From NCBI RefSeq assembly GCF_037042905.1, contig NW_026974149.1, forward strand, positions 1,054,001-1,118,000: a stretch of 64,000 bases of DNA, in the 5' to 3' direction. The position numbers and the translations under genes were made by a program. Below are positions 1 to 64,000 of the stretch, piece after piece. Below the pieces are notes generated by a model. The model made no database searches and had not been told where the DNA came from. It saw only the letters and a program-made list of their open reading frames with translations. The stretch comes from Lytechinus pictus (taxonomy: Eukaryota). How positions within the stretch are numbered: position 1 is the first letter of the stretch; each line of letters starts with the position of its first letter.

Positions 1-122
1 TTGCATCAGGCAGCCATTCCTTTATATTATTCTTAATATGTGGGGATGTTATCAGTCCAGAGTCTTGGGTGTCAGGAGATGTGGATGATATTTTTTTGCT
101 TGCGTCGGTGATGCCCGGTAAT
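1..122 (-). CDS. Possible host coding exon running off the window edge
   Basis: Minus strand acceptor-like ttgatttcatag, then a stop-free frame LPGITDASKKISSTSPDTQDSGLITSPHIKNNIKEWLPDA to the window start; no recognisable domain. Confidence 0.3.
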
Positions 123-569
123 CTATGAAATCAATATGAATATATTAATACAAAGAGTGATAATGATAATAATAATAATGCATCTCCTATATAGCGCATA
201 ATAAACATATATTTTATTCTATGCGCTTTACAACAAAATAAATAAAAATACATATGAAAAATATTATCAAAGTAGTAGACCTATAAATTACGGAAATTAC
301 CTAATAGTTACACTTACAATTGTTACAAATAAAAATTATTACCAATAATACACCTAATTATGAGTTTCAGAAAAAAAAATGGTTTTGAGTAAGGACTTGA
401 AAGTTTGATAAGTAGACGACTGTCTGATGTGTAGGGGTAACTGCCTTAGCAGCTCGCGAGCATGTTGTTGGTAAGACGGGTAAATCTATAGTTTTACCCG
501 GAACAAATTGCAACAAATTATTTTTCAACTGTTTCTGGCAGTATTTGACCTCAGGAATCCGCATATGGG

Positions 570-2140
570 AACGTAGTTATTTTCAAGATGGCGTCCAAGA
601 TGACCGCCATTCACTGAAAATGCATATAACTCATTCATTATCCACCCTAAAATCCTATTTGGGTCCATATTCCATGGTCCAGTGGGTAAACGAATTTATT
701 GATACAAGTTAGAGTGAATATTAGCACTCCAGGGTACCAAAAAAAAATCCAAAATGGCTGCCGTAGGCTAAAAAATCCTAGATTCATCTATAACTTATCA
801 AAGTGGCTTCAATTTGGTTTTTATTCAATGTTTTTAATGATGAAGTAGTACATCGAAACAAGTTACACGGACAGCCAGTGGTCTGGTGTGTCCAAAAATC
901 CAAGATGGCTTCCAAAAATGGCTGTTAATACTTACAATGGACATAGCTCATATCATATCCATCTGGGAGATATGATTTTGGTGTCTAGAACATGGTTTCA
1001 ATGGTCAAATAATACATTGGGACAAGTTACAAGGACAGTCAGGGGTCCAGTATGTTAAAAAATCAACATGGCTTCCAAAAATGGAGTAAAAAATGCTGTT
1101 GCTATAAAAAAAAAGCATAGTTTGTTCAATATCCGGGAATAGCTGATTTTTGTGCCTATACCATGGTTAATGGGTCAAATAATACATTGGGATAAGTTAC
1201 AAGGGCGATGGGTTGTCAAGTATGTCCAAAAGTCCACAGTGGCTTAAAGATAGTATAAATTAGCCGCTGGTATTTACAAATGGACATAACTCATGTACCA
1301 TCCGTCAAGGGTATGTGATTTTTGATGTCTTTACCATGATTTCAAAAGTCAGAAAATTAGTTACAAGGACAGTCAGTGGTCCAGTATGTCGAAATTCCAA
1401 GATGGCTTCCAAAAAATCGGAGTCTAAAGTGACTGATGTTACTTTGAAAATTGACATAGTTCATTTAAAATCCACCAAGGAGATATGATTTCGGTGTCCA
1501 CACTATGGTTTCAAGGTTAAAATAATACGTTTGGACTGGTTACATTGACATGCAGTTGTCCAGTTCGCCTAAAAATCCAAGAGGGTTTTCAAAAAAGGCA
1601 TCTAAAACGATTCATATGACCCAACACTGGTCAGAGTTCTCCAATATCTATCTATAAGAAATAATGTTTGTGTCTAAATTGTGGTATGATGGGTCAAATA
1701 ATACACACAGACAAGTAACAAGGATGGTTAGTATTCCATTTTGTCAAAAAAAATCCATGGCGGATTCTAAAATTTCATCAAAATAGGTGCTGTTACCAAC
1801 TCATGAAACAATATGATAACTTATCCCCATGCATTTAAGTGTAAGGACCAAGATTATTTCTCACAGGTGGATATTATATGAACTATGTCAATTTTTAAGT
1901 TATAGCAGTATTTTTGGAACCCGTTTTTAAAAGCCAACTCGGATATTAAGGCAAAATGGATAACTGCATATCATGGTAACCAGTCCCAAAGATGTGTTTT
2001 TATCCTTGAAACCCTACTAATGTAGACACCAAAATGAAGTCCCCAAGGTGTATTTGTAATGTTCTATATCAACTTTTAAGTAACAACAGTCATTTAAGAC
2101 CCCCACTTTTAAAGCCATCTTCGATTTTTGGACATACCTG
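570..2140. repeat. Array of diverged ~150-180 bp units (AAAATCCAAGATGGC / ATTTTGGTGTC motifs), last units inverted; probable non-autonomous DNA transposon interior
   Basis: CAAGATGGC-like motifs near 585, 750, 900, 1065, 1397, 1577 and 1755; reverse-complement copies (GACACCAAAAT near 2025, GCCATCTTCGATTTTT near 2113) after about 1850. Confidence 0.65.
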
Positions 2141-2189
2141 GTGTTTTTCTTATAAACAATGTATACTTTTAAGTAACAACAGGCAATTT

Positions 2190-3330
2190 ATACCCCATTT
2201 TGCATTACACTTTATTTGCAGATGATACTTCAGTTTTTATTTCACATCGTAATGTAAATGTTCTAGAGCGCAAACTGAATTCAGAACTTCCGAAGCCGAT
2301 ATTATGGTTTAGGAGCAACCTATTATCCCCAAATTCAGGGAAAACAAATTTGGTTCATTTTCAGGGGAGGAAATCTACTGGTAACAAACAAATAAGCATT
2401 AAAGTAGATGAAGTTGAAATAGAACAAAGGCAGTGTACACGGTTTCTAGGTGTGTATGTTAATCATAATCTAGACTGGGGTAATCATGTCACTTACATTG
2501 TTACCAAAATTTATAGAATATTGGTGTATTATATAGGGAAAAAACATTTGTTAATGATAAGATATTATTGATGATATACAATACTCTTGTACTGCCACAC
2601 ATTTCATATTACAATGTTCTTTGGGCTACATCTAAAGTGTCAACTACCAATATATTTATCCTGCAAAAGAAAGCAGTGCGCATATGTACTGGGTCTTGTT
2701 ACAGAGACCATACAAATCCCATATTTGTAAAGCTGAAGTGCTTGAAAGTACAAGATTTGTTTTTTTTTTGTAAACTGCCTTATTTATATTTCGTTTTAAT
2801 GCCAATATACTGCCTGACTCATTTTCTTCAATGTTTCAGCCTAACAGCCCTGTCCATTCATATAACACAAGACAGTCATAGAACATACATTTGTTTAATC
2901 CCCGCACCGCATTAGCTCATAAATCAATCAGACACCGTGGTTTAGATGTTTGGAATACTCTCTTCCACATAATATTCGAAATTTGAAAACCTCACATTCT
3001 TTTGAATTGGCTGTAAAGCACAATCTCCTTTCAAAATTACAGAATCTGTAAAGTGCTAGTAACGTATTCATGTAAGTATTTTTTTTTCTTCGTAACTGAA
3101 GATTAAGGATGTAACTTTGTTGAAATACTATTACCACATATTAATAACAACTTGAAACAAAATTGTTATATCTTGGCAGTCAATCACTTTTATATTCTTC
3201 TCTTTCTTTCCTCTCTTCCTTATCCTTAACTTTTTTTTTTTTTTTCTTGGATGCAAAACCAGTTTAAAGGTTTTTCAACCAATCAAGCTTTTAGCTTATG
3301 TTGCAACACCTTTGTATGTTCATTATCTAC
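2190..3330 (+). mobile_element. 5'-truncated CR1/L2-group LINE fragment (RT C-terminus, frameshifted)
   Basis: ORFs 2200-2571 (LFADDT, FLGVYV..L.W..HV) and 2568-2915 (YNTLVLPHISY, LQKKAVRIC, HTNPIF) are collinear with the LINE at 11460-12306. Confidence 0.85.
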
Positions 3331-3393
3331 TTGTGTTATATATATTTATATATTATATGTGTATTCTTTTACATTGTACATTGTGAACATGCA

Positions 3394-3510
3394 TAAATAA
3401 AATAAATAAATAAATAAATAATTTGTTCGAAAGGGTTGGTCCAGCTACAACAAATGATCTACTACTATATTTGGGAAGTTGAAGAAACGCTTGTTTGTCA
3501 CCTGTTTCAC
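3394..3510 (-). mobile_element. Extreme 3' remnant of an L2/CR1 LINE with short-repeat tail
   Basis: Minus frame SSRSFVVAGPTLSNKL resembles the RSFxxAGPxLWNxL ORF2 C-terminus, followed by (TTTA)n. Confidence 0.5.
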
Positions 3511-4209
3511 CAAATGTTATCAGTAAACTACAAATAAACATTATGATTGTGGATTTGTATTATACTGAGGAATCGTTTAATTGGTAATTTGAATTATAAA
3601 TTTGAACTTTACAAAACTATGGAGATTTGTAACTCGTCTGAATTACAAACATGTTCAGTCTAAATATCAAGAGCCAACTGATTTTTTTATAACAATTTCC
3701 CAATTTGTATGCTGTGTAGTCAGCACGTATTGGTCGGCACCCCGTGCGCCCGCGCGCTAGCGTATGAGAAGAAAATTTTTCATCGGATCGGCCGCGACGC
3801 GACGAATCCTTCACGAAAAATGAAAGTTTCCTTATCAATAAATATGATTACCGCTTGTAATATCACGTATTTGTATGATGGAATTCAATAACTTCCAGTT
3901 TAAATTGGTTCACTGAATTACTGTCAGTGATGGCTTGTAGTGAGAGTGTAAGACATTTTTTGTGCCAAACTTTGCACGTATCACAGGGCGTCACACTCGC
4001 TCGCTGGTGTCAAGCGAATAGCTACGGCCTTACGCCAGCTCCTGTGTGCATCGATGCTCAGGGCCAGGCTTAACACAGGGATCTCCGGCCCGCGAAGCGG
4101 GACCGAAGCAAACATTTTCTGGCGACGTTCAGTACCAGTACGGTACAGTACCTGCCGCTGCGCTTGCTGGCTTGGCTGGTAGCTGGCAGTGCACTGGAAA
4201 AGCGAATTG

Positions 4210-4323
4210 CAATTATTTATAAATAATGATGTATGTAGTATCATTATTTATAAATAATGAAACACAAAAAAATCATTATTTATAAATAATGAAAAACAAA
4301 TAATCATTATTTATAAATAATGA
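4210..4323. repeat. Four spaced copies of the palindrome TCATTATTTATAAATAATGA (~31 bp period)
   Basis: Copies at about 4210 (partial), 4241, 4273 and 4304. Confidence 0.9.
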
Positions 4324-4374
4324 AAAGTCGAACTGTTCTTATTTACAAATTACAAAGTATGACTTGGAATTATA

Positions 4375-5074
4375 CAGTGCGTCCCAGAAAAAAAACCAAA
4401 CCAAGATTAAGCGATCATTTATCATAACTTAATCACAAATACAATAGACAAATGACCTACCAATGTAAAGCTTAGAATCTCCTCTTTCATCTGATATTAC
4501 TTAGATAATTCCTCATTCACGCATGAGCAAAAACGATTTGAAGAAAGGATACCAAAAACTCATTTGGCGGGGGGTATCTGAATTTCAAAAAGAAGATCAC
4601 ATGGCTAAACAGTTCAATATCTGCTCCATTATTTAATACCTTAATCACAAAAAATGGTCCAGAAGTTAAAAGTTATGTTTCCTCGAAACAATGCTTGTAT
4701 TTCCATAATTTCATTAAATAACCGTGTTTTCACCGGTTTCCCACAGAAGCTATCGCACGGTTAACAAAAGACTTAATGCATGGCTGATCGTCAACAAAAC
4801 AGAGTGTCGAGTGAGTTTGAACGCTAACCTGTAAAACCTCTTCATTTTATGACATTATTGAATTTCAAGCCTTATTTCAAATGACCAAAACTTTGTTATG
4901 TCTTGATCATTTTAAGTAATTGAGGTATCAAAATAAAGAGCAGCAATTGAACTTTTTTTAAATGTGGTTTTTATTTTGGAACCAACCCGCAAAATAACTT
5001 GTTGGTATCCCCTCTTCAAATTGTTTTAGCTCACTCATGCGTGAATGAGAAATAATCTAAGTAATTTCAGATGA
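4375..5074. mobile_element. Tc1/mariner-type foldback MITE, right end lost
   Basis: Starts TA|CAGTGCGTCCCAGAAAAA; about 4487-4660 is the reverse complement of about 4915-5074. Confidence 0.65.
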
Positions 5075-6538
5075 TATTTGAAGATAATTGAAGATTTTGT
5101 ATAATTTCTATCGTGCCGATAATAATTCAAAACAGTTGCAACGGCCGAGTTAAAAAAACGTTGTCTGCCTCCCTCTGTGATAAGAGACCGTGTAGGTCTG
5201 CCAATCAAACTCGCAGTTCAATCCATATATGGGCATGCATGATACATGCGATTGCTCTGTGCCTGTGTGAATCAGCTGCAGCACATGCAGTCAATGAATT
5301 ACGCAACTATACTACCACGTTTATACCGGCCATACAGCGGATGCGCTGTGCGTGTACGTGTACATAGAGTACGTTATACGCTATACGGTAGTTGGTTCTT
5401 TGGTTTGCCGCAGTGTTGTGAGCTCAACTCGAAAAGTAAAAAGTTAGACGAAAAACCCCGAAATGGACGAAGGTAGGGAGAAGGAAAGTGTCGCACAAAT
5501 ACTTACAATAATGCACTTCAGAGATAACCTTCCTTATGAAAGCATGGCTATCCAAAAGCCGCATGTTTCGCACTTTTGGACTGATAGGTATGCAAATTAG
5601 GGATGCACATAATCCCTCCAATCCCTAGGCCCTAACCCTACCATACGCGCCGTGTTTCGGGGGGGGGGGGTTGCCACTGTTTTTACAATATAGGCCTACT
5701 ACAATCGGCAATCTGGCTTTATTTGTCGATCGAACGAAATCGTGAAACAATTATATTTCTTCAAAAGTATATTTACAAGTTATGTTATAATTTCGGCCTC
5801 TGTTACATAATTGTTTCCCTATAGGCCTATATATTTTTGTGATTATTGTTCTGTAAACATTCGTGATATAACTTGCCTGATACTTGCAATCTGCAATTTT
5901 TCAATTCAATTCAATTCGGTTCATTCGGTTTATTAGATATAAAACAGAATACAATGCTGTAGTCCGAAGACTAATTGTGCAATGTTTACATTGATTATTA
6001 TTTACATTTGAAGATTGTATATACACTTACAAAAAGTATTCACATATAAATGAGAAACAGTTGGTTGATTAATTGAGTCATGGATAAGTGAGATTTCAGT
6101 AGATATTACTAGCAAGGGATTCTGATAATTGTGTATTGGGGAAAAACCTGTTTTAAACTTACAATTATACAACAAAAAGGTCAGAAAAATATAATTCAGA
6201 TTTGATATTCATTATGAAGAGATTTAGAATCAAGTTATTGCAACAGGATTAGTCATAGTTATAGAACATTTAAATAATAATAATAACCTTTGAGATATGA
6301 AATCCATTAAAGATGGAACTAAGATTACTTTGAGATATGCGATTGAGGCTGATAAAATAATTCATAATAATTCTAAAGAAAATCAAAATTAACAATTAAT
6401 GAGAACAAATACATGCATATAAATTAAAAAAAATCATTCATATAGCTAAACATTTACAACTGAGCATTGACCAGTTTGACAAGAAGGCCATCATAAGAAA
6501 AGAGCAAGTGGGGATCTGACATCATGAGACCACATAAT

Positions 6539-8650
6539 CAGGGGCGGATCCAGCCTTCGCCGATAGGGGGGGGGGGCCGGATTTTTTCCAGCGATATTTT
6601 CCCCGATCGGCCGCTCGAAGATAATTTTTGTTGTATTCCTTTGAAGGGGTAGTCCATATAGTAACTTCCTAGCTTCATTCTTAAATAAATCAACATGAAT
6701 ATACAATATCATAATCCTTATTCGTGTAATGAGAGCGCGAAGCGCGAGCAAAAAAAAAAAATGTATTTTTCCTAAAATTTGAACATTCTGGGCAATGTTT
6801 GTTATCCTGAAAAAGATGTATATGCAACTAAATAATTACTACGAACGCGAAGTGCGAGCAGAAATGAACTGGTGGAAAAGGTATCTGTAACAGACTTCTT
6901 GCAGTTAGCCATGAGGACGTTACATTTTTCAACAATTAAATAATGCGAGCTGACATTTTTTACATTTTGACCTAAAGAATAGAAATTCTAAGCACTTTTT
7001 GAAACTTAAAAAGAATAGGTATATATAAATATATATATAAACATTTGATGCGAGCGCGTAGTGCGAGTGGAAAATTTCGAGATTTAGACCTACAAACAAG
7101 ACAATCTATTCATGTTTTGTAAATCATGAAAACGCAGGCAGAACATTTTTATACACGTTTTGAACTGATTGAAAAGGTACCCGTTAAGGACTGCTTGCAC
7201 TTATATCCATGAAGACCTTACATATTTCAACAATAAAATAATGCGAGCGCGAAGCGCGAGCTAAAAAATTTTGACATTTCTACACAAAGAATTGAAAATT
7301 TTAATCAATTTTTGTAATCTTGAACAGGATAGCTATATTACTAAACAATTGATGCGAGCGCGAAGCGCGAGCGAAAAAATCGAGATTTAGACCTAAAATC
7401 GGGACACTCTGCTCATGTTTTGTAAATCATGAAAAGGATGAGTAATAGGGGATCTTCCTACATTAATGATGCGAGCGCAAAGCGCGAGCATAAAATTTTT
7501 ATATTGTGCTCTGAAACTGGATAATGATTTACATATAGAGAACAAGTTGAGTATCTGAATAATCATGCGCGCGCGTTTCAGATTTAGCCCGAGGCATTCT
7601 AAATACATCTTTTATCATGAAAAATCAAAGCGAGCGCGAAGCGCGAGCTTAAACTATTTTATATTTCCGATCTGAAAAAGTCAATTTTAGCTCTATATTT
7701 CAAGCAGTTTGCAGGAAAATTGTGAGGTGGATATGGCTCGAACTTAATAAAGAGCTGATATTTTTCATTATCATTACTTCAAGTTTTCACATTGGACCGG
7801 GACATCCTTAGGACCTATCATCATATGAAAATGATGACTATCTTCCTATTCCTCTTGCTAAGCGCAAGATGAAACAAAAAGGGACAGTGTAATTATTAAA
7901 TCTTATTTATTAATGCCTAATGAGAGTGAGAAATCTGATGACATTATGGCCTGAAAACTCGGGACATTTCAAGCACTTTTGTAATTAGGAATACGATGCA
8001 TCAGTTAATCTATTTCTAACCATTAATGCGAGCGCAAAGCGCGAGCCAATTTTTTTTAAAAACTGTATTGAAAAGGGGATTTTAAGTAGTTTGTTGTATA
8101 ATAAATATTGAGACATACATAACTCGCCAATCAAAATGCGAGCATTTATCGCTATCTGATACGTTTTGACAATTAGACCTGAAAAAGGGATATTTTGAAA
8201 ACTAAATGGAATACACGAAAATGATAGGTACCTGATAAATCAAAATTTGCGAGCGCGCAGCGCGAGCCGAAATTTTAATATTCAGACCATAAAACTTTCA
8301 CTTTTAAAGAGCACTTTTTAAAAATTGATTTGGAAACCACACAAAATAATGAAAGTTCGATTTTCGAGGTGAAATATATATATTGACATCCAAACTTGAT
8401 ATTTAAGCTCCATATTGAAAGAGATATGTAAATCACCTAACAAGGAATGCGAGCGCGAAGCGCGATCGAAAATTTTAGTGACATGAAAGATTCTTTTTAT
8501 TTTCCAAGTCTTCCCCTCATCTTATTTTATTCACTCGTCTTCCTTCTCTTCTTTTTTTCCCTCTCTTTTTTCTTTCTTTCCTTTTTTTTCTTCTTTTTTT
8601 TGCTCCGCCAATAGGGGGGGGGGGGCGGACCCCCCCTGGATCCGCCTTTG
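6539..8650. mobile_element. Non-autonomous hAT-like element with CAGGGGCGGATCC TIRs and an internal array of GCGAGCGCGAAGCGCGAGC units
   Basis: TIRs CAGGGGCGGATCCAG and CTGGATCCGCCTTTG; the motif recurs more than 10 times between 6730 and 8470. TSD is not clean here, but short family members elsewhere have 8-bp TSDs. Confidence 0.75.
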
Positions 8651-9090
8651 CCTAATGAATATTCATGACGACTAGTTTCACAAAATATTGCTAAACTTTC
8701 AAATTTAATAATTTTGCTGTTATAAGAATTTGATAAAATTTTAGTGAATTCTACTTTAGACATTTTCAGCCCGGTGTAACGTCTGCGGCCATAAAACTAA
8801 TATCTATATCTGGTCGTAGCCGCGTTTTCCTCCTTTTGACAAGCACTTTTTGGCACAAAGCATGTAAAGCCTTTTTTGGAATATATGGTTTCATAAATTC
8901 GTTCAGTGATGAGGTCTGGTCATTAGGTGACTTTAAAAATAGATATGTTCGACAAGTCTTCGGTTGTGAAATCGATATAATATAGGCTAGACCTGTAAAT
9001 CATGTCAAGTGCGCTGGGCAAGATTATGCCTACCTGAAAGGTCAAGTCCACCCCAGAAAAAAAAAGTTGTTTGATAGAGAAAATCAAACA

Positions 9091-12000
9091 TTATGTCTGC
9101 TTAGATTACATTCTTTTGTTATACAAAATCTATCTACATAGACCTATGATTTCATTCACTTATACCCTTGCTCAATATACAAGGTTTATCAAATCCCTGG
9201 TGATCCCCCCCCCCCCCCCCTTTTCACTAAAAGCCCGGAGTCTGTTCGTCACATGTACGCGCTCATGACCGGACACACTCTTCCACTATGTACATACACC
9301 CTCACTTGCACCTTCACACACCTTTCACTCCAAGCTTTCAACACCGTATTGCACACCGAAGTTTATACCCTTCATGAACCTGGATGACGTATTGGATAAT
9401 GCAGTATTTACACCCCAGTGTAGATACTATACTGCCAACGAATTTAATTCAGTTTTTAATACTACCCAAATTAACAAACCAATCCACCTTAGCTTTATGC
9501 ATATAAACATTAGAAGCTTGCAAAAGAACTTTGATACTTTCAGTGAGTTTTTTTTCTATATTGAATACTTTTCCCTTTTCTGTAATCGCTATGTCAGAAA
9601 CATGGTTACACTCAACCACCCCATCCATTTTCAACATTGACAATTATACATTTAAACATAGTGATCGTAATCGTCGAACTGGAGGAGGTGTCGCTTTTTA
9701 TATTCACAATGATTTAAATTTTAAAATAAGACATGATATTCAACTCCAAGGTATAGAATCCTTATTCATAGAAATTATTGATGAAAAAAAAAAATAAGAT
9801 AGTCGGCGTAATCTACAGACCACCAAATAATATCGCCAACATATTTATGGATAAATTGGAATCTTGTCTAGAATTTATATCACACGAAAACAAGGAAACT
9901 TATCTCATGGGCGATTTCAATATAGATATATCTATGCCTCATACACCACTGGGCCAACAGTTTATTAACTTGTTTTCATCTTTTTCATTTAAATCTCTCA
10001 TTAACAGACCAACGCGGATAACAAGTACAACACACACAATCATTGATAATATATTTACCAATGTAGGTCTATTAGATAATTATAATAACAAAGGAATAAT
10101 TTACTACGACATTTCAGACCATTTACCCATATTCACAATTTGTAAAGATAATAGACATTTACAAAAACAACAAAATTTAGAAAATATTACCCGACGAAAA
10201 GAGACTAAACGTAACATAGAAACTTTAAAAACTGATTTGAGTGCAGAGAGTTGGGAAGATGTCTACAGAGAAGAAAATGTTAATAAATCATATGATGTAT
10301 TTTTAAATAAACTTATTCATTACTATGAAAAAAATGTACCTCTGATAAAAATTAAACTAAGTAAAAAGAAGAATAAACAACCATGGATCACTCAAGGCAT
10401 AATTAAATCAATACTCACTCGTAATAGATTTTATAAAATATCACTAAAATCACCTACTCAAGAACATAAAAACAAATACAAAAAATATCGTAATAAATTA
10501 ACGTCAATAATCCGTTTGGCACGCAAATCGTACTTTTCGAACAAAATTGAAAACAATAAAGATAATAATCAAACATTATGCACACAGTAAGCGAAATGTT
10601 AGGTAAGAAAAACGAATGATCTTAACAATGTTGATTTCCTTTTAAACGGACATACAACGAAAAACCCTACCGAAATTGCTGAAGCATTTAATTCTTTTTT
10701 CGCCAATGTTGGTCCTAACCTTGCATCTAGCATTGTCACTAATACCAACAAATTTTCTACATATTTAAATAACAATGCCGAACATTCTTTATTTTTTAAT
10801 CCTACTAATCTTCATGAAATTTTAGAAATCGTCCGATCCTTGAAATCTACTAAATCTTGTGGCCATGATGGTATCAGTGTATATTTACTAAAACAAATTA
10901 TTCATTTTGTGGCTTCTCCCCTTGTACATATTTTCAATTTATCTCTCTTAAAGGGAATTTTCCCGGATCAACTTAAACTTGCAAAAATAATCCCCATATA
11001 CAATCCCCTATTTCATTACTACCAAGCATATCCAAAATACTTGAAAAAATTGTTTATAAACGACTATATTCTTTTCTGGACACAAATAAATTATTAATTC
11101 CCAACCAATACGGCTTTAGGAAAAATCACTCAACTGACTATGCAATCTTACAATTATATGATAAAATACCAGATTCACTTTCCAAAAAAGAGCACACTGT
11201 TGGGGTTTTCATGGATCTATCGAAGGCATTCGATACCATGAATCATCATATATTGTTATGTAAATCAAAGACATATGGAATTAGAGGTATTGTACATTCT
11301 TGGTTTACAGACTTTTTAATTAATAGACGTCAATTTGTTAATTTTAAATCCAAGTCATCCCATACATGTCCCGTTAAATGTGGAGTACCTCAGGGTTCAA
11401 TCCTAGGTCCCTTATTATTTTTAATATATATGAATGATATTGTAAATGCATCACCTTTACTTACATATGTTTTATTCGCAGACGACACTAACATATTTTA
11501 TTCACATCAGAACTGAAACATTCTAGTTGCAACTCTTAATCAAGAATTTAAAAAATTATCATTATGGTTTAAATCAAATAGACTCTCCCTTAACATAAAT
11601 AAAACAAACTTCATGTACTTTAAACATATTAATTCTAAACAATTATTTCGCGACATCATTTATATCAATGATATGCCCATTAACAAAAAAAAAGGAAACA
11701 AAATTTTTAGGTGTATTGATCGATTCTAACGTAACATGGAGTAGTCATATTCGTAATATTAGCATGATGATTGCAAGGGCCATAGGCATCTTGTACAAAC
11801 TGAAATATTATCTATCTCAAAGATCATTACTAATGCTTTATAACTCCTTTATTTTGTCACACATTTCTTACTGTAACATAGCATGGGGAAATAGTAACAA
11901 AATAAAAATAGACTCAATATTACGCCTTCAAAAGAAAGCTCTTCGTATTTGTTATCACTCTCATTATCTCGCCCATACTGATCCATTATTTCATTATTTT

Positions 12001-12695
12001 AAGACATTGAAAATTTACGATATTCACACTTATCAAACTGCCATTTTCATGTATAAATTTTCCAACAACACTATTCCAGCATCCTTCCGTAATATTTTTG
12101 TTTACAACAGAGACATACATTCATACCCTACACGACATTCATCTGACTTTCACCTAACAAATCCAAAAATAATAATTGCTCACAAAACAATACGTCATCA
12201 CGGTCCTGAAGTTTGTAACACTTTGCCGAATAACATCAAACAAGCTACATCTCTTTTTTCCTTTAAAGCTTTGTTAAAAAGGTTTATTGTATCAAAGTAT
12301 TTGTAAAAATCTCACCTGCACATGCACCCACATATGCACCACTTCACCTGACCCCTTTACCCTCTCCCCCTTTTTTTCTTAACATTTCAAATAATTATGT
12401 GACATCATTATTATAGACCAATGAATTTTTCTCTACAATGGTTTTCATGTAGCTGCCTTCCTATGGCTGCTATTCTCTCAAGCATTTTGCTTATGATAGC
12501 TAGCCACTGCATTTTATTTTATATATTATTGCTTACATGTATATCTATGTAAATTATTCTTCTATCATGTAATCGTCGCAATTTGTAAATATTTCATTTA
12601 TTTTTGTATTTCTTTATATTCATTATGATTACTGTGTTTCATATATTGAATTTTTAATAAATGCAGAAACACCTGCAAAAAAAAATAAATAAAAA
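9091..12695 (+). mobile_element. CR1/L2-group (Crack-like) LINE: complete but frameshifted ORF2, 3' UTR, A-rich tail
   Basis: APE endonuclease motifs HINIRSL, SETWL, GGGVA, IYRPP, GDFN, IDNIF, SDHLPIF; RT motifs DLSKAFD, GVPQGSILGPLLF, FADDT; tail at 12677-12695. Confidence 0.93.
9374..12306 (+). pseudogene. LINE ORF2 (endonuclease-reverse transcriptase), disrupted
   Basis: Consecutive ORF pieces 9374-9640, 9531-9797, 9778-10590, 10840-11097, 11211-11516 and 11668-12306. Confidence 0.92.
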
Positions 12696-13759
12696 TAACG
12701 CTGAAAACTTCATCAAAATCGGATGTAAAATAAGAAAGTTATGAAATTTTAAAGTTTCGCTGATTTAAAAAAACAGTTATATGCTCAATACTATGGTATG
12801 CAAAATAAGAGTCAATGATGTCACTCACTAAATATTTTTGTATTGTTTTTATTGCTTGAATTATATATCATTTCAGCTTTTACAGATTTGAAAATTAGGA
12901 CCCTATATTGTCTGAACCAGATAATGTTAAAACAATTTAATTATACATCTTCGGGTAGGAATGCACCTTTATTTCACATGACAATGGGGAGAAAATGAGA
13001 ATATTTCATATTTTATGATAATAAAGGACAAAAAATTGTGATTGGGTTATGTCATCAGTCATCCCATTTGGATGCCAACTAAGATATGCATATAACTGTT
13101 TTGTGAAATTTAGCGAAACTTTAAAATGTCATAATATTCTTATTTTAGCTCCGATTTTGATGACATTTTCAGTGGTATGCTTGTTTGATTTTTTTCTTTC
13201 TATTCAATCAGCTTTTTGTTTGGGTGGACTTGTCCTTGAACGGTGCATGGCTCAGGGGAAGTTGTGCAATGAATTCAGAAAAAAAAAATCAGTGGCTACA
13301 TGATCCATGACGGGGGCGCAATGCCTCTCCATACCGGGCCCCCTGCATAGGTAATTTGCACACTTGGGATATAATTACATTTACAATTTTGAGGGTGTTG
13401 TTGTTATAGGGGTGCATGGGCACGGGCAGGATGTGCCCCCTGGATCCGCCAGTGATTCGTAAGCTCCCACCACAATATAATAAATCACACACAAACCAGA
13501 ATAGGGGTACAAAATTCAATCAACATTATAGGCCTACACGATTCATAAAATGAAAGATGTAATCCAAGGCTGTAATGAATACTATTGTAGACTTAAAAGT
13601 ATTTTTCCTGTAAGCCCATGAATATATATCAACTTGAAATGGATCAATTAAAATTACCGCGTCTTGTCTTAGTATAAGCAAAACAAAATTATAAGCATAC
13701 AACAAAGTCATAATTACAAACATTACAACTGTTTGGACAATAAAAGGCCTAGGCATAGG

Positions 13760-14792
13760 CCTACAAACTATAACAGTCCCGTTGAGTATCGTGATGTTGT
13801 TGAAACAAATTCAATTGCAAATTTTACACTACTAACATGCAGGGGCCGCGGAACCGAGGTGGCGTCATCATCAGCCCCCCTTTTTCCAAAGCCGTGTACA
13901 CTGATACGTAAAAATAACCATATGATTGTGATTTTTAGCCGATGATGGTCAGCCCGCCCACCCCCCCCCCCCCACAAGTTGTCTCAGCTAGCAACCCCCC
14001 ACTTTGAAAAACGTTCCGCGGCCCCTGGTACTTTGATTGTTGCAAAAATACTTGGGGGTTTAAACTTTTAACAATCATTTCGGTCTTATTATAAGCTACA
14101 AACCCATAAAACAAAACAAACATAATCATGAAAACAAAGTCATAATTATAAAAAAAAGTGCTGTTTGTTTTAAATAAATTTACAGTTGCGATACTAGAAA
14201 TGACCGTTACCGTTTGTAATTTTGAAGAATGATACTCGGGAGCAAACCAAGGAACCCACAGACCTACAAACTATAACGGAGTCCCGTTGAGTATCGTGAT
14301 GATGTTGAAACAGATTCAATTGCAAATTTTACACTACGTTCTAACATGCAGGGGCAGCAGAACCGAGGTGGCTCATCATCAGCCCCCCCCCCCTTCCAAA
14401 CCGTGTACAAATACGTAAAAATGACCATATGATTGTGATTTTTAGCCGATGATGGTCAGCCCCCCCCCCCCCCCCCCCCCCACTTTGAAAAACGTTCCGC
14501 GGCCCCTGGTACTTTGATTGTTGCAAAAATACTTGGGGGATTTAAAATTTAAACAATCATTTTGTCTTATTATAAGCTACAGACCCATAAAACAAAAAAA
14601 ACATAATCATGATGGTTAATATAACCTACAAACCCATAAAACATGCAAACATAATCATGAAAACAAAGTCATAATTATAAACAAGTGCTGTTTGTTTTAC
14701 ATAAATTTACAGTTGCGATACTAAAAAATGACCGTTACCATTTGTAACAATTTTGGAGAATAATACTCGAGAGCAAACCAAGGAACTCACAC
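13760..14792. repeat. Tandem duplication of ~500 bp, each unit with a CAGGGGCCGCGGAAC-type MITE
   Basis: Units start CCTACAAACTATAAC at about 13760 and 14263 and both end GAGCAAACCAAGGAAC. Confidence 0.88.
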
Positions 14793-15872
14793 ACCGCACC
14801 GCACCAACCCCTCTGCCCCCCCCCCCCCCTTCATCAGTTTGAGTAATAGGTCCATGGTATTGGCAAACACAGAGAGTAGAGAGCAATTACGATAGGCCTA
14901 CATGGAGCAGGGATATGCGTATCCCTGGTTCGAACATGCAGGCATGCTACGCAATAAATCCAAGTGGTGTTGGGATTTCTATAAATAGTCACACAGACGC
15001 ACTAAACTGGCCTTTGACCTCTTACGACCGCATGAGACCGTATCATAATCACAATCAGCGCTCACAATCAGTGCGATGACACAGCGGCAGTGGGAACGTG
15101 GGGATTCTTTGTAAACACAGACACGCTGATCGGCCAAACTGCAATGGCACTTCGCAAACGCCGATGTGTATATGGGAACGTACTTCCTAGAAGCAAAACA
15201 CTTGTTCCTCGTCGCTCGTTGCCCCGCCTCCACACATCAGAGCACCAATCAACGATCATCTATGAGCATTGCACACTCTCATCGGAAGAGGGCGCTACTA
15301 ATTAATACATGGCACAATTTTGAAATGCAACGAACTTTCTGTCACAACGGACTCCTGCAACTGAAAGAGGGTCACTTATATTTCATATTTCTATAAATAC
15401 ATCCAAAAATTTTTGTGATGTGAGATTTTCATGACGGCATTTTAATATTGTAACTGTTATACCCATACTATTTTCAGGTATCAACATTGAATTTTTTTAA
15501 AACAGGGAGCGATGTTTTGTTTTGCCTTTAAACTGTCATTTTTTAAAAATCGAAATATCAAAATTTTCAGCTTGCGCTTCGCGCTCGCATCTATTGTTCA
15601 TTTAGATACATGTCTTTATCATCGGTACCATAAATGCTTAAAATATTAAGCTTTCTGTTCAGAATATATCGCTCTCAGCACTTGCATTATCTGTGTAGTG
15701 AGATATGTATTCTCATCATGAGTTACTACAATCAGTCCTAAACAATTACCTTTTTCCTGTTTTCAGGACAGTATACTAACAAAATTCAGCTCGCGCTTCG
15801 CGCTCGCATTAATTTGTTGGTGAGATATGTGTCTCTGTCTTATGAGTCATATATATATATATATAATGCAAG

Positions 15873-15996
15873 GTGAATAAAACAACCGTTGAGAGAAAAG
15901 TTGATCAAATTTTCGCCCATAGGGCTTCATTTTTCCTAATGAAGCCCTATGGGCGAAAATTTGATCAACACTTCTCTCAATGGTTGTTTTATTCAC
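15873..15996. repeat. Near-perfect 124-bp hairpin between (TA)n tracts, probable MITE
   Basis: GTGAATAAAACAACC...CCCATAGGGCTTCATT pairs with AATGAAGCCCTATGGG...GGTTGTTTTATTCAC. Confidence 0.85.
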
Positions 15997-16050
15997 TCTG
16001 TATTTTGCTATATACTATACCACAACCGACGCAGGACCTTCATTTTTATT

Positions 16051-16125
<75 letters not shown>

Positions 16126-16202
16126 ATATATGTATATAGGCCTATGTGTGTGCGTGTGTGTGGGTTTGTTTGTTTTGTGTGATCGAGCGCCTTTGGAACG
16201 TT

Positions 16203-16895
16203 AGTAGTATATATAGGTACCCCTCGGGTCCTCGGAGGAGCAGGACTGCTCCTCGATGACGTCATAATCCGATTATAAAAATTATTCCGATTATAAATAA
16301 TAGAAATATGAATCATGAAATATTCTATATTGTTCTAAACAATAGAATATGAAATATTAATAAATAAATTAATCAATAATTAGGAAATATGAATCGATAA
16401 TTATGAAATATGAAAATATGGATTAATAAATTATGAATTATGTATCCATGAATTATGAAATATGGATTATAAAAAGACGGTATGACATAGTGACGAAACC
16501 TGAAAAAAAACAAATGACGTCATAGGGTTTGCACAACATCCATATCCATACTAAAAAACAAGAAGAAAGTAAAGAAACGATAGACATGTCTCGGACATGT
16601 CCATCGCATAGAGGCGATGCGTGCCTGACCATACGAGCGTGACGATAGGCCTATTGCACAACTTTTGAAAATATTGCATGGACTTTTTTTGTACGTTCGT
16701 ATAGCATTATCTACGAGTACAGTCGATAATAGTATCGGGTATTCCCTCAAGCATGACGTCAATGCACACTCGATCGTTCGTGCGTAACGATATTGCATAA
16801 GTTTGAATATTACATGGTAGGGTAAAGTGTGACATTGAATTTTCTAAACAGATAACATTGTTGATTTTTAGCATTAAATCTTAACTTTTTATACT
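16203..16895 (+). repeat. Left TIR of the Polinton-like element
   Basis: Reverse complement of 29708-30533. Confidence 0.93.
16582..16602. promoter_or_regulatory. Consensus p53-family response element in the TIR (mirror copy at 29999-30019)
   Basis: AGACATGTCT-C-GGACATGTCC is two perfect RRRCWWGYYY half-sites with a 1-bp spacer. Function untested. Confidence 0.6.
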
Positions 16896-17439
16896 CTCAT
16901 TGAAGTAGGGGGACGTGGGTATATTTTCCCCGCTCATTAAGCCAATGCATGCTTGATCATTCGAGCATAACACGGTACTTACATGCCAAATATTCAAATT
17001 CGACGTTGCACCACCACAATGTGCGTTGCGTAATCTGATAATCTTTAGTGAATCCTCTGAATCCTAATTAGTACAATTACGTTCCCATATAATTACGAAT
17101 CATCATTATTGTCACCAATTCCCATATCAGGTCTATACGCTACCCGTAGGTTATATTGTATAGTTGGTTGTTACACAGTGTTAAGTGAGCAGTGATGTGA
17201 GTGGTGGAGGTGTATGATTTCCTGTAGAACAAGCTAAATCATCCAAGCATGCACATCTTCATTTTCAATATATGGTACGGGCTTTGTACTACATCATGTG
17301 CTTGTTTATGTGTGAGGGTGTGTGTGTGTGTGTGTGTTTTTTAAGGAATCAAATACAATAACCTCAAAAGCAGAAGTCTTTCTGTTTCTTGTAATTGTCG
17401 TTTCATGAATTGAAAAAAGAGTTTTTGGTGCAACTTGAA

Positions 17440-19297
17440 TTAGTGAACGGCTGAACTAGTCGATTATCTTTGGTTTCATCATAACATTGTTTTAAAAGAA
17501 AATATATATTTTTCGTCATATTGTAGTATACCTTGCAGTACTTTTCATAATTTCTATTGTTTTAATCCGGGGTTTTAAATATGGCAAAGCGAAATCACGA
17601 TGGCCCGAATATTGATCGTGTATATCGAAGTATCCCCAACAACCATGAAAATATACAGCGTTAAGTTTTAGTATGATCCTAATGAATGCAAATACCCGTA
17701 GAGGATAAGAGTATTCCATCCCTTGGACCCAAAATCACATCGAATATCGAATTTAAGGGCACGCAACAAGATAATGTTCCGATCGATAGTTCGAAAAAAC
17801 GAAGATGCGCAACAGTTAGGCACACCGAATTACCACTTACTTATGGTGTATGTATTTGTTGAATAATTATGTAATGTGGCCGATTTACACATTTATCGCC
17901 ATTTAAGTAGAACTTTCACCGTTTGGTAAAAATGACATACACCTCGAACATTTTATCGATATAATAATGGGACTATGCTTTGATCAGAACTTCAGGTGTC
18001 TTATTTTTCACTCCGACCTCTTCTGCATAAAATTATGCGACAATCTTCTTGCTGTAAACTAGAATAGTATAGTAATAACATCCAGTACCATCATAAACCC
18101 GCGTACAAGTTTGCATAACAGCGGTACACCACCGTGAGTTTTCATGTTTCCAACTCTTTATATTTTTGTAAGAAAGATAATTCTCGTACAAACCTGTCGT
18201 AAGGAAAAAGCTATTGGATGACGTCACACTTCTCGGTTTGACAAGAAGACGATGTATATTGTATAATCGGAGTGCAGACATAATAGTCACGTGCGGGGAT
18301 CAATCGATCGAAAAGAAGTTGGGTGCATTATTCACAGAATGGCCAATATGTCATTCACTGGAGAGAAAAAAAATCCCCACCTTGGAAATGTCTAAATCCC
18401 CGAATAGTAAAACTTTTAAAATGAACATCATGAAGAAATGGTCATATCCATAAATCAACCCATTCCTAAACCTTGGTTAATCCACAAAAGCTTCATATCT
18501 TTGCACAAACCCAAGTAAGCCATTCGGCCATATGCCTTTCGAACGTCATCAAGTGATTTCGTGAGCCAGTTACCCATGAAAAGAAAAATGGGGGAACTCA
18601 TCTCAATACCGTAATGATTAGAGTAGATAGAAGTCCAGATTTGCTTTATTTATATACATGTATATTGATGTTTTATGGCGTCAAAAGCAGATTCAATAAC
18701 TTGTTATCTTCCCTAGTCTAATATTCTGCAATTTTTGTTTTACCGTTATTGCTATTAGTCGTTGGTTTTTCTTTACTTTCAAGCAATGAAATATATATAT
18801 ATATATTGAATGATATGAACTTTATTTTTTACATTTCTATTTTAACCTATATAATTATAACTCTTGCATGGGTTGAAATCATCACATCATCGTAATTGTA
18901 CTTTCTTTTTCGCGAAAATACAATGACAAGAGGGTAACTTTGATGTTAATATGCCAATGATTTGCCTAAGTGTGCTCTTTACTCCATCGGTCTGATCATC
19001 TTTTGATCAATGCCCAGAGACAGAATCGACTAGTTGAATATCTTGAAAGGCGGTCAGTATAAGCAATTCAGTATTGATTTTAGTCGCTCTTGCATAGAGA
19101 TATCAGCAAATACACAAGTACAGAAGAAGTCCTGAATAGCTTCACTGATTCTATTGTATACTCCTCAAAGAGGGGTATGACATCATCTCCCTTGTATTGC
19201 ATCTGACACGTCTGAGGGTACTTTCCAGACTTACAAACTTTCAAGTTCTGTCAAGATGCGGTCCCTTTTAGAGGTGTAGGGTAGCGATATTTTCCAT
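17440..19297 (-). pseudogene. Decayed ORF of unknown function, left copy of an inverted paralogous pair
   Basis: Peptides shared with the right copy: DRILTELESL / DRILSELESL and EYSYPLRVFAF...FHGCWGYFDI / EYSYPLRIFAF...FHSCCGYFDI. Confidence 0.55.
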
Positions 19298-21820
19298 AAT
19301 ATACTATATATCACTTATATTTTCATACCCTATTCCATTTAAAGTTGATGTACAGTATTCAACTCTCACCCGTTCTATGTTTTTCAAAATAACCTTTTTA
19401 AATCTTTAACATTTTATTCTTAATGTTTACATGCACTATGAATTTGCTGCGTCATTTACATGTATATATTCACTTTAATGCTACATTTAGCTATAGGTTT
19501 TATGTGTAATATTAATTTAGAATTGTTAAGTTGTGTAAATGTTTATGTATATCCAAAACTTTTGAACACACAGTACCAAATCTTTGATTTCTTTACATTT
19601 ATTTGAGTTTCATAGATATCCTGTATGTTATTAATAATTCAACGATGATGCCAATATAAAGCAGTTGATTTATTATTTTTTTCATTTTTTCTAAAGTATT
19701 GAATTCTTTTATTATTATCTTTGCTGTTTTTTCAATAAAGACACATGTTTGCAGTGATGTAATAAAAAAGATTCCACATCTCCCTGCATTATACTGTAAT
19801 ATCACTCGTTCATTCCATTATCCTTTTTATACGCCCCTTTGTCCCCCCCCCCCTCTCTCTCTCTCTCTCTTTGTCCTCTTTCAGACTCGCGTGAATCAAT
19901 TTTAATGTTTACATCTGACATCATCCTTTATCTATACATTCTATCATTACCACCTCTTTACAATTTTGCTTCCTTGCACATAACGGCCTCAATTAAACGA
20001 TTTACACAGAATATTTTTTGTACTACACTAAAAAACGTATAATAGTGTGCATCATGCTTCTTAACAAGCTAATCTTCTTACAATTTTATTACATTTCTTT
20101 ACTTAACTCAATATCAATAATAATTATTCTTTTTGAAAAACTCCATCTATCCATTTTAACTAGTCAACAAATTAAAACTCAATCTCCAACTCTCCTTCGA
20201 TCATTCTTATATACTAATATTCTAATATACTCTATCTCCTCTTCTTGCATGTCCATCTCCCAATTTTCACTCCCCTTTCACCATTATCAGCATACTACTC
20301 ACTTGATTTGCTTAATTTTCCATCAGTACTTTACTCATCATCGTTTTCATTCTTTTTTTCTTTCAATTCTCATATCATCAATCTATAAACTGACAAAAAT
20401 GAATAAGCCAGACACGTCATATGGGGTATGTAAATTTATTATATTTTTATCACACCATAATTACATGAACAAAACAATATATACATATTGATAGATGGAA
20501 CACAAATAATATGTAATTTAGATATAGTTATATTGAACTGCAGGTTATGATCTTGCACAATTACACTTTGCTGTATCTTTTTTTAATACAAATAATGTAT
20601 CATAATGATTAAAATAAATGTATGTACACTGAAATGAAAAAAAAATAATAAAAAATTGTCATTCATACCTTCTTAAAGTATATTTCATGACTTTATCATG
20701 TTTGCAATTTTAAACAGTACCAAACAGGATAACAAAATCAAATTACACGTTGGTTGTTTTTACAATATTACGGACAAAGTCAAAGCCTAACTTAATTTCT
20801 TCTTTTTTTTTTTACTTTAGAGACGAGAAGTACAAACGATAATACATTTTCAATTAAAACAATCGCAATTCGAATCATATAAAAGAGGATTGTATAATGA
20901 CTATCACTCTACTACATTTCATACAGTATTTTAAAAGTGTAAAACTAATAGGTAAATATTTACAAAACTTCATACTGTGAAAATAAATATGTGTTGTTTC
21001 TTATGTTGCATATACAAGAATAGCATGTAACTATATCAATGATGAATTCACCGTTATGATTTTTCACTAAACATGTTCTTGGTAACATCCCCAAATATTC
21101 AATACATCTTTTAAACAAACTTTACTGAATGCAATTAACTATCAGATGATGTTTCGTTTACATCCATAAATCTGTGAAATACCAACGTATACATGGTACA
21201 TGTACATTTTAAGGTACATATGATTATCTGAATCAAAATACAAGTCAACTCGGATTGTAATACAAAAATATAACATTATGCTATATTCAACAACAACAAA
21301 GTGCATCGTCAGGTTTGATACAATAATGAAATATTCTTAAGACCATTCTCTTATTTCAAATGGATGAAAGCAAATTGTTGCAAAGGGGTTTATTATATTT
21401 TGTGAAAGTAAATTGTATTCTAATAATTGTGAACTCAATATACATTATTGAAAACAGATTGTGAAAGCAAAGTGTGCAACATTTCGTAAAAGTTACTTTT
21501 ACTTCAGCAATTGTGAATTCATATTGTTGAAAAGAATTGTTAAAAAACAATTGCTCCAATTAAAGAGTATGTAAATGTACCACAAAAATCAATAAAATTT
21601 TGATTTGAACACCATTACCTTTTATACATAATTCCTAATCCACAGGATTACTCTCAACTAACATGGTATACAAATAGTTTACCGAAGGAAAAATTTTTTG
21701 CAGGTTATTTTCCAAAATGTATGAATTTGACACAGATATATCACAGCTAACTTTTAAATTCAATGCATTGAAGAGAGAATGTTCTGATAGAAAGTTTGGA
21801 TGGAATAAAAGTTGCAAATG

Positions 21821-24800
21821 TCAGATATCTAAGTAGGTAGTGGATACATTATCATCCAATACTTTTCTTTTTGGATAGAAATAGGTGAATGCATTCTTTA
21901 TTTGAGAGTAGGTGGAGATTCCATTTTGGACAACGCGAAAACCTTTGTTTACACCACTCCCAGCAACTAGTGAACGAAGAACGTTCAAGTACACATCTTT
22001 TGTTATGTTATTTTGCTTGTTATTAACACCCTTGCAGCTGAATTTGTCAGTAGCACCAAAGCAGTAATAAGTTTTACTGCAGAGGGCTATGATTCCATCG
22101 CCTTCCCACTCTACTTTGAACAACCCATGAGTTCTCTTATCATATCGAGCATTCTCCAGGGTATCATTTCGAGGGAACCAGTTGGCTTTGTCTTTTTCGT
22201 ATCTTTCCCTCATACATGGTTTGATTATGTCATCGAAAGAATCGGATGAAATGGCGATGTAAGCGGAATCTGTGTCCATTTCACACATTTGAAAATCGGA
22301 TGGCTCAACATATTTTAGCAGAAAGTCATAATAGAACTGTAGCATGCGCAGTTTGGCCAACTGGTATACAGCATGACTAATCTGAACTGGCAGGTCCATA
22401 TTGATCTTTCGTTTAGCCATATAAACTTCATAGCAATTGTCAGAGATTGGGTTTAGATCCCTGAAAAGGGTATTGTTGACATGTTTCTGGGCTTTAGCCT
22501 CATCACAGACATTAACATTTCGATGTTTTTCCTTATTAGTAATCGTCTTGCCGTAAGACGAATTGCCTATCAGCTTTATGGTGTCAGCGATAATGCTCTT
22601 CGAGGGATCAACATCATCTTTGCGTCGAGCTTTTGAAACGCTTTAACCAAAGTGCTTGAAGCAGGCAACTGGTTTGTACTCAATGAATTGGTGGATCTTG
22701 CTGACCACCAATCCATGGTTTAGGTACCATCTTAGAAGTGGTGTGTAGAGCAGAATGTTCTTACCAAACATACTACCGATCAGACTACGCCTTGGAGTTT
22801 TCATGATACCCATGTTCCTTGGCATAGAATCCCATCACATCTCCGATATCTTCTCTAGATATATCCACATTTTTGAAAATAGGACACATTTCAGAGAAGT
22901 ATTACCTGAGATGATCAGGGACCTTAATATCACACTGTACAAGCCCAAACAGGGCACCATGATGAATAGCAGAGAGAATGTTGTCTTGGGTTAATCCTTG
23001 ACGGTATTTAGGAGGGGAAAGTCTTTGTAAGAAATGCACTGAGCTTGGGATCAGTTTTACGCATTTTTTTATATTGGCATTCCCAGATGGAGATGTATTC
23101 GTAGCACAACCCTTCTACATTTTCTTGTTTCTCTTGAGTCTTTTTGAGTAAGTCTGCCATAGACTTCCCAAGCTTCGTATTTTTGGTCTGGTCTTTATTC
23201 AGATGGCATGAATGTCCATGGAAGTAACATCCATGGAATTCAAACACCTGTTTAGTTTGAGCACAAAAAACATCGACAGGGAGCTGAAGGGGACCAACTC
23301 TCTTTTTTTAATGATTACCTGCATGTCGGATAGGGATCTGTCGAGAGAAAATTTGATATTGAAGCCATTCTTGAGCGATTGGATGCTTATTTTCAGGCTT
23401 GAAATCATTCTCTGCCCTTCGTCTGACAAAGTGCCCTGTTGGCATCTTTTGCATTATTGCATGCAGGTACAAGGCATTTTTATCGAAACCTATGATCTTT
23501 TCACATGGCTTGCCCCCACGAATCGTTGTTACACCACGTTCATGATACCTATGAAATATAATGGATGGACCTCCTACCAGATTATCGCGGAAAGTATAAT
23601 AAAGATCCTTGTCTTTCTCATAGATTACGCTGAAATGCGCATCTGGACTACACTTCATGAGGTATTTTATGGTGAGTCCAGGTACAGAAATACCATCTTT
23701 GAACATATCGATTTTAAGATTCTTGTAAAAATCGCGCATTTTCTCTACCGCCTCAATGAACGGCGTAACATCGAGGTTATTGTACCATATTAGATAATCT
23801 CTTAGACTTCTCATGTTATTCTCTTTCCAGATTCGCTGACAGTATTCATATTGGTCTTGTGATAAAGCAGTATGATTGAGATTGTTGCTGAAAGTTTCAA
23901 TAAGGGGAAGTTCAGGTATTTTGAGTTTTTCCAGACAATCTACCCACCCGTGAGGAAAGAAACCTTTCATTCGTTCACAGTCATATGCTTTAAGAAAGGC
24001 TGCGTATGAAAAGCCAGGTGCAAGAAAATTAGAAATATCAAGAAACTGAAGGTGCTTTGATTTCAGAGCCATATGATTATGGTTCCGCTTGATGACGTAA
24101 TCAACAGAATCAAACTGTAGAAGTTAAGGATAGAGGTATTGTTTGATGGCATTGATATCATACCTCCCGGAATTGGACCCAACCACAGGGAGTTCTATGA
24201 TATGGTTCATGAAACGCTTCTTCAATCTCTGAAGATGTGTAGCTTTGTGAGGCGTTTCATTGTTTGCCTTCTGCCAACTCTCGTATTCTTGTATTGTTTC
24301 ATCTAATTTTTCTATCACATCCTGGTAAGAAGATTCTAGGAGAGAGCAAGAGTGCTTACTTATTTCCAGGAGGTACAATATCGAGTCATCAATTAATTTT
24401 TTGCAGTCTCCATCAGACACTTGGCAGTATGGTTCTGTGTACCCAGGAATATTTGAGTTGATACTCATGCTCATAGGGATGTGTCTTGAGGTAAACATTA
24501 GTTTTTCAGTTGGAGCATCGTTGGGATCTATATTATTGTCAATCTTCTCGAGATAGGATTCTATGTCAAATGTGGCAAAGTATGGAAAGTAGCGCCGTTC
24601 TTCTTCGACAGAGATGCCTTCCTCAGCCAGCTCTTCCCATATGGTCAAAGGGTTATGGAATGTAGCCCTGCCCGTGGGGAAAATATGCTTGGTGGCTGTA
24701 GAAGTACATATTTTCTCGTGTCGATGAAGTGATTTACGGGTTTTCATAGTTTGTCACATGTACGACATTGATAGTTTTGACAATATCTGTCAATATCTGA

Positions 24801-25733
24801 GATGAAACTAAAATGGTTTTCATATAGATTGACATACATTGTTTCCGGAAACTTGTCCAGTCCTCGTCTCACGAGCTTAGCAGCAACTGTACTTTCACTA
24901 TTTACCAATTCACCTTCATTTTCAAGAGGAATATTATCACCGTTGGTACATTCGACTGGCTGTAATTCGTACACCATGATATTAATCTTGAAGAATTCTT
25001 CGACTTTTTCCAATTTGCTTAGATCTCTTCCTTCAAAATCTGAATTTTTTTTTGTGAGGCACATACTGTTTAAATAATCTTTTAGCTGTAGTTTCAAGAC
25101 CATGAGAATTAGCACCTTGTAATAAAGCTAAACATCTAAAAATGCATAAGTTATCATCATACATCTGACAATCCCTATGACTCTTAACCAGAGATACGAT
25201 AGCTTGATTATTTTGTATATAATTTGGGAGGTCAATTCCGTGGCCAATGGGATGATCAGCAATTCGAAATACATAAAAAGTGACATTTGTGACATGCTGA
25301 ACGACCAATTTAGAATTTGGGCGAAGGGTTTGAGCATATTCAAGGATATCTTCCTTGAGTAATGTATCCAAAAACCTTTGGAATGACGAATGGTCAGAAA
25401 TAAGAACAGGTTCATTCAGAATCTTTGTGTTTGTACTAGCGTAATAATACCTACATTCATTGGTTTCATTGTTGCAAAGAGTAAATCCATACGATGCATT
25501 AACTTTGAAAGCTGTAGATTGATCCTCAAACACCTTCTGAGCCTTCTGTCTAAGGATATCATTGTTTAGATCTGGAAGATGGTAGTTGTAAAATCGATGA
25601 ACCCTTCCAAATGACCGTCTGTCTCTGATATTCAGCCAATGTTCCCTGTATACTTGGGCGGCACAACTCTTAGGATCGATGTCAGAAGGAAGGTTTACCG
25701 TGGTTGGTGCTAGGTTAGGTTGTTGACGGCGTC
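21821..25733 (-). pseudogene. polB: Protein-primed family B DNA polymerase (pPolB), multiply frameshifted
   Basis: DNLCIFRCLA; ExoI FDIES, ExoII NSGRYD, KGFFP, ExoIII YNNLDV; motif A FDKNALY..MPTG; motif B KLIGNSSYGKT (about 22544-22576); motif C MDTDSAY; KTY; KGV. Confidence 0.95.
23008..23300 (-). other. Vsr-like (PD-(D/E)xK) endonuclease domain inserted in pPolB between motifs A and B
   Basis: FEFHGCYFHGHSC ... YEYISIWECQY pattern. Confidence 0.75.
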
Positions 25734-26368
25734 CTGAGTAAAGAGATAATATTGAGATGTAAGAGATAATAAACACCATAATTTGAGTAGAGTCAGAGCA
25801 AGTATTTTTGCTTGGAAAACTTTTTGGTTTAAAATATTTGCCCATCCATTCATTTCAAATAACTTGAAACTTTTACTAATCATGCGATAGATGTTTTCCA
25901 TTCAGTTTCAAAGTTACCTGGGTTGTCATAATTTATGAATATCTAAAGTATTGGTAAAGAGTCAGTAATCATCAAACATTACGAAATTTTAAAGTGCAGT
26001 CGTAATTAAATGCATGTTGTACCCATTCGAATATTGGTTTCTTTGTTATATCTCTTTGCAATCTAGTAGAGAAGAAAAAAAAGGTGTTTCATGTAAGATT
26101 GAACCTATAGAGGGGGTCAAAATATAGACATACATAAATTATGCATGAAGATCAATCAAGAGAAAGAGAGAAAAACAGTGAAAGCTTTTTTTTTTACAAT
26201 TTTATAATATTGTGGGATCTCAAGGAGAACGAAATGAAAAAAATTACGTTAATGCAATGATTATAAGAGAAATTATATTTCAAGCCAGTTCTTGAAAGTT
26301 TAGAAAAAAAAGTACCAAGCAAAATTGACCTATTGAAGAAAAAATAATAATAAGATAGAATAACTTAC

Positions 26369-26810
26369 TTTTTGCTTGGTTTGACTCTGGTCCATCGGCA
26401 ACTCGCTTCTTTGGTAACTTTGGAGGAACGGGATTATGGTGCGACATTTCATGTTTCATAAATTTCGCACGATTATGAAATATCTGCCCACAAGTATGAC
26501 AAAGATAGGTTTCCTTGCGATGCGATTTCATGTGTTCATCAAGGTCCTTTTGCTCCAAGAACAGTGATTTGCATTGTGAGCAAGTTGGTCGCTGGTTCTC
26601 CTAATCAGGTTCAGCACCATTGCTAAAATCCTGATGAGTTTTCATATGACGTTTCAAATTATCCGGTCGACTAAAAGCTTGTCCACATGTATCACAAACA
26701 TGTAAAGTCCTTTGCCCATGATGGAACATGCGATCATGACGCATCAAATTTCTTTTAACAGTAAATTCTGCGCTGCAAATATCACAGCTGAAGGGAGGGT
26801 TGTTCTCAAT
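26369..26810 (-). pseudogene. Four-C2H2 zinc-finger exon with one in-frame stop; probable 5' exon of the pPolB gene
   Basis: FSCDICSAEFTVKRNLMRHDRMFH, VCDTCGQAFSRPDNLKRHMKTH, TCSQCKSLFLEQKDLDEHMKSH, YLCHTCGQIFHNRAKFMKHEMSH; ends at an A|GTAAGT donor. Confidence 0.85.
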
Positions 26811-27429
26811 GATGATTGTAAATCCAAAATGTACTTGTACAGAAGATACCCAAAGAGAACTCTATAAATATTGGCTTAGGTATTAAGTTGCTGGAACTCG
26901 TAGGCTGAGGTATAAAGTTCCTGTTCTGGAAGATTTCAGATATGTACACCTCCAGTGCTCCTCAAAGGTAGAATGGACAAATTATGTCATGCAGGTTGTT
27001 TAAATCTCCCTCTCCACTATTTGAGGTGGGGGATTTCCTGAAAGTTATGTAATACTGTCATGGTTGAATGATTTTACTGGCATGTTCTGACAGGAAATTA
27101 CACACATCCACCACACACTGACACGTGTGCTTGTGCAGTTCTTACTCTGTTTCACACAACAAAGTACAACCAGCTATATAATATACTGGTAGTGGTTATC
27201 CTATATGATCCACTACAATGATGATGGTTAATATTGCTTGTTGACCAATGTTCAAATGTGTAGACTCATGGTATAAAGGTATTATCAAGATTATTGAGTT
27301 AAAAGATACGACAGAAATATTATTAAAGAAAATAAAACAGATGAGACTGAAAATACTTATACCGAGGCTTTAGTAAATTGTGACATAATAAACACCTACA
27401 AAGAACAATACAACAACAACAACAAAATG

Positions 27430-27870
27430 AAATATTTTACCCTGTACACTAACAAGGATCGCATCTTGTCAGAACTTGAAAGTTTGGAAATAAAAAGTCC
27501 CGCAAGTGCAATAAGGGGGAAATGGTGTCATAACTTTCTTTGAGGAGGAAGACAATATAATTGGTGAAGCTGTTTACGTCTTCTTCTTAACTTGTTTATT
27601 TGCTGATTTCTATACAATAGCGAACAAAATCAATATTGAATTTCTTACAGACCGACCACCTTTGAAGAAATCAAACTAGTCGATTCGGTCTATGGGTTTT
27701 GATCAAACGATGATCCGATCGATGGAAGAAAGAGCACACTGGTCGTTGGCTTTCTCTACAATTTCGCGAAAAGAAAAGTACTATTACGATGATGTGGTGA
27801 TTTCAACCCATGCAAGATTTTATGACTATACGCGTTAAAATAGAAATGTAAAAATAAAGTTCATATCCTT

Positions 27871-27904
<34 letters not shown>

Positions 27905-29605
27905 CATTGCTTGAAAGTAAAGAAAGAATAAACAACGACTAAAAGCAATAACGGCAAAACAAAAACTGCGAAATAATGGAGTAGAAAAGATAGTTACTTA
28001 AGTTGTTACTAAATCTGCTTTTGACGTCAAAAACATCAACATACTTTTAGCATAAAGCAAATCTGGACATCTATTTACTTTAATCATTTAGGTATTGAGA
28101 GGAATTGCCCCATTTTTGTTCCATGGGTAACTTGCTCACGAATACACTAGATTTTTATGACATTCGAAAAGCCTACTGCTTTTTTTTTTTTAAGGATGGA
28201 ATAGTTGCCATTCTGTGAACACGACGATGGACATAATGTACACAACTTCTTATCGATTTTCCCGCACGCGACTATTGTACCTGCAGAAAGTGTGACGTCA
28301 TCCAATAACTTACCAACGACAGGTTTTGGCTAGAGTTTTTTTTCTTTGAAAAATAGATAGAGTTGGAAAGTTGAAAACTTACGGTGGGTACCCCCTTTTT
28401 GCAAACTTGTACGGGTCTACGATATAGAATGTTTCTAGTATTCCTTATTATTCTCGTATAGTATTTATATAATATTCCTTATAAGATTGTTGCATCTATA
28501 TTTAGATGTAGAAGAGGAGTGAAAAGAGCTTGATGTTCTGATCAAAATATAGTCCTATTATTATATCGATACAATGGTCGAGAGGTGTGTATCATTTTTA
28601 CAAAACGGTGAAAGCTTTACTCTGCAGTAAATGTGTAAATAAGCCACATTACATTTCTTTTGCAACACCATAATCAAGTTGAAATTCGGGGTGTGTTACT
28701 GTTACGCATCTTCTTCTTTTTTTCTTCTTCTACTTCTTCTTCTTCTTTCTTTTTAGGAACTATTGGAACATTATCTAGTTGCGTTACCTTTGATTTCGAT
28801 GAGTGGATGATAGGAACAATTGAACCATTTGAATAACAGCGTGAAATTTTTATAAATAGAATGCGATTGGATAGAAACAGGTAAAATAATGTTTTTTTTT
28901 CTTTGGCTGCATGAACAAAATGAACAAATTGAACAAAATGTATTTGTTTTTGTTTATATATTTTGACTACATTATATTTTTCTTTAACTATTTATAGATG
29001 CTAAATGCATCCCTTGTTCATTTTACACGAATTACTTTTACACAAGGCGATATGTTTTAGTTACCTTATTTATTTCTTCAGTGTAGATTTACTACGAATC
29101 GTTTGAATAAATTAAAATGAAAGAGATGGATGATAGAAACAAAATGAACAATTTGAATAATAGCGTGAATTTCTTGTAAATAGAATGCAATTGGGATAGA
29201 AAAAGGCTTTTGGTGTAAATAATGTATTTTGTGTTACAAATAATGAAAAAAAAAGTGAATTGAACAATATGAATAAAATGAACAAACTAAACAAATTGGA
29301 CTTTGTTGCGTGTCCTTTGATTTCGATTTCATTTCGGTCCAAGGGCTGGAATACTCTTATCCTTTACGGATATTTGCATTCATGGGGACCATAAACATAT
29401 CTTGTTTTCATAGTTGTTGCGGATACTTCGATATTACTCGATAAATATCATATGATCGAAGAAGCGATGTTCCCCTTGCCAAAATTAAAACAAAGAAGTG
29501 AAACGTTATACTGTAATATAATAACATAGCAATGGGTTTCGTAATATTTTTTTTTTATTGTTGTAATGATGAGTGAGAAAAGATGATCGATTAGTTCAGC
29601 CGCGT
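27430..29605 (+). pseudogene. Decayed ORF of unknown function, right copy of the inverted pair
   Basis: Collinear reverse-complement similarity to 17440-19297 including a shared (TA)n tract; extra ~0.5 kb at 28800-29305. Confidence 0.55.
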
Positions 29606-29707
29606 ATATACTTCGATATCGATTATATCAAAACACTTTGCAATTTCTACATTCATGACATTTAAGGGAGTTGGATTTCGACATATAAATGAAACATTTG
29701 TTTTTTA

Positions 29708-30533
29708 AGTATAAAAAGTTAAGATTTAATGCTCAAAATGAACAATGTTATCTGTTTGGAAAATTAATTGTCACACTTTATCCTACCATGTAATATTCAA
29801 ACTTATGCGATATCGTTACGCACGAATGATCGAGTGTGCATTGACGTCATGCTTGAGGGAATACCCGATATTATTATCGACTGTGCTCGTGAATAATGAT
29901 GTACGAACGTACAAACATTCCATGCAATATTTTCAAAAGTTGTGCAATAGGCCTATCGTCACGCTCGAATGATCATGAACGCATCGCCTCTATGCGACGG
30001 ACATGTCCAAGACATGTCTATCGTTTCTTTACTTTCTTCTTGTTTTTTTAGTACGGATATGGATGTTGTGCAAACCCTATGACGTCATTTGTTTTTCAGG
30101 TTTCGTCACTCTATGTCATACCGTCTTTTTATAATCCGTATTTCATAATTTATGGATACATAATTCATAATTTATTAATCCATATTTTCATATTTCATAA
30201 TTATCGATCCATATTTCGTATTTCACAATTATCGATCCATATTTCATATTTCCTAATTATTGATTAATTTATGTATTAATATTTCATATTCTATTGTTTA
30301 GAACAATATAGAATATTTCATGATTATCGATCCATATTTCATATTTCATAATTATTGATTCATTTATTAATATTTCATATTCTATTGTTTAGAACAATAT
30401 AGAATATTTCATGATTCATATTTCTATTGTTTATAATCGGAATAATTTTTATAATCGGATTATGACGTCATCGAGGAGCAGTCCTGCTCCTCCTGCTCCT
30501 CCGAGGACCCGAGGGGTACCTATATATACTACT
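29708..30533 (-). repeat. Right TIR of the Polinton-like element
   Basis: Reverse complement of 16203-16895, with extra internal duplications (9 bp and about 90 bp). Confidence 0.93.
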
Positions 30534-30971
30534 AACGTTGATTCATGATTTTGCCCCCCCCCCCCATCTGAAAATGGATCGACGCCCCTGTCTAAATGCA
30601 TAACAAACCTCGATATAATCTTCCTTTGTACGTTTCATAATCATTATTCGGTCAATTTAGAGTATAGATCTACTTTGATTTAAAAGGACAATATTTGGTT
30701 TATTTTCTTAAATCAAACGAAATGACACTTGTAAGAGATGGTTACTGAAAATCAGCAAATGCCTTTCCAAGTCAAAGTTATTGGTCATTTGAGTCTAAAT
30801 TGAAAAAGGACCCACACCCTGAATTTTGAAAATCAATTTGAATGTAGTTGTTAGCTTTCTGTACTTGAAAATATAAGTTTTCAATTGTAATTATATCTAG
30901 TCTGTTTTTAAAGGAGAAATTCAAAGCACCTCCAAAAATGCAATTAATTTCAAGCAGAAATCATGTAGAAC

Positions 30972-31087
30972 CACTGGCAGATCCAGGGGGAAGCAAAGCC
31001 AGCCCGTGCCCCCTTTTTGTTTGCCTGTCAAATTTGTTCTCAGGGGAAAATGTGCCCCTCTTTTGGAATAGCCTGGATCCGCCCCTC
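30972..31087. mobile_element. hAT-type MITE
   Basis: Degenerate CAGGGGCGGATCC TIRs; 8-bp TSD TGTAGAAC / TGTAGGAC. Confidence 0.7.
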
Positions 31088-32029
31088 TGTAGGACACGGC
31101 AGTTTCCCTCATTCTGCACTGGCATTGCAATGTTCACAATGAAACAATGCATGTTCAGACATTGATGTGAAACTTCTTTCACCGAATTACTGTAGGTTTT
31201 GATCTAAACTTGGTTCGAAAAGAAACTTATCAAACTTCACATGTGCATTACACAAATTCCACTCTGTCTGGCTTCAATAACCTTTACTTAGCACATGTAC
31301 AATGTATGTCAATTATTATCAAAGAGATTGCTATAATCACAAAGAGGCTGTAGCCCTTCCAATCAACTGGCTACAGGGCCCGTATTCCATAAACAAGATA
31401 AGCTTTTTGCTTAAGTCTTAGCAATTTGTCTTAGCATTTTGCTTGTCTAAGAAATCTTCCCTAACGATATTCTTAAAAGCCCTTCCAATCAACTGGCTCC
31501 AGGGCCCGTATTCCATAAACAAGATAAGCTTTTTGCTTAAGTCTTAGCAATTTGTCTTAGCATTTTGCTTGTCTAAGAAATCTTCCCTAACGAAATTCTT
31601 TAAAAAAAATGAAAAGACATTTGTCTCAAGTCACACGATATGGCTAAGCTAAGGTCTCAAATTATATGACCTTCTAATAAATACTGCTGCAGGGGTGACT
31701 GCAACAAACTTACAAAAATGTCACTGAAGTTGTTTTTTCCTTTAAAAAATTGATTTTATTGAAACTAATTACAACTATTGTAGTAAATGAAAAGCATTCA
31801 TCACCCATACATAGTAAGAATTTTTTATTCAGATTATCTATATTTTTTTAATTACCAAAACAATTCAATCCCAAACCGAGTGACTTGCACAGTTTTTTGT
31901 GTATCAGTCCCATTTATCACTTTTCATGTATTGTTTGTCAAAATCTAAATTGAATAGATTCCTCTCGACGTCTTTATTCTAATATTTCTAACTTTAGTTT
32001 AAGTAGACCTAAGGGAAAACTTTTGAAAC

Positions 32030-33220
32030 TTTTAAGACTAGTCTTGGGTCTAACATTAGGCCTAGATCTAGCCTAGGCCAACGATCTACCGCTAATATCC
32101 GTCTGTCTGTAGGAGAATTGAACATTGTTTTGACTTTTTTACTTTCCTGAAGGCTGAAGCAAAACGTAACTTTGTTAGTCTAGTGGCGTGCTATAGTGGA
32201 GCAACCGAGACTGAAGCTATATAGATCTAAACCTAGTATTGGTCTAGGCCTAGAACAACATTCAGGACTTAGCCTGGCTTAGCCTTAGGACAGGGATAGA
32301 TCTATCTAGATCTACATGTAGGTCTAGAATAGATCTGATTTTTTTTTGAGTTAGACCAAAAGCTTCAGTGTCCGACTGTATTTTGGTTGTTCTGCTAAAC
32401 TACGACAATGAGTACGACACTCGACAGTCTAACGTTACGTTGGCCTAGTCTCACCAATGGATATGCCAGTAAATGTCATAAACTTTTAGATAAATCCCCA
32501 GAAACGATGGTTGTTCCCGTCTACAGTGCGAGATCTATCGCTATGCATTGCTTGTCAACTACGTCTAAACTTAGATCTAGTCCTAGACATCTATTATATT
32601 TTAGATCTAAGTTAGATCTAGATCTACTCTTGTAATTTTAGGTCCATATGTTTGTTTGGAGGAGTTTATATTTTACACATTTTGGGGACTTGTAGATCTA
32701 GTTTTCTAGGACTAGAAAACAGGCCTAAAACCTAGACCTGACCAACAGCTCATGGTCTAGACTGGGGCCTAGGTTTATATAAGAATTTAGATCTAGGCGG
32801 CCTCGCCTGTGCTTTCTTCTATTCATTCTAGATTCTATTTCTAGCCTAGCCGGTAGCCCTAACGTTAGGACTGGCTGATCTAGTCTACTGTTTGATCTAG
32901 AATCTCTAACGTAGGCCTAGATCTAGATTAAATGACTAAGACTAAAAGGTAGACCCTATCTAGATCTAGAACTATATCAATCTTGGTATACATAGTAATA
33001 GGTCTAGATCTAGAGACTTGTAGACTCTATCTCAATGTAGATTCTAGATCTAAAAATAGTAAATGTAGGCTAGTCTAGATCTACTCATATAACGTTAGGC
33101 CTGAAAAAAGAAGTAGGCCTAGGCTAGGGATCTAGCATTGGATTATTTCTAGGACTAAAGCATCTTGATCTAGGCTTAGATCTAAATCTATGGGATTTAG
33201 TTCGATATCTATAGGTCTAC
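32030..33220. repeat. Region saturated with CTAG / AGATCT / AGGCCT micro-palindromes
   Basis: Dozens of TAGATCTA, TCTAGA and TAGGCCTA words with no clear period. Confidence 0.8.
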
Positions 33221-33359
33221 CGGCTTATCATAAACACTCGCGTTCGTAATCACTCGGGTCGCGTTGGAAATCACTCGGTTTTTTATTTTTGGCGATTTTT
33301 TTTTTTAACGGTGTCTTCAATGGGACAAACATGCTGGGAAAATAAAATGAAATTGAAAT

Positions 33360-34720
33360 TCGAGTTTCCTTTTAAAGAAAAAAGAAAGAAAGAAAAAAAG
33401 AAAGGAGAAAGAATTAAAAAAAGAAAGAGAGAAAGGAGAAAAGGAAGGAAGACAGAAGAAAAAAGAGGAAACACTACTCTCGATTTTGCTTTGGAGGATT
33501 TCTCCTGAAGTCTGTGTTATCCTTTATAAAGCATAGTGCATACAATTTCATATCATTATTTATATTGCTTCTCCCTTTGTTTGTGAATTATTCTACACTA
33601 ACGTAAAAATGGAGGAGGAAGAAAGTGCTGAAGAAGAAAAACAAGAAGAAAGGAGGAGGACAAGTAGAAGAAGGAAAAAAGATGGAGGAGGATATAAGGG
33701 GAGTAAAAATGAAACCGAGAAGAGAAAATTGAGGGGAGGATGGTGAAGAATAAGAACAAGAGAAGGATAAAATAAGGGGGAAGATTGAGAAGAGAAAAGG
33801 AAGCGGGTGAGAAGGAGAAGGAGGGAGATGAAAAAGGAGGAGAAAGGGAAGAAATGGAGAAGTAGAAGAAAAGGTAATAATTTAAAAGTCGAAGAAGAAC
33901 AGGGAGGAGAAGAAGAAAAAGAAGAATAAGACGACACAATAATAGGAATAAAAAATAGAAGACTGAGAAGAAAGAGAAGTAGGAGGCGGAGTGAAGTGCA
34001 CTCTGGTTATAAATAAGTCCAGGGGGGTGTTTCATCAAACAATTAGTCGGTGGTTTTCACTTACTAATTGTGATTTTATCGATACTTAGGAAACATCTTA
34101 AAATGTACACATTTTTTCAAACATAATTTTCTTCAACCCGAATAAATCATTGTGTATTTTCTAATCAATAATGTCCGATAATGTCTGAAAACTGTGGCCT
34201 CATTGACTTTAGTACAAGTTTTTCATTGCTGTTGTTTTTGCTGCTGCTATTGGTGCTGTCGGTGTGATTGTAGCATCTCCTGGTGCAGTTAGTTATTGTT
34301 GCTCAAGGTGTTGCCTGTGTGGTTGCTGTTGTCATCGCTGCTACTGCTGCTATTTACGAGTATGGCTGTTGCATCTCCTGATGCATTTATTGATGTTGCC
34401 GCTTATGTTGTTGCCTGTATGATTGCTTGTTAGAATCCTTGCTGTTGGCGTTGTTTCTACTGTCATTGTTGCTACTGCTGTTGATGTTTACCAGAGTGGT
34501 TGTTGCATCTCTTGATGAAGTTTTTTATGTTGCGACCGATGTTCCCTGCATGGTTGTTGGAGCTCCTGTTGCTTTTGATGTTACCAATGTGGTTGTTGCA
34601 TTTCTGCTGCAATTGTTATTTTTGCTGTTGCTCTTGATGTTGTCGGTGTGGTTGTTGCATCTCTTACTGCAGTTGTGCCCTTCGGCAGCTGATGCTGTTG
34701 TTGCTCCTGCTGCTGTTCAT
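33360..34720. repeat. Low complexity: purine-rich tract, then (GTT/GCT)-rich tract
   Basis: GA-rich at 33360-33990; degenerate TGTTGC repeats at 34225-34720. Confidence 0.85.
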
Positions 34721-36049
34721 GTTTATCGAAGTAACTGAAATTGAATTAATTTATAGAGCATGTGATATTTTATTAATAAAGATATTAATTTCCATAATTA
34801 TTGATATCAAAGTCATTTATTCTTTATTTAATTATAAGTTATAAATGGTTAAAATATTGTCACCAAAGCCTTATTAAACAACAAAAACAAAAAAGTTAAT
34901 AACAAAGAAATGCATAAGAAAATAATTAAAATGTACATGTATACACAATTGATTTTAATGACTTTGGTTTTTCTCATCGGTTTATCTAAGGAAGGGAGTC
35001 AACATCCAAAATTATCACATTTGGGCTTTATTTCTTGATTTAGAGCTAAATGCTGATTTCATGCAAGAGTCATATTATCATAAATAAAAAAAAAACATCA
35101 GGAGCAGCAGCATACCTGCTGATTTCTGAAGTGAGTGCACAATCAACAGGCAAGATCCTGAGGCACCCCCTTCCATCAAGATCATTTGAATTAGTAAAGT
35201 TTAATGACTGCTTTTGTAGTCATTACATTTATCTGATTTATACAGGCCTACAAGAGATATAAACAAATTGTGTTCTTTTCTGGTGTTCCTCCCTGACAAA
35301 ACAGATGGTGATGGTGTGTGTGTGTGGGGGTGGTATAATAGGAATGCAGAACATTAGAACATTCATTGACTACTTTTGCAATAGAAAACAAGTCACACCA
35401 TCTAGCATTGATTGATATTGGTTGTTTTACAACAGTCCAAGAAATATAACCATTAATCAATTAAGCATCTAAGCACTTATAGATGTCATTGTTTCTAAAT
35501 ATTGACAAGAAGAAGACCAAATAAAGAAGAGAACAGTACCAGTAATTTTTTTTTTAATGTGACTTTACTTTCTTCGCAAAAGTGAGGCAGTCATGATTAA
35601 GAGTGTTTTAACTTACTAGTGACATCACATTTCCTGCCTTCTTGTCTGGCTCTCTAAACCTTCAACCATTTAATCTTGGGTATCTTTGTATCTCATGTCT
35701 GTCTGAAAAGTTTGGGTGAAGCCTCCACCTGAAGGAAAAATAGTATTGAATTAAAATATTTGCCATAATCTTGTATTTCTTCTCACAGGTATTATGTACA
35801 TGTCAAAAAACAGAAAATAAAACATCTTTTGATTACCAGGTTTCATGCAGAAGGGAGGAAATAAAGGGTTCGAGTTTTTATTATGTTAATCAAAAATACA
35901 AACTCTAGTAAATGACATATGCTCTAGCTGAGAAACTTAAATATAGAAATTATTCCTCACAATGTAGTTTGTATGTACATACACATGAGCAAGCAGTGAT
36001 AAATGGATTGAGGGGTGAGAGCAGGGGCTGCGGAAACGGAGAGGGGGGT

Positions 36050-36300
36050 GCATGTTAGCTGCATGGTCAGCGGAACGGTTTTTTAAAGTGAGCGAGCTGA
36101 CCGTGCAAAAAAACATAACCAGATGGTCATTTTACATTTTTCAGCCCCCGCACTGTTTTCCAAAACCATGTACAAAAATGTAAAATTGACCATCTGCTTA
36201 TGATTTTTTGGCATGGTCATTCTCCCCCCCCCCCCCCACACACTTTCGGCTCAGCCCCCTCACTTTCAAAACCGTTCCGCTGACCCTGCTGCTAACATGC
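36050..36300. mobile_element. Foldback MITE (CAGGG.C.GCGGAAC family)
   Basis: GCATGTTAGC.GCA.GGTCAGCGGAACGGTTTT pairs with AAAACCGTTCCGCTGACCCTGCTGCTAACATGC. Confidence 0.7.
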
Positions 36301-37192
36301 AAAACATATTGAATCTTTTACACGTATTTCATGTTTATGTAATGTTTGCATTACAAACTGACTTTAAATAGAAAATCTGGTCAGTCTGATTTCATTGACA
36401 TTGATGTGGGTTTTAATAGGATGGTCCGGGCTGAAAGTATGTATAATTTAATAGATAAAGTATAATTGACTGAGCAAAATGACGAAAATTTCATCAAAAT
36501 CGGACAACAAATAAAAAAGTTATTGAATTTTAAAGTTTAGCAATATTTTTGTGAAAACAGTCATGAATATTCATTAGGTGGGCTGATGATATCACATTTC
36601 CACTTGTTCTTTTGTATTTTATTATATGAAATTAGGTTTATTTAAATTTTTTTATTGATATACATGTATCAAATAAAATATGTAGATTTACAGAGTGATC
36701 ATGGACAAATATTGCCCTTCAATGAATATTGTTGACATTCCATAAAGGGGAATGATCAAATATACCAATCATTTTTCTTTTTTTATTATCCTGAAATTTG
36801 TAGAATTTACCAACAATCAGTCAACAATTTATCCTTGTTAATTCATATAATTTTACTTAATTATAAACAAGACAGTCATTAACACATTAACCATACAAAT
36901 ATTAAAACCTTTTTTTCAATAATTTGATTTATTCAAATAAAATAAGTTTTTTTCGAACCCAATAGAGCTTGGATACCTTGCTGGTTAAAAGCCATGATCA
37001 AATTAATAAAAAAAGGAATAGGCTTCTAATTCATAACTGCAGCAAATAATTGCATCCCCATCAAACTGTCAACTATTTCTGGACTTTGAACTTTGTTCAC
37101 TGGAACTTTAATATGAGATTCAAAGCAAAAAGAAAATACTTGGGCTTGATGAGACCTTTAACTTTTACATGCTATTTAAGGTTAGGTATGAC

Positions 37193-37405
37193 CATGCACG
37201 GATCTAGGAGGGGACATGCCCCACCCTGCCCCCCCCCCCCCCTCTTTTTGAAAAGTAAAATAAAAAAGTGCATACCTTTTTTATATTTAAAAAAAAATTG
37301 GGGGGTTGTCTATTTTTTTCGGGTAAGAAATTTCCTTGATTTGTCAAAATTTTCCTACGAAAAATTTGCCCCCCCCCCTTTTGGAAAATCCTTGATCCGC
37401 CCCTA
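37193..37405. mobile_element. hAT-type MITE
   Basis: Exact 8-bp TSD GGTATGAC at 37185-37192 and 37406-37413; degenerate CAGGGGCGGATCC TIRs. Confidence 0.8.
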
Positions 37406-39049
37406 GGTATGACTAGACTCTAACTTTATGTCTTACGATAATATTTTTTAAAAACATATTCAGAAACACTATCAACAATAATGTTATTTACCCAAACAAC
37501 ACCGATAATATTGCAGATTGAGAGTCAAAATTTATAGGGTGCTAAATAGTAATTTGTCTAAGAAATTGACTAAGAAAAAAAAGCAAAACAAACTTCATTA
37601 TCGCACACAAATGAAGAGCATTATTTCGTCTCCCCCAAATCGGACAATCTTTTTTTAAAGGGAGCTATGCAATGGCTCATTTTACGTGGGTGCACAAAAG
37701 TCAAAGATAATTAAAGATAGATCTAGGCGTATTCTAGTACAGTAGTAGAGTTAGGCCTCGATCTATGTCCTATAGTACGGCCACGGGTGTACCATTTAAA
37801 ACTTGGATCTACATGTATAATTATATATCTAGATTTTAATTTTCATTGGGTGTGAACGCCACATCATCCCGCCCCCCCCCCCCCCCAGAATCCTCGCCTG
37901 CTGTCGAGAGCCTTCACTTCATTTGACTTGTGACTTGCTAAATAAGATGAGAACATCCAATTTACCAATTTACCACCCACACTATTACCATGTGATTTAG
38001 CTCCTGTTCAATTGCAATATCTGTAACACGAAATTGGGATGGACCCATTGGATATGTGTACATTAACAATTGCACACGCTGGTTTGCCTGATGATCGAGG
38101 ATATCTCCGACCACACCGAGCGACAAAATTAATGCAAAACCAAGGAAATTAAAAATTACGATTTTAACATAGACATAAAGGTAAAACAATATAAAGAATT
38201 CTCTTTGCAAAATTTATGAAATTGCAGCCACGTGCGGATCATAAAAATGTGTATGGACAGACTAACATTAGTCTGGACCTGAGATAGTTCTTCAGACACA
38301 GAAACACGGGTATGGGACTAGACTTGATTATGTATTGTCAAGTTTTTCGATCGTATCGACAGGGGTCCTGCAAGAAGATTCTCTTTTCTTGTAATTAATT
38401 TGATAATTACGCACCACAAATAATTCAATCACGTTACATACAATATAAACGACAATTTGAAGGGTTTTACTTACGGTAAAATCCTCATTCACGACACCAG
38501 GGACCTTCGCTTCTACTAATTATTCATTTCATTTCGAATCGTCGCGGCGAAAACATCAACAAACTAAATCATCTTTTTCAGGACTTTGGGAGTGGGCGTG
38601 GCCTAATTATTCAGCGAAAACCGTTCAAGACGAATAATAAAATAAAAATTATCTGACAATAGTCAGAGGGGCTCCGAGAGTTTCGTGAAATGCAATTTTT
38701 AGTCAGCGCTGACAGTTGTCGCGCGACAATATTGATGACAGGGACCAACAAAATTGTTTCTTTATATATATATATATAGTAGTTGAGTACATTTTATTCA
38801 AGGCACTTAATTGCCGGCTCAAAACGAAACTCAAATTTCAATTTCATTTTATTTTCCCAGCATGTTTATCCCATTGAAGACACCGTTAGAAAAAAAATCG
38901 CACCGAAAAAAAAAATCGCCAAAAATCCAAAACGCGAGTGATTTCCAACGCGACGCGAACGCGAGTGAATATAATAAGCCGGTCTACCCCCCTAAAAATA
39001 GAACTAAGCCCATAGGTACATGTAGTTCTCTATGAAGCCAAACAAAAGC

Positions 39050-39950
39050 TAGCATTGACCATTGTCTTAATCTTATTTTGGCGTGTGTAGTTACCAAACA
39101 AACACATATTTTGATGAATGAGAAAATGTGTCTTGCAGATTATTTTAGCTCAAAACCTACATGTATGTGATTTCATTAGCATATAGGCCAATGTCATAAA
39201 ATAAAGAGATAGTAGTTCAATCCACATCATGCTGTTTACACATTTATTGATTTGATATGCTGTTACCATGGCAACACATTTTCCAATATATGTCTTGCAG
39301 ATCTATACCTCAAAATCAATGTGTGAGCCTACTTTTATAATTGGTTGAACACAAACGAAGGGGTTGAAACAATAAGATTCTCACCTTATTTCATTATATG
39401 ATATTTTGTTACCATGGCAACACGATTTCTGATACAGACAAAAATATGTCTAAGACATCTTCAACTCAAGACTAATTTGTGTGCCAAATTCTTAGGAGAA
39501 TTGACCAGTTGAAAACTGATAAAGTAATTCAAATCACAAGATTTTAATCTATGTTTTGTTATTTTATTTGTTACCATTGCATCACAATTTCTTATAAAGG
39601 CATAAAATATATTTTGCACATCTTCACATCAGACTTTAATATGTTTGTGCCACATTTCATTAGATTTGGTTAAAAACTGAGGAAGTAGTTGGAACAGCAA
39701 TGTTTATACATAATATTTGCCATAATATACCGTTACCATGGCAACACAATTTCCGACACATGCAAAAATGTGTCCTGCACATCTTTTCCTCTTTCCTCTT
39801 TCCAACTTTCATGAGAATTGTTAGAAAACTGATTGAGTATTTTAAACGGCAAAATTTTGGCCGTAATACACTGTTACCATGGCAACAAAATATCTGAAAA
39901 AAGAAAAAAAAAATCTTACACCTCCTTACCTTAAGACCATACCCCCTGCG
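39050..39950. repeat. ~150-bp unit array with GTTACCATGGCAAC (RFX X-box-like) motifs
   Basis: Exact copies at 39262, 39408, 39732 and 39873; a degenerate copy at 39570. Confidence 0.8.
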
Positions 39951-40161
39951 CGGGTTTAAGTTTTTGAGGATTTATTACCACACTTAGACCAGGGTTAACT
40001 TAAACCTTGCTATCGGAATACGAAACTTAAACCTAGGTTTAAATATGAAGTTTATTCCCTCACTTAGACTATAGGGTTAAGTTAAACCACGTTATCAGAA
40101 TATACAAGCATATATGCGTTTTATGTGTTCAAGCAAAAATTGCATCATAACGAATATCAAG

Positions 40162-40299
40162 ATGAAGGCTGAGAAAAAAAGGAAAGCTCATTTCACTGAA
40201 GGAGAGAAAATCTTGTGACCCAAGCTTAATTCAAGTATTACGTTTCAGGATAAAGAAAAGGCGTGGGCTGAAATTGCCTTGAAACTAAAACAATTAAGA
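40162..40299 (+). pseudogene. Remnant of a Harbinger-associated Myb/SANT-like DNA-binding protein
   Basis: MKAEKKRKAHFTEGEKIL* ... SITFQDKEKAWAEIALKL, preceded by Harbinger-like TTAAACC subterminal repeats at 39955-40100. Confidence 0.65.
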
Positions 40300-40939
40300 C
40301 AACCCACAACTGTCTTAAAGTTAGGGCTAAATTCTTAGCCATGTAGTATTTATGAAATAGAGACTCTGCAGTTTTAAGAAAAGTTACTTAGCCATTCTTC
40401 CTATATCTGTCTTAGTCGCGCAAAACGTCTTAGCCAAATTCTAAGACAAAATTCTTAGCCAATTCTTTATGGAATACGCGTTTTGGCAAAGAATTTTGTC
40501 TTCGACAGAAAATAAGACAAAATTCTTAGATTTTTTACTTAAGCATGCTTATCTCGTTTATGGAATACGGGCCCAGAATCTAAAGTCCCCGGGGGGCACT
40601 TACATTGACGAGTGGATACCATGCGCGACCCCCAAAACACATAAAAAGGATGTATTTTTCGAGATAGAGCACGTTACGTACGTAACGTAATAAGGGATTC
40701 CAAAAACACTAAAATAATGGAAAAGGGTATCTTTTTCGCATGGAAAAGCTACGTGTTTTGGGTCAAATTTGCGAGGGTAAACCGAATAAAATATTATATG
40801 AAGGATGTACTTTTGCTCCCACAGTCATCACTACGTGTTTAGAGTCCGATTTGCGCTAGGTGTGGGAAGTAGGGCCGTACTAAGCCCACTGATGAAGGTA
40901 AAAGTAAAACCGACGTCCGTGACATATAACACTTAAACA

Positions 40940-41630
40940 GATAGATGGATTGGATGATATATAAAATATAGGTGGATAGATTCATAGAGAATAGATAGAT
41001 AAACATACATAATAATTGAAACATATAAATATATATTAGATTGAAAGATAAATGGATCGATAGACAGATAGACAGACAAATTCAAACAGANNNNNNNNNN
41101 NNNNNNNNNNNNNNNNNNNNNNNNNNNNNNNNNNNNNNNNNNNNNNNNNNNNNNNNNNNNNNNNNNNNNNNNNNNNNNNNNNNNNNNNNNNNNNNNNNNN
41201 NNNNNNNNNNNNNNNNNNNNNNNNNNNNNNNNNNNATTGATATAGAAAGATATACATATTCAAACAGGTAGATATATATTAGAGAAATAGATAGTTAGCC
41301 AGACAGACATACATATAGATAGATAGATACAGACAGGCAGATAGATAGATATATAGACATATTTAAACAGATAGATATATATATCATACAGAGAGAGAGA
41401 GATCGATAGATATAAGAAATAGGTAGATAGACAGACAGACATATGGATAGATAGATAGAGTGAGAAAGCGAAAGAGAGAAAAACATATTCAATTAGATAG
41501 ATATATATTAGACAGAGAGATAGATAGATATGTCATGTAGGTAGATAGATAGACAGACAGATAGATAGATAGAAAGATATATAGATTTATAACATAGATA
41601 GCGGATAGATAGAAGGATATAGATAGAGGT
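40940..41630. repeat. (GATA/GACA)n microsatellite containing an assembly gap (N at 41091-41235)
   Basis: Directly visible. Confidence 0.95.
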
Positions 41631-41759
41631 AATATGAAAAAAGTAATTATGATATGTTTTATTTCGCAATATTTTAGCTATTAATTAGAATTCTTATAAT
41701 TGATCGTGCGCAAGATAGTAAAAAAAATAAAATGCAAGTCCACGATGCTCCAATATTTC

Positions 41760-43620
41760 CCATACACTTTACACGTATGCGAAATACGACAATCTCAAAT
41801 CCAATTTTGCAAGTGAAATACGGGCATGATCCCGGCATCTGATTGGAGCATGAAGGCAACATTTCCGAAAGCTTAGAATCTCAGCTACAACATACCAAAT
41901 GCTCAGGGATGACAGACAAGAAGGAATGGAGATATGGCTCACCAAATAGAGGAATGTAGAATCTAGTTTTGAAAAAAAAGTCATGTCCCATAGAGATAAC
42001 ACGCAAGATGAGTAAAAATGACATGCCTTTATTATTTGCAATTTTTCAGGAAGATCCTTTGTTTTTAAATGAAAATTTTCAAAATTGGTCGCAAATTGAC
42101 CATTATTCACGGAGTTAGAGCCAAATTTGCATAATTATAATGACGTCATAAAACGCAAAATGGATATTTTGACTTCCAACGCCATTTTGATGACGTCATA
42201 ATATACGTTAGGGTCCAATGAGACATGAAATTATATGTATGATTCATACTCTATTGAATCATGAAAAAATGGGGGTCCCCGTTCGTTCTGAAGAGCTACA
42301 GTAAATTTTTAATCGGCATGTTTTTGCCAATATAGAGCCTACGGAAAAAGCTCGCGCGCACGCGTGCTGCAAACTTTAATGGGTGCTCATTCCCTCATCA
42401 ATGATCGTAGAGAGCTGATCGAGGTATCAATTTGATCAGAATTATATCAATAATAGATACGCATAAAAAAACATGGAATTTATGCTGCATAACGCCGTTG
42501 CGCTCGAAAACGCGCGGCGCGCGCAAAATGTTGAAATGCTTGAAATGACCTGAAATGTACCCAAAATTAATTGTAGAGTAAATATTGCGAAAGCTTAGAA
42601 TCTCAGCTACATCATACTAAAAGCTTAGGGATAACTGACAAGAAAAATGGAGATAGAGCTCACGAAATAGATAAATGTAGAATCTATATTTGAGAAAAAG
42701 TCATGTCCCTTCAGATTTTACGCAAAATGAGGAAAAATAACATGCCTCTTTTCATTGCTGTTTTACGCCATAATGCATTTCTCAAAATAAAAATCTATGT
42801 TAATAAGGAGAAAGAGTACATTTTAAACTACAACATATCGAATCTCGGCAAAAAAGGATCAATATTTACAGAGTTATAATCAAATTTGTATAAATTTGAT
42901 TATGTCATTTTTGAAAAAATTAAATTTTCAGTTTAGGCGAAATTTCGATGACGTCATTATCAAATTGAGGGACAATTGTGTCGTGTTTTTCCATATAGAG
43001 CCTATGGAAAGAGCTCGCGCGCACGCGTGCTGCAAATTATAATCGGTGATCATTCCCTCATTAATGATTGTAGAGAGCTGATCGAGGTATCAATTTGATC
43101 AGATTTATATTAATATTAGATACGCATAGAATAAAGAACAAATTCATGCTGCGTGACGCCGTTACGTACGAGAATGCGCGCAGATACATGCGCGCGCAAA
43201 ATGTTGAAATGCTTAAAATGACCTGAAACGTACCCAACAATTTTTAGAGGCCATTTTGAGAATTTGTATAGGTTTGACGCGCGTGTCATGGCCTTTACAT
43301 GACCTTTGATGACATTGACAGACGACTTTTTACCTAAAGTTTATTTGATATAAGTTTGATCTATTATTGATGATCCGTTATGTTGATATGATTAAATTAA
43401 TAATTTTACAAAATGGCGCGTAGATGACGTCATCATAACCAGATGACCTTGAAAAGCATAGTATGCCGTCTCTATGTTAGACTCTATATATGACAGAAAC
43501 AAATCAGTCAAATTGATTCAGCCGATTCGGAGAAAAGTTTGCGACAACCATAGGTACCAAGAATAAATCAATTAAGAAATAAAGAAATAAAATTATGACG
43601 AAATTAAAGGAAACCAACAG
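41760..43620. repeat. Unclassified interspersed repeat with an internal ~0.7-kb direct duplication
   Basis: 41866-42030 matches 42587-42750, and 42330-42560 matches 42993-43235. Confidence 0.75.
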
Positions 43621-43855
43621 TTTCGAATTTATATCTTATCATATTGTTAGGGGTTAAATGTGCTTTAAGTTGATATATCGATCACCAAATTTGACCCTCG
43701 GGGTGATTCACAATAACTTGCAAAGAGTCCCAAAATGAATGCATTATTCACGTCGTCTGCTGTCATGGGGGCAGCCATGTTTTCTTTCTCGAGTTCGCTT
43801 GTGACGTATTTGTGGACAACTCGATCGCGCGTATTATCAGTTCTCTGTGTGCAAG

Positions 43856-44205
43856 ATGGTGCTGTGCCAAGCTTTCGGGTGTTCGAATCGGAGCAGAAAA
43901 TGTCAGGACGAGAGTTTTCACCCGATTCCCGATCCAAAAAGCGATGCAGAATTGTGCAAAAAGTGGTTAGCTGCCTTTCGAGTGGAGAAATTTAATCCAA
44001 ATTCCTACCAGTATGACAGGAATAATGTAATTTGTAGTGATCAATTCACGGCAAGTAACTTCATGGAGGACATTCGTGCACGGCTTATGAACACGAAACC
44101 AAGGAAAATGCTGAAAGAAGGTGCTGTTCATTCCATATTTGCTCATCGGGCTCCTCCAAAAGTGAGAGAACAAAGAAGATGCTGTCTCAAAGATCTGCAA
44201 AGCAG
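43856..44205 (+). pseudogene. THAP zinc-finger first exon, probably from a DNA transposon, with degenerate motifs
   Basis: MVLCQAFGCSN..SFHPIP..LCKKW..VICSDQF..LKEGAVHSIF; the zinc-ligand His reads Q and AVP reads AVH; CAG|GTTAGT donor; GGCAGCCATGTTTT just upstream. Confidence 0.85.
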
Positions 44206-44307
44206 GTTAGTATAGTTTGATGCTGAAATTATAAATAACCAGTTTGAAAAAAAAATCATGTTTGTATTATCTTCGCGCGCACCCTTGTTTACGAATGGGG
44301 TCGGGGC

Positions 44308-44331
44308 CATAGAGTTGGATCCAACTCTATG
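44308..44331. mobile_element. 24-bp perfect palindromic micro-element with an 8-bp TSD (P-element-like CATAGAG ends)
   Basis: GTCGGGGC|CATAGAGTTGGATCCAACTCTATG|GTCGGGGC. Confidence 0.8.
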
Positions 44332-45257
44332 GTCGGGGCAGAGGCCGGGGACCGTACGCAGAGCTCTATCCGCCCCGCTAGCGCTCCCTGCATTCTGAAC
44401 GAAAACACGGCTGCTAGCAGCTCCATGCAACGCTGATTCTGGCTGCGTGACGTGATGCTGCATGCTGGACAGGCTCTAATTTCTTGTGCTGGAGTCAGTT
44501 GCTGATTGAGATTGAATGATGATGTTGCAGGTGATATAGAAATAGAACAGATCTAAAATAAAGATGCATGTATCCTACATTATCATATTATACATGAGAT
44601 TATACACTCCAACAATTAATAAATCTAGAATCTTAAAGTTATAATTAAAATTATGAAATAAGAAGACGAACTGACGAAGATCTACATTTTTTTTGCACAG
44701 ATCAATCGTCTGTCACTGCGTTCTGTTATGAATCGGTGTCATTGTCAGCTTTCGATGAGACCCGGCCCAGGCCTCTCATCCGATGTGAAATTCACTTGAA
44801 AAAAAGTGTGGTAAAATTAACTAATTAATTAAGTAACAATATCACTGATCAACTATTTTGACAATGTTTTATGTTTACATTTTGTTCCAAACCAACTGTG
44901 CAGATCCACAAGGGCACAATGGCTGTATTTTTGTCATGGGGCAAGATAAGATTGATAAAATGTGAAGAAACTAAAGCAATGGAGCGAAGTGACTGCTTGT
45001 CATGTGGGTTTTTTTTACAGTTTTTTAAAGTAAGTTGAAGGATGTCTGTCACCCTTGTGAAAATTGTAAAAAAAAAATTGAGTGAAAAAAAAAAATTGGG
45101 GGGAATCATTTTTGGGGGGTGTTATGGCTATGGATGCCATATTTTTTTTTTTTTGCTTGATGTTTACGAGTTCCATTCCATAATCAAACCTGCTTTTCTT
45201 GATGATTGAAATATTAAACATATCATTCATCTAATTTTAAATTTATGTACCTGGACA

Positions 45258-45515
45258 CAGGGGCGGATCCAGGATTTTTCGAAAGGGGGGGGGGGCACAT
45301 TTTCCTGATAAAAATTTGACAAACGAAAAAACAAACAAACTTATAACCAAAAAATAAAGGGATTTCATCCACAAAAATATTTGACAAGCAAAAAAATGTA
45401 AAGGCCTTTACTTCCAAAAGGGGGGCATACAGTCTACTTCTGTTTTAATGGCATTTTTACATTACAAATTTTAATTGTGCCCCACAAAATGGGGGGGGGG
45501 GGCACGGGCTGGCTG
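45258..45515. mobile_element. hAT-type MITE, right end truncated
   Basis: Starts CAGGGGCGGATCCAGGATTTT; similar to the 30972 and 37193 elements. Confidence 0.65.
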
Positions 45516-46562
45516 AGAAGTACATGTATGCCATATCCTACATGTAAAGCTGATGTTTATTCTTGTACCAAGGCAGCCCTCATCTAATCTTACATGGAGA
45601 AAATATGTGTTACATGACATGCTAAGAATTCAACAAAGATTTTCCTATTTGCGATTTCTGTTAAAATTACCTTCGAACAAATTGCTTATGTATTTCTTAA
45701 ATGTGAATATGAAATTTTATTTTGGAATGAAGTTCACGAATGGTTAAATGCCATGCATATAAAACTACAAAATTTAGTGACATTGAAATTTGTTTTGGAG
45801 TTATAACCTTCAATAACTTTTTTTTTCACCAATGTAATTGTTGTTTCCAAAATGTTTCTTTTATTCATGTAAATACAAGAATATCAAACCCACTTTTGCT
45901 CACTTTACACTTCGTTTGGAAAAAATAGAAACTGAAAAAATTATTGCTTTTAAAAGTGAGTGATAAATGTTGAAAAGTAGAATATTTTGTGTAGAAAATG
46001 GGGCAGATTCTGTTCCCCATCTACAGTTTGCATGATAAATCCGCCGCACGAAATTTTTCAACTGCATCGCCCGCTGACTTTATATTTCAAATATGGCGCA
46101 ACTTTTGAGACCAAATTTGCGATGCCCGGGTACGCGGTTATAAAATTACGCAATATTATGTACATGTAGGCCCCAAAACTGCTAAAAACGTGAAATCATC
46201 TACAAATTCAATGCCAAGTTTGTATTTAGTCAAAATTCTAAATTTATCATTATAACTACTTTTACTGATTGAACTTAATTTTGTCTTGCTTATGATCTTG
46301 GGCCCGTACCACAAAACTTAGCAATGATCGTAGAAACACTTTTCTACGATTGATTCCACTGACTACAATACACAGTCAATCTCTATGACATGACTTCTGC
46401 TTTCCTTGACAGAGCCGCAGCAGGTGTGCTCAGTCCAGGGCATGTACATGTATGATCTTTTAAAGTGATGTGGACATTGCTCTGGCTCCATTTCTGCTTT
46501 TATTAATTTTTCATGGTGAACTTATCTTCAACACCTAAAGCCAAACATTTGCGAGACACTAA

Positions 46563-49261
46563 TTTTGTGTATGTGTATTCTAACTCTAATACACACTTGA
46601 ACTCATACTCGGTCTCGATCTCTACTCAATAACTAGGCATGTCTGCTTGGCTTGGAGTTACATTCACAACTGACTTTATTCTCTATACTAAACTACAGTA
46701 TATAATTCACTGTACATAGTTACATAATATTCGGAGGAAGGCAAAGTGATAAGGAAAGTATAAACAGATGGAGTTGAACAAGGGGTTGTTCATGGTGGGG
46801 GTAATACAGCATGGTCAATATTTACACAACTGGTCTGGGGAGGAAACATGATGATAGTGAGCTTATGAACGGAGATGGAAACAGTAGTTGAGATAATGAG
46901 GCATGCATTAATAGCATGATAAAATGACAGAATGAAAGTATGGTTTGATGAAGAATGAAATGTGTTGTATGAACACAATATCCCTCCCTTGTTTGGAATA
47001 AAACTTGTACCATCAAAAGATCCTCACAAAATCCAATCACTGGATCTCATTAACAAAGTCATAAACTCATAATCAACATTATCACAAATTAATCTTTCTG
47101 GAACATATATTCTATAAATTAATTTCTGCTAGACCTTGTGGCATTGTAATACTTGAGGGCAATAACAACAATCGTAAGATTTTCAACATGCATATAGCTT
47201 CTCCAGTTTACTTGAACAAATCACATGTGAACCAAGCTTTGCTATTAATGGAATAAGTCAAAGGAAATTAATGTTCTCAGTTCTTCCTCTTTTCCTCTGC
47301 TTTACTACATATACTCTATTTACAAAGTTTCACAGTTCGGTTCCGTAGGTCATACTCAATCCAGTTCCGTAATCAAGTTATCAGTCCATATTTCTCAACT
47401 TATTTTAGTGCCGAATATTCCTCCTCTGAACATTCCTCCTCTTATTCTTTCTTCGTTGGACAACGGTCCATAGCTCGTGATCATCCTCCTTATCAACGTG
47501 CTGCTCCTGTGTCTGAGCACCTCCTGCTAAGCGTATCAGTCCCAGCTCTGTTGATGTCTTCCTACTGAGTGCGCATCCGCTGTTGTCTCGCACTACCACA
47601 AATCGAGTCGTGGTCGATGATGAAGCTGTCGACACTCTCCCAAAGAATTGTCCCAGGAGTGGAAGTGGGCTGCGACTTCCATACGCGTATAATCTCATGC
47701 GACTGGGGGTCAACCGGAGTGGTGAGCACCGGCCTCTCATCCAGCTAAAAGTACGCTCATCAATGATGTCTACTGACGATCCCGAATCAACAAGGGTATT
47801 GATCCTTGCATTGTTCACCATAATTGATCTTTTAGGAAGGGCATTCCCCTCCTCTCTCACGCTGAACATTAAATTGTCCTCATTTGAGTTGAAGCTGGTC
47901 TCACTCAAATTGTCACTCGTCTTCGCTGCCAAGTTTGCACCTTCCCCAATCCCAGCAAAATCGTTATTCTTGACATGGTTGATAGGAGCTTGTCTCGAGC
48001 TCAAACTACCAGACCTCAGTTTCGTACGGCAAACTCGTGCAAAATGACCTACTCGTTTGCAAACAAGACACTCACGATTTTGGGCGGGGCATCCTCGATC
48101 TCCTGGTCGATGTCCCAATATTCCACAGTTTCCGCATATATTGTCGTGATTGTTCACACTCTCTGATGATTGCGGTTGTCTCACTTGCCTGTCACTGCGA
48201 TGAGGCTGTCTCACATTTCCTCCTTTAACTACATACGCAGATTCCGAAGTTCCTCCCGAAGCTTCCATCACTCCAGCCTGTCGGTCTGCAGATTCAGTCG
48301 CTCTTGCTATCGATAGCAAGTCATCCAGTTTCAGGTCATCTGTCCTGAGTAGCTTCCTTCGAAGTGAGCTAGATGTACATTTATCCACAATTTGGTCACG
48401 TATATGTTCATCGGTATGTTCACCAAATGCACATGATGCTGCCAATACACGCAGTCCAGTGCAATACTCATCGACTGTCTCATCATCACTTTGGACTGCT
48501 TGTCGAAATGCATGTCTCTCGAATACCACATTCTTCCTGGGCTCAAAATATTTGGTCAGAGCCTTCAGCGTTGTCTCATACTTAGGCTCATCCTCATCTA
48601 CCAGTGTCTCATATAACTCTTGAACTTCTGGTCCTGCACAGTGCAGTAGAAGGGCCCGCTTCTGACCATCTGCTGAGACTCCTGATGCTGCTAGGTAGTA
48701 CTCAAATACTCGCCTCCATTTTGGCCAGGCAATCCCTGCCCTAGCCGAACGAACATCAAAGGGTGCTGGCTGTGAAAGGTCCACGCGTCGAGCCATACTT
48801 TCTCTGCCTTTTCAGGTTTTTATTTTTTTATCCTCGTCGCCAATTTGGTGTATGTGTATTCTAACTCTAATACACACTTGAACTCATACTCGTTCTCGAT
48901 CTCTACTCAATAACTAGGCATGTCTGCTTGGCTTGGAGTTACATTCACAACTGACTTTATTCTCTATACTAAACTACAGTATATAATTCACTGTACATAG
49001 TTACATAATATTCGGAGGAAGGCAAAGTGATAAGGAAAGTATAAACAGATGGAGTTGAACAAGGGGTTGTTCATGGTGGGGGTAATACAGCATGGTCAAT
49101 ATTTACACAACTGGTCTGGGGAGGAAACATGATGATAGTGAGCTTATGAACGGAGATGGAAACAGTAGTTGAGATAATGAGGCATGCATTAATAGCATGA
49201 TAAAATGACAGAATGAAAGTATGGTTTGATGAAGAATGAAATGTGTTGTATGAACACAATA
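46563..49261 (-). mobile_element. Gypsy (Mag-like) LTR retroelement, 2.7 kb, gag-protease only
   Basis: 418-bp LTRs at 46563-46980 and 48844-49261 with about 2 visible differences; PBS TGGCGACGAGGAT (48830-48842) complementary to the tRNA-Ser(GCU) 3' end; PPT AAGGGAGGGA (46981-46990); TSD ACTAA(T). Confidence 0.93.
47405..48796 (-). CDS. gag: Gag with two CCHC-type knuckles plus aspartic protease, intact 463 aa
   Basis: KRALLLHCAG, ERHAFRQAVQ..ETVDEY, IRDQIV; CGNCGILGH..C and CLVCKRVGHFARVC; LVDSGS. Confidence 0.93.
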   Translation of the reverse strand: MARRVDLSQPAPFDVRSARAGIAWPKWRRVFEYYLAASGVSADGQKRALLLHCAGPEVQELYETLVDEDEPKYETTLKALTKYFEPRKNVVFERHAFRQAVQSDDETVDEYCTGLRVLAASCAFGEHTDEHIRDQIVDKCTSSSLRRKLLRTDDLKLDDLLSIARATESADRQAGVMEASGGTSESAYVVKGGNVRQPHRSDRQVRQPQSSESVNNHDNICGNCGILGHRPGDRGCPAQNRECLVCKRVGHFARVCRTKLRSGSLSSRQAPINHVKNNDFAGIGEGANLAAKTSDNLSETSFNSNEDNLMFSVREEGNALPKRSIMVNNARINTLVDSGSSVDIIDERTFSWMRGRCSPLRLTPSRMRLYAYGSRSPLPLLGQFFGRVSTASSSTTTRFVVVRDNSGCALSRKTSTELGLIRLAGGAQTQEQHVDKEDDHELWTVVQRRKNKRRNVQRRNIRH

Positions 49262-52139
49262 ACTAATACACTTTCAAGTTATATGCACTAATATAGTAGG
49301 CCTATATAAATTGTTCGTTGTTTTATTATTTTTTGCAGTCTACTGTCCAATCCCACGAAGAGCCAGAGGAAACTGTTGATCTGCAAATGACTGACTTGGA
49401 AAAGGAAGAGCATGCTCATGTATGAAATCCACATCATAATTCAAAAAATGCTGTTACATTTTGTAAAAACTTGTTTAAAATTCGCCTTATTTCCCATTTA
49501 TACTCTACGTGTATTTCATAGCATATTAAGCTACATCTTAAATAGGCTACAGTTTCATAATTTAATAACTGCCGTTGCATTTTCTTAAGTTGTTTGTTTT
49601 GCATGTGGAAATGACCAGACTGTCAGTCACATTGAAAATATTGGTAACATTGGATTTGATGAATTTGTACTTGTAGAATTTAATTGTTTCCATACAGTAC
49701 ACTGACTGTATACCTGTGATCTTAAATGTATTAAAAAGTGTACAGGAAATAATAAATTTTTAAAGCATCATTCATTGGGTTAGAATGCACACATGCTAAA
49801 GTTGTATACTATTTTAATGTGTTTGCCTTGTCAAGACATCAATAAATTGAGGGAAATCTTGGAATTCTGACCAATTATGCTTATTATGAGCAAAGAGCAA
49901 TGCACATCAAAGTTGGCATACATGCACACAAGGGTATGGGTGTTGATCATCATCAGTTTCTACATGTAGTTCCCCCACGTACATGTAATACCAAAATCAA
50001 TTTGGTTTTTCGTCATTGAATTGCCTCTGTGATTGAATTAAAGCTGTCATATGATTATATTTATTTTCTTTGGTGTCAAAGTCGAATTTGACATTTGTCA
50101 TTCTTGTGAAGGGTAGGGATGCCTATAGTTATTAATCTATTATTCCCTTTTTGTCCATAAGTTCACTTATGTAACTTGAGAATAGTCCGCATGTAGAGTT
50201 ATACTGTACAGTTATCTTTCATTTAGGGTACAACACAATATGTTCTTGCCAAAATAATATTATGTCAGTAATTGCATAATCAGAACATGTTTTTTGTTGC
50301 ATGCACATAGATACATCTATGTAGTTTGAGGCTTTAGTTTTTGAACAGTTTTATTTTATTAAATATTTATCTGCTTATAGCAAAAAAGTTATGGTATGTG
50401 GTGGTATAGGAATGTAGAGTGACCAAACAATGATTTGTTAATTATACATTTGAACTTGCCTAATGACCATCCTATCATAATTAAGTCAAATTATCACCCA
50501 AATCAAAACAGTTTTCAAGAGAAGATGATTCAAAACAAACTTGTCATCAATGTATTATAGTTTCAGTGTACATTGAATTTTGCCTAGTAAAGCTAAACAA
50601 ACTTGTGGTGTGAGAAGGTACATGTACATAAGGCGGTATTATTTGTATTAATTTCTATGTAATCCTTTGTCAGTATAGATGGCAATGAAATTTCATGAAT
50701 ACAGAAAATTGTTTCATGCTCCTGATTAATTAGGGGGGAAAATCATTTTTTTTTTTATTAAAAATATAACATACATGTAACACTCTTCTTCTTTACCAGG
50801 CTAAACACAACAATAAGGTTTGATTTTTAAATATAGATATAATTGGAATGTACAGTATGTTGAAAAGGATTGAAGAAATTGAAATAAATTAAAGAGCATT
50901 TTTTTTGCTGCCATGTCCAAAAAATAAAAAAGGGAATGGAATCTGACAGCATCAGAAACAAGCATTTTAAGAACTACTAATTTATCTAGATGAAGGACAA
51001 CATAGGATTGTGTCATGATACAAGATACATGAACATGTGATTATTGTGTTATTAACATGTGATTATTGTGTTATGAAGCATCGTTTTATTTGATGATTTT
51101 ACGGCTTTGTTTTGTTTTTGCCTTATACAATTTGGCATTCATTTGAATGTGAATTTTTGGTTTAATGGAGAATGACATTCAAGTGGAACATCTTATCTTA
51201 AATTAGGGGGTAATTAAAGTTCTTAAAAAAATGTCTCATTCTTAAAGTGTTGGGAAAAAATGGGGTAGTTACATGTATGCTACAGACGGATTCATGTGAA
51301 GTTACAACTGAAAAAGCATTTCCTGTATTTTTGGAAATTTATTCATGGTGTTGTACATTGTACTTGCGCATATTCTTTTATTTTGATAATCTGAAGAATT
51401 GTTTGGTATAAACAAAAGATTACTTGAATTATTTTAGGATTTGTCTGTTCGGCGTTAATTCATTGCCTGTACTGCTTTTTTTTTACTTCGTGATAAATCA
51501 AACAGAAATTACCTTATGTGCCATGTTCAAGCAGGCTTATTTGTTTTTTCTTACAAAAGGGAATCGTTTTTACACTTCACCAATATATTTTCAACGATGG
51601 ATACTGAACTTCGTGATGAATTTAGATGAAAAAAATTCTCCATAAGAGAATGTGAAATTATCTTGGGATAGATTGCATGTTGGTACATGTCACATAAGTT
51701 AGTCTCTGTTTCCAATAGTTTAATTGAATAGTTAAATCAGTTTTCTTAAACTAATTTGCAAAACCCACCCCACCCCTTGAAATATCCAGGGATTCTTGCA
51801 AATATGTAGTAACTGCGAACAAGTCAATGATTTTTTTGGCAATTATAATAATCAACTGATATCTATATCCTTGAGGAAGGGAGAGGGGTTTCCTCAGTAT
51901 TTTATTAGATAAATAATAACTGACAATTATTTATTATTATAATTATACATCATTCATTGCTTATATGAATTTGTGTAGGTTTTTTTTATCAATAGTGAAC
52001 ATTGAAATTCTGAATGCATTTTTTATCCACTCCTGGGAAATATAATTCCATGGCATTTGTCCTACCATCCCCATTATTTCCATTACAATCACCAAGATAT
52101 AGTGCCATGATTTGGTTACAAGCCCTTATAAAAAAAATT

Positions 52140-53200
52140 GAATGGTATACCATTGAAATACCATACACCATACACCATTGATATACCATTGGAATACCAT
52201 TCGCACAGCACCCATCATACACCAATGGTATACCATTCAAGCCCCAATGGTATACCATTCAAACTAATTTAAATAATTGGGACGTTACTATTACCATATT
52301 CATGAGCACCATTTACCATTCATATACCATTGATCAAATACCATTCACCATTGATCTACCATGGCCACTATAGACAGGTTTACCATTGACCACCATTCAG
52401 CCACCATTCACTGGCCTACCATTTACCATTCAGCCACCGTTCACTGGACACCATTGGTCTACCATTCACCTTACACCATTCACCATTCCCCTACCATTCA
52501 CCATACACCATTCACGTACCATTCACCATACACCATTCGCCTACCATTCACCATACACCGTACACCTACCATTCACCGTACACCATTCGCGTACCATTCA
52601 CCGTACACCATTCGCGTACCATTCACCATAAACCATTCGCGTACCATTCACCATAAACCATTCGCCTACCATTCACCATACACCGTACACCTACCATTCA
52701 CCGTACACCATTCGCGTACCATTCACCGTACACCATTCACCTACCATTCACCATACACCGTTCACCATTGCCCTACCATTCACCATACACCATTGAACTA
52801 CCATACATTGTACACCATTGGCCTATACCATACACCGCACACCATTGACCTACCATTTACAGTTCACCATTGGCCTACCATACACCATACACCATTGACC
52901 TACCAATCACCGTACACCATTGGCTTACCATACACCGTTGACCTACCATTTACCGTACACCATTGGCCTACCGTTCACTGTACACCATTTTCATACCATA
53001 CACTCTATACCATTGGTCAACCATTCAATTTACACCATTGGCCATACATTATAGACCACAAGTGTACTGTGAATGGTAGACCAATGGTTTACACTGAATG
53101 ATAGACAGTAGACCAAAGGTGTACAATGTATAGTAGGCCAATAAAGTACAGTGAATGGTAGACCAATGGTGAACAGCATATATAGCTCGGGTTAATGGTA
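52140..53200. repeat. TACACCATTC-type subterminal tandem array (~23-bp units)
   Basis: Directly visible; orientation flips after about 53060. Confidence 0.9.
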
Positions 53201-54024
53201 GGTTTGATAATGGATTAAGTATGCACAAGAAAAAAATGATGAAAACAGTTATTTTAAGAACGTCAAATGTTTTTACTATAAGAAGTTTAAGTGCAGCATA
53301 AATGGAACACAGTATTCACAAGTATAGACTTTATAATTAAAGCACATAAAGTTATAAATATATATGACTTTGCTCCTCGTTGACATCTATACTCTGTCAA
53401 TCTTGGTATCTAAAATAAACATGTATCAAGACAGAGTTTAATTGAAAAACACAACAAATGAATAACATTTCCAAGAATAAACATGTTCTCTCTGATGGCT
53501 TTTTACGTGGATTGAGTACTTGGCAAAACCACTGTTCTGCAAACAAACCTGATACTTGTAATACAATAACCTTGATTTTAAATCTGTTGTGTGTAATTGC
53601 TTTCACACAGCTACTTCAATGACATTAATAAAATATTTTTTTTACTAATAAGTTCAAGTACAAAAGAGTGGAACCCAGTATTGACAAGTACATGTATGGC
53701 ATAAAAGCACCAGCATTATGAATACATGTGACTGCACGACTGTACAAGAGGTCAATGATTGCACTCCACATAGATATTATGTTAATCTTCCTATAAACAA
53801 ATCTAAATGTAAGACAGAGTTTGGACAACAAACTGATGAACACCAAATTTCGAAGATTAAACTCAAAATGTGTGATAGCCTTCACATGGCCAAATGATTA
53901 AAGGTAAAGAGTACCAAACTTAGAGGAAATAAATATCCCTAAAAGGGGGGGAAATAGTACCCCCATAAAAATAGAACCTCCTAATATTTCTCTATTTTCT
54001 TTTCACCTAAAAGATATATCAAAC

Positions 54025-54593
54025 GGCGTGTTTCTACATAGAATCGTTAAAAGGTATTACCTGCGTAAGTATCCAGAATCCCGGAAAACTTTCCTGTAGA
54101 ATTTTGTAGAAACAGACGCGATGCGGTTTATTGATAAACTGCTTCAAGCAAAATATGGTTTCTCATAACCATCTCTGAGAGGTGGTTATTGCCATGTTAA
54201 TCCGTTCAACTTTTCTGTAAAAACACACGGCAAAATAGCGTATCGTGTCTGGCGGAAGTGCTTAATCCCAAAAGTGCAATTTCGCAGTACATAAATTTGC
54301 ACATTCTGGCCTTTTCGATCTCGCCAGCTGATCGTGCAACACGTATACCTTCTACATTGAGTGAGATCTACCACAAATTTTGAAAATTTTCCTAAGAAGA
54401 TGCAATTTTGGACATATGTACAATGCAACGTGAGGTTATAGGTTGAATTTTCCGATTTCTGCCGTATTTGCAACGCGAAAAGCGAGTTAATCAGATTATT
54501 CGGTTTGTAGAAGCAGGTTGGTTTAAGGGCGATAAGGTTTTTCGAGTCCGGAAAAGATAAATCGTTTTTAATGATTTTCTGTAGAAACATGCC
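54025..54593. mobile_element. Harbinger-like MITE
   Basis: GGCGTGTTTCTACATAGAATCGTTAAAA pairs with TTTTAATGATTTTCTGTAGAAACATGCC. Confidence 0.65.
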
Positions 54594-55641
54594 AAAAGTT
54601 TATCATAAATACATTAAAGATACGTAAAGAAATAAATAATATCTATATCAAAAATAGAATATATAGAATAATAGAATAATAAAGAATATATCATGAAAAT
54701 TAAAAAAAAACAAGAAAAATAGCGACATCTTTTTTTAATATTTTGCAAATCATATAGAAAATAATTCTTAGTAGCACATCTATTTTTTAACTATTTCCCA
54801 TAGTTCAAATATACAAGATTCCCACTTATTTCTTTTTTGTCTATTTTTGTTGTGTTGAATCAGATGAATAACTCAACTATGTGTGAGAAATAATATAATT
54901 TTTGTCTTACACAGTATATCAGTAGTCAATCGTAATTTTTTACAACCTAGCTTTGACAAAATTTGAATTCATATAATACAAAAAAATATATAAATTGGGA
55001 TCTTGTATATTCATGAGGACTTGCAGAGAACAGTTTTACCAAAAAATAACAACTTTAATTCGTCATAATTTCGTTAATCCTCATTCAATTTTGATGAAAT
55101 TTTCAGTGTTTTTTTTTTGTCTGATGTTCTCTTTGAATTTAAATCACATAACTTTCAGTCTAGAGTACCTAGCCCTTCAATCAAATGGGTTGGACGACCG
55201 GTTACATTTTACATATAACATAGTTATAAGGAGAATGAAGGGTCCATAGAAAGAAAGCATGAGGAAAGGGGAGATTTAGGTAGGAAGAGAATTAATCAGA
55301 AAAGCATAATGTTGACAATTTCGTTAAAATCTGATAACAAAGTCTTTGATTTGACGGTTTAGCAACATTTTGGGAAAAATTACTGGAATGTGCACATGAT
55401 CGTCAGGAATATGTGTTAGGCTTATGTTATAAAATGAAATCATAATAATTTCATATTTTCGTACACGTGTGTATGATATGTCCCACGTAGCATAAAATGA
55501 TTTCAAGCAATGCATGCGTTTACATTAAATAAATCTTCACTCCACTTTTTAGTTCTTGGAGGTCAAAATGTGAATAAACATGACTTCTTGTTATAAAATA
55601 CAAAAGAACAAGTGGGGGTATGACATCAGCTTGTTAACTGT

Positions 55642-55790
55642 GGGTGCGTCGTGGTCTAGTGGTTCTGACTCTCACCTTTCAACAGAGTGTCGTGGGTTTG
55701 AATCCTAGCAATGGTGTTTTCCTTCAGCAACACATTTATCCACTGTGCTGCACTCGACCAAGGTGAAGTGAATGCGTACTCGGCAAGATT
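55642..55790 (+). mobile_element. tRNA-derived SINE fragment
   Basis: A box TGGTCTAGTGG and B box GGTTTGAATCC, then TCCTTCAGCAA..CTGCACTCGACC.AGGTG..AATG.GTAC, a body typical of invertebrate SINEs with conserved central domains. Confidence 0.75.
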
Positions 55791-56968
55791 AATTTCTTGC
55801 AGCTGTAATAAGGAATATGGGATGAAAACAATGCAAAGGACAGTATGTCAGCTACGGGTTCAAAACATCAATGCTTGTCATGCGTGCAAGCTTTCTTGAG
55901 AAATTGATATATTTTTCTAAAATATCGAGAAATTTGCATAATACACTACCCTTCAATTGAATAGTACCAATTAACAAATATCAACAAAACATTTTGTACA
56001 ATATGATAAAGAAATTCATGTTTAACCATAGATTAGCAGAAAATAACCCGTTATATTAATGGGAGGTTGCCCAAATGATGACAAATACCATACCACATGC
56101 ATACCTGGGGCCAAAGTGTCCACCCCCCCCCCCCCCCCGCCAGCATATTGATTTTTTTTCCAGGGGGGGGGGTGTTAGAAAGGACGTGTAATCCTATAAA
56201 TGGGGATGACATTTGGTCTTTTTCAGTATTTTTACCATTCCTCACAAGTTTTTTTTCAGCTATGCCACTGCAGGAGTACAATCTGTTTTATTTAATGAAG
56301 CTTTGCAATTTTTTCCACTGAAGTGAATTCTTACACAATTACCTTTCACAAACTCCAGTTGTTTTCTTGTAAACGGTTTTCCGTGTTCAACACCTGTAGT
56401 TTCCTTCCCAGATAATCCTGGACCATCTACATTATCATCCAGTGTATCCGTCGTCCAATCTTAAATGAAATAAAATCAATTTGAGTGTTGGAAAATATGC
56501 ATGTGCAGATAAAAACAAAAATATAATACTAATATAGTAAAACTTTCTTTAAGCTCCAAAATGCAATGATTCACTCATATACAGCATCATGATAATTTTT
56601 ATTTCAACATATGCAGCAAATTTACTTGAAAATATGTTTGAAATTGATGTCACAGAAATAAAATTCCCCCACCAAAGATTTTCTGTGTGTGCATGCTGGA
56701 AATATATAGATCAATATAACACAGTTACTCTGCTGCGTAACATGTTTTGATCAGCAATCATGTAGATATGCAAGAGAAAATTATCTAATAGAAAAAGAAT
56801 GATCTGAAGTCATATTTCCAGAGCAGCAGTTTTCAAAAGGTAGGCCTAATCAATTAATTGATAACATTCAATATGATTTTCTTTTCTTGGTATTGACAAT
56901 CACAGCAACGGATCCAGATGGGGGCAAATCCCCCCCCCCCCCCCCCCCCCTTGAGAGCAATAGTCAAT

Positions 56969-57392
56969 GGCCCGAATTCAAAAAGGTGGTTTTGAAAACC
57001 CCGGTTGAGTCCATGTTTTATGGAGATTTCCTGTATAAATTAAGCTTATTTACAGCATATATCAAAATATGTCCAATGTTGATGCGCGCTTTTGTCACAG
57101 TGCGCCAAATTGACGCCTGTTGCAGTGGTTATCCACGCTATTTTAATCACGAGTCCACTGTTTTGAATTAACGAGTCCACTCTTCAAACAGTGGACTCAT
57201 GAATAAAATAGCGTATCTAACCATTGTAACAGGCGTCAATTTGGCGCACTGCGACAAAAGCGCGCATCAGAATTGGACATTTTTTACACACGCGCCAGAT
57301 ACGTGCTAAATTAAGCGTAATTTATACAGGAAATCTGCATACACCATGGACTCAACCGTGGGTTTTCAAAACCACCTTTGTGAATTCGGGCC
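56969..57392. mobile_element. Harbinger-type foldback MITE (~424-bp imperfect palindrome)
   Basis: AAT|GGCCCGAATTCA at left and TGAATTCGGGCC|AAT at right; arms of about 200 bp. Confidence 0.85.
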
Positions 57393-57477
57393 AATGTGTT
57401 TAATGTAAATATGGCGTCTTTACACAAGTGTGTCCCTCCTTTTGAAAGTTACAGCAAACATTTCTAACGGAAATATA

Positions 57478-57887
57478 TACCGTGTTTACACTTAATCGGC
57501 TTTTCTATAGCGTGTAAAACACGATTAACATCGGCTCGCGGTTCAGAATCAGCAATTTGCACCACCAAAGTAGTAGGTTCAGAACTGCGAGCCGATGCAG
57601 AATCGGCTTTTTTACTACGTGTAAACAGAAAGCCGATTCTGCATCAGCAATTGGTGCGCATTTCATTTACTTTACCATTGTGACATAATTGTAAGCGCAC
57701 GGATCCAGCGTTGTCTTTATTATGACGTATTTTGTTGGTGAGCGTATCAATTGAGGTTTTTGACACGCGAGCCGATTCTGCACCGCAAGCTGTAACAGCG
57801 TGTAAATGCAGTGCAAGATAAACCAAAAGCCGATTCTGCATCGGCTTTTGGTTCTGAACCAAAAGCCGATCAAGTGTAAACACGGTA
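57478..57887. mobile_element. Harbinger-like MITE with GCCGATTCTG internal repeats
   Basis: TACCGTGTTTACACTT.ATCGGCTTTT pairs with AAAAGCCGATCAAGTGTAAACACGGTA. Confidence 0.8.
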
Positions 57888-58152
57888 ATTGTCTCATACA
57901 CAAGTAAAGATCTCTTTTTTTGTGCTTGTTAAAGTTTCCTGGGAAAATGTGCACCCCCCCCCCTTGAGAAATCCAGGATCCGTCCCTGGACAATCATATG
58001 CCAGTGGGTGAATTCTAGACATTATTTTGGGCAAGTTTTTGATCAGTAAATAAATAAAAAGTGATCACAGGACAGACTTAATTTTAAAAAATATAATTAA
58101 CTTTAAAAATGGATATGCCTAGCCCTATGAAAGGATCTCAGATTATTCTCCC

Positions 58153-59328
58153 GCACTAATGCAGTTTCACACCAGCCAACTTCGAGCAAAATTTTCCACC
58201 AGAAATTGTCTACACACATTTTGAGGTCAATACACAGTATGCCCACCATTTTTCCAAACATCACGATCGGGAACGGCGGTATTTTGGCTCCATTCCCGAT
58301 GTTATCGTAATGGTGGGAGCCATGCCGGGGTGGAATTCAGAGACCAGTGAGTTGGGGGGATTTTCCCCAGGCCATGCAAGCCGGTCCGGGTTGAGAGCCA
58401 AAACAGCGAAGTTCAGAAGCTGTTATGTCTCCGAAAAATACCAAGATAATGTGACAATTTAACACTATTCATGAACCAAGCTCATCTATTTTCTCGAATA
58501 ATCTAACTTAATTTATCCTTTACATGAATTTCAGCCACTTTGAGCAGTGGAAACAGCATTATTTTAGCTTTGATCTCGACGTCTTAGTTAAAATTCTTAG
58601 TCAGATTTTGCCAAACGAACGCAGAGGGCAGCAACACTGTTGACTTCGTGTTTGCGCGTTGTAATCGCTAACTTCAGCAAATATCCAAATAAATATACGG
58701 TGGAGTGAGACCCTAAATCTGATAACTCGAATGATGAAATCATGGTGGAAGCCGGAATAAAGATGTTCCTGATGCTCAGTGAATTGATTCGGACAAATAT
58801 TTAGGCTAAATTAGTTCGCTAACATCGCAGGGTACGAAAGTGCATTAGGGATTAGCTGTGCCAGGTTTTTCTTAGGGCTGCAGCAGCGGTGTTGAGCGGT
58901 GGCTCCGAGTTCCGGGCCGATCCAGGACCCATAATTTTTTTTGCTAAACCTTCCGGTCCGGGCTCAAGCCAGGTTATCTTTGCGGGCCCCAACATTAAAC
59001 ATTACGTTATCGTTCAAATTCTCAGTCAGACATCGCTTTGCTTGGCTTTGCCATTATTTATAAGGACTGAAGTTAGCGACCAAAAGATTTGCCTGCGGCA
59101 GTTTGCATGATTTGGTTACGAACTTCAGTCCATATCAAAATTACGGCAAAGCAACGCATGAGGATTCAAACAATGACGTAGAGATCGAAGCCGATATACA
59201 GCTGTTCCCGATATTTGGAAAAGCGGTGGGCATATGGACATTCAAATGCAATTCAGACTTGATATGACATTTGAGAACAACATTTGGTGGTGAATTTTGC
59301 TCGAAGTTGGTCGGTGCGAAATTAGCGC
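58153..59328. mobile_element. ~1.2-kb non-autonomous TIR element (Harbinger-like)
   Basis: TTTCACACCAGCCAACTTCGAGCAAAATT pairs with AATTTTGCTCGAAGTTGGTCGGTGCGAAA. Confidence 0.65.
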
Positions 59329-62300
59329 CCAATCCCACGGAAAAATCCCAAGGAAAAAATTCAGAAATTGTGATTTTAGTCAGCTGGCATGGCTGAGTTC
59401 AGATTAGTATAGGCCCTTTTTTGGGGGGATACATTTACATATACTATGTAAACTACGAATTTTGTTTACAAACGTAAAAAACTATGCAAATTTTTATATT
59501 TGAACAAATTATATCGTATTCATATGTAATAAATATTCTAAAAAACCTTAGGCCTAACCAAAAAGAAAATATCACATAACTCACTAATACCAAAATCCCG
59601 CCATGTTTTCAGAACACTTCTTGATTTATCATGGAATATTTCTCTGCCTCAATTTCTAAAATATGTTAATTCCAAACAGTTGTAGGTTTTCTCTGAATAA
59701 TTATTGCAGTCTCTCTAGAAAAATTGAATAGGAATCGTTTGTCACTCTCTCCAGTCACAGTTCCGCACACAAAGTGCACATTTTACCATTGAAATTGCAT
59801 GCGCAATAAGTGGTGCGTAGCTTTTTAGGGCCTGCGTAGCCTTTAACTTTAAGGCTTTACTTTATGTTTTAAAATTTAGGACACCTTACCATGTTTCACC
59901 TGAATACTACCATGTCCATGTCATCTTAATTTACCAACATTATCTACCAACAACAACAAATTATAGGCCTCATTCCAGAGCAATATTTTTCGGCAAGGTT
60001 TCCATTTCAGTGAAACAATGTCAATGTTGTGCAGTAACCAATGGCCTAATTGACACTTTGACAGTCAATGTCATGACAGTACTGCACTGTACAGCATTCA
60101 TTCATAAATTCATACCGGTATTCAGAGATGGTTTTGTAAAACATTGAAATATAGATATCAGGCCATACGAGCGAATTACTACTCAATGACAATGCTCGGC
60201 TCAGCTCACCTCAGCCTATACAAAGCATATTAACGCACCCCATAATCCATTTCGCCAGAGACAGACGTGTCCCGGCCCGCGCCAACGGGGCAGTGGCGGT
60301 ACGGTGGCAGTGAAACCCCGTGGCAGTACAACGACATCTAACAGTAACACTAACAGTAACATTCTAGAAAATCAGGCCGAGCCACTAACTACGAAGACAA
60401 TATCAAAGAAAATTGTTATCTAACTTACTGTTTAGCGTATTCTGCGAATGAATTTGAAGTCGTTGTCCGAATCTGACCTGTGTTCCTTTAGTTTATGATG
60501 AATTATAGACGGACTTCTGAACAGCAAAACAGTGGTTGATCGGGTTCTTTTTTCAAATATTGCAATTGGCGGTTACATGCGTACGTGCGCGCGCGCGTGC
60601 GAGAACAACACTAACATACATAGAGCGAGCTAGCTAGCAGCGCAGCCAACACATCCCGATATTGGGGGGGGGGGGGGTAAATCAAGACCAAATCAGGGGG
60701 AGGGGGCTTCTTAGCCAAGATACATCCCGATATGGGGGAGGAGTGAATTGCATGTAAGACCAAATCAGGGGTATCTTTTTCTTGATTGGTTCTGGGTTGG
60801 CAATTAACCATGCAGTCAATTTTTGCCACTGCTTATCCTTTGAAAGGATCTATGAAAAAAATAATTTTGCTCAATTTTTTTCTGTTCTATAATTCCATGT
60901 CTTTCTTTTTTTCTTTCCATTGTCTTTTTTTCTTTTTCCTTCTTTTGTCTGTTCAGTCTTTCTTCTTTTCTTTGTCTTAGTCTTTTTCTTTTCTTTTTTT
61001 TAAATTTATTTTTCTGTTTTTCGATATATATATTTTTTTTACTTATTTCTTTTTTCCTTTTCTCTCTTTGTTTAATTTCGCTTTTGTTTTGATTGCAATT
61101 GAGAATTTCGTTCATTATATTTTTTTCTGTTGCATATTGTACTAGCCTGGCGGCAGGGAATTTTGATACGGGGGGGGGGGCAAGACAATAACATACAAAT
61201 CATTTCAATTAAGCAAGTAATGACCGGCCTAGAATAGCTCTCCTCTTTATAAACACCATCCATGAGTGAGAAAAAATAATCAAAACACAATTTGTAAAGA
61301 AAAAAAAAGAGGAACGGTTTATGATCAAAAGCAGTAGTAGCGATATATAAATTGGCCGGGAGGGGGCTTTGGTCGTTGCAGACCAAAATCAGGGTCTGCC
61401 GATGGGAATTTCAATAGGGGTTGGGGGAGGAAGACAACCAACAGTGAATTCATTTTAAGCAAAATAATGACATATGGGACATTGCAAGAAATTTGCAATT
61501 GAACGCAAGTCAATTTCAAACTCCCAAATCAATTGAAAGTCTTACTTTTCATTGCAAACTTGCAACTGATTTATTGGTTCTTTCATCAATAAATCTATAA
61601 ATTGGTTTACTTTAGATGAAATTAGTCTATCACTTGTAAATTTGCAACCGAATTTTGGGATTGACTGCAAATATTTTCTTGCAACACCCTATAGCTCTCT
61701 TTATAAAAAGTGGCCATAATTAAATAAAAAAAATAATTTAAAAAATAGAACAAAACTTTCAAGAAGGGGGGGGGGCGTTACATAAAAAAAACTGTATACC
61801 GTACAGATAGGAGAGGTGGTGTGCCGTTCAAATTATACCAAGAAACAAAAAGAGAAAAGAAAGGATGGTGAAATGTACAATTTTCTATGTAGTACAATAC
61901 ACATCTTGTTCATGCTCTTTAAAACTTGCATGTTTTAATTTCAAGATTTTTACAGTAAATGATGATTGTATTCTTCCCTTTCGGGAGCGGCTGTGAAATA
62001 ATTTGTCCGTTGATATTAAGGTACAATAAAAACCCTTTTTATCAAATAAGATTTCATTGACTCCTTTTATTTTTGCACTCAATGCATCAGATATAAATTT
62101 AGAAGGTAATATGTACAATTGTAAAATATAACAAATTAATAATATTGTATTTTAAGCACTAGTTCAATAATATTTAAACACATATAGGCCTTTTATTTAA
62201 TAAAGACAAAGACAATTTAAAAGAATGCAACAGACCATGTTTGCCATCATGAGCGAATGGGCCTGATTTGGGGAAGCTGCTCGCATAAAAGTCACAACTC

Positions 62301-62384
62301 AAAAATTTTAATAATTCTAATTTTTAATCTTTGATCTTTTTTTTCTTTAAATCTTCGGAATTATGTTATTGGGTAATGCAATTG

Positions 62385-63415
62385 GGCATACCATTCACCA
62401 TTAACATAAATAACACACCACTAAGCCACAATTGCGTTACAATTATCCATCAACTATCCATTAATTATACCACTCTATAGGCACATACTACTGAGACACC
62501 ATATTGGGCATATGGTATACCATTGATACAAATCATACCATTACACATATACCACTGAGACTATTGGACACCACTGAGACACCATTGGGTATATGGTATA
62601 CCATTCACCATACCAATCATATCATTATAGAGGCACATACTACTGAGACACCATTGAATACCACTGAGACACCATTGGTATATGGTATACCATTCATCAT
62701 ACCAATCATACCATTAGAGGCACATATACTACTGAGAGTCTGAGACACCATTGTATACCACTGAGACACCATTGGGTATGGTATACCATTCATCATACCA
62801 ATCATACCATTAGAGGCACATACTACTGAGACACCATTGTATACCACTGAGACACCATTGGTATATGGTATACCATTCACCATACAAATCATACCATTAG
62901 ATGCACATACTACTGAGACACCATTGAATACCACTGAGACACCATTGGGTATATGGTATACCATTAATCATACCAATCATACCATTAGAGGCACATACTA
63001 CTGAGACACCATCGTATACCACTGAGACACCATTGGGTATGGTATACCATTCATTATACCAATCATACCATTAGACACATACCACTGAGACACCATTGGG
63101 TATATGGTATACCATTTACCATTAAATAAACTACCAATTACCATTAAGAACTTACCATTGAAACACCACTTAAATACCATTCGCGTACCATTTACCATTC
63201 AGATCACCATTCAAGTACCACTTACCATTAAGAACTTACCATTGAAACACCACTTAAATACCATTCGCGTACCATTTACCATTCAGATCACCATTCAAGT
63301 ACCACTTACCATTAAGAACTTACCATTGAAACACCACTTAAATACCTTTCGCGTACCATTTACCATTCAGATCACCATTCAACTACCATTCGCCACCATT
63401 CAAATACCATTGGCG
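62385..63415. repeat. Subterminal arrays: ~87-bp ACTGAGACACCATT units, then three 66-bp units
   Basis: Directly visible; these arrays produce the repetitive spurious ORFs in the track. Confidence 0.9.
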
Positions 63416-64000
63416 ATTTTTATAAGGGAGAGCTGGGCCCGTAACACAAATGTGCTTGATTAATCGCTATGTCAACTGAGTTGTTCTTTCACATTAGCAA
63501 TTAATCTCTCAACTTATGTTACATGCCCAAGGATTTACTTAGACCGCACTTTTATAGACGGGTGTGAGTGATTACAAATAAAAAGATTTTTAAAAAAAGC
63601 TGAAGAGGGATGAAAGTCTTAAATAGAAAGCCCCCATACTTTTTGTCCAGACGATAGCCAAAAGATAAGCTGAAAATCATAACAAAAAATCTGAAATCAG
63701 CTAAAAATCTAAACTCACACTCCTGGATAGAGTTCCAGTAAGAACTTATACTGCAAAATGTCCCAAAGTATATGAGTTGTGTAATGGGGAGAATATGAAA
63801 ATACAAAAATATGGCTTAATAAATAAATACATTATCATTGCCATGGATATGAGGAAATCTGAACTCTAGCATTCCATAAAAGTGGTTTAAAATGGGGAGG
63901 CCTACACTTAAAAGTTTAGGTTAGACTTGGGTTAAACCTAGGTTTGATTATCAGAACACCAATGTTTTTTTATCGAAATATCTCTAAAGCATGATCCCAT

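Follow-up and report, generated by a model that had tools for sequence, protein, structure and literature searches.

A probable self-replicating Polinton satellite with a single, predicted spliced zinc-finger polymerase gene in Lytechinus pictus

Polintons are defined by the joint presence of a polymerase and an integrase, and copies lacking the integrase are usually dismissed as products of decay; non-autonomous Polintons are known in Repbase. The alphasatellites of gemini- and nanoviruses, which are circular ssDNA molecules with a rolling-circle Rep, have their own replication protein and obtain the rest from a helper. Closest to the locus described here are the Polintons/Mavericks (adintoviruses) with a pPolB2-VSR polymerase which share with it AGTAGT ends, target site duplications (TSDs) of 6 bp and long terminal inverted repeats (TIRs) (10.1101/2023.08.22.554363, PMC8502044, PMC11071296). 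Also similar are the TIR-bounded pPolB1 loci of C. elegans, which lack an integrase and were presumably moved in trans, as described in 10.1101/2024.01.15.575659. Cytoplasmic linear plasmids are reported in PMC11161782 to have arisen from polintons that lost their morphogenetic module. A search of freely readable main texts found no paper on a polymerase-only or split Polinton family.

We analysed a stretch of 64,000 nucleotides of L. pictus DNA (NW_026974149.1, positions 1,054,001 to 1,118,000), referred to below as the window. The element which it contains is a decayed copy of what is probably a Polinton satellite that replicates itself and is integrated by a helper; its sole gene, a predicted spliced zinc-finger (ZnF) pPolB, lies between long non-coding inverted arms (Table 1).

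The ends of the element read 5'-AGTAGT...ACTACT-3' and are flanked by a 6-bp TSD, as in autonomous Polintons, and its outer TIRs (about 690 bp) are 96.2% identical over aligned columns. Since the TSD is palindromic, it could by itself belong to the TIR; four further elements carry this tip next to exact non-palindromic TSDs (C19, ATGGCG; C17, AGCATT; C20, CACACT; C14, AACAAT), and they fix the boundary and back the termini and TSD proposed in an earlier, sequence-only reading of this DNA. The tip of the left TIR, AGTAGTATATATAGGTACCC, is common to the elements at C19, C15, C17, C20 and C14. A further TIR segment is 73–81% like the TIRs in one family of canonical pPolB1 Polintons (C3:55.08-55.10 Mb, C17:1.56-1.58 Mb, C8:8.02 and 34.68 Mb) and is absent from the C19 TIR. 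Members of this family have TSDs and open integrase and capsid frames, and the C3 copy has identical 530-bp TIRs.

Table 1. Features of the element, in window coordinates
Feature	Position	Strand	Remarks
Left TSD copy	16197..16202	.	AACGTT, palindromic
Left outer TIR	16203..16895	+	about 690 bp
TIR segment like canonical pPolB1 Polinton TIRs	16291..16601	+	TIR nt 89-265 and 305-399
Left inner arm	16896..19298	+	non-coding; homologous to inner part of the 3,446-bp C19 TIR
3' region	19299..21820	-	non-coding; collinear with C19 (80%), partly with C15
Exon 2	21821..25733	-	protein-primed family B polymerase, pPolB2 type with VSR-like insertion; broken in window
Predicted GT-AG intron	25734..26368	-	joins ZnF to pPolB; window and C19 copies both have donor and acceptor
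Exon 1	26369..26810	-	four C2H2 zinc fingers; one stop breaks window copy
Right inner arm	27437..29707	-	non-coding
Right outer TIR	29708..30533	-	
Right TSD copy	30534..30539	.	AACGTT

The ZnF-pPolB gene was recovered as first read: the pPolB is found at 21821-25842 and the C2H2 fingers span 26280-26861 (Pfam, E down to 8e-12). A database gene model at C15 (P0004) is spliced at the place matching the predicted intron of the window and C19 copies. The element carries a protein-primed family B polymerase, as autonomous Polintons do, in a broken copy: the polymerase exon contains 4 premature stops (the terminal stop would make 5) and 4 non-triplet indels, and the ZnF exon one further stop. Polymerase homologues carry PF03175, and the window-family polymerase also matches resident pPolB1; the protein P0001 alone has no Pfam match at E<=0.01. 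P0001 shows a putative Cys and a putative His motif in what would be the order expected of N-terminal terminal-protein/vOTU domains; a single-sequence fold prediction of the polymerase N-terminus has a pLDDT of 34, too low to be of use. As in the pPolB2-VSR class, a VSR-like nuclease insertion is present in the polymerase (the profile of A1 matches 1vsr, 1odg and 1cw0 at E 1e-4; Pfam Vsr on the window polymerase piece gives E 0.083). Two RNA runs, of each of which about 6% was sampled, yielded 27 and 15 reads, none across the splice joint, and none of the listed public runs containing the stretch is recorded as RNA. A poly-A loose end past the ZnF exon (4 reads) coincides with a genomic A-run and was rejected. 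Neither an episome nor a pile-up of molecule ends was seen in the contigs and the sparse RNA reads, material that could hardly reveal free linear DNA.

None of the remaining genes of autonomous Polintons was found in the element: RVE integrase, major and minor capsid proteins, packaging ATPase and adenain protease. In a tblastn search of the window element with 39 probe proteins there was no integrase, major capsid protein (MCP), ATPase or minor-capsid match below E 0.5. A set of 11 profile HMMs, which picked up 3 of 3 decayed canonical elements used as controls, gave no match at E<=1 on the copies in the window, at C19 and at C15. The absence of these genes, which had been noted from the letters, is confirmed, and no remnants of them were found in the regions thought to be decayed. 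Protein probes were used for the capsid because the Pfam DJR family PF21738 had no match in the genome, was silent on the control and misses a true MCP; PF04665 recovered one locus among many. For the integrase, 110 of 674 candidates were scored; the best 21 matches correspond to 17 loci, of which 14 lie near a pPolB1, while the window tip is absent from the remaining 3. A pair of capsid probes with 31% likeness to each other leads to these loci as well, with every candidate scored (20 of 20 and 18 of 18). Every integrase or capsid gene found belongs to canonical pPolB1 Polintons or to their remnants.

The regions on either side of the gene, formerly interpreted as an unknown ORF with an inverted paralogue and a stretch of decayed small ORFs, proved to be non-coding. 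The right inner arm is 76% identical to the left one and 81% to the C19 arm (aligned columns), and the inverted likeness of 17609-19271 to 27449-29448 (72–77%) is at the DNA level: only 11–14 of the 54–59 indels between arms are triplets, the majority of tblastx matches pass through stops, and the longest frame in the young C19 arm is at most 132 aa. Triplets likewise account for only 12/39, 3/27 and 2/24 of the indels in the 3' region. An Rfam search of two C19 stretches gave no match. The gene map first drawn therefore stands for the TIRs and the ZnF-pPolB and falls for the unknown ORFs, since the element holds one gene.

The map is not unique to the window. The element at C19:4647614-4662238 (14,625 bp, TSD ATGGCG) is an independent insertion, collinear with the window element from end to end, with identical 3,446-bp arms and an open polymerase frame of 1,340 codons; its left junction is spanned by contigs of three public runs (one of which, X1, may be the source of the assembly). 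The C15 locus has the ZnF, polymerase and 3' region in common with the window element, an open frame of 1,338 codons and one TIR end. The full map is thus seen in two copies, C15 lacking its second end, while three independent loci keep the polymerase gene, which is open in two. A copy upstream, C29:1043187-1052152, shares its left flank with the window and was rejected as an independent insertion; it is a segmental duplicate. No full-length element with a window-type polymerase was found in the assembly, and with a collinear insertion at C19 and a common core at C15 the idea of a unique deletion copy fails.

The polymerase is under purifying selection between copies having the one-gene map: dN/dS is 0.148 for C19-C15 (dS 0.48), 0.137 for C19-window and 0.257 for C15-window, against 1.23 (dS 0.014) between the window copy and its post-insertion duplicate. 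A selected replication gene together with missing helper functions is what is expected of a helper-dependent satellite. dS varies along the gene between pairs, and these swings fit recombination. dN/dS values of about 0.001 are reported for cyprinid Mavericks in PMC8097293; those of the window family (0.14–0.26) are far above, which counts against the satellite reading.

The tip pattern has 34 matches in the assembly (0 in the control), and no integrase or capsid gene was found in the stretches fetched around them. All 12 tips aligned start with AGTAG, and canonical families have only about 7 terminal bases in common with the window tip. Three elements (C17, C20, C14) carry the window tip and TSDs and a small zinc-finger/acidic gene, and lack a polymerase; the subterminal blocks of C19 and C20 are 94% alike over 824 bp. 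The anticipated second TIR-sharing class without pPolB therefore exists, with this small gene in place of the expected integrase and capsids. Among 721 candidates, none linked the mini gene to an ATPase tail at E<=1e-5, which is weak evidence against such a link. Candidate polymerase-less partners were discarded: C2:41.72 Mb has pPolB1 17 kb further on, C16:4.56 Mb and C2:13.43 Mb are both truncated and without the window tip, the tip at C2:42.08 Mb belongs to another family, and the 32.7-kb C14 element has no core gene. Scans of viral contigs found neither a relative nor the tip, and a prokaryote collection did not contain the tip.

In a polymerase tree of 72 rows (FastTree; L137, L145 and L079 were removed because their coverage was short, and L077, L105, L128, L131 and other broken loci were left out), the window polymerase falls in an 18-row branch (SH-like 98) that also holds Apostichopus, Holothuria, Amphiura, Exaiptasia and a cluster with Diadema members. 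No member of this branch has a known full context; the 5.5 kb upstream of L076 contain no core genes, and contexts in the branch are too short to decide. It is conceivable, though we lean against it, that this whole branch of echinoderm and cnidarian pPolB2 elements has shed its integrase and virion genes and persists in the nuclei of animals as linear, protein-primed replicons with a single gene. It would then be the centre of a modular consortium of Polintons, where ends, integrase and capsids pass between the polymerase element, the palindromic zinc-finger minis and canonical viruses.

For the satellite itself, the following cycle is proposed. In an excised or episomal linear copy, synthesis would start at the element's own tip, with the terminal-protein domain of its own pPolB2 as primer, and proceed by strand displacement, so that no helper polymerase would be needed. 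Pairing of the arms during copying could keep them alike, over the whole 3,446 bp in C19 (100%) but, in the lineage of the window element, over no more than the outer 690 bp; carried to the centre, it may produce the palindromic minis. A resident RVE integrase would act in trans on the common AGTAG end and leave the 6-bp TSD, and a capsid might also be borrowed from ordinary Polintons of the same genome. We infer the use of a helper integrase indirectly, from the TSDs, the common AGTAG tip and the common TIR segment; that so few terminal bases are shared with canonical families counts against it. Elements copied in the same nucleus could exchange end segments, as the canonical-family piece in the window TIR suggests, and the satellite polymerase may in turn serve minis having its tip. 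A replication-only satellite integrated in trans, proposed at the outset, thus gains support from the lack of core-gene remnants and from the sister copies.

The earlier alternative, a bipartite or multipartite Polinton in which the element would be the segment for replication, its same-tip partner (integrase, capsids, ATPase and protease) would not be integrated here and the zinc-finger minis would be further segments, ranks second and seems unlikely to us. Different single-gene classes do share one tip and subterminal blocks (C19/C20), and matching termini are expected of segmented viruses; copy number is low, and in a second species tip-like contigs reach a summed depth of 320–590 against about 30 for the flank, depth not being copy number. 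With the gene preserved at just three independent loci, an equally rare partner might be absent from a single assembly. No partner was found in this one, however, and the segments seen do not jointly encode capsid and integrase: none of the 34 tip matches lies within an element carrying either, all capsid and integrase loci found are pPolB1 families, and at least four canonical families also carry the mini gene on their ends, which suits a promiscuous satellite rather than a dedicated segment.

A reading in which these elements arose by deletion from a full-length pPolB2 Polinton that this assembly lacks, are non-autonomous with no need of their own polymerase, and owe the selection signal to that parent through descent or repeated recombination, is in our view quite improbable. 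Such products have precedents: C. elegans has TIR and pPolB remnants without integrase (10.1101/2024.01.15.575659), and C2:42075651-42091606 is a TSD-flanked, internally shortened canonical element. Most pPolB2 relatives sit in full Polintons (of 34 metagenome loci where the polymerase is followed by at least 1 kb, 28 have another core gene in that stretch), the two polymerase-only proteins nest within the pPolB2 of full Polintons, and the mosaic dS shows exchange. No parent was found in the assembly, however, and the C19 and window elements have their non-coding frame wholly in common (70–80% identity) with no differing breakpoints, so the one-gene map predates their split; contigs of the second species run from the polymerase end into the same 3' region, over the same inner arm boundary, and a polymerase dN/dS of 0.14 was kept across dS 0.48 with open frames at two of three loci. 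A polymerase domesticated by the host, with the arms as passive remains, would account for one spliced C2H2 gene with open frames at two loci, the gene model P0004 and few RNA reads, but it is hardly credible given that the identity of the 3.4-kb arms, together with exact TSDs, means that the element moved recently, that copies lie at unrelated sites and that integrated duplicates decay neutrally (dN/dS 1.23).

On the satellite reading, the one-gene form has persisted over a synonymous divergence of about 0.5 with a selected polymerase and clean insertion. This points to Polinton lineages complementing one another in trans, and to an equivalent, in animals, of the passage from Polintons to linear plasmids. 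The family would offer a laboratory sea urchin system for questions on free linear Polinton DNA and integrase specificity. Censuses demanding pPolB and INT within 20 kb would miss a polymerase-only class.

Compared with Polintons, the window family has a VSR-like insert in its pPolB (PDB 1vsr, E 1e-4) like the pPolB2-VSR members and a similar size (14.3–14.6 kb against 13.8–18.7 kb in four resident canonical elements), but it lacks integrase, MCP, minor capsid, ATPase, protease, PZ and PW, and has one gene with a predicted intron and non-coding arms of up to 3.4 kb. In contrast to non-autonomous or remnant Polintons, its map recurs as clean TSD-flanked insertions with a polymerase under purifying selection. 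pGKL-type and mitochondrial linear plasmids (PMC11161782) also combine TIRs with a pPolB whose N-terminal region is long, and have no genes for morphogenesis, whereas the window family is chromosomal, known here as integrated sequence, with integrase-type TSDs, a predicted intron and neither RNA polymerase nor helicase. Bidnaviruses and Vesanto virus have segments with matching termini, one with a Polinton-type PolB (PMC8502044, PMC11071296; see also PMC8363768), but these are ssDNA, encode parvovirus-type NS1/VP and do not integrate. Alphasatellites are alike in working logic and unrelated to the window family, so that they serve as an analogy only.

The insertion at 16203..30533 is complete: both termini and the exact 6-bp TSD claimed in the sequence-only reading are present (see table). 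The TSD is itself a palindrome, and the boundary is fixed by exact non-palindromic TSDs at four other insertions sharing its terminal sequence, the tip. The outer TIRs (~690 bp) are 96.2% identical over aligned columns; inside them a weaker inverted likeness (72-77%) reaches ~19300 and ~27440. The sole gene lies on the minus strand and includes a four-finger C2H2 exon (ZnF; Pfam) and a polymerase exon. Their intron is graded as predicted because no RNA read crosses the splice; its GT-AG sites are present in the window element and in a copy on contig C19, and P0004, the L. pictus database model of the C15 copy and the closest protein match, is spliced at a matching place. The polymerase exon encodes a pPolB2-type enzyme that carries a VSR-like insertion, a class described in the accessible part of 10.1101/2023.08.22.554363. 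In the window copy its frame is broken by 4 premature stops and by 4 indels of non-triplet length, and the ZnF exon has one further stop.

Features of the window and of related loci in the L. pictus assembly (G000)
Feature	Coordinates	Boundaries	Content
Window	G000:C29:1054001-1118000		
Window element	window 16203-30533	start AGTAGT, end ACTACT; TSD AACGTT both sides	
Segmental duplication	C29:1024562-1052152 vs window 13347-25182	ends inside polymerase	left flank and element's left 9 kb, 97%
C19 element	C19:4647614-4662238	TSD ATGGCG	independent insertion
C17 mini	C17:9747982-9754021	tip-bounded near-perfect palindrome	two copies of 232-aa ZnF-acidic frame
C20 mini	C20:8817011-8822079	tip-bounded near-perfect palindrome	two copies of 232-aa ZnF-acidic frame
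C14 element	C14:1097426-1130135	32.7 kb, TSD-flanked, tip-bounded	decayed ZnF-acidic gene, much inserted repeat DNA
Canonical probe source	C12:14690594-14704413	TSD GATAAT	
Distant polymerase	C12:18252030-18256943		broken pPolB2 (53%); no other core gene within 18248001-18278000
Tandem arrays	C15:2051213-2099276; C312:21527-24449		at least 12 units, mostly ~2.87 kb, each two consecutive TIR ends with flank; TIR end amplified satellite-like
Decayed arms	C11:558764-583287; C11:3550597-3571752		no polymerase; split by retroelements
Decayed arm	C13:24963736-24967060	3.3-kb element with another tip	no polymerase
Polinton	C2:42075651-42091606	TSD-flanked; tip of C3:20.66 Mb family	split integrase, minor capsid, pVII-like gene; no polymerase, MCP, ATPase or protease match
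Nested Polintons	C8:34647060-34682895		canonical element apparently inside one of a different family
2.7-kb element	window 46561-49261	420-bp direct repeats (99.5%)	minus-strand 468-aa frame, presumably gag-like; likely young gag-only LTR element
Two frames	window 9772-12303		272 and 235 aa; taken to resemble LINE endonuclease and reverse-transcriptase pieces
Minisatellites	window 52146-53181; 62466-63412		ACCAT-rich; 25-bp and 84-88-bp units

The unknown ORF and inverted paralogue proposed earlier are not genes: triplets account for 11-14 of the 54-59 indels between the arms (the long inverted repeats), stops interrupt most translated matches, and frames in the young C19 arm do not exceed 132 aa. 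The supposed ~2.5 kb of decayed small ORFs in the middle region has the same non-coding pattern, and the arms may still contain short spliced exons. The claimed absence of integrase, capsid, ATPase and protease stood. With probes from a canonical (pPolB1) Polinton and from full pPolB2 Polintons of metagenomes, tblastn (39 proteins, E<=1) gave only noise on the window element; 11 profile HMMs (E<=1) matched none of the three copies (window, C19, C15) and detected 3/3 decayed control loci. Neither search found integrase or capsid remnants in the decayed regions.

Two polymerase searches of the assembly (7/7 and 37/37 candidates scored) gave close copies on C29 (two), C19 and C15, plus a C5 fragment and, on C12, a distant broken copy that may belong to an older lineage with only a polymerase. 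The other C29 copy has its left flank in common with the window element and was set aside as a segmental duplicate. Several independent insertions with the same map had been named as support for the claim. The C19 element is one in full: it is collinear with the window element end to end (69-84%), its polymerase frame is open (1,340 codons) and its 3,446-bp arms have zero mismatches. Three public runs, possibly including the one behind the assembly, bridge its left junction. The C15 copy shares only the core, namely ZnF, a polymerase with an open frame of 1,338 codons and some of the 3' region; it diverges at the inner arm boundary and has one TIR end, amplified as a tandem array. No core genes were found around it (2016001-2102000). 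Polymerase, 3' region and arms are also present in short contigs of a second species.

The 20-base tip (<=1 mismatch) has 34 matches in the assembly, including the polymerase copies and the C15/C312 arrays, against 0 for a control pattern. The anticipated second TIR-sharing class lacking pPolB exists in the C17, C20 and C14 elements, but these carry a ZnF-acidic gene and no integrase or capsid. This gene has at least 150 matches in the genome (150/303 candidates scored). At 20 loci examined (16 drawn at random from the top of the ZnF-acidic list, plus 4 more), the mirror arms of these small palindromic elements, or minis, match ends belonging to several canonical families; the Polinton families whose ends occur on minis number at least five. 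ZnF-acidic frames that are almost identical sit on different ends, which indicates that ends are exchanged. Palindromic minis of 4.5-6.4 kb with a 232-238-aa ZnF-acidic gene include loci L003, L033, L040, L168-L176 and L186. The window TIR is a mosaic, nt 89-265 and 305-399 being 73-81% like the TIRs of one canonical family (C3:55.08 Mb, C17:1.56 Mb, C8); the C19 TIR is without such a segment. Aligned tips all start with AGTAG (12/12) and have little else in common.

Over ~1,290 polymerase codons, dN/dS was 0.148 for C19-C15 (dS 0.48), 0.137 for C19-window (dS 0.48) and 0.257 for C15-window (dS 0.20); two post-insertion duplicates gave 1.23 (dS 0.014). Since the C19 and window elements have the entire non-coding frame in common, the one-gene map predates their split and, judged from these ratios, the polymerase was kept by selection within it. 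These ratios far exceed the ~0.001 given for cyprinid Mavericks in the accessible part of PMC8097293; post-insertion decay would raise dN/dS of these copies. Along the gene, dS differs several-fold between pairs, which fits recombination and would leave room for exchange with an unseen full-length parent. That selection on the polymerase is borrowed from such a parent is nevertheless quite improbable, given the age of the one-gene map and the retention of the polymerase within it.

A partner sharing the TIR and carrying integrase and capsid had also been suggested. When the best 110 of 674 candidates for an integrase probe were scored, at least 21 Polinton-type matches fell in 17 loci, all of which were fetched. 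pPolB1 lies nearby in 14; the other three, considered as polymerase-less partners, were rejected as truncated or internally shortened and without the tip. Two capsid probes (31% alike) converged on the integrase loci and two small fragments. As these probes found no tip-sharing integrase or capsid element in the L. pictus assembly, it is unlikely that the window element is one segment of a split element. Canonical elements with open frames and TSDs are candidate helpers.

Among the best 80 of 435 metagenome loci with this polymerase type, another core gene is present in 37; of the 34 loci where 1 kb or more of sequence follows the polymerase, 28 have such a gene downstream. In a FastTree phylogeny (SH-like support only), two polymerase-only proteins nest inside the pPolB2 radiation; their branch has 18 rows, from echinoderms, Exaiptasia and other records, with flanking sequence too short to classify element type. 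Because these proteins are nested among full Polintons, gene loss in the polymerase-only lineage is, on this tree, derived.

We favour, with a probability of roughly 0.6, a joint reading as self-replicating linear DNA with arm pairing, integration in trans and possible helper packaging. The pPolB-bearing element would copy itself as linear DNA, arm pairing would homogenise the arms and yield fold-back minis, a resident RVE integrase would insert the element in trans, and helper capsids might package it. In Polintons the pPolB brings its own terminal protein and a vOTU domain (accessible part of PMC11161782), so a TIR-bounded copy with an intact pPolB would have a protein-primed replication core, the domains here being putative. 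The element matches canonical Polintons in size, its coding part being less than one third; this possibly bears on helper packaging, yet 5-kb minis move too.

Autonomous Polintons have five genes (integrase, major and minor capsid, ATPase and protease) that are absent from the window element, whose family behaves like their replication module. Non-autonomous Polintons are recorded in Repbase. In C. elegans, loci with TIRs and pPolB but no integrase are mentioned as remnants in the accessible part of 10.1101/2024.01.15.575659. No description of a selected polymerase-only Polinton family was found in the openly searchable literature.

What the first reader, a model, noticed from the sequence alone, without database searches (positions are those of the whole stretch)
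16256..16761. TIRs carry a perfect p53-type response element and three CRE/ATF palindromes: a possible damage-inducible switch
Seen: AGACATGTCT-C-GGACATGTCC at 16582-16602, mirrored at 29999-30019, where the spacer base differs but both half-sites are intact. TGACGTCA occurs at 16257, 16515 and 16754, mirrored at 30463, 30080 and 29842. A hairpin GAGGAGCAG-GA-CTGCTCCTC lies at about 16235-16254. Established: RRRCWWGYYY x2 is the p53/p63/p73 consensus, and adenovirus ITR regions use host ATF sites. Inference: the element may sense host or germline DNA damage, like prophage induction, or be policed by p53.
Basis: partly seen in the sequence, partly recalled or inferred. Interest (0 to 1): 0.75.

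Follow-up and report, generated by a model that had tools for sequence, protein, structure and literature searches.

The report
Polinton ends carry p53-type, CRE sites
The ends of a virus-like jumping element in an animal genome carry repeated CRE motifs shared by most of its relatives and one p53-type motif kept in only one sub-lineage, so they likely act as a host-driven control region in which the host's p53-family protein would be a side input, and a DNA-damage switch remains untested.

Summary
All motifs are present at the stated coordinates and exceed chance. They lie in the terminal inverted repeats (TIRs) of a 14.3-kb Polinton/Maverick derivative (16203-30533, AGTAGT ends, 6-bp TSD). 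It carries a broken protein-primed polymerase with a spliced zinc-finger exon, and no integrase or capsid gene was found. CRE arrays are general: 16 of 20 TIR ends sampled in this genome have two to nine. The p53-type pair is inherited but patchy: 2 or fewer mismatches in 8 of 9 ends of one sub-lineage (perfect in 4), in 0 of 11 others, and missing from the closest polymerase relative, a recent insertion. In relatives it sits about 55-65 bp upstream of a TATA box; in this copy that TATA segment is replaced. The host has one p53-family locus with its DNA-contact motifs intact. An unrelated Polinton lineage from a metagenome shows p53-type pair + CRE + TATA promoters. Against a switch: the 1-bp spacer is non-canonical, conservation does not exceed the flank, and there are no binding or induction data. 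Verdict: a real host-factor array; p63-type binding about even odds; damage induction about 0.2.

The parts
16197..16202 (.). Left 6-bp target-site duplication AACGTT
   Evidence: same hexamer at 30534-30539
16203..30533 (.). Non-autonomous Polinton/Maverick derivative, 14.3 kb, (AGT)2 ends
   Evidence: end motif and TSD as described in PMC8097293
16203..16895 (+). Left TIR core (89-90% identical to the right TIR in two blastn pieces)
16235..16254 (.). Palindrome/hairpin before the first CRE; mirror 30473-30492, with a 9-bp duplicated arm to 30501; kept with paired changes in copies C19, C20 and C17m
16257..16264 (.). CRE 1 (mirror 30463-30470)
16329..16343 (.). Inverted ATTGTT..AACAAT pair inside AT-rich repeats; Sox-like (label recalled)
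16515..16522 (.). CRE 2 (mirror 30080-30087); position shared with C8 and C17/C3 copies, decayed to TGATGTCA in C12
16529..16536 (.). TTGCACAA, C/EBP-like (label recalled); further copies at 16654-16661 and 16793-16800
   Evidence: 3 found, 0.22 expected
16555..16578 (+). Purine-rich block as conserved as the p53-type motif next to it
16582..16602 (.). p53/p63-type pair, two perfect CATG decamers, 1-bp spacer
16606..17137 (+). Segment shared with the C19/C20 type, replacing the TATA-bearing segment that follows the motif in C8, C12, C17 and C3 copies
16754..16761 (.). CRE 3 (mirror 29842-29849); TGTCGTCA in C19 and C20
17609..19271 (.). Degenerate inner inverted repeat (72-77%) paired with 27449-29448; CREs at 18219, 28022, 28293
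21821..25733 (-). Protein-primed PolB with a VSR-like insert, broken into several frames by stops and frameshifts
   Evidence: intact C19 relative called DNA_pol_B_2-like by features, VSR match E 5e-4
25734..26368 (-). 635-nt GT-AG intron joining the zinc-finger exon to the polymerase frame, phase-compatible
   Evidence: joint in 4 of 4 contig runs from 2 studies; phase check
26369..27118 (-). C2H2 zinc-finger exon (frame interrupted by a stop at 26601-26603) and leader
27174..27185 (-). TATA-like box upstream of the zinc-finger exon, about 2.8 kb inward of the right p53-type pair
   Evidence: function inferred
29708..30533 (-). Right TIR core, longer through expanded AT-rich repeats
29999..30019 (.). 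Mirror p53/p63-type pair
30534..30539 (.). Right target-site duplication

Best explanation
The motifs lie in the terminal repeats of a non-autonomous Polinton, and these repeats likely act as a promoter/enhancer built from host transcription-factor sites, with the CRE array as the likely core and the p53-type pair as a likely real but dispensable input from the host's single p53-family protein. Shown: the element's anatomy; CRE enrichment across three TIR types; inheritance of the p53-type pair in one sub-lineage; its place about 55-65 bp upstream of a TATA box in relatives; its absence from a recently inserted close relative; and a spliced zinc-finger-polymerase transcript from this family. 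Inferred: bZIP factors (CREB/ATF, C/EBP-like) would bind and drive the first gene inside each end, as at adenovirus ITRs. The p63-type protein would bind the pair with reduced efficiency and tune expression in germline or stressed cells. In this copy, recombination just after the motif removed its native TATA, so it could act only as a distant enhancer or as a passenger. My odds: CREs functional 0.85; pair bound in vivo 0.5; damage-inducible 0.2.
For: CRE: 2-9 copies in the first 800 nt of 16 of 20 TIR ends, each against 0.00-0.04 expected. In 90 Polinton-integrase loci from metagenome and viral contigs, non-coding CREs number 11 against 1.15 expected, and occur in 3 of 38 non-redundant TATA promoters against 0.13 (0 of 300 shuffles). 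p53-type pair: best pair at 2 mismatches or fewer in 8 of 9 family-A ends (0-2 of 100 shuffles each). Changes between the window and C12 keep the consensus (T>A at W, T>C at Y), and the only change between the two TIRs hits the spacer. The pair or its second half precedes TATAAA in C8, C12, C17 and C3 copies. Host p53-family exons keep NRR and VRVCACPGRDR. An unrelated lineage (integrase 42-44% identical to C3f, no DNA similarity to these TIRs) has a perfect spacer-0 pair, then a CRE, then TATAAAA at L210:7640, a 1-mismatch pair in the same order at L210:9382, and a 2-mismatch pair before the orthologous gene in L198. A 1-nt spacer leaves in-vitro binding at 0.83 and lowers reporter activity by 45% (PMC2518093, passages). 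ATF sites in adenovirus ITRs matter for growth (PMC2794291, passage).
Against: Conservation of the pair is not above its 5' flank. Zero changes in 20 positions against 24 of 430 and 13 of 431 elsewhere is not significant, since about 1.1 and 0.6 would be expected. The eight A-type ends share one origin. In three of them (C8g left, C17f, C3f) a mismatch hits a core position, and these include the two full-length copies with unbroken core genes that I examined most closely. C8f's second half has 2 flank mismatches and C6r has no pair. 0 of 11 other ends have the pair, and 4 of 20 have no CRE either. Spacer-1 and half sites underlie only 1.1-5.1% of p53 peaks and many of them are p53-only sites (PMC7735755), whereas sea urchins are reported to have only a TP63-like gene (PMC13043383; the host being a sea urchin rests on earlier AI notes). 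Outside this genome the signal is thin: 1 of 38 promoters (17 of 300 shuffles reach that); spacer-0 pairs number 4 against 0.35, but 3 of the 4 come from two related elements, and spacer-1 pairs number 0 against 0.4; a looser CWWG spacing test shows no peak at 10 or 11. Perfect spacer-1 sites also recur in an unrelated repeat. Three raw RNA runs gave only 7, 3 and 6 reads out of 8.3-8.7 million each.
Confidence: 0.55

Rival explanations
1. The pair is a damage-inducible switch: activated host p63 would bind it, cooperate with ATF/CREB and turn on the first viral gene, much as SOS induction turns on a prophage.
For: Promoter-proximal position in relatives; among the 6 strongest spacer-1 sites in 812 Mb; the same pair + CRE + TATA layout in an unrelated lineage; UVB raises p53-pathway genes and ATF-2 in sea urchin coelomocytes (PMC13043383 passages); expression differs sharply between runs (sample conditions unknown).
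Against: Absent from C19, which has 95% polymerase identity, a 1340-aa open frame and 100% identical TIRs, and from all four non-A TIR types; partly broken in full-length C17f and C3f; native TATA lost in this copy; no induction data.
Confidence: 0.18
2. The pair has no p53-family function: one chance decamer was doubled or homogenised by slippage in a TIR rich in short tandem duplications, and it has been carried along since.
For: 22 perfect half-sites occur in the window; the TIR has many short duplications; the two halves form an 11-bp near-repeat; conservation is not above the flank; there is no genome-wide excess of spacer-1 sites (63 vs 52) or spacer-0 sites (41 vs 65).
Against: The halves differ in C12, C8, C17 and C3 yet mostly keep the consensus; the position upstream of TATA is fixed; a similar layout appears independently in L210/L198.
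Confidence: 0.2
3. The host p63 binds the pair to repress or police the element, and loss of the pair in other sub-lineages is escape.
For: Patchy distribution, with core damage in full-length copies and absence from a recent insertion; p53 restraint of transposons is reviewed in PMC5031199 (search listing and start of abstract only); AAV ITRs with putative p53 sites trigger p53-dependent apoptosis (PMC11760972 passages).
Against: A purely harmful site should decay quickly, yet it is perfect in two diverged TIR types (window, C12) and recurs before orthologous genes in L210/L198.
Confidence: 0.08
4. The sites serve other proteins or replication: the pair would be read by another factor (CP2/Grainyhead CNRG repeats, Smad AGAC/GTCT boxes, or the element's own C2H2 zinc fingers; motif labels recalled), and the array would help protein-primed initiation as NFI and Oct-1 do at adenovirus origins.
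For: Tandem CAAG cores 10 bp apart with poor p53 flanks occur in C8, C5 and C6 TIRs; the polymerase transcript carries C2H2 fingers; adenovirus ITRs bind cellular factors for replication.
Against: The pair lies 380-515 nt from the terminus and beside a TATA box in relatives; C19 encodes the same zinc fingers but lacks the pair.
Confidence: 0.1

Closest known systems
Polintons/Mavericks (adintoviruses); PMC8097293, PMC8502044, PMC10748475 (passages read)
   Same: (AGT)2 end motif, 6-bp TSD, TIRs, protein-primed PolB with a VSR-like insert; full-length relatives with related TIRs in the same genome encode integrase, A32-type ATPase, adenoviral protease and PC4.
   Different: This copy lacks integrase, capsid, protease and ATPase matches, has a spliced C2H2 leader and a broken polymerase. 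Term searches found no 'p53' or 'promoter' in the main text of PMC8502044 and no 'promoter' in PMC10748475.
Adenovirus ITR with ATF, SP1, NFI and NFIII sites (PMC2794291, passage)
   Same: Host factor sites, including TGACGT, clustered at the ends of a protein-primed linear genome.
   Different: Here the TIR is five times longer, the element is integrated, the CREs are full palindromes in arrays, and a p53-type pair is added; that passage lists no p53 site.
p53 response elements in transposons: zebrafish EnSpmN6_DR; human LTR, L1 and Alu (PMC3485254, abstract)
   Same: A p53-type site carried inside a non-autonomous DNA element.
   Different: Those sites were tested and drive host genes. This one is untested, has a 1-bp spacer and points inward to genes of a virus-like element.
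AAV ITR putative p53 sites (PMC11760972, passages)
   Same: p53-type motifs in the terminal repeats of a dependent DNA virus.
   Different: The AAV motifs are GC-rich predictions in a single-stranded hairpin linked to host apoptosis, not a two-decamer site next to a TATA box.

Membership tests
Polinton/Maverick | TIRs with (AGT)2 or (AG)3 end motif | tested here: met
   definition
Polinton/Maverick | 6-bp target-site duplication | tested here: met
   AACGTT on both sides
Polinton/Maverick | Protein-primed PolB | tested here: met
   No Pfam hit, but the 95%-identical C19 protein scores 0.95 to DNA_pol_B_2 clusters and shows NSSYGK and DTDS motifs and a VSR insert; broken in this copy
Polinton/Maverick (autonomous) | Integrase, capsid proteins, ATPase, protease | tested here: not met
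   No tblastn hit with C3f proteins at E 1e-3; filed as a non-autonomous derivative
p53-family response element | Two RRRCWWGYYY decamers | tested here: met
p53-family response element | Canonical zero spacer | tested here: not met
   1-bp spacer; a non-canonical but usable form for human p53
p53-family response element | Cognate factor present in the host | tested here: met
   One PF00870 locus (3 exon matches out of 6 candidates scored) with DNA-contact motifs; the K120-equivalent exon was not examined
p53-family response element | Conserved above flanking sequence | tested here: inconclusive
p53-family response element | Bound by the factor and confers a response | not testable with these tools
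   needs EMSA, ChIP or a reporter
CRE/ATF element array | TGACGTCA enriched and retained in regulatory DNA | tested here: met
CRE/ATF element array | Bound by CREB/ATF and needed for transcription | not testable with these tools
   no binding data
Damage-inducible provirus | Transcription or excision rises after DNA damage | not testable with these tools
   the runs laid carry no treatment labels

The most novel reading that the evidence does not exclude
Some animal Polinton lineages have repeatedly wired their first genes to the host's p53/p63 plus CREB/ATF, giving endogenous DNA viruses of animals a prophage-like exit signal on genotoxic stress; this family and the unrelated L210/L198 lineage would be two instances.
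Probability: 0.2. Interest if true: 0.85.

Novelty: new variant of a known kind. Interest (0 to 1): 0.5.

Why it matters
What switches animal Polintons on is an open question. This gives named, testable inputs and natural controls within one genome: TIRs with a perfect pair, a damaged pair, no pair, and no CRE. Even without p53, each Polinton family here appears to carry its own array of host-factor motifs, which predicts different tissue or stress specificities. I found no paper on p53 or CRE sites in Polinton TIRs. 'polintovirus'+'p53' gave 0 papers. 'polinton'+'p53'+'terminal inverted repeat' gave 9, mostly general reviews. 'maverick'+'polinton'+'DNA damage'+'reactivation' gave 4, none on this by title. 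Searches listed nothing relevant. I saw listings only, and the library lacks most subscription papers.

Tried and rejected
Pfam did not recognise the window's or C19's polymerase, and a PDB search with the window fragment was blank. A single-integrase scan of viral contigs found no relatives. Scans of viral contigs for a CRE followed by a p53-type pair within 25-55 nt found 0. An own-genome search on the flank found no further family copies (its pattern fitted the C8 type and missed the window type). I checked 18 of the 41 spacer-0 sites and 15 of the 63 spacer-1 sites for nearby Polinton genes: none had any, so the idea that the two C7 sites 19.5 kb apart mark another Polinton was dropped. 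The CWWG periodicity test was negative. No holder run is on record as RNA. Contigs of four runs stop at 26960-27118 and leave 27.2-29.8 kb almost uncovered, but no DNA run was laid as a control, so this is not used as evidence for the start site. The four CREs at 42141-43425 belong to a different repeated sequence and were not followed. An LxCxE search in 13 loci found none; two PxDLS matches were found, one in L198 and one at the C3f polymerase end. No structure or complex prediction was run. No supplements were read; those of PMC8502044 and PMC8097293 might hold TIR annotations that bear on novelty.

Full report
Observation. The p53-type pair is at 16582-16602 and 29999-30019, the CREs at 16257, 16515, 16754 and 29842, 30080, 30463, and the palindrome at 16235-16254. 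Shuffles give 0.66 CREs per window against 13 found, and no p53-type pair. Genome-wide there are 63 perfect spacer-1 pairs (reversed control 52) and 6 with CATG in both halves (control 4), 3 of them this family's TIRs. The mirror copies are one event.

What the element is. The repeats close a 14.3-kb element, 16203-30533, with AGTAGT ends and the 6-bp duplication AACGTT, the Maverick signature in PMC8097293 (passages). Inside is a polymerase broken into several frames. Its 95%-identical relative on C19 has a 1340-aa open frame, groups with DNA_pol_B_2 proteins and carries a VSR-like insert. The lack of a Pfam03175 hit suggests the divergent 'Beta' class of PMC8502044 (inference). Integrase, capsid, protease and ATPase of a full-length copy (C3f) find nothing in the element, so it is non-autonomous. 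Contigs of four runs from two studies join 25732 to 26368 across a GT-AG intron, putting a C2H2 zinc-finger exon in phase with the polymerase. Library type and treatment of those runs are not on record. Three raw RNA runs gave 7, 3 and 6 reads. Earlier AI notes call the host a sea urchin; I did not test that.

Family test. A DNA search and an integrase search found the other Polinton ends in the genome (both score only the best candidates, so the set is incomplete). I scored the first 800 nt of 20 ends from 19 elements. Ends too degraded to place, second ends of most elements and further tandem-array copies were left out. CREs number 2-9 in 16 ends and 0 in 4 (types D and E). The best p53-type pair has 2 mismatches or fewer in 8 of 9 family-A ends: perfect in the window (both ends), C29b and C12; two flank mismatches in C8f; a core position hit in C8g left (7-bp deletion), C17f and C3f; none in C6r. 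It has 3-6 mismatches, within the shuffle range, in all 11 other ends. These include C19, the nearest polymerase relative, whose 3.4-kb TIRs are 100% identical. The pair is therefore not needed for recent insertion.

Position and conservation. The alignment shows the pair at a homologous place after a purine-rich block in window, C12, C8 and C5 copies. In C8, C12, C17 and C3 a TATAAA follows about 55-65 nt later. In the window the sequence switches to the C19 type right after the pair, so that TATA is gone. The nearest gene on the right is the zinc-finger exon, with a TATA-like box at 27174-27185, about 2.8 kb away. Substitutions in the pair between the window and C12 keep the consensus, and the single left-right difference is the spacer. 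But the 5' flank is as well conserved, and zero changes in 20 positions is unremarkable at 3.0-5.6% divergence. The hairpin is kept with paired changes in C19, C20 and C17m, but palindromes can also be homogenised without selection.

Host factor and spacer. One p53-family locus was found, with NRR and VRVCACPGRDR intact; the exon scored better against p63/p73 than p53 structures. For human p53, a 1-nt spacer leaves binding at 0.83 in vitro and cuts reporter output by 45% (PMC2518093, passages), and such sites occur at productive loci (PMC12143595, passages). They underlie only 1.1-5.1% of peaks, counted together with half sites, and many are p53-only rather than p63 sites (PMC7735755, passages). 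This matters if the host gene is TP63-like (PMC13043383, passages).

Outside this genome. An integrase alignment fetched 80 metagenome loci (the best 80 of 541) and 10 viral loci. In 88.6 kb of non-coding DNA there were 11 CREs (1.15 expected), 4 spacer-0 pairs at 2 mismatches or fewer (0.35) and 0 spacer-1 pairs (0.4). Three of the four belong to L210 and L198, whose integrases are 70% identical to each other and 42-44% to family A, with no DNA similarity between L210 and these TIRs. L210 twice shows pair, CRE, TATAAAA, start codon. A stricter promoter test, whose filter dropped the L210:7640 and L198 promoters, found a pair in 1 of 38 (17 of 300 shuffles reach that) and a CRE in 3 of 38 (0 of 300). 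A loose spacing test was flat. So there is one independent lineage, not a general rule. An earlier unchecked note (e1-7352920) reports a similar motif in another genome; it is a lead only.

Mechanism. Most likely the TIR is a host-factor control region like the adenovirus ITR (PMC2794291, passage), with bZIP sites as the core and a p63-type site as an optional input of one sub-lineage (0.55). In this copy it could act only at a distance. Rivals: no function (0.2), damage-inducible switch (0.18), another factor or a replication role (0.1), host policing (0.08). Binding, direction of effect and induction are all untested.

Novelty and score. Host sites in viral ITRs and p53 sites in transposons (PMC3485254, abstract; PMC11760972, passages) are known. 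I found none reported for Polintons (listings only). New variant of a known kind; interest 0.5. The bold reading, recurrent p53/p63 wiring as a prophage-like trigger, has probability 0.2 and would merit 0.85.

Noticed in passing
window 25734-26368 (-): A GT-AG intron joins a C2H2 zinc-finger exon in phase to the polymerase frame; seen in 4 of 4 contig runs from two studies. C19 has a matching donor.
   Followed up: partly
window 16603-16606: The TIR is chimaeric: C12-like up to the end of the p53-type pair, C19-like after it, with a C17m/C15-type terminus.
   Followed up: partly
G000:C19:4647614-4662238: Polymerase-plus-zinc-finger element with 3.4-kb, 100% identical TIRs and no integrase or capsid frame.
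   Followed up: partly
G000:C29:1043187 onward (L046, L047): A second copy of the window's element 27 kb upstream, 92-97% identical over window 16203-25182; no right TIR was found for it.
   Followed up: partly
L091, L092, L103, L106, L110, L113, L072: Each other Polinton TIR type has its own motif array: CRE plus GCCACGCCCC; ATGAATATTAAT plus AACCCTA repeats; TGACCTTTGACC, ACTTCCGG and TTAATTGG repeats; GATGGCCATT repeats. These resemble KLF/Sp, POU, nuclear-receptor, ETS and YY1 sites (labels recalled).
   Followed up: no
G000:C15:2.05-2.10 Mb and C312: A tandem array of about 2.9-kb period containing Polinton termini of this family.
   Followed up: no
L063, L064, L061: 5-6 kb mini-elements with Polinton ends; L063 and L064 are nearly fully palindromic with two copies of a 225-aa zinc-finger/acidic gene, and L061 has one 219-aa homologue. 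Similar elements appear in earlier notes.
   Followed up: partly
L210:7640-7790, L210:9382-9500, L198:644-663: Spacer-0 p53-type pairs in promoters of an unrelated Polinton lineage, with CRE and TATAAAA in L210; the L198 gene behind the pair is a GRF zinc-finger protein with a PLDLS motif (CtBP-binding in adenovirus E1A, recalled).
   Followed up: partly
G000:C7:5927120 and 5946617; C15:17677210: Strong spacer-0 sites outside Polintons; candidate host p63 targets.
   Followed up: no
L033, L034, L037, L039, L043: An unrelated repeat family holds perfect spacer-1 sites; about 9 of the 50 sites listed look alike.
   Followed up: no
window 42141-43432: Four more CREs in a different internally repeated sequence upstream of a THAP-domain frame at 43856-44215.
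   Followed up: no
window 9781-12306; 47405-48796: Reverse-transcriptase fragment (RVT_1 at 11211-11516) and a weak PNMA/gag-like frame.
   Followed up: no

Follow-up and report, generated by a model that had tools for sequence, protein, structure and literature searches.

A spliced polymerase gene on a Polinton-type element

The analysed window, a stretch of 64,000 nucleotides from the genome of Lytechinus pictus, contains a Polinton-type element whose polymerase gene consists of two exons on the reverse strand (Table 1). An earlier note on this DNA had proposed that an exon with four C2H2 zinc fingers is joined, in phase 1 on both sides of an intron, to the reading frame of a protein-primed DNA polymerase. 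The re-derived coordinates proved to be exact, the four fingers are present, and the joined frame gives the junction peptide NQAK-R-RRQQP.

Table 1 Features of the element in the window. Positions are those of the window; TP, terminal protein.
Feature	Position	Strand	Remarks
Left 6-bp target-site duplication	16197..16202		AACGTT
Polinton-type element, 14.3 kb	16203..30533		AGTAGT ends, AACGTT on both flanks; polymerase is the sole gene detected
Left inverted arm, ~3.1 kb	16203..19271	+	counterpart of right arm
Three GAGGAn words, left end	16228..16254		predicted site of fingers 2+1; forward word at nt 33; followed by a TGACG half-site
Likely 3' UTR	20629..21820	-	covered by contigs of run X1
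Exon 2	21821..25733	-	TP, vOTU, internal C2HC finger, exonuclease, polymerase; contains stops and frameshifts
Vsr-like nuclease insert in polymerase	23038..23259	-	phmmer match to 1VSR, E 2.7e-4
vOTU protease domain, approximate	24785..25233	-	4BOZ fold match; Cys and His invariant
TP domain, approximate	25255..25608	-	sibling model resembles Y-family little-finger folds; invariant Ser in RPNSKW
Intron	25734..26368	-	635 nt, GT-AG, phase 1; contig joints and conserved splice sites
Exon 1	26369..26810	-	442 nt, phase 1; C2H2 fingers (four), then first half of basic NLS-like stretch
Fingers 3-4	26439..26582	-	helices EQKDLDE, NRAKFMK; not typical base readers
Fingers 1-2	26634..26786	-	helices VKRNLMR, RPDNLKR; predicted base readers
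Right inverted arm	27449..30533	-	counterpart of left arm
Four GAGGAn words, right end	30473..30508		predicted site; forward words at nt 33 and 42
Right 6-bp target-site duplication	30534..30539		AACGTT

Eight of the 22 listed runs were examined, five as contigs and three as raw reads. Contigs skip the exact 635-nt intron in all five contig runs, which come from two organisms and four studies (X1, X2 and X16 from organism A, studies P1 and P6; X5 and X10 from organism B, studies P2 and P5) and are presumed to be RNA, none being on record as such and the type of X16 not being given. Over the intron, and beyond roughly 20400-27000 on either side, contig depth drops to about zero, and a second joint with the letters of a sibling copy (C19, see below) is found in X1, X2 and X10. 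The three raw-read RNA runs (X20-X22) list no joint at a thin coverage of 13-26 reads each. The same junction is joined in the automatic RefSeq model P0001 of Lytechinus pictus (1448 aa) and, independently of it, in the Diadema gene model P0215. The splice at 26369/25733 is thus real. An independent end of the finger frame was also considered: the read-through frame ends in the intron, and the gene model P0258 represents such a read-through, yet the contigs of all five runs are joined.

Searching the genome at the DNA level gave four matches, namely the window, two sibling copies termed C15 (87% identity) and C19 (76%), and a fragment of 87 bp. At the protein level, a truncated neighbour and a remnant were found in addition. 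Both siblings keep the GTAAGT donor, the CTCAG acceptor and the phase, so the splice sites are conserved. Their first exons (445 nt) have no stops, keep a start codon at the corresponding position and are followed by introns of 675 and 649 nt. The exon-2 frames are open over 1299 and 1302 codons; their first Met, at codon 121 or 189, lies within the TP domain or beyond it, which means that an upstream exon is needed. Between the siblings, exon 1 has a dN/dS of 0.25 (fingers 1-2, 0.10; fingers 3-4, 0.20) and exon 2 one of 0.13. The value for exon 1, set against an intron identity of 68%, indicates that this exon is under purifying selection.

The copy in the window has lost the start codon and carries at least four stops (26603, 24126, 23310, 22645) and at least four frameshifts (near 25053, 24745, 23017 and 22810), and it cannot make the protein. 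Some contigs show 0 differences from the window sequence; hence RNA is made and spliced from the broken copy or from an allele identical to it. The copy is a broken yet transcribed pseudogene. The promoter that the earlier note had placed about 55 bp upstream of the lost ATG, a CCAAT and a TATA-like motif, is unsupported: CCAAT is conserved in neither sibling, and the contigs extend upstream across the stretch, which probably belongs to the 5' UTR.

The arms of the window element are 91-93% identical over the outer ~700 bp and 74-81% in the inner blocks. The C19 element is 14,625 bp long, is flanked by ATGGCG on both sides, and its arms are 100% identical over 3446 bp; the identical arms and the 6-bp duplication point to recent mobility. 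Both elements thus have terminal inverted repeats with AG..CT ends, together with 6-bp duplications of the target site. When 133 probe frames from relatives, complete Polintons included, were compared with the two elements, only the polymerase gene was matched, and no integrase, packaging ATPase, protease, or major or minor capsid gene was found. Canonical PF03175-type Polintons, which lie elsewhere in the genome and carry integrase and ATPase genes as well as capsid-like ones, have the first 7-9 terminal bases in common with the element, and foldback mini-elements share its full 19-bp end. A search of this one assembly for a helper with the same 15-19-bp ends found no complete one, and no integrase or capsid gene up to 20 kb inward of the unpaired ends that were read, which included a minority of the ends of the C15 array. 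Family searches undercount such genes, as the Pox_A32 search gave a single ATPase though others exist. The clean 6-bp duplication of an element without integrase suggests that it likely used the integrase of the canonical Polintons.

Domain architecture and distribution of the finger fusion

Motifs and homologues identify the enzyme as a protein-primed family B polymerase with the domain order fingers, TP, vOTU, exonuclease, and polymerase with a Vsr insert. A structure was modelled for the first 399 exon-2 residues of a sibling (pLDDT 73). Model residues 41-158, assigned to a PRD1-like TP domain, show an alpha/beta topology and match Y-family little-finger folds with Z 5.3-6.5 (best match: Z 6.5, rmsd 3.0, 89 aligned). 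Residues 166-314 match OTU domains, which make up all of the top 13 fold matches (best, 4BOZ: Z 7.9, rmsd 3.4, 108 aligned). These Z values are middling and still consistent with the TP-vOTU layout described in PMC11161782. The catalytic Cys and His of the vOTU are present in 48/48 aligned rows, as is a Ser before the last TP strand; this Ser, of RPNSKW, is a candidate priming residue. The match of the Vsr insert to 1VSR is weak. P0001 has no match to PF03175 at E 0.01, and all four co-resident canonical polymerases align with it over the Vsr stretch only and form a separate long branch in the tree. The product of roughly 1450 aa proposed earlier (zinc fingers, TP, exonuclease, polymerase with Vsr) agrees with the 1448 aa of P0001 and with the contig joints; the proposal had omitted the vOTU, however, and the copy in the window cannot make this product. 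The position of the vOTU between TP and exonuclease implies that the fingers likely reside on a cleaved piece with the TP and not on the whole enzyme.

The combination of fingers and polymerase, which the earlier note had suggested looking for in proteomes, was found in P0001 and P0215 and in the sea cucumber models P0005, P0175 and P0176; N-terminal finger patterns occur in 92 of 152 long homologues, a very redundant set. Among 80 metagenome loci kept from 440, many of them from one sample series, 55 contain the TP: the fingers share its frame in 30 and lie in a different frame in 6, whereas 19 lack fingers, several of these being cut short. Integrase and major capsid genes accompany 16 of the 30 same-frame loci. 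As most relatives have the fusion in one frame, which in many complete Polintons is intronless, the intron did not create it. The comparison indicates that the finger fusion is a trait of the lineage, in which the intron is optional. When exon 1 was searched against 1.84 billion proteins, generic finger proteins swamped the results and only P0215, P0258 and P0307 were useful. One IMG/VR scan gave no matches and another a single distant locus. The database label of a Drosophila adintovirus protein reads 'C2H2-type domain', possibly on account of its internal finger.

Zinc fingers and the ends of the elements

In the standard C2H2 code, residues -1, 2, 3 and 6 of the helix contact bases. Tandem fingers with base-contacting residues appear to be confined to fingers 1-2, and fingers 2+1 are predicted by this code, which is loose, to read GAGGAn. 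This word occurs 3 and 4 times per 100 bp in the window ends; the interior rate is 0.12 per 100 bp, or 0.18 per 150 bp. In Table 1 of PMC1920264, selection on GAG yielded RSDNLTR and selection on GTG yielded RSDSLTR, exceptions being RSDNLKK, listed with a TGG site, and RSDSLKN, listed with ACG; Table 3 of PMC5260015 likewise supports Asn3 with GAG. The siblings differ at precisely this residue. Position +3 of the finger-2 helix is Asn in the window and C15, with GAGGA at nt 33; it is Ser in C19, where GTGGA stands at nt 33, 42 and 57 and the first 100 bp are free of GAGGA. Relatives from Diadema have Ser, and so the Asn/GAG state looks derived. The link of Asn/Ser to GAG/GTG amounts to one evolutionary change, and the repeated words are not independent.

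The prediction was extended to 12 metagenome loci with an end motif outside genes and at least two fingers, together with the window (C15 merged with it) and C19. The metagenome ends were chosen by the AGTAGT motif, a paired repeat being present in L094 only, and where there were several candidates the choice was made by eye. The three fingers of L080 predict GAGGAGG[TC]n, found at 8 sites in 150 bp (background 0.04), and L081 has GCGnAG words at 36 and 57. Of two loci fetched after the code had been fixed, L175 has G[TC]GGCG at 35 and 45 (background 0.04), a word that also occurs 3 times in the GC-rich end of L127, and L184 fits at neither candidate end. L084 fits under a relaxed rule only, chosen after that locus had been seen. 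Altogether, 6 of 16 elements fit (window, C19, L080, L081, L175 and, relaxed, L084), and 10 show no clear match (L089, L094, L102, L107, L109, L125, L126, L127, L132 and L184). Recognition of the element's own ends, which the earlier note had envisaged, is thereby supported, though indirectly, with fingers 1-2 as the predicted readers.

A score permutation of fingers against ends in 14 elements gave p 0.004 under the plain and 0.0001 under the relaxed rule; without the window, C19 and L080, the values were 0.37 and 0.04-0.06, so that the result leans on L080. The rank test with 15 elements, which includes L175 and leaves out L184 because its end is unclear, gave p 0.03 and 0.006, respectively. 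The predicted word of 6-9 bp lies in repeats starting 33-36 bp inside the ends: the first cognate site falls at nt 33-36 in 5 of 15 elements compared with 1.7 expected (p 0.0065, the interval being chosen after looking). In most of the matching ends, the words are followed by TGACG half-sites. Of the six elements that fit, five belong to a group of 19 rows surrounding the window polymerase (SH-aLRT 85), where L127 fails, and L175 is a distant branch. Even between close ENA relatives, the finger helices differ widely. A GTGGAG block is also present on arm remnants beside canonical-type polymerase fragments (L171), and may for that reason serve another protein.

A possible origin-recognition factor and comparison with known systems

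What is new here is that the finger helices appear to predict a word in the element's own ends; the fusion itself is not unique to this locus. Judging from the sequences, this is a spliced, transcribed but broken Polinton polyprotein gene. Its fingers 1-2 probably bind a repeated G-rich word that lies about 33-60 bp from the ends of the element, and in this way would likely bring TP and polymerase to the replication origin. An NLS-like stretch, which spans the junction, would direct the protein to the nucleus. Fingers 1-2 would then dock on the subterminal words in cis, in the manner of host Oct-1 and NFI, which have a recruiting role at the adenovirus origin. The TP serine would prime DNA synthesis, and the vOTU would cut off the finger-TP piece, left on the 5' ends; integration would likely be provided in trans by the canonical Polintons. 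The polymerase could also copy the foldback mini-elements with the same ends. Self-cleavage by vOTU and covalent priming are assumed here on the basis of section 8 of PMC11161782.

The fingers might instead give the protein a general affinity for DNA or chromatin and keep it in the nucleus, the matches being due to chance among G-rich repeats. The 10 non-fitting elements, the helices varying among close relatives and a likeness to the sequence-independent N-terminal domain of phi29 TP (PMC4357725, as far as its available text goes) speak for this; we nevertheless regard it as unlikely, as it would leave the 8-base match in L080, the Asn/Ser switch of the siblings, the later match of L175 and the fixed position to coincidence. 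Binding of the terminal words for another task, such as end protection, hand-over to integrase or packaging, or promoter control in the arm, would produce the same covariation of fingers and ends and could accommodate the TGACG half-sites, and an adapter role of a finger-TP piece on the 5' ends is in line with an idea raised in general terms in the accessible part of bioRxiv 2026.10.13.758929. The fusion of the fingers to a priming domain, the near-fixed distance of the first site from the end and transcription that appears to start kilobases from the ends make such a task improbable as the explanation. That polymerase-only elements are host-kept or decaying remnants, with a finger exon captured from the host and no role in the element, would suit the intron, the transcribed broken copy and the missing integrase and capsid genes, but is very hard to reconcile with the one-frame architecture in 16 loci with integrase and capsid and with the recent mobility of C19.

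The origin-binding reading can be widened into a bolder and more tentative one, which we hold as a possibility somewhat short of even: that a Polinton lineage encodes its own origin-recognition factor as TP zinc fingers co-evolving letter by letter with the ends, and that in this sea urchin the functions are split, a one-gene polymerase element copying itself and foldback satellites while other Polintons supply integrase and capsid. We know of no account of how Polinton polymerases choose their origin. With a readable finger code and matching ends, origin choice becomes testable with the natural Asn/Ser variants of one genome; if true, it would account for the specificity of replication among co-resident elements and for the pairing of satellites with helpers. 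Spliced elements with a polymerase only escape surveys that call for a linked integrase or for intronless frames.

Our literature search found no paper on C2H2 fingers fused to a Polinton protein-primed polymerase, although figures, Repbase or supplements could hold one. By term look-up, 'zinc' is absent from the searchable text of PMC10748475, PMC8097293, PMC4405056 and bioRxiv 2026.10.13.758929; it occurs twice in that of PMC8502044, in a passage on other genes, and not in its supplement text, and 'zinc finger' occurs once in that of PMC11071296, for separate genes. The closest described enzymes are of two kinds. The Polinton/Maverick polyprotein of Krupovic et al. 2024 (PMC11161782, main text) is a TP-vOTU-Exo-Pol with the same domain order, a TP fold related to little fingers, an OTU with Cys/His and a candidate priming Ser; our gene differs from it in the array of C2H2 fingers at the N-terminus (the word 'zinc' is absent from that text), the intron and an element without other detected genes. 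The marine pPolB2 of Jeong et al. 2023 (PMC10748475) shares the Vsr insert, the listed echinoderm host phylum and the divergence from co-resident PF03175-type polymerases. The co-resident canonical polymerases here also align at the Vsr stretch; the survey, in its accessible text, mentions no fingers and required a linked integrase, and host names or the motif were not found in its supplement. In the examples of section 13 of bioRxiv 2026.10.13.758929, pPolB genes are likewise consistently paired with integrases. Vertebrate Mavericks, as described in the consulted text of Barreat and Katzourakis 2021 (PMC8097293), resemble the element in inverted ends, 6-bp duplication and size range, but have 7-8 intronless genes and terminal inverted repeats of 46-1447 bp, compared with a single spliced gene and 3.1-3.4-kb arms here. 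The nearest functional parallel is adenovirus, which also uses protein priming at an inverted end: according to the available text of PMC2397415, its pTP-Pol motif lies at bp 8-17 and an Oct-1 site occupies bp 40-48, near the 33-60 zone of our element. Adenovirus borrows a host factor for this purpose, whereas here the predicted reader is fused to the TP.

Arms and copies of the window element

In the window element, the two arms have diverged by 19-26% in their inner parts (17609-19271 vs 27449-29448) and by 7-9% over the outermost 700 bp; their divergence therefore likely predates insertion. The arms of the C19 sibling element match at 100% over 3446 bp. Immediately to the left of the window lies a truncated copy with 97.5% identity; it is a segmental duplicate, because it has the left flank in common with the window element, which ruled out a new insertion.

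Two further elements were observed in the window: a short LTR element, in which 420-bp repeats (99.5% identity) flank a 468-codon gag-like frame and no pol was seen, and a LINE that is broken and has frames of endonuclease-like and RVT_1 type.

Locations of the features (G000, the genome of the window; L081, a metagenome locus)
Feature	Location
Truncated copy	L014:9187 to L015:8152
Palindrome, contig C17	L018:1982-8021
Palindrome, contig C20	L019:2011-7079
Foldback-ORF array	G000:C17:8136542-8180127 (L074, L075)
Tandem end motifs	G000:C15:2051528-2099092 (L003-L005, L167, L168)
Intron region of L081	L081:4550-5400
LTR element	window 46561-49261
LINE	window 9772-12306

Foldback elements, arrays and mixed ends

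Two fully palindromic elements of 5-6 kb end in the same 19 bp as the window element, contain GTGGAG words, are flanked by 6-bp duplications and carry a one-finger acidic ORF on each arm. All 150 candidates scored, out of 303, matched this palindromic family. Foldback-ORF copies also form a concatemer-like array of alternating orientation. About 20 tandem copies of the window family's end motif, arranged as pairs at ~271 bp spacing, adjoin the C15 polymerase-element copy.

Arm remnants L171, L060 and L061 combine the GTGGAG block with the foldback ORF, but their outermost bases are different. The L171 remnant runs on into canonical-type polymerase fragments, so that an exchange of ends and polymerases may have taken place.

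Polinton genes in bacterial records and the intron of a metagenomic relative

Polinton polymerase genes were found within bacterial MAG records L175, L184 and L181, accompanied in L175 by integrase and capsid genes; these are likely host contamination. In the metagenomic relative L081, a phase-1 GT-AG intron within the basic stretch separates the fingers from the terminal protein, and a second intron is likely further upstream. The former and the window-family intron, both phase 1 between fingers and terminal protein, are candidates for a homologous position.
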